Position numbers and translations under genes: made by a program
Notes under the pieces: generated by a model
Database searches by the model: none
Seen by the model: the letters and a program-made list of their open reading frames with translations, nothing else
Told to the model about the DNA's origin: nothing
NCBI GenBank assembly: GCA_037447605.1
Contig: CM074822.1
Location: 1,387,492 to 1,451,491, forward strand
Direction: 5' to 3'
Source: Zygnema circumcarinatum SAG 698-1b
Lineage: Eukaryota > Plantae > Zygnematophyceae
DNA: 64,000 bases
Shown: in pieces, positions 1 to 64,000 of the stretch
How the letters are laid out: each line of letters starts with the position of its first letter
Position numbering within the stretch: position 1 is the first letter of the stretch

Positions 1-831
1 GTAACAAGCTCCTTTGACCTTCTCCTTTGCAGCCGGCCTAGAAGGCCCCGCTCCACTGGCATCGTCCTTATTCGGCTCCGTGCAATTGGTCCTCAGGTGT
101 CCCAGCTTCCCACAATTGTAACAACTCAAGTTCTTCTTTGGGCCCGGGCCACCCTTGCCCGCCTTGGGTCTCCCATCTCCTTTGGGCTTATGCTGACTCC
201 ATCTGAGCGCCAGCACCTTGTCAGCTTCTCCCTTAGCCTCCTTCTCCTTCTGAGTCTCATCATCATCTTTCACCCTTCCCTTCAACTCGCTCACGGTTAG
301 TTTTGTAACGGTGAGTAATGATTTAAGGGAAACGACTGTTAGCTCAAATCTCTTCGGTAGACCCAACAGAAAGACACTGATCTGATGATCTTCGTCCAAT
401 GGCTTCCTAGCAATAGCAAACCTGTGCATCAAGCTATCGAACTTCTCCATATAATCAGTCAGTTCTTCATCTTCGGCCATTTTCAGCTTGCCTAGTTCTG
501 AATATAAGTGGACAGCAGTTGTCTCAGACGGCCTATCATACACCTGCTGCAAACTTGTCCATATTTCAGCACTAGTTTCTAGTTCTTGCAACGGAACTGA
601 CCGTGCATCACTCACGGTTATGGCAAAGAGGGCCTGAGCTTTCCTGTCCTTTCGGAGCCACTCCTTGGCTTCTGCACCGGAGGTTGGTCTCTCCTCCGAG
701 CCATCAACGACTCCAAAAAGGTCCTTGCTCAGCAGCACTTTCTTCATTCGCCACTTCCACGTCTTGTAGTTAGTGCCGGTAAACAACGGCACTCCAATCT
801 TCTGACTGTCTTCACCTTCTGCCCGGTCCAG
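1..831 (-). CDS. Ty1/Copia Gag (N-terminal part, runs off the window start)
   Basis: Stop-free minus frame: ...VPLFTGTNYKTWKWRMKKVLLSKDLFGVVDG...LYSELGKLKMAEDEELTDYMEKFDSL...SCYNCGKLGHLRTNC (CX2CX4HX4C knuckle). It lies directly after a PBS. The first candidate start codon is CTG (831-829), not ATG. Confidence 0.85.
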   Translation of the reverse strand, partial: MDRAEGEDSQKIGVPLFTGTNYKTWKWRMKKVLLSKDLFGVVDGSEERPTSGAEAKEWLRKDRKAQALFAITVSDARSVPLQELETSAEIWTSLQQVYDRPSETTAVHLYSELGKLKMAEDEELTDYMEKFDSLMHRFAIARKPLDEDHQISVFLLGLPKRFELTVVSLKSLLTVTKLTVSELKGRVKDDDETQKEKEAKGEADKVLALRWSQHKPKGDGRPKAGKGGPGPKKNLSCYNCGKLGHLRTNCTEPNKDDASGAGPSRPAAKEKVKGACY

Positions 832-832
832 C

Positions 833-844
833 GCTCTGATACCA
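833..844 (-). promoter_or_regulatory. Primer-binding site (tRNA-iMet 3' end), TGGTATCAGAGC
   Basis: Plus strand reads gctctgatacca, 2 nt from the LTR edge. Confidence 0.9.
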
Positions 845-846
845 CT

Positions 847-1929
847 TGTTGAAACGGTGCCCCCTGACCTGCTGGAGGATGCCTCTGATGAGGACATCTC
901 TCCACGCCTAGGACTAGGAGACGCCACCTTTGCGGAAGCACAAGATCTCACTCACAAAGCTTAAAACAGCCCCAAGCAAAGAATGAAAGACAGAACAGAA
1001 AGAAATGAATTAAGAGAAAGCACAACGGCCTAAAACTCTTAAATTCAGATTGAAGTACAAGCGTGCAGCAAGAGCCCCTCCCCTGCACCTCTACTCCACT
1101 ACAAGACTACCACCCTCAAGCTGTGAGGCTCCACCACATTCCGGCAAGCTACACCTACTGCTTCTCGCAGTCTACACTCAGGGTTCAGTCTCAAATTTCT
1201 CCCTCTTAACTTATACTTCGCCCAAAGCAACAACCATGGGCGACTACTAACCCCGCACTAGCACACACTAAGAGCGCACTAGCACACACTCAGCGCTGAT
1301 TTCGCCACGCGTCTGCGCCTGCACGTCTGTCACGTCACGCGCCTTCGTTTCGCGCCTGTCACGTCACACGCCTTTAGTTGCGCGCCGCGCCACGTCACGC
1401 GCCCTTAGTTGCGCGCCGCGCCACGTCACGTCACTGCGCTCCATTTCGAACTCCGTGCCACACAGCCGGTCGTTCACATTCGGTACGGACTCTTGTTCCG
1501 ACGGCCTCCCGTGACTCGCGCCTCAGGTGTCTCATGTACACCTCTGAACTCCTAGCTTGATGATAGCTCGACCCTAGCTCTACCGCCTAGCCCTTCTAGA
1601 CTCCAAACAAACACATGCACTCATTAACTATGTACCACCAACTAATGTACACTAACACACTCTCCGTCACGTCACGCCACTGCGCGCCTTGCAAGCCAAT
1701 AATTTTTCGGCAAAAGGAACTCCGCGAGTTTTCTGGAGCTCCCTGTCCGTACAATTGCGTACATCTCCGAGCGCCACGTATTGCGACCAATCACAGCGCT
1801 CCTCGCCAATGCAGCAGCCAATCAGAATGCGTCACATGCTCCTCCCAATGTGCAGATCCTAGACTAGCATGCGAACTAGACTCTGAAACAACTACATGCT
1901 CTTCATGAACTATGTACCACTCACTAACA
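847..1929 (-). mobile_element. 5' LTR of the Copia element
   Basis: Begins tgttgaaac next to the PBS and ends ...actaaca (TG...CA). Contains internal cacgtcacgc repeats and a duplicated aactatgtaccac block. The outer edge could instead be ~1657. Confidence 0.6.
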
Positions 1930-2677
1930 TCTCTTTCACTATCATCCAGCCTCTTCTATCTTTTTCTGAATTTCCCCAAATTCCCATCTCTCTCTCCCTC
2001 TCCCCTTCCCTTTCTTTTTCCATTTTTTCTCTTCCCAATCTCTACTTAAATATTCTCCCTCTCTTTTTGTTGTATGTCTTGGCAGCCTCCCTATCTCCCT
2101 CGTTTTCCCTTCCCTCCTTACCTCTCTCTTTGTGTCTCTCTCTCTCCTCTCTCTCTCTATCTCTGCCTCCCTCATTTTTCACTTTCACTATCATCCAGCC
2201 TCTTCTAATTTTTTCTGAATTTCCCCAAATTCCCACATCCTCTCCCTCTCCCCTTCCCATTCTTTTTCCATTTTTTCTCTTCCCAGTCTCTACTTAAAAT
2301 TTCTCCCTCTCTTTTTGTTGTGTGTTTTGGCAGCCTCCCTCCCTCCCTCTTTCTCTTCCCTCTTTTTCCCTTCCCTCTTTATCTCTCTCTATCTTTGTTT
2401 CTCTCTCTCTTCTCTCTCTTTCTCTCTCCTTTCCTCATTTCTCTCTTTCACTATCATCCAACCCAGTTTTTTTTTTTAAATTTCCCCAAATTCCCAGCTC
2501 TCTCTCCCTTTCCCCTACCCTTTCTTTCCATTTTTTCTTTTCCCATACTCTACATCAAATTTCTCCCACCCTTTTTTATGTGTGTTTTGGAAACCTCCCT
2601 CCCTCCCTCCCTCTTTCTCCTCCTCCTTTTCCCTTCCCTCCTTACCTCTCTCTCGTTGTGTCTCTCTCTCTCTCTCT
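1930..2677. repeat. CT-rich low-complexity tract with three ~250-bp degenerate units
   Basis: The word aatttccccaaattccca recurs at ~1969, ~2218 and ~2479. A 100-N gap follows (2678-2777). Confidence 0.8.
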
Positions 2678-2777
2678 NNNNNNNNNNNNNNNNNNNNNNN
2701 NNNNNNNNNNNNNNNNNNNNNNNNNNNNNNNNNNNNNNNNNNNNNNNNNNNNNNNNNNNNNNNNNNNNNNNNNNNNN

Positions 2778-3207
2778 ATGCACCACCTTGCTAAGCCGGC
2801 TCATTACTGGAAGATATGATTTCGAGCTCATGACCCCGAGATGTCATAGGGAGATCTGTGATCAAGTCCATACCCACACTGTCCCATTTTCGGAAGGGAG
2901 GTGTGAGGGGTTGCAGCTGGCCAGGAATCCTGCCAGTGCGGGGTTTGTTTCGTTGACAGGTTGGACAAGCGAGTACATACGCTTTCACGTCCCTCGAGAG
3001 TCCAGGCCACCAGAACTCCCGGAGCAATGCCTCACGAGTTTTGGCAACTCCCATGTGACCCCTGTACGGAGGATCATGTAGCTCACTCAGAATGAGCTGC
3101 CGTACAGTGCCGGCCTTGGGCACGACCAACTGCTGGCCGTGGTACCAAAATCCGTCCTTAGGCACCACTTTGTCCTTATAGCCATTACCTTGGCCATCCA
3201 AGAACAA
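2778..3207 (-). pseudogene. Gypsy integrase (zinc-binding region and start of core), frameshifted
   Basis: HDPPYRGHMGVAKT...WWPGL...CPTCQRNK...WDSVGMDLITDLP, then VMSRLSKVVH in another frame up to the gap. Confidence 0.88.
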
Positions 3208-3641
3208 AGGATCACCAGCATACCCCTCCNNNNNNNNNNGAACAAAGGATCACCAGTATACCCCTCCTGAATCATCCGTCTGAGATCAGAGAGAGCAGGA
3301 GGGTCGACTGCGTCACTGGTGGAGGGATCTATGACAAAGCATACTGGAGACGGAGACTCGGGGTTGGCCGGCCCCTCACCTCTGTCATCTCGTTCCACCA
3401 ACACTCGAGTCGACGAGCGCACCATCCAGGCAAGATGCCGAGGCTGCCTGCTCAGTGGGTCTGCTACATTCAGCCTTCCGGGCCGATAAACCCACTGGCA
3501 GTCAAACCTTTGGAGGAACTCAGACCAGCGTGCCTGCCGCCTAGACAGGGTCTGTTGGGTTGAGAGGAACGTCAGCGGGCGGTGGTCAGTGACCAGCGTG
3601 ACCGCTTTCGCCCCCTCTAAATAGCACCGCCATGTCCTCAA
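3087..3641 (-). pseudogene. Gypsy RNase H C-terminal half and linker
   Basis: WRCYLEG...TDHRPL...QARWSEFLQRFD...PGRLNVADPLSR. Frameshifted relative to the upstream pol ORF. Confidence 0.88.
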
Positions 3642-3649
3642 GGCGTGGA

Positions 3650-5791
3650 CTACTGCAAGCAGTTCCTGTTCTGTTGCAGAATAGTTGCGTTAGCGGGATT
3701 CATTTTGCGGCTTTCATAAGCCAAAGGCTGACCATCTTGGAACAAGACGGCACCCAAGGCGAATCCCGAGGCGTCACAAACCACCTCATAAGGCTTGGAC
3801 GGGTCCGCTAAACGAAGAGTGGGTGCGGTAACAAGTGCATGGCGTACGCCCTTGAATGCTTCCTGACATTCAGGGGTCCATGCGAAGGGGACACCGGAAC
3901 GTGTCAAATTAGTCAAGGGGGTAACCAGCTTGCTAAACCCTTGGATGAATTTACGAAAATAATTCGCAAATCCCAAGAACGATCGCAACTGATGTAAATC
4001 AGTCGGTGCTGCCCAAGTCTCTACCGCAGACACTTTGGCAGGGTCTGGCCGAAGGCCCTGATCGTTGAGAATATGCCCAAGATAAAGCAACTCACGTTGC
4101 ATGAAGTGACACTTCTTCCTCTTGGTATAAAACCGGTTTTTCCTCAGGACCTCAAACACTCTCCGAACGTGTTCAAGATGCTCTTCCTCTGTCTTACTGA
4201 AGACAAGGATGTCATCGAGGTAAACCAAAACAAATTCATCCATGCCGATGAACATTTCGTTCATCACCGCCTGGAAAGTGGCCGGAGCATTAGTCAATCC
4301 GAAGGGCAACACCTTATACTGGAAATGACCAATCGGCGTCCGGAACGCAGTCTTTGGCACATCAGCTTCCGTTACACGGATCTGATGATACCCCTGGGCA
4401 AGATCAAGTGATGTAAACACCTTGGCACCGTGAAGACGATCCAAAAGATCATCAATACGTGGTAAAGCAAAACGGTTCTTTACGGTGATCTTGTTGAGTG
4501 CGCGATAATCAATGCACATCCTCAACGAGCCATCTTTCTTGCCAACGAACAAGATGGGCGCCCCAAATGGGCTTTGGCAGGGCTCTATCCAGCCCTTGTC
4601 CCGTAAATTTGCCAATTGCTTACGCATCTCATCGGTTTCCTTAGGGCTTAACCGATAGATTGGCCGCCAAGGCGGCTTTTGCTCAGGCTCAAGAGGGATC
4701 GTGTGCCCCACTCCTCGAGATGGTGGCAACCCTCTTGGAAGGTCATCAGGGAAAACATCCCTGAACTCATCCAACAAAGGTTGGATTCTGGTTGGAACAG
4801 CCGAGAGCACGTCCGTAGATATGATCTGCCATTCCTGATCTTCGTCATGAACATCCTCAGTGGCTGTCATGACATACACCATAAATAAGGTGCAGCCCTC
4901 CTTAACTGCCTTGGCCAATTGCATGGCCGAGCAAAGATAAGGAGCATCAACCTGCGTGGTAGCAGTGGTGGTGGGTTTGCCAGGGTGCAGTGTGATGCGC
5001 CTACCACCACTGTGCAAAATGCAATGTGGGATAGAAAAATCCAATTTGGCTTTGACCATGGTCAACCAAGCACTCCCCAGAATAAGATCCGTACCAGGGG
5101 CTAGCTGTGTTAAAAGACACTTCACTGCCCCGGAGTAGGATTGGAGCTTGATCTTGAGTGGGACGCTGCCAAAGATCTGGCCCTTGCGTCCATCCCCGAA
5201 AGTAACACTTTCTGAATGGGGGTCCATGGTCAATGCAAATCTCTGGGTAAATGCAGAACTAACAAAGTTAGCATCGGCCCCAGTGTCTAGCAGGATAACT
5301 GCTGGGTGGCCATTGGCTGACCCTTGGAAAGTCATGGCACGATGGGCAAGATGGAACATAGATCGCACTATATGCGAGGGATGAGGACGAGCCGTCCTCC
5401 ACACCAAGGTGTAGGGGGATCCAACCAGCGAACTGGTGGACCCTTCCATCGTTTGCACCAGCTTGTGCCCTTTCCTCAACTGTTTCACCAACCGCCAAGC
5501 GGCGTTGGGAAAAGTGCGAACTGCCATGTGCTGAGGAACCAGCACATGCAGCTCGAGGATGTGGGATGTATTCCTCATGATATGCAAGGCATCCATGGTA
5601 CATTCCAACAGGACATCATCGCCCATTACATTGAGGATAAAGACATTCCATTCACCATTCATCACTACATCTGTAAACCCAGGAGGAGTCACTACAGTGG
5701 CAGGGGCAAGAGAAATGGAGTCCGGAAGCGCATTACACACAAACAAGTCATGCACTCCCAAAGGTCTGCCCATCCATTGCACAATATCCAA
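3650..5791 (-). CDS. Gypsy Pol: extra N-terminal domain, aspartic protease, reverse transcriptase, start of RNase H
   Basis: ILLDTGADANF (protease); SPFGAPILFVGKKDGSLRMCIDYRALNK and VYLDDILVFS (RT); VVCDASGFALGAVL (RNase H). Confidence 0.95.
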   Translation of the reverse strand: MDIVQWMGRPLGVHDLFVCNALPDSISLAPATVVTPPGFTDVVMNGEWNVFILNVMGDDVLLECTMDALHIMRNTSHILELHVLVPQHMAVRTFPNAAWRLVKQLRKGHKLVQTMEGSTSSLVGSPYTLVWRTARPHPSHIVRSMFHLAHRAMTFQGSANGHPAVILLDTGADANFVSSAFTQRFALTMDPHSESVTFGDGRKGQIFGSVPLKIKLQSYSGAVKCLLTQLAPGTDLILGSAWLTMVKAKLDFSIPHCILHSGGRRITLHPGKPTTTATTQVDAPYLCSAMQLAKAVKEGCTLFMVYVMTATEDVHDEDQEWQIISTDVLSAVPTRIQPLLDEFRDVFPDDLPRGLPPSRGVGHTIPLEPEQKPPWRPIYRLSPKETDEMRKQLANLRDKGWIEPCQSPFGAPILFVGKKDGSLRMCIDYRALNKITVKNRFALPRIDDLLDRLHGAKVFTSLDLAQGYHQIRVTEADVPKTAFRTPIGHFQYKVLPFGLTNAPATFQAVMNEMFIGMDEFVLVYLDDILVFSKTEEEHLEHVRRVFEVLRKNRFYTKRKKCHFMQRELLYLGHILNDQGLRPDPAKVSAVETWAAPTDLHQLRSFLGFANYFRKFIQGFSKLVTPLTNLTRSGVPFAWTPECQEAFKGVRHALVTAPTLRLADPSKPYEVVCDASGFALGAVLFQDGQPLAYESRKMNPANATILQQNRNCLQ

Positions 5792-5876
5792 GGTCTAAAA
5801 AACATCAATTTCCTAATTTTGATGGCAGCCACTCCTCCCCTAGCCCCTAGCCTGTGCTCTCCACCAACAACGACTC

Positions 5877-7300
5877 CTAAGCTGCTGGTGGGTTGGGGTT
5901 TTCCGGCCCCTTGCCCTTCTTCTCCTTCAGGGTGAGGGGGCAATTTCGAGACTTATGCCCCTCTTTCCGGCAACGGAAACACGAAATTCTCCCGCTGCAC
6001 GCGCCCATTTCGAGTCAGCTTCTCGCGTCGTGTGCGTGAGTCGGTTTTAGCAGTCTCCTCGGATGCTTTCGCTATTCTTTCCTCACGGGTTTGGCGTGAG
6101 CGTAGGTCCGGCCGCCACCTACCTCGGGCCACTTCCGACCTTGCCGAGGCCGGGAGGGTCCCCGCGACGCCCGCGTGGGCGGTGTCTAGCTGAATCACGC
6201 ATCAAAGTACGTACCAGAGTCAAGCAGGTCCCACGGGTTTCGCAGAGTCCTGCGGGTTGGTCCCAATGCTTCCTCGTGTGTGTGGCTTGAGGCCATTCCC
6301 CGGCGTGGTGTAGGGGAAAAACTCCCAGCTCGGCTCCTGTGCTGGGTGGTGGATTCTCGAGGTACCACTTCCTTGGTCACGGCCCCGCGGTAAACCGGCT
6401 TTGACACTGCCGTTTGGACCATATTCTGGAACTTATCCCGGGCCTCCAACCCAGGATCCAAGGCCCCAAAGTGTTTGATAAGTTCATCTCTGAACTTATC
6501 CCAATCGTCCCCAATCTCATCAGAGAGGCCCTCATACACACGGTATGCGGCTCCTCTGAGTGCTGGGTAAGCAAAGCTTACCCACTGGAGGGGGGGACAG
6601 TTGGTCGCAAGAAGGTAACCCTTCGTTTGACACAACCACTGCTCAATCGAGCAGTCCGTGGTAGGATGTTCGCCCCAAAAGGATAGAGGGGCCACTTTGG
6701 CCCCATTCGCTGGTATCCTTTCAGTGGTTATGGAGGAGCAGTCCGAGGACCGAGATCTCCTCCCACGCCACGCCTCTCGATGGGGTCCTGCGGTTCGCCA
6801 CCCCCGTGAGGGTGACCCCCGCTGACTCAACAGGAGCTTGCCGGCTGCTGCCAAGAGTCGCAGTTGGGGCGCCTATTTACCATGCTACCGCTAGTTGGTG
6901 TGTCGCACCCCTCCCCGTGACCTGGCCGCATCCACTTACAGCCCCGAGGGGGTTCGGGCATACCTTCGATGACTCGGAGCCTCTCCGCCAGGCTCCTGAA
7001 CTCCATCTGGAGCGTATCCACCAGCCGGCGGACCGTTAGCTCCATATCATCCACCTTCCGTGAGCAAACCATGGTGGAGGCGTTATTCCGTGTCACATCC
7101 TTCCCTAGATCGTCGATCTTCGCCCTCATCTTGAGGGCCGCGCCCACCGTGATGTGGGCCCCGATCATGGGATCGGACCCAGCCATAGCCGCTACCGGAG
7201 CCGATGGCTCCGGTTGGGGAGGGGGAGGAGTGACATTCTCCGGGTGACCNNNNNNNNNNGGCGCACGAGCCGCTAAGTTGGGAACTGTACGGTCGCGCAA
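5877..7300 (-). pseudogene. Gypsy Gag, frameshifted, with C-terminal CCHC knuckle
   Basis: IEQWLCQTKGYL...WDKFRDELIKHFG...EARDKFQNMVQT. After frameshifts it reads SCFRCRKEGHKSRNC, then a TAG at 5879-5877. Confidence 0.75.
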
Positions 7301-8404
7301 ACCCGCCTACCTTCGGCGGAATAGCGACTCAGGCGCGACGGCCGCGGAGGGGACTTCAGCCCGAAAAGCTCCACGGGCCGCAAGAGGGGACTATCGACGG
7401 CGAAGCGTCGCACGTCCCCTACTGCCGGAAGCATGGCCCTTGCACGCCGGCAGAGGTGACCGGGTCACCTGCTGCCGCGACTACATAACTGCTCAGCTGC
7501 GCTGAACCAACTAACTTCCAATCTCACACTAGGGGTAGTGTGCAGCGAGGTGGAACGTTCAACCTCATATCACATGCCAATGGGGGCGTGTAGCGAGCTG
7601 AGGCCGAGCCTGTAGTTAAGGAGAGGAATAGTGCTGCTAGTCTTGGGAAATAGAAAGTGGGGTAGTGCAAGCTGCATTAAGCGGCCTGGGCTGCTTGAAT
7701 CTGTTGTACTTCACCTCCATAAGAAATCAGAGTTTTATGCCCGGTGGGGCTTTCTCTACCTTTGTGTTCTAGTCATACATCTGTCTTGAGCTTTCCCTTC
7801 GTGAACGGCTGCTGCAAAGATGTCTATGACTCAGGAACCGAGTGGAGGCGACTTTGTCGAAGGTGGTTCCACGATGGAATTACCAACAAGTACAACATTT
7901 CTTGGCCTCGCCATAGTGAGAGCAATGCCACATCCTTTGCCTGATGCTTGCATTACTGTGAGGCGCAATGACTGGAATTGAATGTGTTTCCCATGCTCAT
8001 GTTGTCATGTTCAACATTTGTTGGCATCATCGCCATAGTGAGAGCAATGCCGCATTCCCTTCCCTCGTGCATCCCCCTCAACCATCCGTACATTCAATCC
8101 CAGGAGCGCTCTTTTTGACCGAGGCTCGATTGAAGGTACAGTAGCCACCCTTATTATTTTCGCCATGGTTTCGGCAAATATTGGCAAAAATCTTGGAATT
8201 TGCAAATATAAGGAAGTTCGTGTTAACAATAGGCAGGCGGAATGATGTTAGTGTCCGGTCTGCGGCCGTACTGTTTCTCTTTGTACAGAGGCGCATGGCC
8301 GCTTGGCGGGCCTTGTCGCGAGCTCCAATTGGTGGCATACATTTAACTACACGAGCTCTTATTGGTGCCGTACATATTCCAAACGATTTTAGATAGTTTT
8401 ATTT

Positions 8405-9983
8405 GGAAAATTCTATTCTCACACCTTTTTTTTCTACACACAGACCTCTTTTCGCCGGGTAGGTTCTATTTGAGAAAAATAAAGGATTATGGACGAAAAG
8501 TTATTTTTTCGCACCCTTTTTGTCTATACACGCTCCTTTTTCCGTCGGGCAGAGTTTATTGTAGAAAAAAAAGGTTTTGAAACCATAAAAACGCGTCTGC
8601 CCCACCGCGCACCCCCTGCGCAATGCAACAGGATATGGAGTTTGCTACGCGGCAGGAGGTGATGGAAGCAAGCATTGCGCCTTCAGTCTCGCGTTAATGA
8701 GGTATGCTTGGGCACAAACAATCCTACCTCCATGCGGTCATATGAAGTTTCTTGTGATTGGGTCTACTGTGGTTTACTTAGGATTGCCAAAGTCTTTCTG
8801 TTATTTCTGATGATAAAATGCAGACTTGTGAACAAGGTAATAATTATGCAGTTTGTACCAAGTGATGTGATCTTTTAAGCTTTCACTCTTTAGGTGCGTG
8901 AATTCCTTTTCATTCTGTCAATTGTGAAACACATGCAGGCCGTCTGTCTCTTCGGTGTGCCTCTTATTGCCATCTAGTGTGGTTGTTTTTCTTGTTCAGG
9001 TGAAATACTAGCATTACAAGGAGAAATGCAGGAGGAGAAAATACGAGTTTGAAGGAGAAAGGAGTTTATGTCACAACTGTTGTTTAAAAATATGACTCCG
9101 TATACCTGCCTAGGCCTTATGCACGGCTTCAACGGAGGGAGCTATGGCCATGCCAGATAAATTTCCCATAGGGAATGTCTATACAGAGGGCTCGTACCTT
9201 GTTTCCATTTAGTGTAGAATTATTTTTTTTGTTTTAATGGAGAGAAAAGGAGGGCCAGCGAGGAAAGTCTAATTCTTTTTCAAGTCTAGAAGCAGATGGG
9301 AGAAGATGAGAGCCACAAGGGCAATTGTTTTGCTCTCTAAGGAGGAGAACCTTTTTGTGTGGAATAACAGTCGAATAATAGGTGATTTGAATGAAGAAGC
9401 TTGTGTACTTGGATGAAAGCCACCTTGAGCTAGCCTGTTTGATGTGGGAAGAGTTTGCAAGCAAGTAACGTTTACTTACCATTGAAACAATGAAAACATG
9501 CTAAAATTTGTACTTTTTCTTTTTTTATTTCATTGAAATCGATCACCGAGCAGTGTATACGTTATTTAAGATCGAGTCTTGTAGTGGGTCAAAGAGACGA
9601 AGAGGATCAAAGTGGTTGCAAAGTTAAACAACATCCCTCAATGCCACAATGTCTGATGATTGTCCGAATGTCTCTGGCAATGCTTGTGGCATTATAATGC
9701 GTTATTAGAGTTTCAAAACCTGTTTTTTCTAAAATAAAATCTGTCCGACGGAAAAAGGAGCGTGTATAGACAAAAAAGGTGCGAATAAATCATTTTTCTA
9801 ATGCGTTATTAGGGTTTCAAAAAAACCATTTTTTTCTGCCCGACGGAAAAAGGAGCGTGTTTAGACAAAAAAGGTGCGAAAAAATCACTTTTCGTTCATA
9901 ATCCTTTTTTTTTCTCCAATAGAACCTGCCCGGCGAAAAGAGGTCTGTGTGTAGACAAAAAAGGTGTGAGAATAGAATTTTCC
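8405..9983. mobile_element. Non-autonomous DNA element with ~180-bp terminal inverted repeats (GGAAAA...TTTTCC ends)
   Basis: 8405-~8580 (ggaaaattctattctcacacc...cacagacctcttttcgccggg) is the reverse complement of ~9810-9983. Part of the right arm is tandemly duplicated (~9740 and ~9835). No TSD or ORF found. Confidence 0.7.
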
Positions 9984-10582
9984 TTATGACAACCGCTCGC
10001 AGCCCCGCGCGGGCGCGAGCGACCGTCGATTTTCCGCGATCGCGGAACCGCAGTCCCTTACGCCCCCGCCTGCCGTACGCTCCGCAGCCCCGCGAGGCCC
10101 CGCCGCCGGATCGGCGCAGCTCCGGAGGCCTGGGTGGTACGGACGATGAATCACCCGGGCAGGGGGTGTTTTTTTTTTTCTGGGGGCTTTTTTTTTTTCG
10201 GTGCATTATTTTTTTTGAACTTTTTTTTTCTGGGTTTTTTTTTTACTTTTTTTTTGTTTTTTTAGAGCACCGCGGCGACCCCGCTACACAGAGACAGTGT
10301 CCAGGCACCGCCGCCCGCCGACTACTCGCGGCTAAGTTTGCAAAACCACGAGGACCACTCCCTCTCCAAGCGGCGACATCGCCGTTGCGTTTCTCGTAAC
10401 GCAATAGCGGACGGGGGGCGGCGGCCATGGAAACGTAAAATGCGATACGATACGATACGATATTTGCGCCTTTGACGATACGGACTGACTCTCCTCCGCT
10501 AAGGGATGCGTCCTCGTGGTTTCTTTCTGCTCTTCTCCTGAATGCCCTCCCCCCTCGCCGTCCGCCATAGCCCGAGCAAGGG

Positions 10583-10614
<32 letters not shown>

Positions 10615-12663
10615 TCTGTATGCCTTCTCCTCCCCAGAAGGGAGGAGGGAGGGAGGGAGGGGAGCAGGGAGGGAGGGAGAGAGCCGACGCAAGAGAGGCG
10701 GTGGCCGCGGGAGTGGCCGCTAGAGAGGGAGGGAGGGAAGGAGGGAAGGAGGGAAGGAGGGAGGGAGGGAGGGAGGGAGGGAGGGAGGGAGGGAGGGAGG
10801 GAGGGAGGCAGTTTGCACCATGTTACCAAGCCTTCTCCGCCCCTCGCCTACGAATGAGGACCACCCCGGAGAGGACTGCTGGCCAAACTGCCTTGTGTCA
10901 TTCGTGCCTTGCCTCCCCGGTCCGCCTGCACTGGCATCGCGTGGATAATGCCTCGACATCGTATCAAGTGGCTGCTGAATAAATTGTGCCACGAGCTGCT
11001 GAACTGAACCACTGGCCGCGTTGTCAATCACGGATGCGATCACGCGCGCGTTTCCCATCAGTCTGAGCTCATCTTGCGAGTAATCAATCCACCTGTGCGT
11101 CAAGACTCCAACAACCTCGCGGTCACACACAGGACTCCCGTTGATCTTCTCAAACAGCGCATCTTGCCACTTGTACAGTCGCAGAAGCCGCGTCGCACCG
11201 ACGCGCCTGACAGTCCGTGCAATGAGAACAGGATGGATGTCTGAGCCTGTCGATGCTGACACGCTGGGAGGGAGGGAGGGAGGGAGCTGACGCGAGAGAG
11301 GGGGTGGCTGCGGGACATGCCTCGATATTTGCACTGCAGCGTGCTGGTGTTTTACTTGACTCGTTTACAGAATTTCGAATGCTTGGGACAGTAATTCAGT
11401 GCAATGTAGCAGGTCTGATAGCGAACGATGGCATTCATCAAGAGACTGTGAACCATGCCACCAGCCTGCAGCACTTTCAACATTGAGAGCTTTTTAACCG
11501 AAAATTTGTAAACTAGGCCAAAACATATGTCGATAAGGTAATCTTGCTAGGCTTTTGGAGTGCGAGTTCCATTGGGAACAGCACTATAACCACACAGAAA
11601 AAAGCTCGAAAACACTTTCAGACACAAAACGCGCAACTCAACTCAATCGCACACTCCCTCCATCCCTCCCTCATTCCCATGCGCACAAAGGTAATGCTTT
11701 ATAAACGTACCAATGCCATTCGGCGGGCTCTAATCCTACAAAGATAGGCACACAAGTTGTAAACTGGACAGAAAGATCTACCAAACAAGTGAAACAACGC
11801 CGGTTTCATTCATACCAGCCACTAGCAACTACTCACACTTTTAACAATCAAATTTGTACACAAAGCCATTTCTTATATACAAGGTTTCGAATTTTGTAAA
11901 CGCATACCATCGAGTTGTTGTGTGTCCGGTTCTCTCGATGTACTGGTCTCTACACATTTTACAATTTCGTACAAGTTTACAATTGTCTCTTGGTTTCAAA
12001 TTGTGGCTTGTGTCTTGTGTGATACCGTGAGTTCCTTTTTTTGCCTAAGGGTCGGGCCGCGCCTTCACATGCGCGAACTGAACGCGCAAGGGATTGCGTA
12101 CTACGCGTACGCGGCGGCTAAGCTGCCTTCGAAACCACCAAGACCACTCCCTCTCCAAGCGGCGACTTTGCCGTTGCGTTGCTTTTCACGCAACGGCGAA
12201 TGCACTCCATGCGAATGCCTTCCTGGCGGCATCGTGTCCGCCCATTTCATCGACGGTTCTTCGCGGGCTGCGAAATCAAGCATAACTATGGTTAGGTTAA
12301 CATCCCTAGTACATTAACACAGACCTACCGTACTAAAAGTGGTTTCTTCAAAATCAGGGCGAATTTTTAGGGTAAAGAAAGTACTAGGGTCGAAAATTTT
12401 AGTGGGGGGGCTACTGTACCCAAGGTAAACCATACGCAAATGAAGGCTCACCACGTGTGCAGACCGTCCGACGTGGCACGCTGTGATTGCCTGGGGTCAA
12501 ACACTGGTCTCTGAGGGAAGCTGCTGGGAAGATTTGCGGCGCACCGAAACGCATCCGTTCGAGGATGTGGACAGGATCGGACGGTAGAAATTGACATCGG
12601 GCAACGATCGACGGTCCGGAATTGACTGGTTTATGGCAAGCTTACGCTGCGCAGGACCCGGCG

Positions 12664-12735
12664 CTAACAAACTTGCCCTTGGGAGGATTCGAACCCTGGA
12701 CCTCTTATACCAACGAAGCTTCTGCTTGACTCGCC
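12664..12735 (-). mobile_element. tRNA-derived repeat fragment (SINE-like, or relic LTR related to the TRIM at 54436)
   Basis: Minus strand ggtataagaggtccagGGTTCGAATCCtccc carries a B-box. The plus strand taacaaacttgcccttgggaggattcgaaccctggacctc aligns with the TRIM LTR start taacaaacccgccctcggcaaggttcgaacacaggacctc. Confidence 0.55.
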
Positions 12736-13612
12736 CTCTCCCTCTCCCCCTCCCCCTCTCTCTCGCTCTCTCAAACAATCACAACTTATTCTGTTGCAAT
12801 GTAGATCTCTGCAAGCCGCTCCTGCCGTGATGTATGAAGGGAGAGCGAGCGGCGGAGAGAGAGAGGGTAAGAGGGTGAGAGAGAAAAGTGAGAGGAAGGG
12901 AGAGGGAAGAGGTAGAGGTGGGGAAGTGGGAGAGGGAGTGGGATTTGGAGGGAGAAGGAGAAAGAAAGAGATAGAGGTGGATAGGGAGAGCTGGAGGGAG
13001 AGAGAGAGAAAGAGTGAGAGTCAGAGACGCCTTAAGTGATACCCTAAAATATTAGAACTTTAAATTTCTGAGCCCCCACTAGTGCTGCAGGCGGAGATCT
13101 TGAAGCAGGAGGTTCGCCAGTTGAGGGAAGCTCTCGAGAACGAGAAGCAGTATCTGATGGGGACTGCATCCGGTCTAGACTTACAGGTCACATTCTACAT
13201 TCCTTCTAATAATTAATAGATAAAACCGGATAATTCAATCGAAGCACAGGCCCTTCACTCACACCGAACAACACAACCATTACTGATTAATTTTCGCTAT
13301 AAAATTTTCTCCCCCACACAACACAAAGTAAAAACACCTGCTATCGCCCATCATATCAGGCCTATCCAGAACCCTCCAACTCGCACTCTCTCCCTCTCCC
13401 ACCATCTCAAAAGCTCACATTCCCCTCTACCGCTACCTCCTCCCCATTCGAGTCTCTGACTGTCTACCCCTCACATTCAAAGGCAGCCAATCAACACCCA
13501 CCAATTGGCAGCCTCCTCCTCTCCCATCTGCAGCCAGCATGCACCACACCAAGCAACAATTCTACGCCGTTCGATCTGCCACGTGGCCGCCTGATCTCTT
13601 CCAATCCCTTCC

Positions 13613-14370
13613 TCAGGCTGCGCTCGGCCAAGTGCTCTCAAAGTCCCAACTCAATATCTCGTGCTGTGCTGTCGCGCCCCCGGTCGCGGCGCTGAAACCG
13701 ACGTAAGCATTCGTCAGCCCCGCACATGCTGCGCACGTGATTGGCCGCAACACGCTGCAAAGCGCCGCCGAGTGCGTCAGCAGCGGGTTCGCGGGTTTGA
13801 CATCTCCGGCGTCATCTAGGTACACACTCCATAGTTTCAAGGCGCCGTCGTACTCAATCCAAGCATACTTCACGGTGGCAAAATCATCGAGAAGAGTTGT
13901 GGTTTGAAGCTTGGCAGTTCTCTTAAAGTTTTCACGCACACCCACGAAACGGCTGGCAGGCTCTCCAAGATCGACGTTTTGATAGGTATCGAAAGTAATT
14001 GCTGCACTCCCCACTGAATTTCTGAATGTAGAGTTGTACGTGTATCCAAGATTTCCACCACTTGATCGTCCGAAATAACCCAGCACTGCATTTGAAGTAA
14101 GAAGGAAAAATGTGAAACCATCGACGGTCCGTGCATTGCTGCTGGAAATTTTAAAGGAGAACTTCGTCCTGAATGAAGCCTCTTGGCATCCCCCAGTCGC
14201 ATTGTCTCGTAAAAGTTCGATTGGACTTTGATAGAGTCCGATTCCAGTAAGAATCTTGTTGTCACTTGTTAGTTGCAATCTCCACTGAACGAGCTTTGTT
14301 GAATAGCGACGGAGTATTTCACTTGCAGAAAAAAAGCCCGGGTAGGAGAAACTGGCCGGGGTGCTAGTTG
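13613..14370 (-). CDS. Terminal exon: legume-type (L-type) lectin domain
   Basis: FRTKFSFKI...VDGFTFFL...GGNLGY...ITFDTYQN...YAWIEYDG...YVGFSAATGG...HEILSWDF, then TGA. Acceptor gttcag| at 14371. Confidence 0.92.
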
Positions 14371-17300
14371 CTGAACACCACACAGAGAAACGGTGAAACT
14401 TAAATCAACGTGCAGTGCAGGAAGAAGATTGGGTCAGCATATGGTGCCATAGTTTTGCAGAAATAAAAACGACACTTGCAACCAGGCTTAACCACACTGA
14501 TGTATCGCGAAAGGTTAGCTACCGAGCACAAACTGTCCCAATTCTTTGGAAATTTTGGAAACCTCTCTCTCTCTCTCTCTCTTCGTTCCTTTCTTTCCAT
14601 TCGATTTTTTCCAATTTTCGCCACTCTCATCTCGCCCTCCATTCCTCTCTCGCCTTCCCTCCCTCCCATCCTCACTCCCTCTGCATAATTGCCAATAGGC
14701 CGCGCTTTGAGCAGCCAAGACATCCGCGTGACTACAAACTTTGCATTTGCTTGCAAAGAGCAAGCTCCCTCACATCCGCTTGACAGCAGGCAGGCACACA
14801 AAACATGGTGGGTTCAGCAAAGCCAAAGTGAAATCGCACGAATCGAAGTCATGACCGGCATCAAGAAAACTCCCACCGAGGACTTCCTGAATGCATCCAT
14901 CTGAAACAATCCAAAACATACCTAGAAATGCTCCATAAACCTTTACTTCGCATAAAGTGAAGTCGGGAAAACCCTGGGAGGAGCCACCCAAATGTATTTT
15001 CCGACCAGAGAGGAACATCTTTTGACGAAGGGGAAGCCATCGCTTGTGGGGCCGTACACAAAAACATTAGTGGGGTCGCACTCTGTGTTCCCATACATAC
15101 TGCCATCGTCACCAATCCACACCTGCACTCCATTCAACCGTTCTTGACCAACATCCGTTCTCCCATACAACAAAACAGTGTCCACCACTGCACTATGACG
15201 CAGATCCACCTTCCACCAAAAACCATATCCATTGTAGGAAGGAGTAATAATCGCGCATGAATCTTCTCCAGCATTTACTTTCCCATTGCCGTTGAAGCCG
15301 TCCACTGACCTATTAGCAGTCCAGTAATCTCCCGACTGATATGCGGGCATATAGAGAGCAAGATTGTCTGCGATCTCCAGTTGGAAGAATCACATACAAA
15401 AAAAAAAAAACAAAAGCATATATGAGTTTACATAATGGTGAAACAGAATTGCAAATTTTCATCCACAAAAATATGGTAATGACATTCCTATACTCAAAGA
15501 AAAGTATACTCCTCCAAATACACAACCGCTAATCGACAAGAACCATTCAGACTTAAATCTTCATCCGCCTCTTCGATTCTCAATCATCGTCATTGACCGA
15601 GCATAAAATCTGGAGCACAACTTAATAAAGATAAACATGACTTCGCCACAACACCGACGAATGTAACCTTTAGATTTCTTCAGGAGTGGGCCAAAAAAAA
15701 GTAGATTTCAACTTGCTAAAAAAATGCACCAAAGCAAACGACACAACCGAGGTGCAAGGTTTGAAGGAGAAGGTCGTACAGCCCGGCATGCATAGAACCT
15801 CTTTTGGAACAACGCATTTGACCCTCATTGAACACATTGCTACAAATGAAGTCATCTCGTCTTACCTCTCAGAATTCCAGGAGGTGGGCTCGGAGGTGGA
15901 GGTGGAGGAGATGGCGGGCTTGGAGGTTGTGGAGGTGCTGGCGGTGGCCTTGGTGGAGGTGGACCAAGTGCTACACAGCCGCACACGAGAAAATAAATAT
16001 CAAGATGTGGCTCTTTCCCGTTTTAGAAATAAGTTGATCGACAAGACTTTGAATTTAGCAAGGAAGAACTTGCAATAATCTGTAAAACCGCAAAAACGCC
16101 CGATACTGTGTGCGACGGACAAAACAAAAGAGAATTTCCACCCCTATCCCCATCGCTAGCAAAATAGAAGGAGAAAAGTCAAATCAATCAATCGTCCTCG
16201 GGCTAGATAGCCTTGACGAGTTTCTTTTAATAGTGACCGCATGATCGGATGTCGTCTATCATAATGATGAGTTCGGGATTTGTTTCGCCTGTCACCAACC
16301 GCTCTGGCCTACATTCGGTATTTAGATTGCTGTCACGTTCATTCGCCTTCACTTCGATGTTCTTTTGTTCTGTATAGGTCGCATTTGTCCGCGACAACTG
16401 CGAGGACGTGGATAGCAAAACACAGCTCTCAAGCCCCTCCCTTCCCCCTCTCCTCTCTCGCCTCCTCCTTGAACTTTCACTCGTTACCTCTCTTGTTGCC
16501 TCTCTCTCTCTTTCTACCTCGCACTCCCTCTTATTTTCACCTCTCCAGCCAATCACTCGTCTTGGCCGGGCTATAGGGCCGCGCTCCGCCCAGCCAACAC
16601 TCATGTTGCTTGAAAAGGACCAACCACTCACACCTCCGTTTCACAACGAGCAGACGCGCAGATAATCAATGGGAGCCCATTACATGCTCAGCGAGGTCAA
16701 AGAAAAAAGGGCGCACTGATCTAAGTCATAACCGGCTTCAAGAAAAGATACGCGCAACTAGTTCCTAAATGCATCCGTCGGAAACAATTCAAGACATACC
16801 TAGAAGTGTTCCATAAACCTTAACTTCGCATAGACTGAGGGGAGGACGTGGATGGTACACCCAAACGAAACGTCCGACCAGCGAGGAACACTTCTTGACG
16901 ACCGGGAAGCCATTGTTGAAGTAGTAGTTGTATACGAACACATTGGTGGGGTCGCATTCTGTGTTTCCTTCTCCATTCCACGTCTCATTGTTAGGACCAA
17001 TCCACGCCGTCACTCCATTGAAGAATTCTCCGGGGACATCTGTTCTCCCATACAACAAAACAGTGTCCACAACTGCACTACGAAGTAGATCCACCTTCCA
17101 CCAAGTTGGTGGCCCATATGTGCGCGCGCAAGAATATTCTCCATCATTTACTCTGTCAGTGCCGTTGTAGCCGTCCACAGCCCTATCAGCGGTCCAGTTC
17201 GAGAACGTGTACAACTGAAATGCGGGCTTATGGAGAGCCAGATTGTCTGCAATCTCCACATGAAAAAAAAAAAAAAAGGGCAGCAAGCAGAAGTATATTA

Positions 17301-20300
17301 AGAAACATAAATGTGATCTTTCATCCACAAAGACAAGATAGTGACATTCCCATACATAAGAGTGTAACTCATCCAAATACATAAGCCACTACTCGACACT
17401 AAATAGTCAGATATCGTCATTGACCGTGCACGAAATCTGGAGCACAATTAATAAGGATAAACTTGACTTCACCAGAACACCGATGAATGTAACCTTTAGA
17501 TTCCTTCAGGAGTGGGATAAGAAAATTGGGTTTCAACTTGATAAGGAAACGCTCTGACGAAAAAGACACAACCGAGGTGCAAGGTTTGAAGGAGAAGGTC
17601 GTACAGCGCGGCATGCATAGAACCTCTTTTGGAACAACGCATTTGACCCTCATTGAACACATTGCTACATTGGAAATCATCTCCTCTTACCTCTCAGAAT
17701 TCCAGGCGGTGGGCTCGGAGGTGGAGGTGGGCTTGGAGGAGGAGGTGGAGACGGAGGGATTGGAGGTGACGGCGGCGGAGGTGGAGGTGCTGCAAAGCCG
17801 CACACGAAGAACTAAGCATCAAGTCGTGGTTCCTATCCGCTTTAGAGAGTAGTTGGTCGATCTGACTTTGAGATGAGCAAGAAAACCCGCAATAAAATGA
17901 TAAACCACTAAAACAGTACGATCCTGTGTTCGACGGACAAAACGAACGAGAATGTCCATCCCCATCGCTGGCGGAAGTGCTCTGGCCAGAAAAGACCAGA
18001 ATTTGTTTTTCCTGTCATCAACCGCTCCGCCTTTACATTCTAGGTATTTAGATTTCTCTGCTTTAATCCTCCTTCTCTTCGATGCTCTCCTTGGATGCAT
18101 AGATTGAGTCTGCCCGCAGCAACTTCAAAGCACGTGCATACAAACACTTCTCACTCTCTCAAACTCGCCCTTCCGCCTCTCCTCTCTAAATCTATCCTTC
18201 CCTCCACTCTCTTCTCCTCTTTTCTCTTTCACTTTTTACCTCTCTTGTTGCGCCTCTCCCTCTATCTCTCATTGCCAGGCAACACTCGTCGTGTTGCTCG
18301 AAAAGGACCAACCTCTCCCACATCCGTTTCACAACGAGGACGCGCAGATGATCAAGGAAGACGATTCCACATTCAGCGATGAAGAAAAATGCAGAAAATG
18401 CAGCAGTCTGAAACAGTCCAAAACATACCTAAAGGGGTCCCATAAACCTTTACTTCGCATAAGTGAAGTCGGATTAAACCCTGGGAGGAGCCACCCAAAT
18501 GTATTTTCCGACCAGAGAGGAACATCTTTTGACGAGGGGGAAGCCATTGCTTGTGGGGCTGAACACAAAAACATTAGAGGGGTCGCACTCTGTGTTCGCA
18601 TACATACTGCCACTGTCACCAATCCACACCTGCACTCCATTCAACCGTTCTTGACCAACATCCGTTCTCCCATACAACAAAACAGTGTCCACCACTGCAC
18701 TATGACGCAGATCCACCATCCACCAAAATCCATATCCATTGTAGGAAGGAGTAATAATCGCGCATGAATCTTCTCCAGCATTTACTTTCCCATTGCCGTT
18801 GAAGCCGTCCACTGACCTATTAGCAGTCCAGTAATCTCCCGACTGATATGCGGGCATATAGAGAGCAAGATTGTCTGCGATCTCCAGTTGGAAGAATCAC
18901 ATACAAAAAAAAAACAAAAGCATATATGAGGTTACATTATGGTGAAACAGAAACGGAAATTTTCATCCACAAAAATATGATAATGACATTCCTATACTCA
19001 AAGAAAAGTATACTCCTCCAAATACACAACCGCTAATCGACAAGAACCATTCAGACTTAAATCTTCATCCGCCTCTTCGATTCTCAATCATCGTCATTGA
19101 CCGAGCATGAAATCTGGAGCACACCTTAATAAAGATAAACATGACTTCGCCACAACACCGACGAATGTAACCTTTAGATTTCTTCAGGAGTGGGCCAAAA
19201 AAAAGTAGATTTCAACTTGATAAAGAAATGCACCAAAGCAAACGACACAACCGAGGTGCAAGGTTTGAAGGAGAAGGTCGTACAGCGCGGCATGCATAGA
19301 ACCTCTTTTGGAACAACGCATCTGACCCTCATTGAACACATTGCTACATTGGAAGTCATCTCGTCTTACCTCTCAGAATTCCAGGAGGTGGGCTTGGAGG
19401 TGGAGGTGGAGGAGATGGCGGACTTGGAGGTTGTGGAGGTGCTGGCGGTGGCCTTGGTGGAGGTGGACCAAGTGCTGCACAGCCGAACACGAACAACTAA
19501 GTACAAAGACGTGGCTCTTTTCCGTATTAGAAATAAGTTGATCGACAAGACTTTGAATTTAGCAAGGAAGAACTTGCAATAATCTTTAAAACCGCAAAAA
19601 CGCACGATACTGTGTGCGACGGACAAAACAAAAGAGAATTTCCACCCCTATCCCCATCGCTAGCAAAATAGAAGGAGAAAAAACAAATCAATCAATCGTC
19701 CTCGGGCTACATAGCCTTGACGAGTTTCTTTTAATAGGTGACCGCATGATCGGATGTCGTCTATCATTATGATGAGTTCGGGATTTGTTTCGCCTGTCAC
19801 CAACCGCTCTGGCCTACATTCGGTATTTAGATTGCTGTCACGTTCATTCGCCTTCAGTTCGATGTTCTTTTGTTATGTATAGGTCGCATCTGTCCGCAGC
19901 AATTGCAAGGACGTGGATAGCAATACACAAGCCCTCCCTTCCCCCTCTCCTCTCTCGCCTCCTCCTTGAACTTCCACTCGTTACCTCTCATGTTGCCTCT
20001 TTCCCATTATCTCTCAGTCCCTGTCTTTCACCTCTCCAGCCAATCACTCGTCTTGGCCGGGCTATAGGGCCGCGCTCCGCCCAGCCAACACTCATGTTGC
20101 TTGAAAAGGACCAACCACTCACACCTCCGTTTCACAACGAGCAGACGCGCAGATAATCAATGGGAGCCCATTACATGCTCAGCGAGGTCAAAGAAAAAAG
20201 GGCGCACTGATCTAAGTCATAACCGGCTTCAAGAAAAGATACGCGCAACTAGTTCCTAAATGCATCCGTCGGAAACAATTCAAGACATACCTAGAAGTGT

Positions 20301-23300
20301 TCCATAAACCTTAACTTCGCATAGACTGAGGGGAGGACGTGGATGGTACACCCAAACGAAACGTCCGACCAGCGAGGAACACTTCTTGATGAAGGGGAAG
20401 CCATCGTCGACGTTAAATATGAACACATTGGTGGGGTCGCATTCTGTGTTTCCTTCTCCATTCCACGTCTCATTGTTAGGACCAATCCACACCGTCACTC
20501 TATTGAAGAGTCCTCTGGTGATATCTCCTATCCCATACAACAAAACAGTGTCCACAACTGCACTACGAAGTAGATCCACCTTCCACCAAGTTGGTGGCCC
20601 ATATGTGCGCGAGAAAGAATATTCTCCATCATTTGCTCTGTCAGTGCCGTTGTAGCCGTCCACAGCCCTATCAGCGGTCCAGTTCGAGAAGGTGTACAAC
20701 TGAAATGCGGGCTTATGGAGAGCCAGATTGTCTGCAATCTCCACATGAAAAAAAAAAAAAAAAAGGGCAGCAAGCAGAAGTACATTAAGAAACATAAATG
20801 TCCACTTTCATCCACAAAGACAAGATAGTGACATTCTCATACATAAGAGTGTAACTCATCCAAATACATAAGCCACTACTCGACACTAAATAGTCAGACA
20901 TCGTCATTGACCGAGCATGAAATCTGGAGCACAACTTAATAAGGATAACCATGACTTCGCCAGAACAAAGACGAATGGACCCTTCAGATTTCTTCAGGAG
21001 TGGGATAAGAACATTAGATTTCAAATTGATAAGGAAACTCCCTGAAGAAAACGACACAACCGAGGTGCAAGGTTTGAAGGAGAAGGTCGTATAGCGCGGC
21101 ATGCATAGAACCTCCTTTGGAACAACACACCTGACCCTCATTGAATACATTGCTACATTGCTATATTGCATTTCATCTGGTCCTCTTACCTCTCGGTGGA
21201 GGGCTTGGAGGTGGGTTTGGAGGAGATGGCGGTGGGTTGGGAGGTGGTGGTGGAATTGGCGGCGGCGGTGGGCTTGGCGGCGGTGGACCAAGTTCTGCAC
21301 AGCCGCACACGAAGAACTAAGCATCAAGTCGTGGTTCCTATCCGCTTTAGAGAGTAGTTGGTCGATCTGACTTTGAGATGAGCAAGAAAACCCGCAATAA
21401 AATGATAAACCACTAAAACAGTACGATCCTGTGTTCGACGGACAAAACGAACGAGAATGTCCATCCCCATCGCTGGCGGAAGTGCTCTGGCCAGAAAAGA
21501 CCAGAATTTGTTTTTCCTGTCATCAACCGCTCCGCCTTTACATTCTAGGTATTTAGATTTCTCTGCTTTAATCCTCCTTCTCTTCGATGCTCTCCTTGGA
21601 TGCATAGATTGAGTCTGCCCGCAGCAACTTCAAAGCACGTGCATACAAACACTTCTCACTCTCTCAAACTCGCCCTTCCGCCTCTCCTCTCTAAATCTAT
21701 CCTTCCCTCCACTCTCTTCTCCTCTTTTCTCTTTCACTTTTTACCTCTCTTGTTGCGCCTCTCCCTCTATCTCTCATTGCCAGGCAACACTCGTCGTGTT
21801 GCTCGAAAAGGACCAACCTCTCCCACATCCGTTTCACAACGAGGACGCGCAGATGATCAAGGAAGACGATTCCACATTCAGCGATGAAGAAAAATGCAGA
21901 AAATGCAGCAGTCTGAAACAGTCCAAAACATACCTAAAGGGGTCCCATAAACCTTTACTTCGCATAGAGTGAGGAAATTTGTTGTTGGAATGTACACCCA
22001 AACGAATCGTCCGACCAGCGAGGCACACCTCTTGACGAACGGAAAGGCCTTGCCAAATTTGTGAAACCGGTAAACGTTAGTGGGGTCGCACTCCGTGTTC
22101 CCAATTGCATTCCATGTGTCATTGTAAATTCCGATCCACACCTGCGCTTCATTCAACTGTTCTTGTAGGGAATCTGTTCTCCCATACAACAAAACAGTGT
22201 CCACAACTGCAGTACGAACTAAATCCACCTTCCACCACCTTTTATAATATGTGCTCGCGCACGTATCTTCTCCATAATCTGCTCTGCCATTGCCGTTGTA
22301 GCCGTCCACAGCCCTATCAGCGGTCCAGTTCAGGAAAGTGTTCTCCTGAAATGCGGGCTTATGGAGAGCCAGATTGTCTGCAATCTCCAGTTGNNNNNNN
22401 NNNCTTTCATCCACAAAGACAAGATAGTGACATTCTCATACATAAGAGTGTAACTCATCCAAATACATAAGCCACTACTCGACACTAAATAGTCAGACAT
22501 CGTCATTGACCGAGCATGAAATCTGGAGCACAACTTAATAAGGATAACCATGACTTCGCCAGAACAAAGACGAATGGACCCTTCAGATTTCTTCAGGAGT
22601 GGGATAAGAACATTAGATTTCAAATTGATAAGGAAACTCCCTGAAGAAAACGACACAACCGAGGTGCAAGGTTTGAAGGAGAAGGTCGTATAGCGCGGCA
22701 TGCATAGAACCTCCTTTGGAACAACACACCTGACCCTCATTGAATACATTGCTACATTGCTATATTGCATTTCATCTGGTCCTCTTACCTCTCGGTGGAG
22801 GGCTTGGAGGTGGGTTTGGAGGAGATGGCGGTGGGTTGGGAGGTGGTGGTGGAATTGGCGGCGGCGGTGGGCTTGGCGGCGGTGGACCAAGTTCTGCACA
22901 GCCGCACACGAAGAACTAAGCATCAAGTCGTGGTTCCTATCCGCTTTAGAGAGTAGTTGGTCGATCTGACTTTGAGATGAGCAAGAAAACCCGCAATAAA
23001 ATGATAAACCACTAAAACAGTACGATCCTGTGTTCGACGGACAAAACGAACGAGAATGTCCATCCCCATCGCTGGCGGAAGTGCTCTGGCCAGAAAAGAC
23101 CAGAATTTGTTTTTCCTGTCATCAACCGCTCCGCCTTTACATTCTAGGTATTTAGATTTCTCTGCTTTAATCCTCCTTCTCTTCGATGCTCTCCTTGGAT
23201 GCATAGATTGAGTCTGCCCGCAGCAACTTCAAAGCACGTGCATACAAACACTTCTCACTCTCTCAAACTCGCCCTTCCGCCTCTCCTCTCTAAATCTATC

Positions 23301-26300
23301 CTTCCCTCCACTCTCTTCTCCTCTTTTCTCTTTCACTTTTTACCTCTCTTGTTGCGCCTCTCCCTCTATCTCTCATTGCCAGGCAACACTCGTCGTGTTG
23401 CTCGAAAAGGACCAACCTCTCCCACATCCGTTTCACAACGAGGACGCGCAGATGATCAAGGAAGACGATTCCACATTCAGCGATGAAGAAAAATGCAGAA
23501 AATGCAGCAGTCTGAAACAGTCCAAAACATACCTAAAGGGGTCCCATAAACCTTTACTTCGCATAGAGTGAGGAAATTTGTTGTTGGAATGTACACCCAA
23601 ACGAATCGTCCGACCAGCGAGGCACACCTCTTGACGAACGGAAAGGCCTTGCCAAATTTGTGAAACCGGTAAACGTTAGTGGGGTCGCACTCCGTGTTCC
23701 CAATTGCATTCCATGTGTCATTGTAAATTCCGATCCACACCTGCGCTTCATTCAACTGTTCTTGTAGGGAATCTGTTCTCCCATACAACAAAACAGTGTC
23801 CACAACTGCAGTACGAACTAAATCCACCTTCCACCACCTTTTATAATATGTGCTCGCGCACGTATCTTCTCCATAATCTGCTCTGCCATTGCCGTTGTAG
23901 CCGTCCACAGCCCTATCAGCGGTCCAGTTCAGGAAAGTGTTCTCCTGAAATGCGGGCTTATGGAGAGCCAGATTGTCTGCAATCTCCAGTTGAAAAATAA
24001 TAAAATACTAACAAGCAGAAGTATATACAGTCATCTTAATGTGAAACATAATTGCAATTTTTCATCCACCAAAAACAAATATTCACGTCCTATGCATAAA
24101 GCTTAGAATAACTCATCCAAATACACAACTGCTCGACAAATACTAGTCAGACTTAACCATCCGAATATCTTTATCCGCCTGTTCGATTCTCAATCATTCT
24201 CATTGATAGAACATGAATTCTGAAAAACAATTTATGAAGGCTAAACATGACTTCGCTCGAACAACGACGAATGTAACCTTCATATTTCTCTAGGAATGTG
24301 ATCAGAAACTTAAATTTCAACTGGAAAAAGAAACGTTCGAAAGAGAAACACACAACCGAGGTGCATAGTTTGAAGGAGAAGGTCCTATAGTGCGACATAT
24401 GTGGTCTTTTGCATCAACGTGGCTGACCCCGGTTGAATTCATTGCTACCAATAAAATTATCTCGTCCTCTCACCTCTCGGAGGTGGAGATGGCGGGCTTG
24501 GAGGTGGCGGCGGTGGGCTTGGCGGAGGTGGACCAAGTGCTGCACAGCCGCACACGAAGAACTGAGTATCAAGACGTAGGTCTTTTCCGTTTTAGAAAGA
24601 AGTTGATTGACAAGACTTAGAATTAAGCAGGAAAAACCTGCAATAATCTGCAAAACCGCAAAAACATACGATCCTGTGCGTGACAGACAAAAGGAAAAAA
24701 AAATTCCCCTCCCATCCCCATCGCTGGTAAAGATGCTAAGGCCAGAAAATTTCAAAATTTGTTCCTCCTGTCAACAACCGCTCTCACCTCCTCCTTGAAC
24801 TTCCACTCGTTACCTCTCATGTTGCCTCTTTCCCATTATCTCTCAGTCCCTGTCTTTCACCTCTCCAGCCAATCACTCGCTGCACAGTCGTGGACGGGAT
24901 ATGAGGCCGTGCTCAGCCCAGCCAACACTCGAGTTCCTCAAAAAGGACCAACCGCTTACACATCCGTTTCACAACGAGCAGACGCGCAGATAATCAATGG
25001 GAGTCGATTCCACATTCATTGAGGTCAAAGAAAACAAGGCGTACTGTTCTAAGTCATAACCGGCATCACGAAAAAACACACGCAACGAGGAGTTCCTAAA
25101 TTCACCCGTCTGAAGCAATCCAACACATACCTAGAGGTGTTCCATAAACCTTCACTTCGCATAAAGGGAGGTAGGTGAAGGTTGGAAGGTACACCCAAAC
25201 GAAACGTCCGACAACGGAACACCTCTTGACGAACGGGACGCCAATGTTTGTGGCGTTGAGCACGTTAGTGGGGTCGCACTCTGTATTCCCTATTCCTTTC
25301 CACGTGCCATTGTTAAAACCGATCCACACCGTCACTCCATACAAGAAATGTTGGTAGTAATCTTTCGTCCCATACACCAAAACAGTGTCCACAACTGCAC
25401 TACGAACTAAATCCACCTTCCACCAAATTGGAGGCCCATCATCTAAGGTAGTCATCGCGCATGTATATGTACTGAAGTAGCCGAGGCCTTCGTCGCCGTC
25501 CACAGCTTTATCAGCTGTGTAAAGGGAATAAAAATTGTTCACCTGAAATGAAGGCTTATGGAGGGCCAGATTCTCTGCAAACTCCAGTTGAATAACAATT
25601 ACATACAAACACACGATTTCACTCATGTGAGGGACACATGGGGAAGATACATCTCAAACATGATAAACACGCACGCATTGAATGTGATTCCTATGAACGC
25701 ATTTACAGTACCAACCGTCTCCTGTCGCTCATTATGATCCCCATTGCCTCAATTCATTCTCTTGCAATGGCCCTCTTAGTTTTTTTTTCTTTCAAACGAC
25801 CAAAATCCCGCACTTTTTTGTCTCTCCCTCCTATTCTCCTGATTCTCTTACGCCCACCACGCCATTTTCAACTCTCATTGATCCTTTTCTTAATTAATCT
25901 TCTCGGTTCTCTCTTTTCTCTTACTTATTTCGTTTCAACCCAAACGATTCACTCTTTACATCTTCTCCATTGAATGACACCCTATCCATTTTTTCCTCAC
26001 TTTTGTGCTCAACCACCCGTTTTTCTCTTTCTCTCTCCTGTGATCTGCTCTCTCCTTTTCTTTCCCAAGCCTTAATCACTTTTTCCTCCTCTCTCCCCCC
26101 CCACAAAATATATTGACGTTCTAATGGCATAGAAATTAGAATAACTCATCCAAATACACAACAACTGCTCGACAAAAAATGGCCCGACTTAACCATCCAA
26201 ACATCTTCATCCGCCTCTTCTATTCTCAATCATCGTCAACGATAGAGCATCAAATCTGGAGCACATCTTAAGAAGTATAAACATGATTTCGCTAGAACAC

Positions 26301-29300
26301 CGACGAACATACCCTTTATACTTCTTCAGGACTGGGATAGTAAATGATATTTCAACTTGATAAGGAAACGCGCCTTAGCAAAAGGCACAACCAAGATGCA
26401 CGGTTTGAAGGAGAAGGTCGTGCAGCGCGGTATGCATAGAACCTCCATTGGGAAAACGCATCTGACCCTCATTGAATCCATTGCTACAAATGGAGTCATC
26501 TCGTCCTCTTACCTCTCGGAACTGGAGATGGAGGGCTTGGAGGTGGGGCAAGTCCTGCACAGCCGTACAAGAAGAAGTATCAGGCGTGGTTCCTTTCCGT
26601 TTTAAACAGTAGTTGATCAAGAAGCCTCTGAATTAAGCATGAAAACACCTCCAATTACATGATAAACCACAAAACGTACAATCCTGTGTTCGACGGACAA
26701 AACAAAAGAAAATTTCCAAACCCATCGCTAGCAAAAATGCTAAGGCCAGAAAAACTCAGAATTTGTTTCTCCAATCATCAACCGCTCTGCCTTTACAGTC
26801 CAGGTATTTAATATCTCTCCATTAATCCTCCTCTTCGATGCTCTCCTTGGATGCATAAAGTTCAAACTTCAACTTCAAAGCACGTCGATTCTCCCTTCCC
26901 CCTCTCCTCTCTAAATCTATCCTTGTCCTGTTTTATCTTTCACTCTTTACCTCGCCTGTCGCGCCTCTCCCGCTAACTCTCACTCCCAGCCAACACTCGT
27001 GTTGCTCAAAAAGGACCAACCACTCACACATCCGTTTCACAACGTGCAGATGCGCTGATAATCAATGGGAGCCCATTTCACGCTCAGCAAGGTCAAAGGA
27101 AAATAGACGCACTGATCTAAGTCATAACCGGCATCAAGAAAACGTGAACCGAGGATTTCCTGAATGCATCCATCTGAAACAATCCAAAGCTTACCGATAA
27201 ATGCTCCATAAACCTTCACTTCGCACAGATCGAGCCAATTATAGGAGTCGGTTACTCGGTACACCCAAACGTAACGTCCGACAAGGTCGGAACACCTCTT
27301 GACGAACGGGAAGCTATTGTTCATGTTTATTGTTAACTCGAAAGTGTTCCAGGGTTCGCACTCTGTGTTCCCTACTCCATTCCACGTTTCATTGTTAATT
27401 CCGATCGTCACCTTCACTACATTCGATTGCCGTTCAGTCAAGATGGACGATTGACCCACATAAATCAAAACTGTGTCCACAAGTGCACTACGAACTAAAT
27501 CCACCTTCCACCAAGTTGGTGGTAGCCCATGAGTTAAAGTGCAAGACTGTCCATTGCCGTCCACAGCCCAATCGGGGTGATCATATTTGTTTGATCCAGC
27601 CAGAAATGCGGGCTTATGGAGAGCCAGATTTTCTGCAATCTCCAGTTGAAAAACAATTAGATACCAAAAAGCAGAATTATATATGCGGTCATCTTATTGT
27701 GGAACGTAAATGCAATTTTTCATCCACAAAAATAATATAATGACATTCCTATTCATGTGTGTAACTCATCCAAATACACAACTACTCGACAAAACTTAAC
27801 AGAACAAACACCTTTATCTGCCCCTTCAATTCTCAATCATCGTCATTGGCCGAGCATAAAATCTGGAGCACAACTTAATAACGATAAACATGACTTTGCC
27901 ACGATTGTAATATTTAGATTTCTTTAGGATGGGATAAGATAACTAAATTTCAACTGAATTAAACGCTCTGAAACAAAAGATAGAACCGAGGTGGAAGGTT
28001 TGAAGGAAGGTCGCATAGAGCGGCATCCATAGTGTGATGGTTAGTGATGCTGCAGGTTGTACTGACGTGTGTACGGAGGTTGCATGGGCATGTGTACGGA
28101 CATGTGTACGGATGAAAGAGGATCATTTGTGTGAGAGTATTCGGGAATGTACGAGGAGGACGCAAAGAGGCAGATGAAGCATCACAGGAAGATGAAGAGT
28201 TCAGGAAGGAGAATTCTAGAAGCAGAGACTGAGAGTAGAAAGAAGAGCAGCCAGAGAGCAAGCATAGAAGGAAGGAAGAAGGCAGAAGGAGTGAAGAGCA
28301 GAAAAGCTGAGCAGCAGAGGAAGAGAGAGAGAGAAGAATGAAGAGAAATGTATGAAGGCTTTTTATGAAATAAAGAAAGTGTTATGGAAATTTCCTGATG
28401 TCTTGTGAATGATCTTGATGGGACTGAGAGGTGTGTCCATCGTATGAATGTTGTAAGTGGAAATGTTTTCTTTGTCACATAGAACCTCTTTTGGACATCG
28501 CATCTGACCCTGATTGAATACATTGCTACATTGCTATATTGCATTTCATCTCGCCCTCTTACCTCTCGGTGGAGGGCTGGAGGTGGACGTGATGGCGGTG
28601 GCCTTGGAGGTGGTGGTGGCGGTGGGCTTGGCGGAGGTGGACCAAGTGCTGCACAGCCGTACACGAAGGACTAAGTATCTTGGTTGCTTTCCGTCTTTAG
28701 AGAGTAGTTGATTGTTCTTAATCTAAGTCATAACCGGCACCTAAAAAAGGAACGTACTACGAAATGTTACTGAAGCCATCCGTGGGGATTAATGCAAGAC
28801 ATACCTAAAAATGTTCCATGAACCTTTACTTCGCAAAGAGTGAGAACAGTATAGATTGGAAGGTACACCCAAACGAAACGTCCAACCAGCGAGGAACACC
28901 TCTTGACGAACGGGAAGCCATCGCTTGTGGGGCCGTACACAAAAACATTAGCGGGGTCGCACTCTGTGCTCCCTGTTCCATTCCAAGAGTAAGAGGGGAG
29001 GGGAGGGGAGGGAGGAAGGAAGGGAGGGAGGGGAGAGAGTAAGAGGCATTGGCATTGTAAAGTCCAATCCATACCTGCACTCCATTCAACCGTCTTTGGG
29101 CGGCATCTGTTCTCCCATACAATGCAACAGTGTCCACAACTGCACTACGACCTAAATCCACCTTCCACCAAATTGGTGGCCCAATATCAGTGGTAGTGCT
29201 CGCGCATGTATCTTCTCCAGCATCTGCTCTGCCATTGCCGTTGTAGCCGTCAACAGCCCTATCAGCGGTCCAATTCAAGTAACTGCTCGCCTGAAATGCG

Positions 29301-30781
29301 GGTTTATTGAGAGCCAGATTCTCTGCAATCTCCGGTTGAAAAACAATAACATACAAACACACGATTTCACTTATGTGAGGGACGACTGGGGGAGATACAA
29401 ATCAGACATGATAACCACACACGCATTGAATGTGATGCCAATGTAACGCATTTACAGTACCAACCATCTCCTGTCCACCCTCTTATAATCCCCACTGCCT
29501 CAATTCATTCTCATCCTTTGCAATGGCTCTCTTAGTCCATTTTCCTTGCTTACTACGTCTAAACTCCCGCCCTTCCCTGTCTCTACCTTCTATTCTCCTG
29601 ATTCTCTTACGCCCACCGCCATTTTCCTCTCTCACTGATCATTTTCTTAATTAATCTTCTCGGTTCACTATTTTCTCTTTCTTATTTCGTTTGGCCCCTA
29701 ACGATCTGTTCACATTTTATCACCTTCTCCATTGAATGACACCCTATCCAAATATTCCTCACTTTTGTCCACAACCACTCGTTTTTACCTCAACAGTGTT
29801 CTGCTCTCTCCTTTCTCTCCCAAGCCTTACTCACTTCATCCTCTTCTCTCCACCTTCCTCTCCAGTTTCTTCCATGCTCTACCTTTCCCCTCCCGTCTTC
29901 CCTCCCCCCTTGCCCTTCCCCTTGCCCTTGTCCTCCTCTACATATCCTCCCCTCCCCCGATGCCCTACAACCTTGCCCTCCCCCACTGCGCTTGCCCTCT
30001 CCCCATGCCCTCCCCCCTGCCCTTGACTTTCCCCCCTTGTCCTTCCAACCCCCCTTGCCACCCCACATTGCCTTCCCCCTCCCCTTCTCCTTCCCCTTGC
30101 CCCTGCACTCCCCCCTTGCCCTCCCACCTTGTCCTTACTCCCTGCCCTTGCCCTCCTCCCTATGTCCTCCCCTCCCCCCATGCCCTCCCCCGTTGCCCTC
30201 AGCCCTGGCCCTCTCCCCCTGCACTCACCCGAAAGCCCTTAGCCTCCCCCCCTTGTCCTCCCTTCCCCCTCTGGCCTCCCACCTTCATCACTCCCTGCCC
30301 TTGCGCCCTTGCCCTCACGCCCTTGTCCTCCCCTCCCCTCTGCCCTCCCCCCTTTCCCCCTCCCCCCTTGCCATCCCCCCCTTGCCCTCCCCCCCTTCCT
30401 TCCCCCCTTTCCCCCCTGCTATCCACCCCCTGTCGTCCACCTCTTGCCCTCCCCCCCGCCCTCCCCCTTTGTCCTTCCACCTTGACCTCCTCCTTGCCCC
30501 TGCCCACCCCCCTACCCCTCCCCCCCTTGCCCTCCCCCCCTGCCCTCCCCCCCTTCCCCCTCACCTCCTGCCCCCATCCCCCTCGCACTACCCCCCTTCC
30601 CCTTCCCCCCCTGCCCTCCCCCTCCTTTCCCTCCNNNNNNNNNNTGGCCTCCCCCTTCTGCCCTCCCCTCCCCCCCTCCCCTCCCCCCTGGCCCTCCCCT
30701 CCCCCCCTTCTCACCTTCCGCTTTGCAGCATCCCACAACGAGGAGGACGAGTGCGACCCATCCGACCCATTGCCGGCCCAT
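13613..30781 (-). CDS. Multi-exon secreted chimeric lectin: signal peptide - (F-type lectin - Ser/Pro-rich spacer)x8 - F-type lectin - L-type lectin; 19 coding exons, ~1,850 aa if lesions are repaired
   Basis: Manual splice reconstruction: all donors are G|gt and all acceptors are yag| in phase 1, so frames join (AE-E-NLAL; FL-A-LGPPP; LR-D-NLAL; FL-A-TSTP). Four exons carry frame-breaking lesions. Confidence 0.85.
14922..15367 (-). CDS. F-type lectin exon A; 1-nt deletion near the 3' end
   Basis: DNLAL..PAYQ...SVDG...CAIIT...WWKVDL...YGRTDVGQERLNG...TECDP...KRCSSLVG. Length is 446 bp, so LCEVKVYG falls in another frame. Confidence 0.85.
15866..15970 (-). CDS. Ser/Pro-rich spacer exon A
   Basis: 105 bp, tag|...|gtaag: [34 protein letters not shown]. 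Confidence 0.85.
16800..17246 (-). CDS. F-type lectin exon B (intact)
   Basis: 447 bp, open: NLALHKPAFQ...RAVDG...CARTYG...GRTDVPGEFFN...LCEVKVYGTLL. Confidence 0.9.
17691..17789 (-). CDS. Ser/Pro-rich spacer exon B
   Basis: 99 bp, cag|...|gtaag: [32 protein letters not shown]. Confidence 0.85.
18429..18874 (-). CDS. F-type lectin exon C (TAA plus 1-nt deletion near the 3' end)
   Basis: Near-identical to exon A. Reads WVAPPRV-TAA-SDFT and has lost one t before tgcgaa; length 446 bp. Confidence 0.85.
19370..19474 (-). CDS. Ser/Pro-rich spacer exon C
   Basis: 105 bp, paralog of spacer A with the same splice sites. Confidence 0.85.
20291..20731 (-). CDS. F-type lectin exon D (intact)
   Basis: 441 bp, open. 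Paralog of B, with the loop changed to GIGDITRGLFN. Confidence 0.9.
21190..21294 (-). CDS. Ser/Pro-rich spacer exon D
   Basis: 105 bp: [34 protein letters not shown]. Confidence 0.85.
21934..22377 (-). CDS. F-type lectin exon E (intact)
   Basis: 444 bp, open: CASTYYKRWWKVDL...GRTDSLQEQLN...LTLCEVKVYG. Confidence 0.9.
22789..22893 (-). CDS. Ser/Pro-rich spacer exon E (copy of D)
   Basis: Appears identical to 21190-21294 at an offset of 1599 bp. Confidence 0.8.
23533..23976 (-). CDS. F-type lectin exon F (copy of E)
   Basis: Appears identical to 21934-22377 at an offset of 1599 bp. Confidence 0.85.
24474..24539 (-). CDS. Ser/Pro-rich spacer exon F
   Basis: 66 bp, cag|...|gtgag: [21 protein letters not shown]. 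Confidence 0.85.
25131..25574 (-). CDS. F-type lectin exon G (intact)
   Basis: 444 bp, open: NLALHKPSFQ...KAVDG...CAMTT...GTKDYYQHFLY...LPLCEVKVYG. Confidence 0.9.
26513..26554 (-). CDS. Ser/Pro-rich spacer exon G
   Basis: 42 bp, cag|...|gtaag: [13 protein letters not shown]. Confidence 0.8.
27195..27632 (-). CDS. F-type lectin exon H (intact, most divergent)
   Basis: 438 bp, open: NLALHKPAFLAGSNKYDHPDWAVDG...CTLTH...WWKVDL...LDLCEVKVYGAFI|gtaag. Confidence 0.88.
28563..28648 (-). CDS. Ser/Pro-rich spacer exon H (1-nt deletion)
   Basis: 86 bp. Reads ccagccct where the paralogs have ccaagccct. Confidence 0.8.
28805..29322 (-). CDS. F-type lectin exon I, disrupted by a 50-bp insertion
   Basis: 518 bp. 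Removing 50 bp between the repeats agagtaagag (28986 and 29036) gives an open 468-bp exon containing GRTDAAQRRLN. Confidence 0.85.
29880..30714. repeat. C-rich (G-rich on the sense strand) low-complexity tract within intron 1
   Basis: (ccct/cccttgc)n with an N gap at 30635-30644. Confidence 0.85.
30715..30781 (-). CDS. First exon: signal peptide of the lectin gene
   Basis: ATG at 30781: MGRQWVGWVALVLLVVGCCKAE, then G|gtgag. It has a basic n-region, a hydrophobic core and a C-K-A cleavage-like site, and its phase 1 matches the downstream acceptors. Confidence 0.75.
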
Positions 30782-31676
30782 TGCGCACCGAAACCTCTAC
30801 TGCCCTCGTCTCTGAACTCTACTGACTGACTAACCAGCTCTTCCTCTCTCACATGCTTCCTTTTCTAGCTTACCTCCATGTGACGTCACGTTCGGAGTCC
30901 AGTTGGCATTCGGATACGGTTAAAAGTGACGTCGGATGGGCTCGTAAGGCTCGTACGATTCGTATGTCGTTTTTTGTGTTTGGCACGTGGCGGGCTGCCC
31001 GCTGCGCCGCGGTGGTTTTATTGGTCCTGCGGGCTTCTAATGGCACTTACGACGAAAAAAGTCGTCGTTTCTCTGGCAAGGCATCTATTTTTGTCTTTCA
31101 GTATTACTGACGACATGCGTTTCGTCAACTTTAATCCAGAACGAGTAATTAATAACCGTCAGATCCTTCCTCAGAATTGTACTTAGTTCAAGTTCACGTC
31201 TTTTTGTGACGCTTATCGTAAGATTTTGCTAAGTTTGACATGCCCTATGTATGTAAGTACAGCTCGTACGGAACGACACCTACAGTACTTGCTCCAGCCG
31301 AATGGCGTACGGATGGCTGTTAATTTTTGTGGTTTTAACCCCACCTCCCCCAGGTGCACCGAACTGTGAGACTGGCGCACGGTTTTCGAGGGCATCTTTG
31401 TCACTTCATGCTTCACACCTCCCCCAGTTGCCCCGAACTGTTAAACAGGCGTAGGAAAAAAGTGTTTTTTGTCGTTTTGTGCGTCTCACCTCCCCTTTTT
31501 GTCGTTTCTTCAGTCACCAACGCACCTGCCCGTTTTTACCGCCCAATGGAATAACCCAATTTTAGGAATAATATCGATCCGAGGCTGGACCAATCTCCGC
31601 ACCAATCAGACAGCGCGCAGCGCGTCTTGGACTGGCTCTCGACAGTCGGGTCGCGACAAAAAGCCGCGAACAGCAA

Positions 31677-32260
31677 TTAGGGTTTGGGTTTAGGGTCTCA
31701 GAGGGGGAGCAGAGCGGCCCGAGTATGGGCTTCAGGGTTTAGGGTTTAGGGTTTAGGTTTCAGGGTTTAGGTTTCAGGGTTCAGGGTTCGGGGTTCAGGG
31801 CTTAGGGTTCGGGCTTCAGGGTTTAAGGTTCAGGGTTCAGGCTTCTGGATTCTTGGTTTAGGTTTCGGGCTTACGGTTTAGGGTTCAGGGTTCAGGGTGT
31901 AGGGTTCAGGGTTTAGGGCTCGGGCTACAGGGTTTAGGTTTCGGGCTTCAGCGTTTAGTGTTCAGGGTTGAGGGTGTAGGGTTCGGGCTTCAGGGTTTAG
32001 GGTTTGGTGATTTAGGGCGTAGGGTTTATGCTCTAAGATTTAGGGTTTAGGGCTAGGATTAGGGTTTATGGTCAGGTTCAGGGTTCAAGGCTCAGAGGTA
32101 GAATTTAAGGTTAGGGATTTAGGGTTTCCCAGGGTTTAAGGTTTAGGGTTAAGGGCTTAGGGTTTAAGGTTTAGTGTTGAGGCTGTAGGGTTGTAACGTT
32201 AGGGTTTATGGTTTAGGGTAGAAGGTTTCGCGTTTAGGGTTCAGGGTTTAGGGAGAGAGA
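31677..32260 (+). repeat. Interstitial degenerate telomere-like repeats (TTTAGGG/TTCAGGG/TTAGGG variants)
   Basis: Runs such as agggtttagggtttaggtttcagggtttagg; a shorter block lies at ~32420-32465. Confidence 0.8.
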
Positions 32261-34019
32261 GAGGGAGGGCGCTGCCTTAGTGGGAGTGAGGAGGTTCGTG
32301 GACTCGGAGGGAGAGAACTTCGGCTTTGGATATCAAGGGGAGGAGAGTAGGATTGTTGAGTGGCGGAACTTTGACCGGAATTTGTTTGTTGGGTTTGCAG
32401 CCCAAGAACTTGTAAAAGAGAAATTAGGGTTAGGGTTAGTTTTAGGGCTAGGGTCAGGGTTTAATGGGGCTTCACCTTCAGGAGGGGCTTCAATTAGAGG
32501 CTCTGTGAAGGGGTCTACTCATTAGGGATGATGAATGGGTTTCAGTACAGGAGAGAGGGGAGTGGTAGAGAGGAGGGAGGGAGGGATTGGAGGTCGAGAG
32601 GGAGAGAAACGCTCTCTGTCTCTCTCTTTCTTTGAATTGGGTCTTTTGAATAAGAGCTCTATTGGTAGTGGGCTAAGCCTCTTACCTTAGCAACCGAATA
32701 GGTATTACACGTATTACCTTATTACCTACGACATTTACTAATGGGTTAGACTCCCTCTCTCCCTCTCCCTCTCCCTGTCCCTCTCCCTCTCCCTCTCCCT
32801 CTNNNNNNNNNNCCTCTCCCTCTCCCTCTCCCTCTCCCTCTCCCTCTCCCTCTCCCTCACCCTCACCCTCACCCTCCCTCTCCCTCTCCCTCCCTCTCTC
32901 TCTCTCTCTCCCCCCTCTCCCACTCCCTCCCTCCCTCCCTCCCTCCCTCCCTCCCTCCGTACACTCATGCGAGCCGGCTGTCTCCTTCTGTCTCCTGATC
33001 TTCTCTTCTCTCAGATGCGTTTCATATCTCACTGCCCTCACTCTCGTGCCGTTCCCTCTTCCGCTTCTGCTTTCTACCTGCTTCTACCACTCCTCTTTCC
33101 CAAACTTGCTCGTCCATTACCCAGCTCTCTCCCTCTCCCTCGCTCTGCAGCTCTCCCACGTTCCCATTCCGAGCGGTTTTAGGGTTTTGCTTAACTTGCA
33201 GTTTTAGGATTGCCCCTTTAAATTAAATTCCTTTTGGTACCCCTTATTTTCACTAGAAGAGGAGAGAGTTAATTTAGTGGCACCTAAATGATCTTTAAAA
33301 GGATGAGGTCACGCACTCTCATTCTCAAATTGTGTTCAAATCAATACATGAATAGATGATGCCGATACGCTCTGTCTCTCTCCCTTTCCCTCTCTCACAC
33401 TCTCTCCTCCCGCCCCCACTTCCGCTTCCTCACCCTCTCCAACAGCCTCCCGCCCACACCACACAAAATCTCCCTCTCCAACACCATTTTCCGCACCCTC
33501 TCCCTCTCCCTCGCCGTTTCCCGCTCTCTCTCTCCCTCTACGCCACACTCCTCGCCTTCTTGTTCTCCCTCTCCTTTTTCTCGCCCTCATCCACATCACC
33601 CTCTCCCTCGCCTTCTCCTCTCCTTTCCCTCACCCTCTCCCTCTCCCTCTCCCTCTTCCTCTCCCTCTCCCTGTCCCTCTCCCTCTCCTTTCCAGTACAA
33701 GGTAGCTCTGGTATTGGGTTTCTCTCCGCATGAACCCCACTCTCCCCCCCCTTCCAGCCATTCCACACAAGCACATCTAACGATTAGAATTAAAAGAACA
33801 AATAAAGTGGCTTCCAATATAGCCGTTCAAAGCCCTTGACAAAGCCGTGACATGACATGACCAGTGTACTGATTTTTTACGTCATCGGCCAACCAGAATA
33901 TGGCGTAAAGCGTGCGATATTTTCAACGAATTGGAGAATTGATTCACACGTGTTGTATGTACCAAACCAATTAGAGATTTTTGACTCCCAGTGAGCAAAG
34001 TCCAAGTTAGCTTTTACAT

Positions 34020-34110
34020 TTTGTTTTTAGGTCCCTTGTGACCGTTTTTGTTGGTTCCCCATGCTTTTCCCCCTGTACATTTGATGGCCTCGCCATCTTG
34101 AGATCAATAC
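34020..34110 (+). mobile_element. 3'-end fragment of the CRE-like LINE family
   Basis: gtcccttgtgacc...tgtacatttgatggcctcgccatc matches 42035-42104. Confidence 0.65.
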
Positions 34111-35340
34111 CATATCCTCCTTTCCCAAGCGTGGTACTATTCAGACGAGAGCTGGGTGGGTTTCCATCAGCCCGTTTCGCCAATGTGGCGTTGTCGTGCA
34201 CGACGACCCATGAGTTCCATGAAGCCATTTCCGCTAACGTGGCGCCGACGTGGCTGCCACGTGGTAATGAGGCACCGTTCCACAGAATGCTGCTCCGGAG
34301 GTGGTGTAACGCCATTACGACTATTCGCGCGCCGCCACGTGGCTATGAAAGATTCGGCCGCGTGCGATTGCCACGCTAGCTGGAAGCCTTCAACACGCGG
34401 TGACTGCTGGTCGCGGTCGCGGGTCGCCACAAAGCTTTTTTATGGGGGGCGAGAAAAGAGGTACAGGTCGAGGGAGAGGGAAAGGAAAAGGAAGAGGGAA
34501 GGGGCAGAGAAGGAGGGGTGCGTAGAGAAAACATTGTCTCTTTGTTTTTTTTTCTTTTTCTAATATGAATTGTTTTTGCTTTATCTTTGCCATTTCTTGT
34601 CTCATTTTGTGCCTCTGCAATGTGTAAATGTTTATGTAATAATGTTGTCATGGGGGTGTATGTAATCGATACAAATAAATCCTACTGCAAGGTCAAAAAA
34701 AAATGTGCTATGTACATTCAATGATTTTTTGTGTGATTTCACAGCTCTTTTTGCTTCGAAAAGGCTTTGCCTCCACTGTACCGCTTGCAGCTTTATGCAC
34801 TTTCAGCACTGCCCACAGAAACCAAACTGCTTGAAACCAACATCAAAGGAAAGTGGTTCAAGTTTTGATGGCGGGAGCCTCCGGCTGTGAAATTGCGGGG
34901 CAAACGCCGCGAACGGCGCTGCTGCAAAGGGCAGGTTGCCTCGCAAACGGCGCTGCTGCGAAGGGCAGGGAAGGAGGGAAGCGAAGAGAAGGGAGGGAGG
35001 TAGCGGCTGAAGTTCGCCACCTCCTGGATGTTGAGAATCCGACATTCTCAGTTTTGTCGTACTATTCTGTCGTTTTCCCAGCCACGTGTACTTACACCTG
35101 GCTGTCCTTTTAGCTTGTACTTTCTCAGTTAGTTTAGTTGTGCTTTTGCGGCTCTGTGCTTACACCTAGCCGCCCTTACTCAGGCTAGTTCCACACTCTT
35201 TTGTCGTGTAGCTCTAGCCGCAATGTATATAAAATAGATTAGGACATTGTACTCTTTACCACGTTAATCACACATCTTTTGTGTCAACTCTCTCTGTCCT
35301 CACTTGTGATCGTACAATGTCCACTCCGTCTTTTTCAATA

Positions 35341-35352
35341 GGTTATGGGCCC
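35341..35352 (+). promoter_or_regulatory. Half-tRNA-iMet type primer-binding site GGTTATGGGCCC
   Basis: Directly follows the LTR end. This PBS type is known from Osser, Drosophila copia and Ty5-like elements. Confidence 0.75.
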
Positions 35353-37544
35353 ACTCATGCCTCAAATGCGCTTGAAAAGTTTGATGGGACAAACTGGCAC
35401 GACTGGAAGTTTCAGTGCCAGCAGCTTTTTGAGGAAGAGAATCTGTGGTCTGTCGTTACTGGTTCAGAGATCTGTCCTTTGCCACTTGCCTCCACCGTCG
35501 ACGCGGCCGCCTTGGCTGCACGCACGAAGGAGATCGCCGATTGGACAAAACGCGACAAGAAGGCGTTCGTNNNNNNNNNNCCTTGGTCCCGCCGCCGTCG
35601 CCCGCCGTACACCCCTCTCTTCACCCCGGCTTCCCCCCCCTTGCCGGCCCGCCTCCAACCCCGGGTGTCGTCTATGGTGCTCCCGAGTTCGGTCACGCCT
35701 TTCTGGCCGCAGACCCTTTTGGGTATGACCCTTCTCTCCCTGACTCCACTTGGCTTATTGACTCGGGTGCCTCCCATCATCTAACCTTTCGTCGTGACTG
35801 GTTCTCTCGGCTCTCTCCCCTCCCTCTCCCCATGACCATTTTCTTAGGGGATAATCGCTCCTTGGCTGCAACGCATGTCGGCCAGGTTTCCACTCTAATT
35901 GACGGCCAGCGCTTCATCATCGATGACGTCTACCTGGTGGATGGCCTAGCGAAGAATCTGTTTTCAGTAGCCTCTATCCTGATTTTAGGCATTTCAGCTC
36001 TCTTTAGGCCAGACGGGGTCACCTTCTTCACCCCAGACGCTGTAGTTGGGCACGGCCGCAAAACTGGCCGCTTGTTTTCCCTTACCTCTTTTGCGGCCTC
36101 CCTTGGGCACGCCCATGCTCACACCACTGACCCCCCCCTTACCTTTGCTCGGTGGCACCTTCGCTTTGGCCACCTTGCTGAAAGTAGCCTCAGAACTCTC
36201 GGACAGGGCTTAGTGTTAGGTTTAGACTCTTTCTCCACCGAAAAGTTAGACTTTTGTTCAGGCTGTATTCAAGGAAAAATGACCAGATTGCCTTTTCCCT
36301 CAAGCTCCACCCTTGTCTCTGAGCCTCTGGCACTCATTCATTCTGATGTCTGTGGCCCTATGCGCGATGTTAGCCTCGGCGGCGCATCATACTTTGTCAC
36401 TTTCATTGACCAAGCGACTCATTTTTCCCATGTTTTTCCCATCGCTCACAAGTCTGACGTTTTCTCCCGCTTCCAAGAGTTCAAAGCCCGTGCAGAGACC
36501 CTTCTCGGCCGCCGCATCAAGACCCTTCGNNNNNNNNNNAAAAACAACACGTGGGACCTTGTCCCCCTTCCACCCGGCCGTCGCGCCATCGGCTCTAAAT
36601 GGGTCTTTAAAATCAAACAAAAATCCGACGGCTCGGTTGACCGCTACAAAGCCCGTTTTGTAGCCAAGGGGTTCTCTCAGCTCGAAGGCATCGACTTCAC
36701 CGAAACTTATGCCCCGGTGGCCAAATTCACCTCCATTCGCGTCCTCCTTGCCCTCTCCGCCACTCACGATTGGGAAATTCACCAGATGGATGTCAAAACC
36801 GCCTTCCTCTACGGGGACCTTCAAGAAACGATTTTTATGCGCCAACCCGACGGGTATGTCACTCCCGGCACCGAACACCTCTTCTGCCGCCTCAACAAAT
36901 CCATCTATGGCCTCCTGCAAGCACCACGCGTCTGGAACCGCACTTTGGATGCTGTCCTTCTTACCAGCGGCTTCTCTCGGGCTGATGCCGATTTCAGCAT
37001 CTATCTTCGTGGCCACGGTCAGACCCTCACCATCCTTGCCGTTTACGTTGATGACTTAATTATCTGTGGTCCCTCTCTTTCCCCCATTTCGGATGTCAAA
37101 AAGCTCCTTCGCAGCCATTTTGACATGACGGACCTCGGCGAACTGCAATGGTGTCTCGGGATTCACGTCATTCGAGATCGGGCTGCTCGGACCCTTCACC
37201 TCAGTCAGGAAAAGTATGTTTCCGATCTCCTTGACCGATTTGGGATGGCCGCTTGCAACCCCATCTCCACCCCCCTTGACGCCCACATTCACCTTACCTC
37301 CCTTGTGGCTGGCTCCCCCGACCCCACAGAGCATGCCACTTACCGATCCATCGTGGGATCTCTTATGTATGCAATGCTGTGTACCCGGCCCGACCTAGCT
37401 GCCGCCGTCGGGCAGCTCAGCCAATACCTTCACCGCCCCTCTTCTGCTCACTTCAGCGCTGCCAAGCGTGTCCTTCGCTACCTTCAGGGCACCAAGGCCC
37501 TGAGCCTTACCTTCTCCTCTGGCTCCCCCACCCTCGTTGGCTAT
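35345..37544 (+). CDS. Copia polyprotein (Gag-PR-INT-RT-RH), interrupted by four N gaps
   Basis: DGTNWHDWKF (Gag); WLIDSGASHHL (PR); WHLRFGHL, CSGC and IHSDVCGPM (INT); NNTWDLV and YVDDLII (RT); LVGY (RH start). Confidence 0.92.
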
Positions 37545-37746
37545 NNNNNNNNNNGTCGTTTTCCCAGCCACGTGTACTTACACCTGGCTGTCCTTTTAGC
37601 TTGTACTTTCTCAGTTAGTTTAGTTGTGCTTTTGCGGCTCTGTGCTTACACCTAGCCGCCCTTACTCAGGCTAGTTCCACACTCTTTTGTCGTGTAGCTC
37701 TAGCCGCAATGTATATAAAACAGATTAGGACATTGTACTCTTTACC

Positions 37747-40700
37747 TCTTTTATATTTGCCAAATACAATATTTTCGGATGTAAACCCTTACGAACGGCG
37801 CTTCCGACCGTTGCGCCTGCTGCCGCCGCCTCTGCCGCGGCCACGTGGCAGCCTCTCGTCGTTGTCTTTGCGTTTTTCTGTCGCGTGTCTTGCTGCATTG
37901 CTCTGTTTTTGTTGCTTGTGCTTCTTTTTGTTTTTTGTTTTTTGTTTTTGGCTGTTTTGCTGCTGTTTTGCTGCGGTTTTTTCTGTTCTAACGTTTCTCG
38001 CCTTGTTTTCTGACATTTTCTGCCGTAGCTTGCCTTGCTGTGTTGCGTTTTTCCTTTTCTCTCCCCCTCTGCGTCCCTTCGTCCTTGTGCTTCTTCTTTT
38101 TGAGCTGCTCTCGCCTTTTATGCCCTTTCCATCCTTTTTCTGCTTGTTTTCTCCTTCCTTTCCCTTCGCCCATCCCTTCTCCTCCCTGGTCCCTTCCCTT
38201 CCCTTCCTTTCCTTATTCCTCCACCTCTGTTCCTTTTATCCCTTCCCTTCCAATCCCCTTCAGCACAGTCACCTTCCTTTTCCTTCTCCCCTTCTCACTT
38301 CCCTCCCCTTCCTTCTCCTTCCCTTCCTTCCCTCTTCCCTCCCCGTTTCTCCTCCTCCCCTTTCCTTTCCCTCCTCCCTTCCTTTCCCATCCCCTTCCTT
38401 TCCCGTATTCCCCCCTTTCTTCTCCCTTCTCTCTTCTCTTTCCTGTCCCTTCTCTTCCCTCCTCTTCCCTTCCCTTTCCCCCCCGCCTCCCCTCCCTTTC
38501 TTTCCCTCCCCTTCCTTTACCCCTTCCCTTCCATCCCCTTCCCTTGTCCTTTCCCCTTTCCCTTCTTTTCCGTACCCTTATTCCTCTCGCCATTCCTTTC
38601 CTTTCCTCTCCCTCCCCTTCCCGTCCCTTCCCTTCCCTTCCCTACCCTTCCCTCCCCTTTCTCCTCCCCGCCAACCCGCTTCCCTCCCCTCATCCATTTC
38701 CTTCTCCTTCGTCATGCCTCTTCGTCGCTCCTCTCGTTCCCCTTCCCCTTCCCACCCCCTTGCCTTGTCATCTGCTGTTGTTCTTCCCCCTCCTGTCCGT
38801 TCTTCCCCTCTTCCTTCTTCCCCTCTTGCTGCTCGCCCCAGGCCTCTCCCCCGGGTTCCTTGTGATCATTGTGGAAATTGTTTTGGTCAGGGTGCGGGTT
38901 TGTCCCGGCATATGCGCGCGTGTCCTCTTCGTCCTCCTCCCATCGTCAACCCTTCTTCTACTCCCTCTTCTTCTGTACCCGTCACTGCCACCCCTGGGTC
39001 TGCTTTGCATGTCGGGCCTAGCCCGGCTGCTTGGGCGTATGCTCGGTCTTTAGATGTCCTTGGGTCGTTTTTTGTTGGGTCCCGTCGTCCTCGTCTTTAC
39101 GCTCGTATCCCACGGGCTTTGCACTTTTACATTTTGTGTTACCGTGATGCTTTCGCGTTTGCCTCTTGCTGCGTCTTGCATGTGATCCATCGATGTTCTT
39201 TGCATAGCATGTCCTTCTTCTTTTCCCCCTTTGGGTTTTAATTTTACTTACTCCTGCATTGGTGGGGCGGTACATTCATGAGACCACGTCGGCCCGGTGT
39301 CTTGGATTTTTGGGTGGGGATTGAGGGCTTTTGCCCGGTAGAAACCGCGTGATGCGCGTGCGTGCCACAATGCGTCGGCCTCCGCCCGCCACTCCGCTTC
39401 CGGACGCCACCGATATGCGACATCGTCGAGGCAGTTCGGTCGTAGATGCGAGGGATTGTCTCAGCGTGCTTCGGCTATTGCCGACCCTTCGCCTTTGCCA
39501 GGCCAACAAGCGACACTTTGGATCGCGCCCGGTTCTCATCGGATCGTGCCGGATGTCCAGCTTCTAACTCGCCGACGCACGAGCACATGCGACTTCGTTT
39601 GTCGCTTGATCGTCGCGAAATTTAAATTCGGAAGTAACCTTTCATCCCCTCATTTGTTTGCGGGGGCCTTGAACATAGTTTATGGTTCTTGCATTGATGT
39701 GTTTTCTCCGGACACGGGGATAGTGGGTTTGGTTTGCTTTTTCAGCTTGCTTGTGTAATATCGCAGGGTCGTGTGCCCTCGTCCGTGAGTTATATCCTTA
39801 CGTCCGCTCGTTTGGTTTGCCCTTGCCAAGCCCGCAGGGGGAGTTCGCCCAATAGCCGTAGGGGAGGTTTTGTATGGCATGGTTGCTTTCGGCTATGTGT
39901 TTTGATTACAGGGGCCTTTGAGGGACCATTTTCCCCTTGCTCGGTTTGGTGTGGCGACCCCTGGGGGCTGCAAGGCCGTAGTTCATGGCATTCGTGCGAC
40001 GTTGGATCTTCACCCTGATTGGGTTGTTTTGCAGGTTGATGTGACTAATGCTTTTAATACGGTGGATCGTCATGAGATTTTTTAGCGAGTTACGAGGCCC
40101 GGCGCGATTCGTCCACTTTTTCCTTTTGTCGCACATTTTATTTCGTTCCGGGCCGGCTCTTTTCCTCTTGGCGATGAGTCTGGTGGAGTGGCGACCTTGG
40201 GTCTCTTTGACGGGACCGCCAAGGCGATATAAGCGGTCAATTTTGTTGGCTTTAAAAACATTCGATGCGCTTGACCGGTAGCGAGGGCTTTTCAGGCTGC
40301 CTTTTTCCATCGGTGGCCGACGATACTCATATCATTGGCCCTGCTGACCAGGTCGTTGCCGCGTTTACTGATTTTACTACTCGATTGGCCGCTATGCGTT
40401 TGACGGTAAATTTGTCGAAGTGTTTTGCTTGGTCTCCGGTTGGTATCCCTTCTACCCTTTCGCTCCCTTGTGGTATCGGACTTGTCTTGATGGAATTGGT
40501 ATTTTGATGCGTGTTTTAGTGGGCACTGATTGCATCTTATGTTGATCGTTTTGTTGATGATGCTTTGGTTGAGGATACGTCTCGGGTCGATGAGCTTCCA
40601 CATCTTTCGGATCCTCGGTGGCTTTTTCTTTGCTTACTTTCGTTGTTTTGCTGCGTCGGTCGTACCTTTGCGAACTCTCCCTCCTAACCACCTTTCGCGC

Positions 40701-42129
40701 CAGGTCATTCGCGATCTTTCGATGGCGTTTGTTTTCTGTATGTCGCCGCGCTGGGTCACGGTATTTTTGATCGGCCGGAGGTCGACTGCTGTCACGCAAG
40801 CCTCGCTCCCTATTTGCGGCCCGGGCGGTTTAGGACTCATCCCGGCCGATTCGTGGTAAAGCCCTCTCTGCTGCGTTTTGGGTAGTTGAGAACAGCATTT
40901 GCTCTGAAATTTTGGCTTGGCGTTTTTATTGTGTACGATGTCCAGTTGCTTGATCTGTTATTAGCTCATGTTGATGATGGTGATCTTCCGTTTGAGGTTG
41001 CATTCGCGTGGTACCCATGGTTTTGCTTCACGCTGGTGCTGGGAATTTCGTGTGTGCCCCATTTGTTAAGCTTGCCGTCGAGTGTTCCGCGTGTCGACTC
41101 GCTTTGGCCCGGGGTTGTTCTTTGCTTGAGTTTTCTTCCCTTATTGCGGCTCTTCAGCCGATATTCTGCATTCTTTCGGCCTTACCGTTCTTTAATGCGG
41201 TCACGGAATTTGGGGCAGCGGATTTGTTTATTACCCGATATTTTGTACCGTTTGACCCCAGGCCGGTTTACGCGGTAGCGACGATCTCGGGCTCCCCCGT
41301 CCAGCCATTCTGCGGGGGTTCTCCTCGTTGTGTTTGTGGTGATTCGATTGATGCGCTAAGGCGCCATCTTCTTCATGCTATTACGGGGGGCGGTAATCGT
41401 ATTTTGCTCATAATGCTGATGCTGGCGCGACAGTTTCGCGTGTGGCTCGCTGAAGCTAACTACCTTTAGCGACGGAGCCGAAAGCTAATTTGGTGTCCCC
41501 ATCGCCGAATTATTCGTGGCGAAGCGTGGAGTTCGCCTCTGATGGTTTCTATGGATGGTGCCCGCGATTTTGGGGATATTGTGTTGGCGATCAACCGGTG
41601 GTATTGTCTCGTGCAGCCCATCATGAAGGCGTGGAAACGCTGTGATGCAAACTTCGCAAGGGCGTGCATATGCTCACCGTGATGCGACGACGAGTTTGTT
41701 CCTATAGCTGTGAGATTTTGGCTGCCTCGACACCCGTTTGGATACCTTCCTTACGCCGATTACCGCCCGCCGGCTCGCCGAGATGCGGCCCGGAAGCCCT
41801 CCTCCCGTGATCTTGGCTACCTTTGCTCGACAGCGTATTTCCGTCGCCCTTCAGCGTTGCCTCGCTTCTACGCTTCTTCGGCGTGCTGCAGTTGTTGGTG
41901 ATCGTGTTGGTGGACTTCCGCCGCTCCCTCCTCGCGACATGCCTCATATCGGTGACCTTCGCGGCTGCTTCTAGGGCTGCATTGTTGTGCCTAGGCGTAG
42001 TTTTCCGCTCCTAGCTTCGTGTTATTGTGTTTTGGTCCTTTGTGACCAGTCCTTCGTGGTTCCACATTTTGCCTTTGTCCATGTACATTTGATGGCCTCG
42101 CCATCGCGAGTTCAATGAAAGTTTCCACC
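37747..42129 (+). mobile_element. Decayed CRE-clade non-LTR retrotransposon (RLE-type) with 7-bp TSD CTTTACC
   Basis: C2H2 finger CDHCGNCF...LSRHMRAC (~38865). RT motifs KPAGGVRPIAVGEV, LQVDVTNAFNTVDR and ADDTHIIGP (39825-40350). CVCG...H zinc knuckle (~41330), and FVPIAV / ISVALQR near the C-terminus. Many frameshifts. TSD at 37740-37746 and 42130-42136. Confidence 0.85.
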
Positions 42130-43164
42130 CTTTACCACGTTAATCACACATCTTTTGTGTCAACTCTCTCTGTCCTCACTTGTGATCGTACAATGTCCAC
42201 TCCGTCTTTTTCAATACTGGAACCCTAAAAAAACCGTCTGCGGCGACGCGCGTCCGGTAAACGCTGTGGGCCACGGCGGACGCTTCAAATTGTGCACGTG
42301 GCGATCGCTGATTGGAAAACGGCGTTTCGAGGCAATACCCTAGGTTTGCAGCCCGCCGCAGGCGCCACCTCGGTGAGTGTACGGACGGTACGAACGGTAC
42401 GAACGAGTACACGCAAGCGCCACGTCGAATTTTGGTTCGCCAGGGAGGATATACGCGGTCCAGACGGACGGACGGGGGGCGGACGACCCGGACGTCCGTC
42501 CCGTCCCGGTTCCGTAAAACTACGCGAGAAGCTTCATGTAGCGCGTTCGTTTTGGGCAGCAAAAAAAAGTCCAACGGTATGTATCGAAAAACGATATGGT
42601 ATCGGCCGATATCGGTGTCGGGCCCTGGGTCAAGGATGGATGGGATGGGCGCCGGATCCGCCGGTGCAGGCTGGCGGGGCGGGGCTAGCTGCAAACAGCA
42701 TAGCGAATCCTCTGACGGATGGAGCCGATGGATTCGAATGCAGGTGATTTTCAGATAACTACTGGCCCTTTCTTTCTTTGATTATTTTTCTTGCAATTTT
42801 ATGGGAGTCCCTTTTTTTTTTTTTTTCTTTTTCTTTTTATTAGGGTGACGGGTTGCTGCCAAGACGGATTGCTGCTAAGTGGCTGGCTGAAATTATTGTC
42901 TTTCTTAACACATCGATTTTTTTCCGTGGATTTTTTCTTTTTCTTTTTTTCTTTCTTACTGCTTTTTTTTCTGACATTTTTTTTTTCTTTCTCTTTCTGT
43001 TTTGTGTATTTAGTGCCACATAATGCCACTGAAATGCAGCGTAGAAGCGGACGAGAGATTCGTATTTCAAATAGAGCAGGAAGAGATAGCGCGGGGCGCG
43101 GTAGCGTGGCTAGCGTTTCCCTCCTTGTACATGCAGTAGGAGGAGACTCCATTCCCGGAGAGGA

Positions 43165-43673
43165 ATGGAGGCAGCTGACATCTGCAAAGCATCCACACTC
43201 CGGCGACTGAGTCTGGAAATTTCTCTTTTGGGAAATCCGCCTCTTCTTCTGCCACCTTCGCAAGGTACCGTAGACATAATTTCTTCTTTCTTTAGTTTGA
43301 AAGATAATGTCAAATTCTTGCCGCCCTTGCAGCCCCTCCCCCGGTCCCCGTCCCCCTCCCCCTTCCCCTCTTCGCCCCCGTCCCTGTACCCGTACCCCTC
43401 CCCCTCCCCCTCCCCCTCCTTCTCCTCCTCCCTCTCCCCCTCCACCTCCCCCTTCCCTTCCGCCTCCTCTCTCTCCTTCCACCTTCCCCTCCTCTTTCTT
43501 TATTTCTCTCCTCTCTTAGCAGTCAAGTTTTTTTATTTTTCAATAACTGCGGCTTGCTTCCCAGGTCTGGATGTCGCCAATAGGAGAGAGCTCAGGGCGC
43601 TCCTTGCAACGGAGTCAAAGCAGCGGGCAACTCTCCTCTGCACTCATTCTGTGGAAGTGGCTGAGGCCCTCGG
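43165..43673 (+). pseudogene. Two exons of a degenerate ABC (ABCA-like) nucleotide-binding domain
   Basis: Exons ...-43264 and 43565-43673 splice in phase 1 to RRLSLEISLLGNPPLLLPPSQ-GLDVANRRELRALL...RATLLCTHSVEVAEAL. D-loop GLD and H-loop THS are present; LSGG and the Walker B DE are missing. Confidence 0.6.
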
Positions 43674-45550
43674 GTATGAAGTACCACCACCACCACTTTT
43701 GATCTATCTATGCATTCACAGAATGTATGTTCAAAAAAAAAATATACTTTAGAGGCCCAGGGTCTACAGCCTGATAGTGATTTCGTGTCACGTCCGCCAA
43801 CCTATTTCTTCTTTCCTCTGTCCCTGTAGTCACTTTTTCCTCCTTTGTAGTATGCTCATTAGGCCTTTTGGCTCTTGGGGTTTCCTCCCCAAGTTTTGTT
43901 CAGGGCTCGTTTTAGTCAACTACTCCTTCAGAAGGCAAGCTGCATGTGTGCCCTGCTCCCCTGTGAGGTAGTTAATGCTTTAGGCTTAGTGGCTACTTCA
44001 CCGTCGCCCATCCATTACCTGCCCTTGGAAGCAAGGCTTTTCGACTGTGACATTTTCCCCACTAGCTCCCTTCCACTTCCTCCTTTTCCTCACGCTTCTG
44101 CCATACAATTGCGCCTGCTGAGCCCGCGTGGGCATCATGCTGAAAGGCGAACTCAAGTGTCAGGGCTCCCCTCCCCTCAGCAGCTCAAGCAGCGTATGGC
44201 TCCACTTACACTCTTCTTAACTCAGCGGCTCCTGAAAGGCTGCGGGAGTCCATAACCACTTTGTTTCCAACACCTCTTGACGAAGAGGACAAGGCTCGCA
44301 ATACTGCTGGCAGCTTAAACTGCAAAAAGTCAACCAAACAGAGAGTAACATTTCAGACTGCTCAGTAAGTCGTTGCCAATGTGATGCCATCAGCATGTAA
44401 AGTCTGGGCAAATCCGTGACTCTCCCACCCTGACGCGTTTCAGAAGGCCTCTAGTGTGGAACCCCCATCACACAGAAAGTAGTTCAGATGTCTATCCTTG
44501 CAATTATCGGACACCAAACTGTAAATCGTAATATACACCAGATAAGCCACGACTGCCTTTGAAAGCTGTCAGCTAAAGCCACACATCAATGGTGCAACAC
44601 AACCTCCAAAATGCCTGTTCGATGCAAGAGGGGAAGGTATCCGACTCGATCAAGCCCAAAGCATGCTTTCTCTAAACCATATGCAGCCAACCCAACCGAG
44701 AGAGAGGCAGATGAGCTTGCCCATTGAAGCAATGATCTATCAAGATAAAGTCAAGATAAGTCTGAGGCAAAAAAAGCATGCCAGCATCCTTTGCAAAAAA
44801 GGAGACAAATGGCGAGATGGATCCACTTCGAGAAGCAAGAACAATCTACTTGTGTTTGATACCGAGAATAGTTGTGGTGTGCAAGCACTTTGAACGGGGG
44901 CAAAGCAAACTTGAGTACACGCCCGCAAGCGTCTTGCGTCTTTGCAGCCTCTTGCCCGAAATACCACCCACCTGTCACAATTCAATCGCAATATCCGTGT
45001 TTACGTTGTGGATCTAAAGGAGATCCCGTTGATTTAAGAGGGCAAGTTAGGAGAGCCAAGAAGTTATCGCTCGAACTTTCTCCTCCACCCACGGTGCTCG
45101 CAGACATGATCTCCAATTCTTCTTACCAAAAGGAAAATGTAAACACAAATTTCCAAAGCAAGACAGAATGCGGAACATGAGACAATGTAAGGAGAAAGCA
45201 CAAAGCCTAAAACTCCTTAATGAATAGAGAAGATTACAATTCAGGCCCCCATAAGCCTGACTGCCCACTTCCTCTATTCCCCCTCTCAAGCCTACTTCAC
45301 TCACTACCACCTGGCAGCCTCTTCAACACATGAAGAGTTGGAAGCAGCTCCCTCCTCGGACACCGCCCAGCAACGTATGCAGAGCTTCACAGTCCAAACT
45401 GAAAGGGTCGGGATAAGTCTTTGTGGTTTTCTATTATTATTGCTACCTTTGCTTCTCGCTCAATATATAGTATAAGGCGTGACGCGACCCGGTCACGTCA
45501 CGGCCGCCCTTGCAGAGCCTTCCGGAAGGCACCCTAAAAACCCTAAAAAC

Positions 45551-46276
45551 CCTCTTATGAAAGACAGGATTTTCTATGAGAGCAATGGACGACTTGCTAT
45601 CAGTGAATAGCGGCAGGGGATCATAGAGGCGCTCACACTCTTCAAAGAAGTTCTGAAGCCACACCGCCTCCTTCGCAGCATGGCACGCCGCCATGTACTC
45701 AGCCTCTGTGCTAGAAAGCGCTACTGAGTCCTACAACTTGGAGCTCCATGCAATAGCTCCACCACTGTTCGTGACGGATGTCGATCTCGAATTATCTACA
45801 TCACCCCCCCAATCAGAGTCCGTGTAGCCAACAAGACCGCTGCTACTCCCCCCCTTAAACTGAAAACCGTAGTGAAGGGTCGCTTTCACATAGCGGAAAA
45901 TCCGCTTCACAGCCTCCCAATGCTGAGGTCCAGGATTCTCCATAAAGCGGCTAGCCAAGCTCACAGCTTTCGCAATGTCCGGCCTTGTCCCTACCATCAG
46001 GTACATCAAGCTACCTATGGCTGATCTGTAAGGTACATTCTTCATAGCCCTTGCCTCCTCCTCAGTCTGCGGCTCCATATCCTTCGAGAGGTGAACTCCG
46101 GGATCCATTGGGCTTGAAATGGGTCTGCAGTTCGACATTCGAAATCTGTCCAACACATCTGTGGCATACTTCCTCTGACAGAGGAAAAGACTGCCATCTT
46201 TTGCCTTTTGGAGCTGAATGCCCAAAAGGTACTCTGCTTCTCCAAGGTCCGACATCTGGAAGTTCCTCTGCATCAA
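45551..46276 (-). pseudogene. Copia RT C-terminus and RNase H fragment
   Basis: MSDLGEAEYLLGI...YRSAIGSLMYL...TRPDIA...GYTDSDWGG...AIAWSSKL*...STEAEYMA...TDSKSSIAL..NPVFHKR. Contains a stop and an internal deletion. Confidence 0.9.
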
Positions 46277-46297
46277 GTAGAGTGGAAGGACTTGGGG

Positions 46298-46769
46298 TGT
46301 AAGCTATCTATGAATAGGATAGTGCTCATGAGAGAAGGAGAATCTAGCATAAGAGCTTATGTAGATTTCCTAAAGAGCTTTGTATTACACTTGTGGATAT
46401 TAAGGAGTTTTAGAGCCGAGAGCTTTCTCCTTATTATTGTGTCACTTATCATGAAGTCTTTGATGTGAGATTGTCATGGGAGTGAGTGGAGGCGAACATT
46501 GTATGGGCGGTGTGTCGCTCTACACGAAGAGCTCATTGGAGGAGCATGGAGTCAAGGAGCCATGACCATGGAAGAGTTGAAGAAGTGTTCTTGTAGGTGG
46601 CACGTTTTAGTTCCGCTGTGCACACCGGGTGAGGGGTGGATGGGAACACATACCGCGGCGGAAGCAGTATGTGACCCAAGGTGTTTCCGCTAGAGTTTTG
46701 TAAAGTTTAATTTGGGCATGAGTTCATCCTGGTTGACAAGCCCCTTGCTAGTAACAATTGGTATCAGAG
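46298..46769 (+). mobile_element. Isolated LTR (46298-46756) followed by a PBS (46759-46769)
   Basis: TGTAAG...GTAACA, then TGGTATCAGAG. A purine-rich run lies upstream. No gag follows. The left edge is uncertain. Confidence 0.5.
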
Positions 46770-47891
46770 TAGAGATGCAATAAGTAGCAGTATACCATAT
46801 CAAATAGTTAATATGTCGCTCCACCGCATCCCACGCGCTAGCTCGTGACATGTGATTCTACAGTACATCCCCAACGGTTTCAGACTGCTACAGTGATGCG
46901 AGGAAATTCCGTCGACACTCTAATATTCCGCTACATCCAAAATAAATTTCAAGATTCGAGAGAAGAAAAGGCGGAGGCGTACGGAGGACCTCCGAAATTC
47001 AAAAACCAAAACGAAAAGGACGCCGCCATGTTTTGCGATTCTGACGGCAAAAAGATGAGTTTTAGGAATTTGAAAGTTTGAAATTGTCAGAAAATGCTCG
47101 ATGCTGATTGGCTGGGCTCACAAACGACAAAAAGTATATAAGTAGGATATTTAGAAGGTAGAAGTTTCGAATCCCTCATTGAGCCTTCTACAAGCGTTCA
47201 GTGAGAGGAGACCACCAGAAAAACCATTGTAATCACTCTTTTTTTATAATCAAAGACAAACCTTTCAACATTCAGTGTCAAAGTTCTGCATGTTATTCTG
47301 TGGCACGGCTGAGGGAATGGCACTTGAGTGACGCAAAGGGGACATAGACTTGCAAAAGTGGCAGATTTGTAATGAGTTAAGAATACCGTGCAGACTGACC
47401 ACAAGCCAAGCTTTCCTCACGTCTATCACCAAGCATTCCACTACAGTTTTCACCTCAGAGTTCAGACAGATTTCAGCATTGAGACAAAGTTTAGAAAATG
47501 TATTGATGATGAGATGAGTTTACAAGTGATGAGTAAGGGACACACCACAAGAGGAGCCTGAACCTGCATCGGCAAACCACAAGGAGGACACCGGAAAGGA
47601 AAACTGAAAGGGAGACACTGAACTACATCCCTTTGCTATGCTGTTGACTAAGCTAAATATCCTAATCCAACTTTTCTAAACCATTGACTAACTAAAGACT
47701 ACTTCCTTGCAGAGATCCTTGAAGCTGGAAGGCGAAACCACCTGTCCAAGACTTCCGCTGCGCACTCTGGTGAAGCCAAACAGCATCCGGAATCCACCTG
47801 CACGGGCGAGCAAAAACGAAGTCAGAATCGATATCAGTGACAAGCGTGACGTGACACTTTAAACCCGACTTTTCCACCCACATCTAAATTT

Positions 47892-48658
47892 TGGTATCAG
47901 AGCTCTTCGATTTTCCTAACTCTTTGGCCATGATCAGAGGGAAAGGCGATCCGGGACCAGTGCTAATACAAAAGCAAGAGGTCGAACATCAAGAACTACT
48001 CACAAGGCACAAGATGCGAGCTCTCATTGACATGCGTTGCAAGAAAGACCGTCTGGAGGATTACACCCTACGGTTTTGCACTCTTGCAGCATCACTAACT
48101 AACAGACTTAACCCTGTCCCTTGGCTGCATTGGTACCGCTGGGGCATTCGTGAGGAGCATCCGGAGTTCATTTTTCACTTATGGAAACGTGTGCAGGCAT
48201 GTGATCTACACTTCTTGATGCATGCAGCACGGAGAACGCAAGAAAGGATTGATTTCGACCTTGAGGAACGCGAAGCAGAATCAGAGATGGCAGGAGTCTT
48301 GAAAGCTGAAGAACTGAAGACGCCTCCCATTCAGCTCGACAGACCTGTCCAGAAGGAGAAGCAACAATCAGAAAAACATCACAGCGATGGACAGCAGTAC
48401 GATAGTGCAGAAAATGACAAACATTGGAAATGGCAATTCAGGAGATGCAATGAAGCAGTTAGAAGTGGAGCCCATCGAGGAGAAGGGAAGTTTAGAATGC
48501 CAAGAAATCAGAACAGCAGTTATGGAGAGAGAAGGAAACGAAGAAAATCAGGACAGTGGAGAGCAAGAAATTTCTGCGATGAAACGATGCGATGCAACAG
48601 AGGTTTTTGGAGAACGATACGGAGAGAGTGCAGAGCTAGGAGGAGCAGCACAGATTGA
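47892..48658 (+). pseudogene. LTR-element PBS plus degenerate Gag-like ORF
   Basis: TGGTATCAGAGC at 47892-47903. The ORF reads LEDYTLRFCTLA...WYRWGIRE...LHFLMHAARR, resembling a retrotransposon Gag core. No pol recognised downstream. Confidence 0.55.
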
Positions 48659-49942
48659 AGGGAATATTCTCATTTTGCAGAGGAAAAAGGCATGCACGAA
48701 AATTGAAGCAACAAACGATGCAGCAAAAAGGAAGATTTCAGAAACTAAAGCGGCAGGACGCGATGCAACAGAACAGTCGGGGAACCCGCCACCTATGCGA
48801 CAATCTGTCATGGACGAAGAATCAGGCTTTGGAGTGACGGCTAAGGTACTTCCGAGTCTCCAGTTGGTACATATTACAGAGAAGCAGCAAGGTGTAGGAG
48901 GCGATGATCCAGCTGAGGTCGAAGAGAGGGGAGCTGTGAAGAAGAGGATGGAAGAAGTAACTGAAGAGTTCAAGCAAATCATGCAGAATGAAAGTGGACA
49001 GCTGTTGTGGAACCAAATAGATGCCAAGTCAAAACGTTCTGAGATGAGAACCTATGGTGCATCAACGCCAACGACATGTGAAAAGAGAACTGGAGACTTG
49101 GCGGCTGTGAGCACTCGGCTGGCCGACCCCCTTCAAGAGGAGATACAACACTCAGAACTATCACCATGAAACAAAGGAGCAGCGCGAGTGGAGGACGCGG
49201 AGAAGGTAGTACAGACACGGGACGTAGCGGCAGATGATGCAGTGGGACACATGGGTGAGAGTCTCCCAATGGGATGCATACTAAAGGAAGAGCAAGAAGG
49301 TGCTGGTGGACAAGACCCAGCTCAGGTTGCTGCAAGAGGAGCGGTGAAGAAGAGAAGGTGAGAAGGAGCACCTCAGAATGAAGAAGGCTTCTCCATCTCC
49401 ACCGATGTCGAGAAAGTGCAATCCAACGCCTCAAGCCATTCCATGATGCGGCCAAGGACGAAGCGGCCGAAAACAGTGGCTGCAATGACCGACCCCAGAT
49501 GCCCCAGTCAGTCAGATGGCGAACCTCCAAGTGACAGACACAGCAAATGAAAATGGAAGGAATGGAAAGCGAGAAATCGGCCAAGGGACAATGGCAGCCA
49601 AAGGAAAGGCTCACCAAGAAGAAAAAGTGTGGAATGAGGAGCAACATGATGACATCCTTCCCGTCACAGGTACAGACGGTTGGCGAAGATCCATGGCGAC
49701 CCAACGAGCAGTTCCCAACACTAAAATGAGTATCCCCTCACCAATCCGACAATTCGGTCCGCGGCAACGCACGAACACGATTTACCCCCCCACTAGGCAA
49801 GGGAAAATTTACTCACTTACTTACTTACTTTAATTTACTTTGCTTTTACTAATTGAGCACATCACCCAGATCTGAGCCCACCCCATTACTGTGAACTCGA
49901 AAACAAGGATCTAACGCATCCGTATGGAATGGAGCCACTAAC

Positions 49943-50014
49943 ATGCCTCCCAACATTGTCAAGTTACGGATGGCAGGTGAAATGGACGCATTAAGTACGT
50001 AGCCTTCTATATCT
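49943..50014 (-). pseudogene. 72-bp leucine-rich-repeat exon
   Basis: gcag|...|gttagt, exactly 72 bp, phase 2-2: DIEGYVLNASISPAIRNLTMLGG. Confidence 0.7.
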
Positions 50015-50243
50015 CTGCATATAGCAGGTTACCAGTGAAAGCGTCAGAAAATAAGGGATCGGGTAGGAGAAGGAAGCTTATTCTACTGAGCTCTTCTGCT
50101 CCGGCGACCCATTTTAGGCCGCTTTCTGAGAAGGCTTCTTCCCGCAGAACCATCAGCCTCGTGCTGCAGTTCAGCAGCTATGGACTCCGTGGTGCCCTTG
50201 CCCTCCAAAATAAAAAGCGGTGATCAGTCAGAACGTAGCTCAC

Positions 50244-50385
50244 AGGTAATGAACGCGGCCGAATGGCGATCCATCACATCTGATCCGTTCCCAGGTGCTG
50301 CAATCGCCGTTATTCGCACTCCAGGAGGTGAGTTTGAGTTGTGACACGTCATTGAATGCCGCCTTGACAGCGAGAAGAGCATCCC
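50244..50385 (-). pseudogene. LRR N-terminal cap (LRRNT_2) exon of an LRR receptor-like gene
   Basis: GDALLAVKAAF...LTSWSANNGDCSTWERIRCDG...RVHYL|gtgag; its phase joins the 72-bp exon. Confidence 0.8.
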
Positions 50386-52954
50386 CTGCGCCAAAAAACG
50401 CGGGCAGATGCAGGATTGGGATCGAGCTCAGCTTCGAATCTAACAATGGGACAAAAAAGACATTTCTGCCTTTCCCCTTCCATAGGGGCTTCCTTCGGAG
50501 AGAACAGATGGTGACTTTTCGTATTTTACGACAGGCAAAGGAAAAGGTTCGAAGTGCGAGTAACTTGCCGCTCCCCAAAAACAGGGCAGGGGCAAGGGCA
50601 GGGGCTGGGGCAGGGGCAGGGAAAGGGGCAGGGGCAGGGGCATGCGCAGGGGGAGGGNNNNNNNNNNGAGGGGGAGGGGGAGGTGTGAGGAGATGTGGAG
50701 GATTAGGGGCAGTGGTAGTGGCAGGGTTAGGGGCAGGGCAGGGTGCCTAACTGTCTCCACTGTCAATAGTCACAGCGTCGCCGCGGCGCACAGCAGAAGC
50801 GGCAAAGAGGATCAGCACGAGGAGGCCACGCAGCTCGAGGGAGCGACCGGCCGCCATGGCGGCTCAGCGGCGCGCTGGTTGGGGAGCCCTCCGCTCGCTC
50901 TGATGCCATGGCTTCCGGGGTAGGGCCACGTGGCAAGTTCCTGCTCGCTCGCTCGAGGGAGAGGTCCGCTGAGTGAGTAACCCCTCGATGTCGCGAGCAG
51001 TACCAAGCAAATGCGTCCGTACTTGCCACCTCAAAACGAGTACTCTGCTGGGGGCATAACCCTCTTGTACTTCAAGCATCTGTACAGCATCACGTTTGTT
51101 AGCGACACTGACCATTCGTCGCGATTATGCCGCTTCAGTGCAGCTGGCGTTCGCGTCCTCACTCCTCAGGGAGAGTTCGTCATCGCGTTAGGACTGATGT
51201 CAGCAGTCACATTTTTGGCCGCGTCCTGAATTCGGGATCTTGAGGTCATGCGTCAGCAGACGCTGTCCGTATGTGGTCAGGCGCTAAGAGACGTTGGCTC
51301 GTTCTCAGGACCTTTATTTATCGCAGAGGCCGCCGCGCGCGGGTCCCTTGCGCCAGGCTGCGCGCTGTCGAGGCGGCGAATGTGCGCCAAAGCACGAAGC
51401 ACGAATGTGCGTGCGCCAAAGTAAACAAAGGCCCCTCCAAAGGGTCGCCCTGGCCTCGCCACTACATGCATCGCCGAGAGGGAAAAGGAGCGGGCTCGAA
51501 CGAGAATAAAATGCGCGCACAAAAGGGCATGCATGAAACAGCATTTTTTGCTTTTAATCCTATGTAAAAGCTGCCCGGCGAAAAAGGGAGTGTTTGCATC
51601 AAAAAGGGAGTGTAAATAACACATTCCTTTGGTTTTTGAATGTTCCGTACTGATCCTATATTGACCGTACGTTTCATACTTCAAACGTACATTTCTGCAT
51701 GGCGCGCGATTCTGCTTGCGCTGCAAATCTTTTTAGAAAGTGTTGTGCACCCCCCTTTTTGGATGAACACACCCCCCTTTGGCCGGGCAGCTTAAAAGCG
51801 AAAGATGCTGTTTCACACTTTTTCAGAATAGATACAGACCTTTTGAGTGTACAGAGGGTGATTTGAATGTACGGAATGCGCGGGGTTTCAAAGTTTTCAA
51901 AAGGCACGAAACGTGGAGCGATATGATTTGTCGCGGCTGCATATGACGTGACAAATATGTTTGGTACCGTGACGTGACGAAACAAGATGCGAAAATAGTG
52001 GAGGTGATGAGGGGGAGTCAGACCTTGTCCATCGCCAAACCAATTCCGCGAGCCCGTCGGGCCAATTCCGCGTTGTACGGCAGGCCTTTTTCGCCAAAAG
52101 TGGACGTTCGACAGGCTCGGGCGCCGAGCCTGTATCTCATTTTTGTGACGTATTTCGAAGTACGGACGGGACAGACAGGTTCGGGGGGAGCCGCGGTTTC
52201 CGATCCGAATTCAGCAATCGAAATCAATACCTTTTCGCAGAGGGAATCTTTGAATTCCGCCGGCGATGGTCAAGGTCTGACTCCCCCTAATGGTTGTGAT
52301 CAAAAACCGGTTATTGGTTGTGACTGAAACTGATCAAATGGTTTGGGTGGTGTGGTGGATCTCCTTGCAGCTTATAGCCAGGAGCCCCGGCGGCTGGGCT
52401 ACATGCGCTTGGATCCCTCACTTCTTCAGGATCAACTGGAGTATGCTGTGATGCAAGCCTCTTGGATAGGCTTTAGTAATTATTTAGGCATTGGACTAGG
52501 AAAGATGTTGATAGGGATGATAGAAGCATCCAGGCAGCAGAAAGGAGAGCGGGATAAAGTGAACAGAATGTTTGACATATCAAATTATTATTTTAGAAAT
52601 TGATACAATATGTTTTAAGTTTTAAATATTTGGTACCGTGACGTGAGCAACGAGACGCGGAGGTCCTGCTCCGGCCTTGGAGCGGGTGGAGCTACATCAA
52701 CACATTCCCACCAATCATGCACTACTCCAAATAAGTTTATAAAAAAAAATCAACATAGGAGACCACGACAAAAACAACAAAGCTTGGAAGGTGGAATCCA
52801 CCTTCGTTCAGAAAACTCCAAAGGTTTGTTTTAGTGGCATTGACCTGGCGATGGTGAAGCCATGAAATGTCATCACAAAGGAATCGGACTCCACTTTTTT
52901 CGCGTCTCGTTTCGTCACGTCGCGGTACCAAACATACTTGCACAGATCGGACCA

Positions 52955-53467
52955 TTAGACAAACCAGTCCACTGGTTGGCAACCAGTGGTTGCGGACCGA
53001 AACAACCATTTGACTGGTTTGGAACCAGTGGATGCCACTGGTTGGCAACCAGTCGATTGGTTGCCAACCAATGGCATCCACTGGTTGGCAACCAGTCGAC
53101 TGGTTGCCAACTAGTGCCGCCGGATCGAAACAACCATTCGACTGGTTGCCANNNNNNNNNNCGCAACCAGTCGAATGGTTGCCAACCAGTGGCATCCACT
53201 GGTTCCAAACCAGTCGACTGGTTGCCAACCAGTGGTTGCGGACCAAAACAACCATTCGACTGGTTGCCAACCAGTGGATGCCAATGGTTCGCAACCAGTC
53301 GAATGGTTGCCAACCAGTGGCATCCACTGGTTCCAAACCAGTCGACTGGTTGCCAACCAGTGGCATCCACTGGTTGGAAACCAGTCGACTGGTTGCGAAC
53401 CATTGGCGCAGGACTGAAACAACCATTTGAGTGGTTCAGAACCAGTGATCCAATGGTTGGCAACCAT
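52955..53467. repeat. hAT left subterminal palindromic array
   Basis: Built from GGTTGCCAACC, ACCAGTCGACTGGT and CCAGTGGATGCCACTGG words; contains an N gap. Confidence 0.9.
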
Positions 53468-54435
53468 TGAATTTCTGAAATTATGCTCTTTTTCCTACCC
53501 TGAACCCTTCCTTTCTCTCTTATTGGCAGCATTCGGCGGCATGCTTGCCTTGTAAGGGTCTTGGGTAGGGTGCGGATCCGAAGCGGCTCAACTCCTATGC
53601 CCCCTCAGGTGTGTGGGCCCAAATGGTAGAGCGGCCTGAGACACAAAATCTGCTAGCTCACTGTTGGGAGAGAGGCTCATTTTTTTCGTGCTTTTGAGCT
53701 TCATGATCAAAATCAGACGTACTTGCTCATTTGGCTTTCTCTTTTGTGACGTTTTGAGAGGAAATTTCTGCATTTTGATTGGAATAACATTTTTTTTTGT
53801 GCTGCAGGTTGATGGGATCCGCTCTGGTGGGGATGATCGTCCTTTTACAAGTAGTGGAAACTCCCTTGCCACTTTGGTCCGGATGCCCTTCTCTTTGCCC
53901 GAGCTCCAAGAAACCGGGGCAAGCTTGTCGTTTCCTTCAATTTCCAGTGCGCCACTGGACCTAGGCTAGACCACTGGCTGGACCTAAGCTTTCAAAGATT
54001 TTTTGGAGGACATTTTCTAACGTAGAATCCGACTCCGTTCCTTGCTGCTTTCGCCTTTGAGAAAGCTTGCCTTGCCAAGCATGCTTGGAACTATGGCATT
54101 AAAGAAGGACCAATTTGGCGCCGTTTCCATAGCAATGGTGGCCAAGTAACGACACAGACACTGCTCATTTCCACATCAATGTCTCCTTCGCTCTACAAAC
54201 TAAAACGATTTCAAAAGGTATGCCTCTCAACGTTTAAAAGTATGGTGTGATGAGAATGTACTTTGGTGGGTGTAGGCATATTTTGCTTTTTGATCTTTGA
54301 AAGGCCTTAGGGAAATTTTGGGTTATGGTTTGCAGGGGTTTTTTACTCGATATTTTAGCTATTCAATAGTAGAGGAGCGGAAGAATGGAGGGAAGAGAGA
54401 ATGTTCTGCAGCCAACAATGGAGGAGGATACCGGC

Positions 54436-54888
54436 TGTAACAAACCCGCCCTCGGCAAGGTTCGAACACAGGACCTCCCGGCACCCACACCAGTGCTTTA
54501 CCATTAAAAGGCAACCGCGGATGTAAGTACTAGGCCATACAACCCATGTATAGCGTTTCGCTACATTCCTCCCCACCTAAACCGGGCTCGTCCTCGAGCT
54601 CACTCAAGGGTTTTCACGAGCAGCGTTCAAGCTCCTTCAACACATGGACTACGGCCTTAGCCCCTCAGGCCACTAAGGAACGGGTTCCGTACCATGCTCA
54701 AAGATCACGGTGTTTTTAGGGTGGATTGCAAATACCGGGCCCTTGGCTCTGATACCACTGTAACAAACCCGCCCTCGGCAGGGTTCGAACACAGGACCTC
54801 CCGGTACCCACACCAGTGCTTTACCATTAAAAGGCAACCGCGGATGTAAGTACTAGGCCATACAACCCATGTATAGCGTTTCGCTACA
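54436..54888 (-). mobile_element. TRIM (453 bp) with 130-bp tRNA-like LTRs, PBS, PPT and 5-bp TSD CCGGC
   Basis: LTRs at 54436-54565 and 54759-54888 (2 mismatches seen). PBS gctctgatacca at 54746-54757. PPT (minus strand ggtggggaggaa) abuts 54565. CCGGC on both sides. Confidence 0.95.
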
Positions 54889-54977
54889 CCGGCACATGTA
54901 ATTTCGAGGATTTTCCCTTTGGCAATGAGGATGACATTGCAGAAGTAGGAGATCGTGTAGCAGCTAGTGGTGATAGG

Positions 54978-57620
54978 TTGGAGGATGCTAGAAGGTCTTC
55001 TACCCATTCGATTCAAATGGGCAACGAAGAAGAGCAAGATGGAGGAGAGGAAGTTGTAGAAGTTGTTGGATCAAAAGACGCTGCTTTTGAGAATAGTACT
55101 TGTGTTGTCCAGACAACGAATGTTCCTATTGAGGTGCAGAAAGCACGGGCAGCGTTCAAAGTGCCTTCAACATATAAGGAGTTGGAGCTTTTTGGCAATA
55201 AGAAATTTAGAACGTCGGATAAAGGACTGGATTCTGCAATTGATGTATTTGGAGTGAGGATCATCCCGTCTTCTTCAAAATATGCCCACTTACCCCCTGG
55301 TTGGTTTTGCTTGGCAAATGCCGCTTGCCGAAGCAAGCAAACGTTTGTGAAAACGTTAAGGGGTCACACTTCAAATATTAGCACCCACCTTCGTCAAGTC
55401 CATAAAGTGGAATCCAAGCGGTCCAAAAAGCTGTTCAAGACAAAGACAAAATTTGCGATCACATCTGTAGAGGCAAAATTCAGAGAGAAATTGAAAACGA
55501 ATCCACAGCGTTACTATGCCTTGTTTTGGACCAAAGTCTATATCATAAAAAAGTTGTGTTCATTTTCTTTTGCAGACGATGCTGAAGTACGCCAGCTTAA
55601 TTGTGTTGGAAATGACTTTTTTCCGAAGCAGTTAAATTCTAAGGCAGTGAAACACCACATAGTTGAGATGTACGAAGCGACCAAAAATGTCTTTATTGAC
55701 TTGGTACAGACGGAGGTGAAGTGCAGTCCCATTCCCATTCTCCATTTGAATGTGGATTTGTGGACATCTACTACATCTAAGGAGAAGTTCCTTGGGTTGA
55801 GGACTTTTTTCGTGGATTCTATGTTCAACCAAAAAAGTTCCCTTTTTGCCGTGAAGAGGTTCCAACCAAGCAAGGAGCTTTTGAGCGCTGAATATCGGAT
55901 GTCTGAAGTCGTGACGATGTGGGTAGAGCAAGTTTTCAAAGAGTATGGTTTAGATCTCATTAAAGATACATACGGCTCAACTTCTGATAGTGGATCCGAC
56001 ATCAAGCGTTCACTGTCAGTCTTGCTTGGTGGGCACCATCCTTGGGACTGGTGCATTCCGCACCTACTTAACTGTGCTTTGGTGGAAGCCTTTGGAATGC
56101 AGCTCCAAGCAAGTAAATCCAAAAACTTGGAAGCCCGCAATTTGATCATCAAGGTGAAGAAAGTCGTTGAAAGCTTGAACAAGAGCAGCAACATGAAGAC
56201 AAAGTTCATGGCCCTCCAACAAGAGATGGAGTATACATCTTTGAAGCTCCCAAATGACTGTCCTAAACGTTGGACAAGCACTGCTAACCTCCTTGAAAGG
56301 GTTTTGAAGTCGTGGAAGGTCTTGCGCACTCACTACATACAGATTGAGAGGACTTTTCCTTTAGAGCACAACAAGGATGCGCTTCTCCAATTGTACTCTT
56401 TGATGGAGCCTATTATAGCTTTGATTGTCACATGTCAATCGAGGGGATATCCTACCATGACTGAAGCCCTCATTGTACTCGCCAAGCTAAAAAAAGGAGT
56501 TCTGAACCTTACCAGTCCTTTGACAGTCATTGATCCATCCGTGGATACAGGATCTGATCGATATGAGCGGTCTGACATATCCGTCGAACACTTATCGATT
56601 GTGGCAAAATGTACCAGAGAAAAGCTTGCAGAAGCGCTACATTCCAGATTTTATGCTAACCATGCAAATTCGTTGCGCTCAAGTGTTTTGTTTGACATGG
56701 CTACTTGTTTACACCCTTGCTTTCGAAAGTTGACTTACTTGAAGCTGATGATGGAAGATACAGCAGCAAACGCTATAAAGGACAGAGTTCATAAGGAGAT
56801 TGAGGAGTTGGGTGAGAAGATTATTGAAGGTGAAACACGGAAAAAGATTCAGGCAGAGGCAACAAAGAAGAGTGTCATGTCACTCTTCGCTCATGGGAGC
56901 ATCCTGAGACAAACAGATATGGGGCTTGTGTGTTCTGGTGGAAGCAGCAAACGTCAAAAAATCACCCCACAGCAACATCGACAAATTCAATCTTTGAAAA
57001 GCAATGGCCAAGAACGGCAAGAGCTGCAAAATTTGGGAATTCTTGACGATGGTGGGCGAGACAAGCTTGAAGACGGAGAGGCCATAAGGCCACCTACTGC
57101 ACGTGAGCGAATCAATGGCGAGTTAGAGCGATACTTGACAAAAGAAAATCCAACGTTTGAGGATGTACCTTACAAAGATATTCTCAACTACTGGAGGAAG
57201 GTCCAATTGGACTATCCAACGCTTGCCAAAGTTGCTCAAGCAGTTCTCGGCCACCCTGCATCGGCAGCTGCTATTGAGCGTGATTTCAGCATGGCAGGTT
57301 TGCTTTTAACAGGGCGCCGCAACAAAATTGACTCTGCATTTGTTGAGATGATTCTTTTTCTTCATTCTAATTATGACCTCATTCCAGACATGATTCCAAT
57401 GATCCCAAGGGTTGAAATCAACTCTTTTGTGCCTACACGCTTATCAGATCGCAAATCGTTTGAAGCAGTCAGTGCGCTAGATGAAGGCAGCGATGAAGAA
57501 GTAAGAGAGCAAATTTCAATTGAGATGCCCATCGAAAATGATGCAAGGGAGGAGGCGGACGAAGATGTCATAGATACTCAGGCAGCTGACTATCCGGATT
57601 ATGTGAATGATGACAATTGA
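54978..57620 (+). CDS. hAT transposase, uninterrupted 880 aa
   Basis: BED-like C..C..H..H (WFCLANAAC...STHLRQVH), VDLWTS (D), TSDSGS (D), CIPHLLN (CxxH), KRWTS, YPTLAKVA and AIERDFS (E). The true start may be the ATG near 55017. Confidence 0.95.
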   Translation: MEDARRSSTHSIQMGNEEEQDGGEEVVEVVGSKDAAFENSTCVVQTTNVPIEVQKARAAFKVPSTYKELELFGNKKFRTSDKGLDSAIDVFGVRIIPSSSKYAHLPPGWFCLANAACRSKQTFVKTLRGHTSNISTHLRQVHKVESKRSKKLFKTKTKFAITSVEAKFREKLKTNPQRYYALFWTKVYIIKKLCSFSFADDAEVRQLNCVGNDFFPKQLNSKAVKHHIVEMYEATKNVFIDLVQTEVKCSPIPILHLNVDLWTSTTSKEKFLGLRTFFVDSMFNQKSSLFAVKRFQPSKELLSAEYRMSEVVTMWVEQVFKEYGLDLIKDTYGSTSDSGSDIKRSLSVLLGGHHPWDWCIPHLLNCALVEAFGMQLQASKSKNLEARNLIIKVKKVVESLNKSSNMKTKFMALQQEMEYTSLKLPNDCPKRWTSTANLLERVLKSWKVLRTHYIQIERTFPLEHNKDALLQLYSLMEPIIALIVTCQSRGYPTMTEALIVLAKLKKGVLNLTSPLTVIDPSVDTGSDRYERSDISVEHLSIVAKCTREKLAEALHSRFYANHANSLRSSVLFDMATCLHPCFRKLTYLKLMMEDTAANAIKDRVHKEIEELGEKIIEGETRKKIQAEATKKSVMSLFAHGSILRQTDMGLVCSGGSSKRQKITPQQHRQIQSLKSNGQERQELQNLGILDDGGRDKLEDGEAIRPPTARERINGELERYLTKENPTFEDVPYKDILNYWRKVQLDYPTLAKVAQAVLGHPASAAAIERDFSMAGLLLTGRRNKIDSAFVEMILFLHSNYDLIPDMIPMIPRVEINSFVPTRLSDRKSFEAVSALDEGSDEEVREQISIEMPIENDAREEADEDVIDTQAADYPDYVNDDN

Positions 57621-59059
57621 AAAATGTGATGGACGGAGGCAGGGAGGTAGGAGGAAAGGAAGGAGGGAGGGAGACACACAAGCAAGAAGGCGAGCAAACA
57701 AGCAAGCAGGCAGATATTGGAGGAGGGAGGGAGGGAGATAGGGAAGGAGGGAGGGAATGAGAGAGAGAGGGATGGAGTGAGAAAAAGAGGATAGAGAGAG
57801 AGTGAGGGAGGGTGGGTAAGGAAGGTTGGGGGTTTCATTTAAGAGTTTAAAAGTGTGGTAGAGTCTAAGGGCTGGAGTTGAAGGCTCAGTCTTGAAGCTG
57901 TAACTTCATTTCATATGTAATTCGTAAATTAGTTCCTTCGTAATTTTGAAGTGCTTCGTTATTTACTTTTTGAAACTTCCACTGCTTAGGCAGTCTTTTT
58001 ATTTTCAGCAAAACTGCACGCTCTGAAATTTCTGATATGATTTTTTTTCAACTGAATGCGATCATCTGAAAATGCGAATACTGCGATGTGTGTGTTTTTT
58101 GTGCTCATTTTCTTCTCTTGGGTGGATGGACATGCTCTGCTGAATTTATTTTGTTTTGTTTTGTTTTGTTTTGTCGCCGTAGAGCGCATGAGTGCGCGCT
58201 TTGTGAGAGCAGTCAGAATCGCGAGGAGCAGGAGTCCAGATTTAGGGTTCAGGCTAGGCTTAGGGTTCCGTGAGTACTTCAAAAAGAGGAAACTAATAGT
58301 TTACTGTAAATCAAACGTGTAGGGAGATGTAGGGGCTCAAAAATGGGTCGTATGTGCNNNNNNNNNNGAACATGCAAGGGAGTAGAACATACACTAAGAA
58401 AACTTTGGAGAAAGCTCTAAGCCTACAACTCCATTAATAAGAATAAGGATGTTTACAAGGAATGTGTCTGGAACTCAACCTCACACTATCCTCTAAACAC
58501 ACCCTCTAATCCCAAAGAACACACCTGAGCTACCCAAGCTCCCACCTCCTCTATCCAGCCTTCACAAGGGCTGATTGCACACAGCAACGCAGAAGAAGGT
58601 TAAACCTAAGCTAAGCACTAAGCACTATTTATGCCTAAGCCCTAAAGGGAGCCGCAGCTCCTCATTCGGCCGCACTCCCACCGCTTCAATAATTTTCCTC
58701 CATGTCCGCCGCTCCTCGCTCGCCTCGACGCCCGCCCTGGCTCCCGCCCTGGCTTTCGTCCTCTGCTTGCTGGCTGCTCGGCTGGCCATGTCCGCCGACC
58801 GGTGAGACCGAGGAGCTCGTCCTCCTCTGCGTTGCCTCCTTGCAGGCCCTGCCTCCTCCCTCCATCCTCCAGCAGGCCTGTAACCCTAATTGCCACGTGG
58901 TAGTCCTAGATTGGCTGCCCCAATTGGCGCAGCCAACCGGTGGCATCCCGTACTACCCGCCAGAACAATAAGCGTACTATTTATTTCACCTGACCGTGCA
59001 TCCGTACATGTTGACCAAATCCCATTTATCGACTGTACGGATATCCGTGCACCGACAAT

Positions 59060-59545
59060 TTAATGGTTGCCAACCATTTGATTTAATGGATATAACCATT
59101 CGACTGGTTGCCAACCAGTGCCGCCGGATCGAAACAACCATTCGACTGGTTCGGAACCAGTGGATGCCACTGGTTCACAACCAGTTGAATGGTTGCCAAC
59201 CAGTGGATGCCACTGGTTCCAAACCAGTCGACTAGGTTGCCAACCAGTGGATGCCACTGGTTGGCAACCATTCGACTGGTTGGCAACCAGTGCCGCCGGA
59301 TCGAAACAACCATTCGACTGGTTGCCAACCAGTGGCATCCACTGGTTCCAAACCAGTCGACTGGTTGCCAACCAGTGGTTGCGGACCGAAACAACCATTC
59401 GACTGGTTGCCAACCAGAGGATGCCACTGGTTGACAACCATTCGACTGGTTTGGAACCAGTAGATGCCACTGGTTGGCAACCAGTCGACTGGTTGCCAAC
59501 CAGTAGACGTCCAACCATTGCCATCCAATGGTTGTTCAATGGTTG
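59060..59545. repeat. hAT right subterminal palindromic array
   Basis: Same repeat words as the left array. Confidence 0.9.
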
Positions 59546-60879
59546 CCGATACACTGGTCCGAACTGTGCATACTTGTCACATCATATGCTGCCGCGACCA
59601 ATCATGTCGCCCCACGTGTCGTGCCCCTTATACTTTGAAAACCAACGCATTCCGTACATTCGCATCACCATCCGTACAATCAAAAGGTCTGTATCTATTT
59701 TGAAAAAGTGTGAAACAGCATCTTTCGCTTTTGATCCTTTATAAAAGCTGCCCGCCGAAAGGGGGGGTGTGTTCATCCAAAAAGGGGAGTGCAAATTTCC
59801 ATCTTTTTAGAGTACATAGGAATCTTTCAAATCATAAAGATGGACGAGTTGGCTTGTCCTTTTACCGCCAAATCTGTTCACACAATATATTTCATATTTT
59901 CCAAGCTGTTCACACATTGAATATTCTACCGAAATCCTGAAAGCCCCTAAGCCTGTTCCCACTGCTATTCTGTCATTTGCATCCCTACAAAACTTGTACG
60001 GTAACTTATAACTGCCAATTTTTGTCTGTCGCCAGTATTGTACGCTACAAAAAGGTGACGCGCCAACTCACAGTCCCGCAAGACAAGTGACGCACTGACG
60101 CCTTCAAAGTTTGCAATTCGACATGGCCCCACCCGACCCATGTACTCCCTCCGTTAGCTGTTCTATCAGCGGAATCATGCCCGTACATAGAATTCGAATA
60201 CAGCCAACCATTTTTCAAATGCCGCGCGGAAGCATTCGCCGCCCACGACAACGCGCAGCCTGGCGCAAGGGACCCGCGCTCGGCGGCCTCTGCGATTAAT
60301 AAAGGCCCAGAGGACGAGCCCAACGCCTCTCAGCGCCTGACCCCATACGGACAGCGTCTGCTGACGCATGACCTCAAGATCCCGAATTCAGGACGCAGAC
60401 ACAACTGTAAGTGCTGACGAAACAAAGCTAATGAAATGACGCACGCTCCCAGAGGACGCGAACGCCAGCTGCAGCTGAAGCGGCATAATCGCGACAATAA
60501 TATAAATAATTGATCTGTGTCGCTAACAAAAAAGGTGCCGTACAGATGCTTGTAAAACAAGAGGGTTATGCACCCGGCAGAGTACCCGTTTTGAGGCGCA
60601 AAGTACGGACGCATTTACTCGGTACTGCTCGCGACATCCAGAGGTTCTCTCCCTGAAGCGAGCGAGCAAGCAGGAACGCGCCACGTGGCCCTACCCCGGA
60701 AGCCATGGCGTGAGAGCGAGCCGAGGGCTTCCCACCAAGCGCCGCTGGGCCGCCATGGCGCCCGGTCGCTCCATCGGGTTGTGCGGCCTCCTCGCGCTGA
60801 TCCTCTTTGCCGCTTCTGCTGTGCGCCGCGGCGCCGCTGTGACTATTGACAGAGGAGACAGTGAGGCGCCCTGACCTGC

Positions 60880-63800
60880 CCCTGACCCGCCCCTGACCCT
60901 GCCACTGCCACTGCCGCTGTTCCTCCTCCTCCCCTCCCCTCCCCTCCCCACTACCCATCTCCCTCCCCCTTCCCACTCCCCCCTCCCCCTCCCCCCTCCC
61001 CCTCTCCCCATCCCCCTGCACCTGCCCCTTCACCTGCCCCTGCCCCTCCCCCACCAACCTCCCTCCTCCCCCTCAACTCACCTTCACCTTGGAACGCCCC
61101 TTCCCCCACCCCCTCCCCCTCATCCCCCTCCCCTCCCTCTACCCCTCCCCCTACACCTCTCCATGCCTCCCTCCCCCTCCACCCTCCCTCTCCCCTCCTT
61201 CCCCCTCCCCCTCCCCTCTCTCCTGCCCTGCCCATGCCCCTGAACCTGCCCCTACCCCTCCCCCACCAACCTCCCTCCTCCCCCTCAACTCACCTTCACC
61301 TTGGAACGCCCCTTCCCCCACCCCCTCCCCCTCATCCCCCTCCCCTCCCTCTACCCCTCCCCCTACACCTCTCATGCCCCTCCCCTCCTCACCCCCCCTC
61401 CTCTCCCCCTCCTTCCCCCTCCCCTCCCTCTCCTGCCCTGCCCATGCCCCTGAACCTGCCCCTACCCCTCCCCCTCCCCATCCCCCTCCGCCTCCCCCTA
61501 TACGATCCCCCTCCCAACTCCCCCTCCGCCTCTCATGCCTCTCCCCCTCCCATCCCCCCCTCCCTCTCCCCTCCCCCTCCCCATCCCCTCCCCTTCCCTC
61601 CACCTCCCCCTCCTCCCCCTCCCCCTCCCCCTCCCCTCCTCCCCTCCCCCTCACCCTCCCCCTCCCCCTCCCCTCCCCCTCCCATCCTCCCCTCCCCTCC
61701 CCCTCCTTCCTTCCCTTCCCTCCCTCCCTCCTCCCGCCCATCCGCTCCCCCTCCCCCTCCCTCCCCTCCCTCCTCCCCTCCCTCCCTCCTCCCCTCACCT
61801 CCCCCTCCCTTTGTCCTTCCCCATCCCTCTCCTCCATCCCCCTTTCCCCCTTCCCGCACCCCCTCCCCCTCCCCCTTCCCCCCCCCCCTCCCCCTTAGCC
61901 TGCCCCTCACCCTCCCTCTCCCCCTCCCCCTCCCCCCCACACCCACCCCCTCCCTCTCGCATACCCCTCCCGCTCCCCTCCCCCCTCTCCCTTCCCCTCC
62001 CCCTCCCCCTCCCCCCCCCTCCCCTTCCCTCTCCCCCTCCCCCTCCCCCCTCCCCCTCCCCCATCCCCCTCTCCCATCCCCCTCCCCCTCCCCTTCCCTC
62101 CCTCTCCCCACTCCCTCGCCCCCCCGCCCCCTCTCCCCTCCCCTCCCCTCCCCCTCACCCCTCTCCCCCTCCCCTCCCCCTCCACCTCCCTCCCTCCCCT
62201 CCCCCTCCTCTCCCTCCCTCCCTCCCTCCCTCCCTCCCTCCCCTCCCCTCCCCCTCCCCTCCCCCTCCCTCCCGCTCCCCCTCCCCCTCCCCCTCCCCCT
62301 CCCCTCCCCCTCCCCCCTCCTCCACTTCCCCTCCCTCCCCTCCCCTCCCCCTCCCTCCCTCTCCTGCCCTCCCTGCCCTGGATCTGCCCTCCCTCCCTCC
62401 CAGTCCCTTCCCCTCCCCTTATTGGGTCCCCCTCCCGACTCCCCCTCCCGCCTCTCATGCCCTCTCCCCCTCCCCATCCCCCTCCCTCTCCCCCTCCCCC
62501 TCCCCATCCCCCTCCCCCTCCCCTCCACCTCCCCCTCCCCCTCCCCTCCCCTCCCCCTCCCTCCCCCCCTCCCTCCTCCCTCCCCCTCCCCCTCCCCCTC
62601 CCTCCTCCCTCCCCTCCCCTCCCCTTCCCCCTCCCCCTCTCCCTCCCCCTCCCCCTCCCCGCCCCACTCACACTCCCTCTCCCTCTCCCTCCCCCTCCTC
62701 CCTCCCCCTCACACCTCCCCCTCCCGCTGTCCTTCCCCATCCCTCTCCTCCATCCCCCTTTCCCCCTTCCCGCACCCCCCTCCCCTCCCCCTTCCCCTCC
62801 CCTTAGCCTGCCCCTCGCCCTCCCTGTCCCCCTCCCCTCCCCCCACACCCACCCCCTCCCTCTCGCATACCCCTCCCGATCCCCTCCCCCCTCTCCCTTC
62901 CCCTCCCCCTCCCCCTCCCCCCCCCTCCCCTTCCCTCTCCCCCTCCCCCTCCCCCCTCCCCCTCCCCCATCCCCCTCTCCATCCCTCCCCCTCCCCCTCC
63001 CCTCCCCTCTCCCCCTCCCTCACCCCCGCCCCTCTGCTGCCCCTCCCCTCCCTCACCCCTGCCCCTCCCTCCCCCCTCACCTCCCTCCCCTCCCCTCCCC
63101 CCTCCCCTTCCCTCTCCCCCTCTCCTCCTCCATCCCTACTCATCCCTACCCGTCCCCCTCAACCTCCGCCTCCACCCTCCCTCGCCCCTCCCCCTCCCCC
63201 TCTCCAACCCCCTCCCCAACCGCCTCCCACTCCCACTCCCCCTCCTCCTCCCCCACCCCCTCACCTTCCCCTCCACCTTCGCCTGCCCCTCCCCCTCCCT
63301 CTCCCTCTCCTCCCCCTCTCCCCCTCTCCCTGCCCCTCCCTCCCCCTGAACCTGCCCCCTCCCTCCCTCCCCATACCCCCTCCGCCTCCCTATGGGATCC
63401 CCCTCAACTTCCCTCCCGCCTCTCATGCCCCTCCCCCTCCCCATCCCCCCTCCTCTCCCCTCCCTCCCCATCCCCCTCCCCCTTCCCTCCACCTCCTCCC
63501 TCCCTCCCCTCCCCCTCCCTCCCCTCCCCCTCCCCTCACCCTCCCCCTCCCCCTCCCCCTCCCTCCCCTCCCTCCCTCTCCCTCCCCCTCCCCTCCCTCC
63601 CCCTCCCTCCTTCCCTCCCTCCCTCCCCCTCCCCCGCCCCACTCACACTCCTCCCCCCTCCCCCTCCCTCCCCTCCCCCTCCCCTCCCCCTCCCCCTCAC
63701 ACCTCCCCCTCCCGCTGTCCTTCCCCATCCCTCTCCTCCATCCCCCTTTCCCCCTTTCCCGCACCCCTCCCCCTCCCCCTCCCCCCTCCCCTTAGCCTGC

Positions 63801-64000
63801 CCTCACTCCCTCTCCCCCTCCCCCTCCCCCCACACCCACCCCCTCCCTCTCGCATACCCCTCCCGCTCCCCCTCCCCCTCCCTTCCCCTTCCTCCCCTCC
63901 CCTCCCCCCTCCCCTTCCCTCTCCCTCCCCCTCCCCCTCCCCCTCCCCCATCCCCCTCTCCCGTCCCTCCCCCTCCCCCTCCCCTCCCTCTCCCCCTCCC
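60880..64000. repeat. C-rich (CCCCT/CCCT)n satellite with ~0.9-1 kb higher-order repeats
   Basis: The marker cacacccaccccctccctctcgcatacccctcccg recurs at ~61937, ~62843 and ~63830. Runs off the window end. Confidence 0.9.

Follow-up and report, generated by a model that had tools for sequence, protein, structure and literature searches.

A 64,000-nucleotide stretch of the genome of the zygnematophyte alga Zygnema circumcarinatum SAG 698-1b (contig CM074822.1, positions 1,387,492 to 1,451,491; hereafter the window) raises the question of whether a series of short coding segments on its minus strand forms one gene for a secreted protein that joins two unrelated lectin folds, and of what such a gene, as assembled, can be said to encode. 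A preliminary description had spliced these segments into a gene of 19 exons, and the series was recovered at the positions proposed, with splice boundaries and phase 1 throughout. From 30781 down to 13613 on the minus strand lie 19 exon-like modules, with a signal-peptide exon first and a legume-lectin exon last, comprising as assembled nine F-type-lectin-like (FTP) exons, eight proline-rich (SP) exons, one L-type lectin exon and one signal-peptide-like exon:

30715-30781, minus strand: exon 1, start codon and 22 signal-peptide-like residues; donor G/GTGAGA, phase 1
28805-29322, minus strand: FTP1 exon, 518 nt, interrupted by a 62-nt CT-rich block (29052-28991) without GT-AG ends
28563-28648, minus strand: SP1 proline-rich exon, 86 nt, 1 base short near 28578 relative to SP4
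27195-27632, minus strand: FTP2 exon, 438 nt, intact
26513-26554, minus strand: SP2 proline-rich exon, 42 nt
25131-25574, minus strand: FTP3 exon, 444 nt, intact
24474-24539, minus strand: SP3 proline-rich exon, 66 nt
23533-23976, minus strand: FTP4 exon, 444 nt, intact
22789-22893, minus strand: SP4 proline-rich exon, 105 nt
20805-22393, minus strand: probable false duplicate with "FTP5" (22377-21934) and "SP5" (21294-21190), 100% identical to 22404-23992
20291-20731, minus strand: FTP6 exon, 441 nt, in frame; neither the conserved Cys nor the Arg of GRTD is present
19370-19474, minus strand: SP6 proline-rich exon, 105 nt
18429-18874, minus strand: FTP7 exon, 446 nt, 1 base short at the T-run 18478-18476, giving an in-frame stop
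17691-17789, minus strand: SP7 proline-rich exon, 99 nt, deep RNA contig coverage
16800-17246, minus strand: FTP8 exon, 447 nt, intact; model gives the F-type lectin fold
15866-15970, minus strand: SP8 proline-rich exon, 105 nt, low RNA depth; joints to FTP8 and FTP9 in one contig (X1)
14922-15367, minus strand: FTP9 exon, 446 nt as assembled; X2/X3 RNA carries an extra base at the run 14968-14971 that restores the frame
13613-14370, minus strand: final exon, encoding the L-type (legume) lectin domain with the stop codon; RNA extends as 3' UTR to about 13454

All 18 introns of the gene model are flanked by GT and AG and interrupt the frame in phase 1, and no further FTP or L-type lectin exons occur elsewhere in the 64-kb window. 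The proposal that every intron is phase 1 therefore stands (18/18), whereas its companion, the frame-neutrality of all internal exons, does not hold in the sequence as assembled, where four exons (FTP1, SP1, FTP7 and FTP9) are off-frame. Exon 1, the predicted signal peptide, has the only ATG in the 6.7 kb upstream of FTP1 that opens a hydrophobic N-terminal segment and leads to a phase-1 donor. A gap inside intron 1 (30635-30644) nevertheless places it on a contig piece separate from the array, and that it begins the array gene is something we infer from its hydrophobic start and matching donor. The same gap was considered as an unmerged contig overlap, an idea rejected when no shared suffix and prefix were found.

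An unmerged overlap does appear within the array, where positions 20805-22393 repeat 22404-23992 exactly, as a 1,589-bp suffix-prefix overlap flanking an N gap (22394-22403). Because an exact overlap of this length abuts the gap, FTP5 and SP5 almost certainly repeat FTP4 and SP4 through an assembly fault, which leaves eight FTP and seven SP modules in 17 exons. With the lesions neutralised the encoded protein measures 1,848 aa; the nine lectin modules, eight spacers and approximately 1,850 aa of the preliminary description have to be reduced, on removal of the duplicate, to eight, seven and about 1,665 aa. As for the frame breaks, SP1, FTP7 and FTP9 each lack 1 nt, with all three lesions falling within short homopolymer runs, and the 62-nt block in FTP1 was rejected as a small intron since it lacks GT-AG, GC-AG or AT-AC ends; by hand count, the nearest cryptic GT..AG pairs around it would excise 103 or 112 nt and in both cases break the frame. 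Five FTP exons and the 251-codon L-type lectin frame are intact. With one probable false duplicate and four frame breaks, the exact encoded protein is not fixed by the assembled copy.

The multi-lectin locus is a real, spliced and expressed gene. RNA contigs from four runs, aligned to positions 13300-17900, support three minus-strand joints with GT..AG introns in the assembled order, 14370 to 14922 (FTP9 to the L-type lectin exon, present in three runs), 15367 to 15866 (SP8 to FTP9) and 15970 to 16800 (FTP8 to SP8), and over this interval depth is 100-35,000 in exons versus 0-75, mostly below 20, in introns, a difference of several hundredfold. The claim of one spliced gene is carried by these joints together with the depth contrast, and an absence of splicing at the junctions, which the preliminary description had named as evidence against it, was not what the contigs showed. 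The commonest junctions in all four runs, from an FTP8-like 3' end to an SP7-like start and from an SP7-like end to the start of FTP9, deviate from the assembled exon order, and SP8 is barely covered. The second of these, 15367 to 17691, bypasses FTP8 and SP8 and reaches a depth of 589-3,278 in all four runs, against 86 in one run for the assembled-order joint of SP8 to FTP9. About 43% of the RNA contigs are at least 99% identical to the locus; more than half are only 95-99% alike, and several of the RNA junctions and SP variants have no encoded counterpart in this stretch. The junctions that break the order, together with the low coverage of SP8, point to a paralogue, an allele or exon skipping as the source of part of the RNA.

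Exon skipping would be easily accommodated, since phase-1 boundaries at every internal module mean that any skip keeps the frame. It could be supposed that symmetric FTP/SP pairs are cassettes, included or skipped to give different lectin isoforms, with damaged modules skipped in frame, and the abundance of the joint that bypasses FTP8 and SP8 agrees with this. We consider it improbable all the same: that joint is anchored by only 22-25 letters on its shorter side, where SP7 and SP8 differ by a single base, so that an allele or a paralogue explains it equally well; the "backward" joint, which runs from the FTP8-like end into the start of SP7, occurs just as often and fits a reordered array, not skipping; and the contigs cannot phase isoforms. 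A bolder version is a long shot: in it, alternative FTP/SP cassettes of this locus and any neighbouring paralogues would give an alga closely related to land plants a combinatorial, Dscam-like repertoire of multivalent lectins, with varied binding loops, for recognising cell surfaces or microbes.

A paralogue has further consequences, because the locus might then be a partly decayed copy, transcribed and spliced into an mRNA that is broken in FTP1, SP1 and FTP7, while the functional protein and much of the RNA come from a close relative elsewhere. The four frame-breaking lesions of the assembly and the preponderance of RNA contigs at 95-99% identity, with junctions and SP variants foreign to this locus, would be expected under such decay, as would an X1 contig in which the L-type lectin exon is joined to an FTP7-like variant that retains the frameshift. 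FTP6 lacks its conserved Cys, and dN/dS is about 2 between the youngest duplicates; between older modules it is 0.4-0.7, which implies that these were kept as coding sequence. Set against decay are the large fraction of contigs that match the locus at 99% or better, the intact L-type lectin frame and five intact FTP exons, and the confinement of all three 1-nt lesions to homopolymer runs. Moreover, contigs from two runs (X2 and X3) match FTP9 with one mismatch and carry an extra base that lets the frame read through to the donor, a pattern typical of homopolymer assembly error, so that at least one of the three 1-nt breaks is absent from the RNA. On balance we hold a decayed copy to be unlikely, though worth keeping in view.

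The FTP repeats are, by profile and by predicted fold, true F-type lectin domains (FTLDs), in agreement with the original assignment and with the HMM check that it had proposed. Pfam places F5_F8_type_C_2 on the FTP exons (3e-8 to 1e-6), and a profile built from the modules of the window matches the F-type lectin structures 3CQO (2.3e-29, both domains), 1K12 (2.7e-13), 2J1R (8e-11) and 3LE0 (2e-7), with the next family, the F5/8C domain of neuropilin, reaching only 2e-3. The structure model of FTP8 (pLDDT 88.6) superposes on 2J22, 3CQO and 1K12 with TM-scores of 0.75-0.80, and FTLD structures fill the top 11 places in its Foldseek ranking (TMq 0.73-0.79), above chitosan-binding modules and CBM32.

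Sugar specificity is another matter. The diagnostic FTLD sugar motif is HX24RXDX4(R/K) (PMC12221842). Its His is absent from every module, the position being occupied by R, R, S, M, L, S, I or I; R-x-D is retained in FTP1, 4, 7, 8 and 9, and the final basic residue only in FTP1, 7 and 9. As each module falls short of the full motif, the general premise that F-type lectins bind fucose is not transferable to them; the ligand is probably not fucose in the classical manner. The Ca2+ motif h2DGx reads A-V-D-G in the modules and S-V-D-G in FTP7 and FTP9, with Y, F, D or N at x, not always a small hydrophilic residue.

The last exon is likewise, by profile and model, a true L-type lectin, as had been proposed, with Pfam Lectin_legB (PF00139) at 1e-32 (113.9 bits versus a cut-off of 26.3), 95 matching legume lectins in the PDB at E<=1e-3, and a model (pLDDT 85.7) with TM-scores of 0.76-0.83 to pea lectin 2BQP. 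The nearest feature clusters of the domain are those of Streptophyta. Identity to its best relatives of equal length is only about 30%, and the majority of the top ten bear PEP-CTERM (PF07589), which suggests a bacterial origin for those relatives. In the concanavalin A pattern, which places the Mn2+ and Ca2+ ligands at E8, D10, Y12, N14, D19 and H24, alignment to the Pisum lectin 5T7P gives E to T, H to F and D to E, with D, Y and N retained. Two of the four Mn2+ ligands (Glu and His) are thus lost; this alignment shows a degenerate Mn site beside a largely kept Ca site. The sugar-contacting Asp (of DGFTFF), Gly (of GGxLG) and Asn are present, in VDGFTFF, SSGGNLGY and FDTYQN.

With the fucose triad incomplete in every module and the Mn site degenerate, sugar binding by this protein is only putative. 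It might have been lost altogether, leaving a proline-rich wall protein of structural function, in which the beta-sandwich domains serve as knobs for protein-protein contacts or self-assembly; the absence of a complete FTLD motif and the replaced Mn2+ ligands of the L-type lectin are compatible with this, and FTLDs have been taken into non-lectin roles (PMC5712786). We find such a loss rather doubtful, in that five modules keep the Arg-x-Asp core and all keep the DG of the Ca site, the L-type lectin retains its sugar-contacting residues, and bryohealin of the alga Bryopsis plumosa is an F-type lectin with a non-canonical motif that binds GlcNAc/GalNAc, not fucose (PMC12221842).

The linkers between the lectin modules total 174 residues, each 14-35 residues long, with 66% Pro and 11 SP3+ runs, and their repeated Ser-Pro(3-5) motifs identify them as of predicted extensin type, which agrees with the extensin-like spacers of the preliminary description. 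Tyr is absent from all linker peptides, and with it YXY and VYK, the Tyr cross-linking motifs of classical extensins.

How unusual is this combination? Among the 150 best FTLD-bearing representatives, neither an FTLD with an L-type lectin nor an FTLD with SPPP was found, the outcome of the architecture search that had been suggested. The claim that the architecture matches no described protein accordingly holds, among these 150, for this pairing but not for lectins on extensin-like linkers, which have been reported in the Solanaceae, where chimera-type lectins place an extensin-like Ser-Hyp domain between their carbohydrate-binding modules (PMC5485984). In the representative library the protein of the window has no entry (best identity 44%), and near-identical peptides for the 5' exons, or for the state of FTP1, were absent from a collection of 5.8 billion proteins, in which the best matches are animal fucolectins, 30-37% identical, or PEP-CTERM-bearing, probably bacterial, L-type lectins. 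The most similar short metagenomic protein (P0146) occurs only on contigs of 1.1-1.25 kb, the context of which is uninformative. F-type lectin domains have been reported from green algae and not from higher plants (PMC5712786), and a full-text literature search returned no paper tying F-type lectins to streptophyte or zygnematophyte algae.

The best sequence matches, at 30-40% per domain, are the tandem F-type lectins of animals, namely MsaFBP32/MsFTL1 (3CQO), the Xenopus tropicalis "fucolectin" with 13 FTLDs (LOC100491211) and the multi-FTLD proteins of amphioxus, which share family and fold with the algal gene and, like it, string many FTLDs in one secreted chain. They differ in having the canonical His/Arg/Arg fucose motif, in FTLDs that abut without Ser-Pro linkers, and in partner domains (pentraxin, EGF, CTLD or CCP in animals, an L-type lectin here). 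Potato STL, Datura DSA and tomato LEL are also secreted plant-lineage lectins with an extensin-like spacer, but they carry chitin-binding hevein modules, have one linker versus seven or eight, and are far shorter. Bryohealin, likened here by description, is an FTLD protein from an alga and departs from the canonical sugar motif; it aggregates extracellular material, its FTLD adjoins an antibiotic domain (PMC12221842), and it has neither proline-rich linkers nor an L-type lectin. Streptophyte seed lectins, L-type lectin receptor kinases and bacterial PEP-CTERM L-type lectins share PF00139 with the last exon, which differs from them in capping an FTLD array C-terminally, with no kinase or membrane anchor, and in its replaced Mn2+ Glu and His.

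We therefore favour, at a probability of roughly 60%, a strongly expressed algal gene for a secreted modular wall or matrix glycoprotein, an FTLD array on Ser-Pro linkers completed by an L-type lectin. The chain would begin with a signal peptide, continue with about eight domains of F-type lectin fold with Ser-Pro-rich linkers between them, and end in the single L-type lectin, each module being its own phase-1/phase-1 exon. The array probably arose by tandem duplication of genomic units (FTP exon, intron, SP exon, intron), the latest event being duplication of a 3.5-kb two-unit block; blastn between repeat units, introns included, gives 74-92% identity, besides the 100% artefact copy. The linkers could be hydroxylated and arabinosylated into stiff spacers that would keep many weak glycan-binding sites apart, permitting avidity-based binding or cross-linking of repetitive polysaccharide or glycoprotein surfaces, with the wall or mucilage of the alga itself, partner cells and microbes as candidates. 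Secretion, Hyp-glycosylation and multivalent glycan binding are all presumed here.

For this genome, two kinds of assembly error, a contig overlap left unmerged beside an N gap and the loss of 1 nt in a homopolymer, will touch every repeat-rich gene. For the family, the locus presents exon shuffling by symmetric phase-1 modules in action, with two unrelated lectin folds and extensin-type linkers joined in one very highly expressed gene. Should the protein be produced in the form modelled, it would be a ready candidate for cross-linking wall or mucilage, for adhesion between cells in conjugation or for agglutinating microbes in a lineage near land plants.

Between 30781 and 13613 on the minus strand, exon-like modules follow one another in a regular series: a 67-nt first block with an ATG start (product MGRQWVGWVALVLLVVGCCKAE, then the donor G/GTGAGA); nine F-type-lectin-like blocks (FTP1-FTP9, numbered 5' to 3') of ~440 nt each, preceded by ..TTGCAG/ and ending ..G/GTATG; eight Pro-rich linker blocks (SP1-SP8) of 42-105 nt, preceded by ..GTGCAG/ and ending ..AGAG/GTAAG; and a terminal block of 758 nt, up to the stop codon. 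All 18 introns are GT-AG and phase 1, with the donor after codon base 1 and the acceptor before base 2, and a search of the rest of the window found no extra FTP or L-type lectin pieces. Together with RNA joints over the last four exons, this bears out the spliced, phase-1 modular plan of the preliminary description: the gene is real, strongly expressed and built as predicted. Its module count, flawless frame-neutral exons, fucose specificity and 5' end are not established. The neighbourhood is transposon-rich, with domain matches to the following ORFs:

3650-5791, minus strand, gypsy-type protease/RT/RNase H ORF
35445-37655, plus strand, copia-type RT with a GAG-pre-integrase domain
54978-57620, plus strand, ORF with a hAT dimerisation domain

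A very GC-rich (0.66-0.75) tract with strong C skew occupies 60000-64000; an 853-aa ORF there has no Pfam match.

The 1,589 bases at 20805-22393 equal 22404-23992 base for base, the left copy stopping exactly at the gap 22394-22403 and the right copy starting exactly past it; the remaining repeat pairs of the array are 72-92% identical (blastn). Such an exact suffix-prefix match is the signature of overlapping contig ends scaffolded with Ns and left unmerged, and since the copies abut the gap, the exons "FTP5" (22377-21934) and "SP5" (21294-21190) are most probably assembly artefacts. The nine FTP and eight spacer exons originally counted thus most probably reduce to eight and seven. The gap 30635-30644, inside intron 1 and 71 nt past the exon-1 donor in G/A-rich low-complexity sequence, has no detected flank overlap and touches no coding sequence, and it leaves exon 1 and the remaining gene on different contig pieces. 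The proposed signal-peptide exon (30781-30715) therefore stands as an ATG block with a phase-1 donor, but its link to the array across this gap is not established. At 29900-30710, intron 1 consists of extended CT/GA-rich low-complexity sequence full of short tandem repeats, and spurious ORFs of 200-365 aa arise from it on either strand. The gap 32803-32812 has a 23-bp flank overlap; none was found at the other 10-N gaps of the window.

Contrary to the claim that every internal exon is frame-neutral, four assembled exons (FTP1, SP1, FTP7 and FTP9) have lengths not divisible by three. A CT-rich block of 62 nt (29052-28991), flanked by short direct repeats CTCTTACTCT, interrupts FTP1 (518 nt); having no intron-like ends, it was ruled out as an intron. 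SP1 (86 nt) has one A fewer than SP4, and in FTP7 and FTP9, both 446 nt long, the T-run directly before the last beta-strand, LCEVKVYG, is one T short. These 1-nt losses lie in short homopolymer runs within coding exons (14968-14971, 18476-18478 and about 28578) and, one being contradicted by RNA contigs, suggest residual assembly indel errors. With the lesions neutralised the predicted protein has 1,848 aa, matching the ~1,850 aa first proposed, but only 1,665 aa once the duplicate is also collapsed.

Six public RNA runs from the same organism contain 31-45% of the words sampled from 13400-17400, about the exon share. RNA contigs of four of them were aligned to 13300-17900, where depth is 100 to 35,000 over exons and 0-75, mostly < 20, over introns. 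At three places the contigs show splice joints bounded by CT..AC, which reads GT..AG on the minus strand: 14370/14922, from the L-lectin exon to FTP9, in runs X1, X2 and X3, and 15367/15866 and 15970/16800, both in a single 468-nt X1 contig covering FTP8-SP8-FTP9. The last four exons are transcribed and spliced at the predicted junctions, and the two lectin folds are fused at the RNA level. The X2 and X3 contigs differ from FTP9 by one mismatch and one additional A after 14967, with which the exon is open from acceptor to donor (...VAPPRVFPDFTLCEVKVYGAFL); because they restore the frame, the FTP9 frameshift reflects either an assembly error or a difference between strains. The X1 contig joining the L-lectin exon has an FTP7-like loop whose length equals that in the assembly, so the frameshift is kept. 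A rival reading takes the locus for a copy in partial decay, overshadowed by a paralogue.

Two joints dominate in each of the four runs: one links the end of SP7 with the start of FTP9 (15367/17691, depth 589-3,278, the shorter side being only 22-25 letters), the other links an FTP8-like end with the start of SP7 (17791/16803). SP8 has barely any RNA coverage, a pattern for which cassette splicing of the modules is a rival explanation. More than half of the aligned contigs are only 95-99% identical to the locus, and loose ends at 16800 and 17198-17202 encode Pro-rich exon starts (EIGPPPPSP.., ELGPSPPNPP..) as well as a variant FTP N-terminus (KPASQENTW), none of them encoded in the window; they belong to alleles or paralogues of this family that are expressed. 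Taken together, these joints, the thinly covered SP8, the foreign ends and the divergent contigs mean that alleles, close paralogues or exon skipping account for part of the RNA, sources which the contigs cannot separate.

Among F-type lectins of solved structure, the repeat profile matches both domains of MsaFBP32 (3CQO, 2.3e-29), eel agglutinin (1K12, 2.7e-13) and the fucose modules from pneumococcus and S. mitis; neuropilin F5/8C domains reach only 2e-3. An AlphaFold model of FTP8 (pLDDT 88.6) has the same F-type lectin domain (FTLD) structures as its eleven top Foldseek matches (TMq 0.73-0.79), with chitosan-binding modules and CBM32 ranking below. By homology and modelled fold the repeats can therefore be assigned to the FTLD family, as had been proposed. 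The fucose specificity attributed to them is not established: the diagnostic sugar motif HX24RXDX4(R/K) (PMC12221842) was not found in the FTP modules, the His position being R, S, M, L or I; five modules keep R-x-D, and three keep the final basic residue. A rival view of these residues is that the modules are non-lectin structural knobs. Bryohealin, an F-type lectin of Bryopsis, binds GlcNAc/GalNAc (PMC12221842).

The duplicated units carry their introns along. In the youngest duplication two units, together 3.5 kb, were copied as one block (14890-18890 vs 18397-22393, 91.7%, blastn); this pair has exon identity of 95-96%, intron identity of 96-97% and dN/dS of about 2, few changes lying behind this value; for older modules dN/dS is 0.4-0.7, compatible with retained coding function and fast-evolving loops.

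The last exon, forecast as an L-type lectin, is by sequence and model a legume-type lectin (Pfam, 113.9 bits; 95 matching PDB legume lectins; TM 0.76-0.83 between its model and pea lectin). By the residue roles of ConA and pea lectin, the Asp, Gly and Asn that contact sugar are retained, as are most Ca2+ ligands, and among the Mn2+ ligands Thr stands for Glu and Phe for His. The nearest same-length relatives of the domain (13616-14368, minus strand) in a 5.8-billion-protein collection are metagenomic, at about 30% identity; a PEP-CTERM domain, present in most of the top ten, suggests a bacterial source, and the few named plant proteins in the list rank lower. Language-model features group the domain with Streptophyta. 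The linkers, with 66% Pro, 11 SP3+ runs and no Tyr, agree with the predicted extensin-like spacers and would be glycomodules without cross-linking motifs.

The top matches in a set of 1.84 billion cluster representatives are animal proteins with multiple FTLDs, 30-44% identical, among them one from Xenopus with 13 FTLDs and others from amphioxus, fish and marsupials. Neither an L-type lectin domain nor at least three SPPP runs occurs in the best 150 FTLD matches, in keeping with the earlier impression of an unfamiliar architecture, and word-index searches yielded no close relative of the length of one module. Reviews place FTLDs in green algae and not in higher plants (PMC5712786); our literature search found no paper tying them to streptophyte algae. 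Chimera-type lectins of Solanaceae likewise have lectin modules set apart by extensin-like domains (PMC5485984). We consider it somewhat probable (roughly 0.6) that the product is a secreted, multivalent glycan-binding wall or matrix protein of roughly 1,650 aa, and repeat-rich genes in this assembly may often hold false duplicate modules.

What the first reader, a model, noticed from the sequence alone, without database searches (positions are those of the whole stretch)
14922..29322. Hypervariable sugar-binding loops across the nine F-lectin modules while framework and introns stay conserved
Established: the F-type fucose-binding motif is H-x26-R-x-D-x4-R/K. Seen: the RxD loop reads GRTDAAQRRL (I), VGQSSILTERQ (H), GTKDYYQHFL (G), GRTDSLQEQL (E/F), GIGDITRGLF (D), GRTDVGQERL (A/C) and GRTDVPGEFF (B). 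The usual CSHT His is replaced in every copy (CAST, CTLT, CAMT, FSRT, CAIIT, CART). The framework words NLAL.KP, AVDG, WWKVDL, TECDP and LCEVKV are constant, and the intron block gaggtg..ggtttgaagga..aggtcg recurs in all eight units. B and D have near-identical flanks but differ sharply in this loop. Inference: diversifying selection has given one protein a panel of glycan specificities, resembling a CDR repertoire.
Basis: partly seen in the sequence, partly recalled or inferred. Interest (0 to 1): 0.78.

Follow-up and report, generated by a model that had tools for sequence, protein, structure and literature searches.

The report
Variable-loop F-lectin exon array, alga
A green-algal gene strings eight (not nine) fucolectin-type modules whose surface loops differ far more than their cores or introns, but the tests run here do not show that natural selection drove the differences, and variable loops of this kind are already known from animal F-type lectins.

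Summary
On the minus strand lies one gene: a signal-peptide exon, F-type-lectin-fold exons each followed by a short Pro-rich exon (all phase 1-1), and a legume-lectin exon. Modules E and F are one copy. The 1589 bases on each side of the gap are identical and flush with it, which marks an unmerged contig overlap, so there are eight modules.

All quoted loop strings, framework words and the missing His are correct. No module keeps the full fucose triad. The three that keep RxDx4R (I, C, A) are the three with frame-breaking lesions. One linker exon is also broken.

Loops diverge 2-3.5 times faster than introns and silent framework sites. However, a model with a fast class at omega=1 fits better, and omega is then 1.24 (not significant). 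Loop third positions are as diverged as first and second positions. The one loop I place on the far face (an inferred placement) is also variable, and modules are recombination mosaics.

Only the youngest intact pair, B/D, hints at selection. Loop diversity is real; adaptive diversification is plausible but unproven. "CDR" loops and diversifying tandem F-lectin repeats are already described (eel, oyster bindin). Expression is untested.

The parts
30715..30781 (-). Exon 1: start codon plus 22-residue hydrophobic signal-peptide-like leader, 67 nt, ends in phase 1 at a GAAG|gtgaga donor
   Evidence: Sequence read; frame seen. No signal-peptide predictor was run.
28805..29322 (-). F-lectin exon I (518 nt). 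Keeps RxDx4R. Broken by a 50-nt CT-rich microsatellite-like insertion at 28995-29044 flanked by a 10-nt direct repeat
28563..28648 (-). Pro-rich linker exon I-H, 86 nt, one base short of frame near its 3' end
27195..27632 (-). F-lectin exon H (438 nt, intact). The most divergent module; no triad residue is left
26513..26554 (-). Pro-rich linker exon H-G (42 nt, phase 1-1)
25131..25574 (-). F-lectin exon G (444 nt, intact). His, Arg79 and Arg86 equivalents are all replaced (M, T, F)
24474..24539 (-). Pro-rich linker exon G-E (66 nt)
23533..23976 (-). F-lectin exon E (444 nt, intact). Modelled by AlphaFold2
22404..23992 (.). Right-hand copy of the 1589-nt stretch that is identical to 20805-22393 and abuts the assembly gap 22394-22403. 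Taken as an unmerged contig overlap, so 'F' (21934-22377) is the same module as E
   Evidence: 0 mismatches in 1589
21190..21294 (-). Pro-rich linker exon E-D (105 nt)
20291..20731 (-). F-lectin exon D (441 nt, intact frame). It has lost the first conserved Cys (Phe instead) and Arg79, and differs from B mainly in two ligand-face loops
19370..19474 (-). Pro-rich linker exon D-C (105 nt)
18429..18874 (-). F-lectin exon C (446 nt). A -1 frameshift in the last loop leads to a stop. Its 3' end and the following intron are E-like (1 mismatch in 639 nt of intron)
17691..17789 (-). Pro-rich linker exon C-B (99 nt)
16800..17246 (-). F-lectin exon B (447 nt, intact)
15866..15970 (-). Pro-rich linker exon B-A (105 nt, tag acceptor)
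14922..15367 (-). F-lectin exon A (446 nt). It has the same -1 frameshift as C, with a stop 20 nt before the donor
13613..14370 (-). Terminal exon: legume (L-type) lectin domain, phase-1 acceptor gttcag|, ends at a stop codon
   Evidence: Pfam PF00139 1.1e-32; acceptor read

Best explanation
The stretch is the body of one secreted-type gene of a streptophyte green alga. The organism is taken from earlier notes and was not checked here.

The gene reads as follows:
- a signal-peptide exon;
- eight F-type-lectin-fold exons;
- a short Pro-rich, extensin-like exon after each of the first seven lectin exons;
- a terminal legume-lectin exon.

Every internal exon is phase 1-1. The array grew by unequal crossing-over. 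The latest event copied a 3.5-kb two-module block, giving D-C and B-A. The modules have since exchanged segments, so each is a mosaic.

The beta-sandwich core is kept by purifying selection. It comprises NLAL, the AVDG cation motif, WWKVDL, four Cys and LCEVKV. The surface loops turn over 2-4 times faster than introns or silent core sites. This holds for the loops inferred to lie on the ligand face and for the long loop inferred to lie on the far face. The turnover comes from in-frame indels, segment exchange and point changes, with nonsynonymous and synonymous change about equal.

The outcome is eight different ligand faces, none with the canonical His-Arg-Arg fucose site.

Shown here:
- the gene anatomy;
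- the assembly duplicate;
- the rate contrast between loops, core and introns;
- the mosaicism;
- the loss of the triad.

Inferred:
- that the protein is made;
- that its modules bind anything;
- that the loop diversity is useful.
For: - Anatomy and splice phases.
- E = F overlap.
- F-lectin identity.
- Framework omega: 0.57 by GY94 and 0.48 by counting (below 1 at p = 1.4e-4). Loop omega: 1.07 and 0.88.
- The fast class with omega = 1 and rate x3.9 (lnL -2257.55) beats M2a (-2266.22). Freeing omega gives 1.24, not significant.
- Loop codon positions are equally diverged, and loop four-fold sites differ at 0.32-0.40 against 0.22 in the framework.
- The inferred far-face loop has dN* 1.12 against 1.0-1.6 for ligand-face loops.
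- Mosaicism: I and A share a 38-nt loop segment exactly (p <= 5e-4); E and B/D share 41 nt. Nearest neighbours switch along the exon. E and C exons differ by 27%, yet the following introns differ by 1 in 639.
- Long-term coding constraint: the five intact exons have no stop, although random substitution at half the observed divergence leaves only 7-17% of copies stop-free per lineage. Apart from the lesions listed, the many loop length differences all preserve the frame.
Against: - With introns or framework silent sites as the neutral yardstick, loop nonsynonymous divergence is about twofold higher. The uniform-dS site test is strongly positive. Real positive selection could therefore be hidden by multi-nucleotide changes and by alignment uncertainty in the loops.
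- B/D differences are concentrated in ligand-face loops. They fall 13:7:3 by codon position, with none of the changes in or next to the RxD loop at a third position. The frameshifted pair A/C of the same duplication is scattered (Fisher p = 3.5e-4).
- Four frame-breaking lesions, the Cys-to-Phe change in D and the absence of any close protein in the 1.84-billion-protein library (best module 72 bits against 169-287 for self) leave room for a dying gene.
- The placement of loops on the ligand or far face rests on strand alternation in the model, not on coordinates.
Confidence: 0.55

Rival explanations
1. Diversifying (positive) selection on the ligand-face loops has given one multivalent lectin a panel of different glycan specificities, as in oyster sperm bindin or eel fucolectin isoforms.
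For: - M2a over M1a: 2dlnL 40.3, with omega 3.2 at 27% of sites. 22 of the 27 high-posterior sites lie in ligand-face loops, including the His52 and Arg86 equivalents.
- Loops are 2-3.5 times more diverged than introns.
- B/D pair: N:S 20:3, omega 2.0, and 18 of 23 changes in ligand-face loops.
- No third-position change in or next to the RxD loop of B/D. This argues against a copied patch from a diverged donor, and no donor exists in the window.
- Precedent in the family: PMC5712786.
Against: - Omega is about 1 once the silent rate may vary or when the loops get their own tree.
- Third positions and four-fold sites in loops are also elevated.
- The inferred far-face loop is variable too.
- Recombination, shown, is known to give false positives in site tests.
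- Equally dense ungapped substitution clusters occur in introns of the same duplicate.
- B/D omega is not significantly above 1 on its own: 20:3 observed against about 17.7:5.3 expected from the site counts. No formal test was run.
- No module has the fucose triad, so binding itself is unproven.
- Three modules are broken.
Confidence: 0.25
2. The array is a decaying, no longer expressed gene. Loop variability and loss of the triad simply reflect relaxed constraint after the gene died, and the conserved introns reflect the youth of the duplications.
For: - Four frame-breaking lesions, in exons I, C, A and in the I-H linker.
- The first lesion sits right behind the signal peptide.
- D has lost a disulfide Cys.
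- A/C evolve at omega 0.85 with scattered changes, including core residues.
- Exon divergence in the young duplicates equals intron divergence: 5.2% against 3-5%.
- Framework omega is high for a folded domain (0.5-0.6).
- No matching protein in the large libraries.
Against: - Framework omega is significantly below 1.
- The five lectin exons, six linker exons, the leader and the legume-lectin exon are open, and every splice site is canonical.
- Keeping the frames open at this divergence is unlikely by chance.
- Loop length differences preserve the frame.
- Three of the four lesions are single-base length differences at short runs, in a draft with 12 gaps in 64 kb, so they may be sequencing errors.
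- All broken exons are phase 1-1 and could be skipped without loss of frame.
Confidence: 0.12
3. The pattern is largely an assembly artefact. Collapsed or chimeric consensus in a tandem repeat makes some stretches identical and others falsely divergent.
For: One artefact is demonstrated: the E/F overlap at the gap. The window has 12 gaps. Stretches of 364-639 nt with 0-1 mismatches lie next to 25%-diverged patches.
Against: The deep modules (I, H, G, E, B/D, A/C) differ throughout by 20-40%, with in-frame indels and conserved core motifs. A mis-assembly would not produce this. The divergent loops keep open frames.
Confidence: 0.03

Closest known systems
Oyster (Crassostrea gigas) sperm bindin F-lectin repeats (reviewed in PMC5712786)
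   Same: Both have one to several tandem F-type lectin repeats in one gene, with the repeats diversified around the binding pocket. In both, some repeats lack the His-Arg-Arg triad, and recombination between repeats occurs. Both have purine- or pyrimidine-rich simple repeats in the introns (here). In oyster the repeat number is varied by splicing; here every exon is phase 1-1, so skipping is possible.
   Different: In bindin each repeat is split by an intron, and positive selection was shown at eight sites. Here each module is one exon, selection is not shown (omega about 1-1.2 when the silent rate varies), and no splicing data exist. The spacers are Pro-rich extensin-like exons, a legume lectin caps the chain, and the organism is an alga.
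Eel fucolectins (AAA, 1K12; Anguilla japonica eFL-1 to -7) and striped bass FBP32 (3CQO)
   Same: Same fold and core motifs. The loops around the pocket are called CDR1-5 in the literature, and isoform variability sits in them (PMC5712786).
   Different: The eel isoforms keep His52 and the CDR4 sequence strictly, with variation limited to CDR1 and CDR2. Here the His is absent everywhere and CDR4 is among the most variable loops. Sequence identity is only about 26-30% in the Foldseek alignments.
Animal multi-F-lectin proteins (Xenopus tropicalis 'fucolectin' LOC100491211, Branchiostoma, marsupial and fish proteins)
   Same: Long tandem chains of F-lectin domains (up to 13 matched stretches). 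These are the best-scoring proteins in the 1.84-billion-protein library. Many of their domains also lack the His: 58% of 575 domains, with the full triad in only 36%.
   Different: Per-domain similarity is low (72 bits or less, 37% identity or less, against 169-287 bits for self). None of the 40 proteins with the best single-domain scores is Pro-rich or has more than three PPP runs. Arg79 is kept in 91% of their domains but in only 5 of the 8 modules here.
Chimeric extensin-lectin wall proteins of plants and green algae
   Same: Lectin heads joined by stiff Ser-Pro-rich spacers behind a signal peptide. Earlier notes of this scan report neighbouring genes with three, four and six F-lectin modules plus a legume lectin.
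   Different: The plant examples use hevein domains. I did not find F-lectin plus legume-lectin chains described in the papers searched. PMC5712786 states that higher plants have no F-lectin domains and that green algae do.

Membership tests
F-type lectin domain (FTLD / FTP, fucolectin fold) | Sequence similarity to solved F-type lectins | tested here: met
   phmmer of module G against PDB: FBP32 3e-18, eel agglutinin 3e-9, S. pneumoniae fucolectin-related protein 2e-3. Pfam PF22633/PF00754 near threshold for all nine exons.
F-type lectin domain (FTLD / FTP, fucolectin fold) | F-type beta-jellyroll fold | tested here: met
   AlphaFold2 model of module E: pLDDT 86.5, pTM 0.85. The ten best Foldseek PDB matches are all F-lectin domains, TM 0.72-0.78, ahead of CBM32/discoidin domains.
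F-type lectin domain (FTLD / FTP, fucolectin fold) | Fucose-binding motif: His, then about 24-26 residues, then R-x-D-x4-R/K | tested here: not met
   The His52 equivalent is S, L, M, R or I in all modules. RxDx4R is kept only in I, C and A, which are the three broken exons. E and B keep Arg79 only. H, G and D keep none. The modules therefore have the fold but are not predicted to be canonical fucose binders.
F-type lectin domain (FTLD / FTP, fucolectin fold) | Cation-binding motif (small hydrophobic residues, then DG) | tested here: met
   AVDG in I, H, G, E, D and B; SVDG in C and A.
F-type lectin domain (FTLD / FTP, fucolectin fold) | Two conserved disulfides (Cys50-Cys146 and Cys108-Cys124 of eel agglutinin) | tested here: met
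   Four Cys at the aligned places in seven of eight modules. D has Phe for the first. Pairing itself is inferred.
F-type lectin domain (FTLD / FTP, fucolectin fold) | Binds L-fucose or fucosylated glycans | not testable with these tools
   Needs recombinant protein.
Bindin-type diversifying F-lectin repeat gene | Positive selection at sites around the binding pocket | tested here: inconclusive
   M2a over M1a gives 2dlnL 40.3, but omega is 1.24 (not significant) with a fast-rate class. Loop omega is 0.88-1.07. The B/D pair is suggestive.
Bindin-type diversifying F-lectin repeat gene | Recombination between repeats | tested here: met
   Shared tracts I-A and E-B/D, p <= 1e-3. Nearest neighbours switch along the exon. 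Exon and intron histories disagree.
Bindin-type diversifying F-lectin repeat gene | Repeat number varied by alternative splicing | not testable with these tools
   All exons are phase 1-1 with lengths divisible by three, lesions aside, so skipping is possible. No transcript data could be reached.
Legume (L-type) lectin domain | Pfam PF00139 above the gathering score | tested here: met
   113.9 bits against a cut-off of 26.3, E = 1.1e-32.

The most novel reading that the evidence does not exclude
The locus, together with the three similar genes that earlier notes place within about 160 kb, could be a cassette system. In it, symmetric phase-1 lectin exons are reshuffled by recombination within exons. 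Loop sets from different parents would be combined on a constant core, with broken modules that keep the ancestral RxDx4R loop serving as donors. The exons would then be chosen by exon skipping. This would give an alga a combinatorial repertoire of wall or surface lectins for mate, self or microbe recognition, an algal counterpart of oyster bindin.
Probability: 0.12. Interest if true: 0.7.

Novelty: new variant of a known kind. Interest (0 to 1): 0.36.

Why it matters
F-type lectins are best known from animal immunity and fertilisation, where tandem repeats with diversified pocket loops widen ligand range. Higher plants are reported to lack the domain.

A streptophyte alga carries clusters of long F-lectin chains on extensin-like spacers, capped by a plant-type legume lectin. 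Every module has abandoned the fucose triad. This suggests that the fold was used for other wall or surface ligands near the origin of land plants.

The locus is also a clear example of how a standard site test for positive selection can be satisfied by fast, recombining, indel-rich loops without any excess of amino-acid change. That is a useful caution for the rest of this scan.

Tried and rejected
- **Rfam scan of 13500-31000** at E <= 0.1: no match.
- **Consensus fold of the conserved intron block:** weak (-17.5 kcal/mol, covariation term unfavourable). An intronic RNA gene is not supported.
- **Word-indexed protein search** with the B open frame (197 aa): no hit at 1e-10. This is uninformative for longer relatives.
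- **Megablast against plasmids:** no match. In hindsight this was an irrelevant collection.
- **First AlphaFold2 run** with only the five window modules: pLDDT 66, N-terminal third unreliable. It was replaced by a run with 24 library proteins added.
- **Donor search for D's divergent loops within the window:** none within 3 mismatches, or within 12 substitutions. Intra-array conversion does not explain them.
- **Literature search for CDR3/CDR5 residue ranges:** nothing found. The placement of loops on the ligand or far face was therefore inferred from strand alternation in the model, anchored on CDR1, CDR4 and the termini.
- **Substitution clustering as evidence for selection in B/D:** rejected, because equally dense ungapped clusters occur in the introns of the same duplicate.
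- **Spliced protein:** All searches, alignments and folds were exon by exon, by reference.
- **Handling of the lesions in the codon analyses:** the 32-nt frameshifted segment of A and C was masked and the 50-nt insertion of I was left out. No residues were supplied at the breaks.
Full report
**Gap and module count**

The scan's program asked that the gap at 22394-22403 be tested first. The 1589 bases immediately left of it (20805-22393) are identical, with 0 mismatches, to the 1589 bases immediately right of it (22404-23992). Other paralogous stretches in the array differ by 3-9% or more. A perfect repeat whose two copies both end exactly at a scaffold gap is the signature of two overlapping contigs set end to end instead of merged. 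I therefore treat E (23976-23533) and F (22377-21934) as one module. The array has eight modules and seven real inter-module intervals. The gap itself lies in an intron, 16 nt upstream of the F acceptor, so no reading frame crosses it.

**Gene anatomy**

Everything is on the minus strand.
- Each lectin module is a single exon that starts after (t/c)tgcag or tcgcag and ends at G|gta(t/a)g. It begins and ends in phase 1.
- Between each pair of modules lies a 42-105-nt exon. It encodes a Pro-rich spacer of the SPPPP type and is again phase 1-1.
- Upstream, at 30781-30715, an ATG opens a 22-residue hydrophobic leader that ends in phase 1 at a gtgaga donor.
- Downstream, after exon A, a phase-1 acceptor at 14370 opens a legume-lectin domain that runs to a stop at 13613 (Pfam PF00139, 1.1e-32).

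The stretch thus reads as one gene: leader, eight F-lectin modules on seven extensin-like spacers, and a legume lectin. Earlier notes of this scan say the genome is a green alga close to land plants. They also place similar genes with three, four and six modules within about 160 kb. I could not read those genes.

All searches were exon by exon, by reference.

**Lesions**

There are four frame-breaking lesions.
- Exon I carries a 50-nt CT-rich, microsatellite-like insertion (28995-29044) bounded by a 10-nt direct repeat.
- Exons C and A share a 32-nt segment in the last loop, where 30, 33 or similar is expected. This gives a -1 frameshift and early stops.
- The I-H spacer exon is 86 nt, one base short.

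Three of the four are single-base length differences at short runs, in a draft with 12 gaps in 64 kb. Sequencing error cannot be excluded. All four sit in exons that could be skipped without loss of frame.

**What the modules are**

- Module G matches striped bass FBP32 (3e-18), eel agglutinin (3e-9) and the pneumococcal fucolectin-related protein in the PDB.
- With 24 library proteins added to the alignment, module E folds with pLDDT 86.5. Its ten best structural matches are all F-type lectin domains, TM 0.72-0.78, ahead of CBM32 and discoidin domains.
- The cation motif (A/S)VDG is present in all modules. The four Cys are present in seven; D has Phe for the first.
- The sugar motif is not kept. 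The residue aligned to His52 is S (I, E), L (H), M (G), R (B, D) or I (A, C).
- RxDx4R survives only in I, C and A, which are exactly the three broken exons. E and B keep Arg79 only. H, G and D keep none.

Loss of the His is common in the family. Among 575 domains of the 150 best library proteins, 42% have His, 91% Arg79, 75% Arg/Lys86 and 36% the full triad. Loss of Arg79 is unusual.

**Relatives**

A profile search of 1.84 billion representative proteins found 3843 proteins. The best are animal multi-F-lectin chains: Xenopus tropicalis with 13 matched stretches, Branchiostoma, a fish, marsupials and unnamed metagenome proteins. The best single module scores 72 bits (37% identity or less), against 169-287 bits for the window's own modules. 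Neither this gene nor a close paralogue is therefore in that collection. The word-indexed search found nothing either. Expression is untested.

**How the array grew**

- D-C and B-A form a 3.5-kb two-module duplicate that is 95-100% identical.
- The homology ends inside the 3' end of exons C and A. From there on, C continues like E: the introns after E and C differ by 1 in 639, although the two exons differ by 27%.
- This fits an unequal cross-over between the 3' ends of an A-type and the E exon.
- Within exons, I and A share a 38-nt loop segment exactly (33 consecutive polymorphic sites, permutation p <= 5e-4). E and B/D share 41 nt (p <= 1e-3).
- Nearest neighbours switch along every module. 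I, for example, is E-like at its start and A-like later.

The modules are recombination mosaics.

**Is loop variability more than neutral?**

I aligned the eight modules by codon. The frameshifted segment of A and C was masked and the insertion in I was left out. The columns were split into six loops and a framework.

*Rate contrast.* Tree length per nucleotide site:

| Partition | Tree length per site |
|---|---|
| Framework, codon positions 1+2 | 0.54 |
| Framework, position 3 | 0.59 |
| First intron (without the unalignable I copy) | 0.61 |
| Second intron | 0.91 |
| Loops, positions 1+2 | 2.05 |
| Loops, position 3 | 1.73 |

The first 135 nt of the intron after each spacer exon are even more conserved than silent framework sites.

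*Ratio of amino-acid to silent change.*
- GY94 gives omega 0.57 for the framework and 1.07 for the loops.
- Parsimony counting gives 0.48 (below 1 at p = 1.4e-4) and 0.88. No single loop exceeds 1.01.
- That model assumes one silent rate. A model with the same number of parameters, whose third class has omega = 1 and a 3.9-fold higher overall rate, fits 8.7 lnL units better. Freeing omega in that class gives 1.24 with 2dlnL = 1.1.
- In keeping with this, loop codon positions are equally diverged (0.39, 0.41, 0.40).
- Four-fold sites differ at 0.22 in the framework and at 0.40 in loops. Within loops the value is 0.32 where the first two bases agree and 0.56 where they differ.

An excess that affects silent positions as much as replacement positions points to three things: multi-base events, indels with uncertain homology, and segment exchange. 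It does not point to selection on single amino-acid changes. Recombination, shown above, is a further known cause of false positives.

*Which face varies.* Using strand alternation in the model, anchored on CDR1, CDR4 and the termini, the long loop after the VWIG strand lies on the far side from the pocket. It is nevertheless variable, with dN* 1.12 against 1.0-1.6 for the ligand-face loops. This placement is inferred, not measured.

**The one hint of selection**

The duplication that made D/B also made C/A, so the two pairs have the same age.
- The intact pair B/D differs at 23 sites. Of these, 18 lie in ligand-face loops (binomial p = 2.5e-4). They fall 13:7:3 by codon position, with N:S = 20:3 (omega 2.0).
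- No third-position change occurs among the 12 changes in and next to the RxD loop.
- The frameshifted pair A/C differs at 16 scattered sites, which include core residues (Fisher p = 3.5e-4 between the pairs).
- No donor for D's loops exists in the window.

This is what adaptive change in a working module next to neutral drift in a dead one would look like. There are three limits on it:
- The N:S excess is not significant by itself.
- D has also lost a structural Cys.
- Ungapped clusters of 10 substitutions in 45 nt occur in the introns of the same duplicate, so patchiness is a general property of the locus.

**Not a long-dead pseudogene**

Random substitution at half the observed pairwise divergence leaves a module stop-free only 7-17% of the time. 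Yet five modules, six spacers, the leader and the legume-lectin exon are open, all splice sites are canonical, and the many loop length differences all preserve the frame. The frames were therefore maintained through most of the divergence, and the lesions, if real, are recent.

**Comparison with what is known**

The review PMC5712786 shows that:
- the five pocket loops of F-lectins are already called CDR1-5;
- eel isoforms vary in CDR1 and CDR2 while keeping His52 and CDR4;
- green algae have F-lectin domains and higher plants do not.

Three things differ here: the host lineage, the one-exon modules on extensin-like spacers with a legume-lectin cap, and the complete loss of the His with CDR4 among the most variable loops. 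I found this architecture in no paper searched and in no library protein.

**Verdict**

The loop diversity and its contrast with core and introns are solid. I rate the finding a new variant of a known kind, of moderate interest.

Noticed in passing
window 20805-22393 and 22404-23992: Perfect 1589-nt duplicate flush with both sides of the 10-N gap. Probably an unmerged contig overlap, which inflates the module count and any repeat statistics for this locus.
   Followed up: yes
window 15694-15865, 17519-17690, 19198-19369, 21017-21189, 26340-26512 (minus strand): The first ~135 nt of the intron after each Pro-rich exon are more conserved between units than silent sites of the lectin exons. There is no Rfam match and no covariation support for a structure. 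This may be a splicing signal for the tiny exon or a homogenised stretch; it remains unexplained.
   Followed up: partly
window 28995-29044: 50-nt (CCCTC)n-like insertion with a 10-nt direct repeat inside lectin exon I. It resembles, in the opposite orientation, the simple repeats that fill the first intron (29900-30708).
   Followed up: partly
window 17790-18428 vs 21295-21933: The introns following exons C and E differ by 1 in 639 nt, while the exons differ by 27% and the next spacer exons by about a third. This marks an unequal cross-over breakpoint inside the 3' end of the exon.
   Followed up: yes
window 29732-30829 (+ strand ORF of 365 aa, Pro-rich): The long Pro-rich open frame on the plus strand is the complement of the G-rich simple repeat in intron 1 of the lectin gene. 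It is probably not a gene.
   Followed up: no
window 60001-64000: GC content rises to 66-75% with strongly negative GC skew, unlike the rest of the window. Not examined.
   Followed up: no
window, whole: Twelve runs of N in 64 kb (one of 100, the rest of 10). The assembly is draft quality, which bears on every single-base lesion called here.
   Followed up: partly
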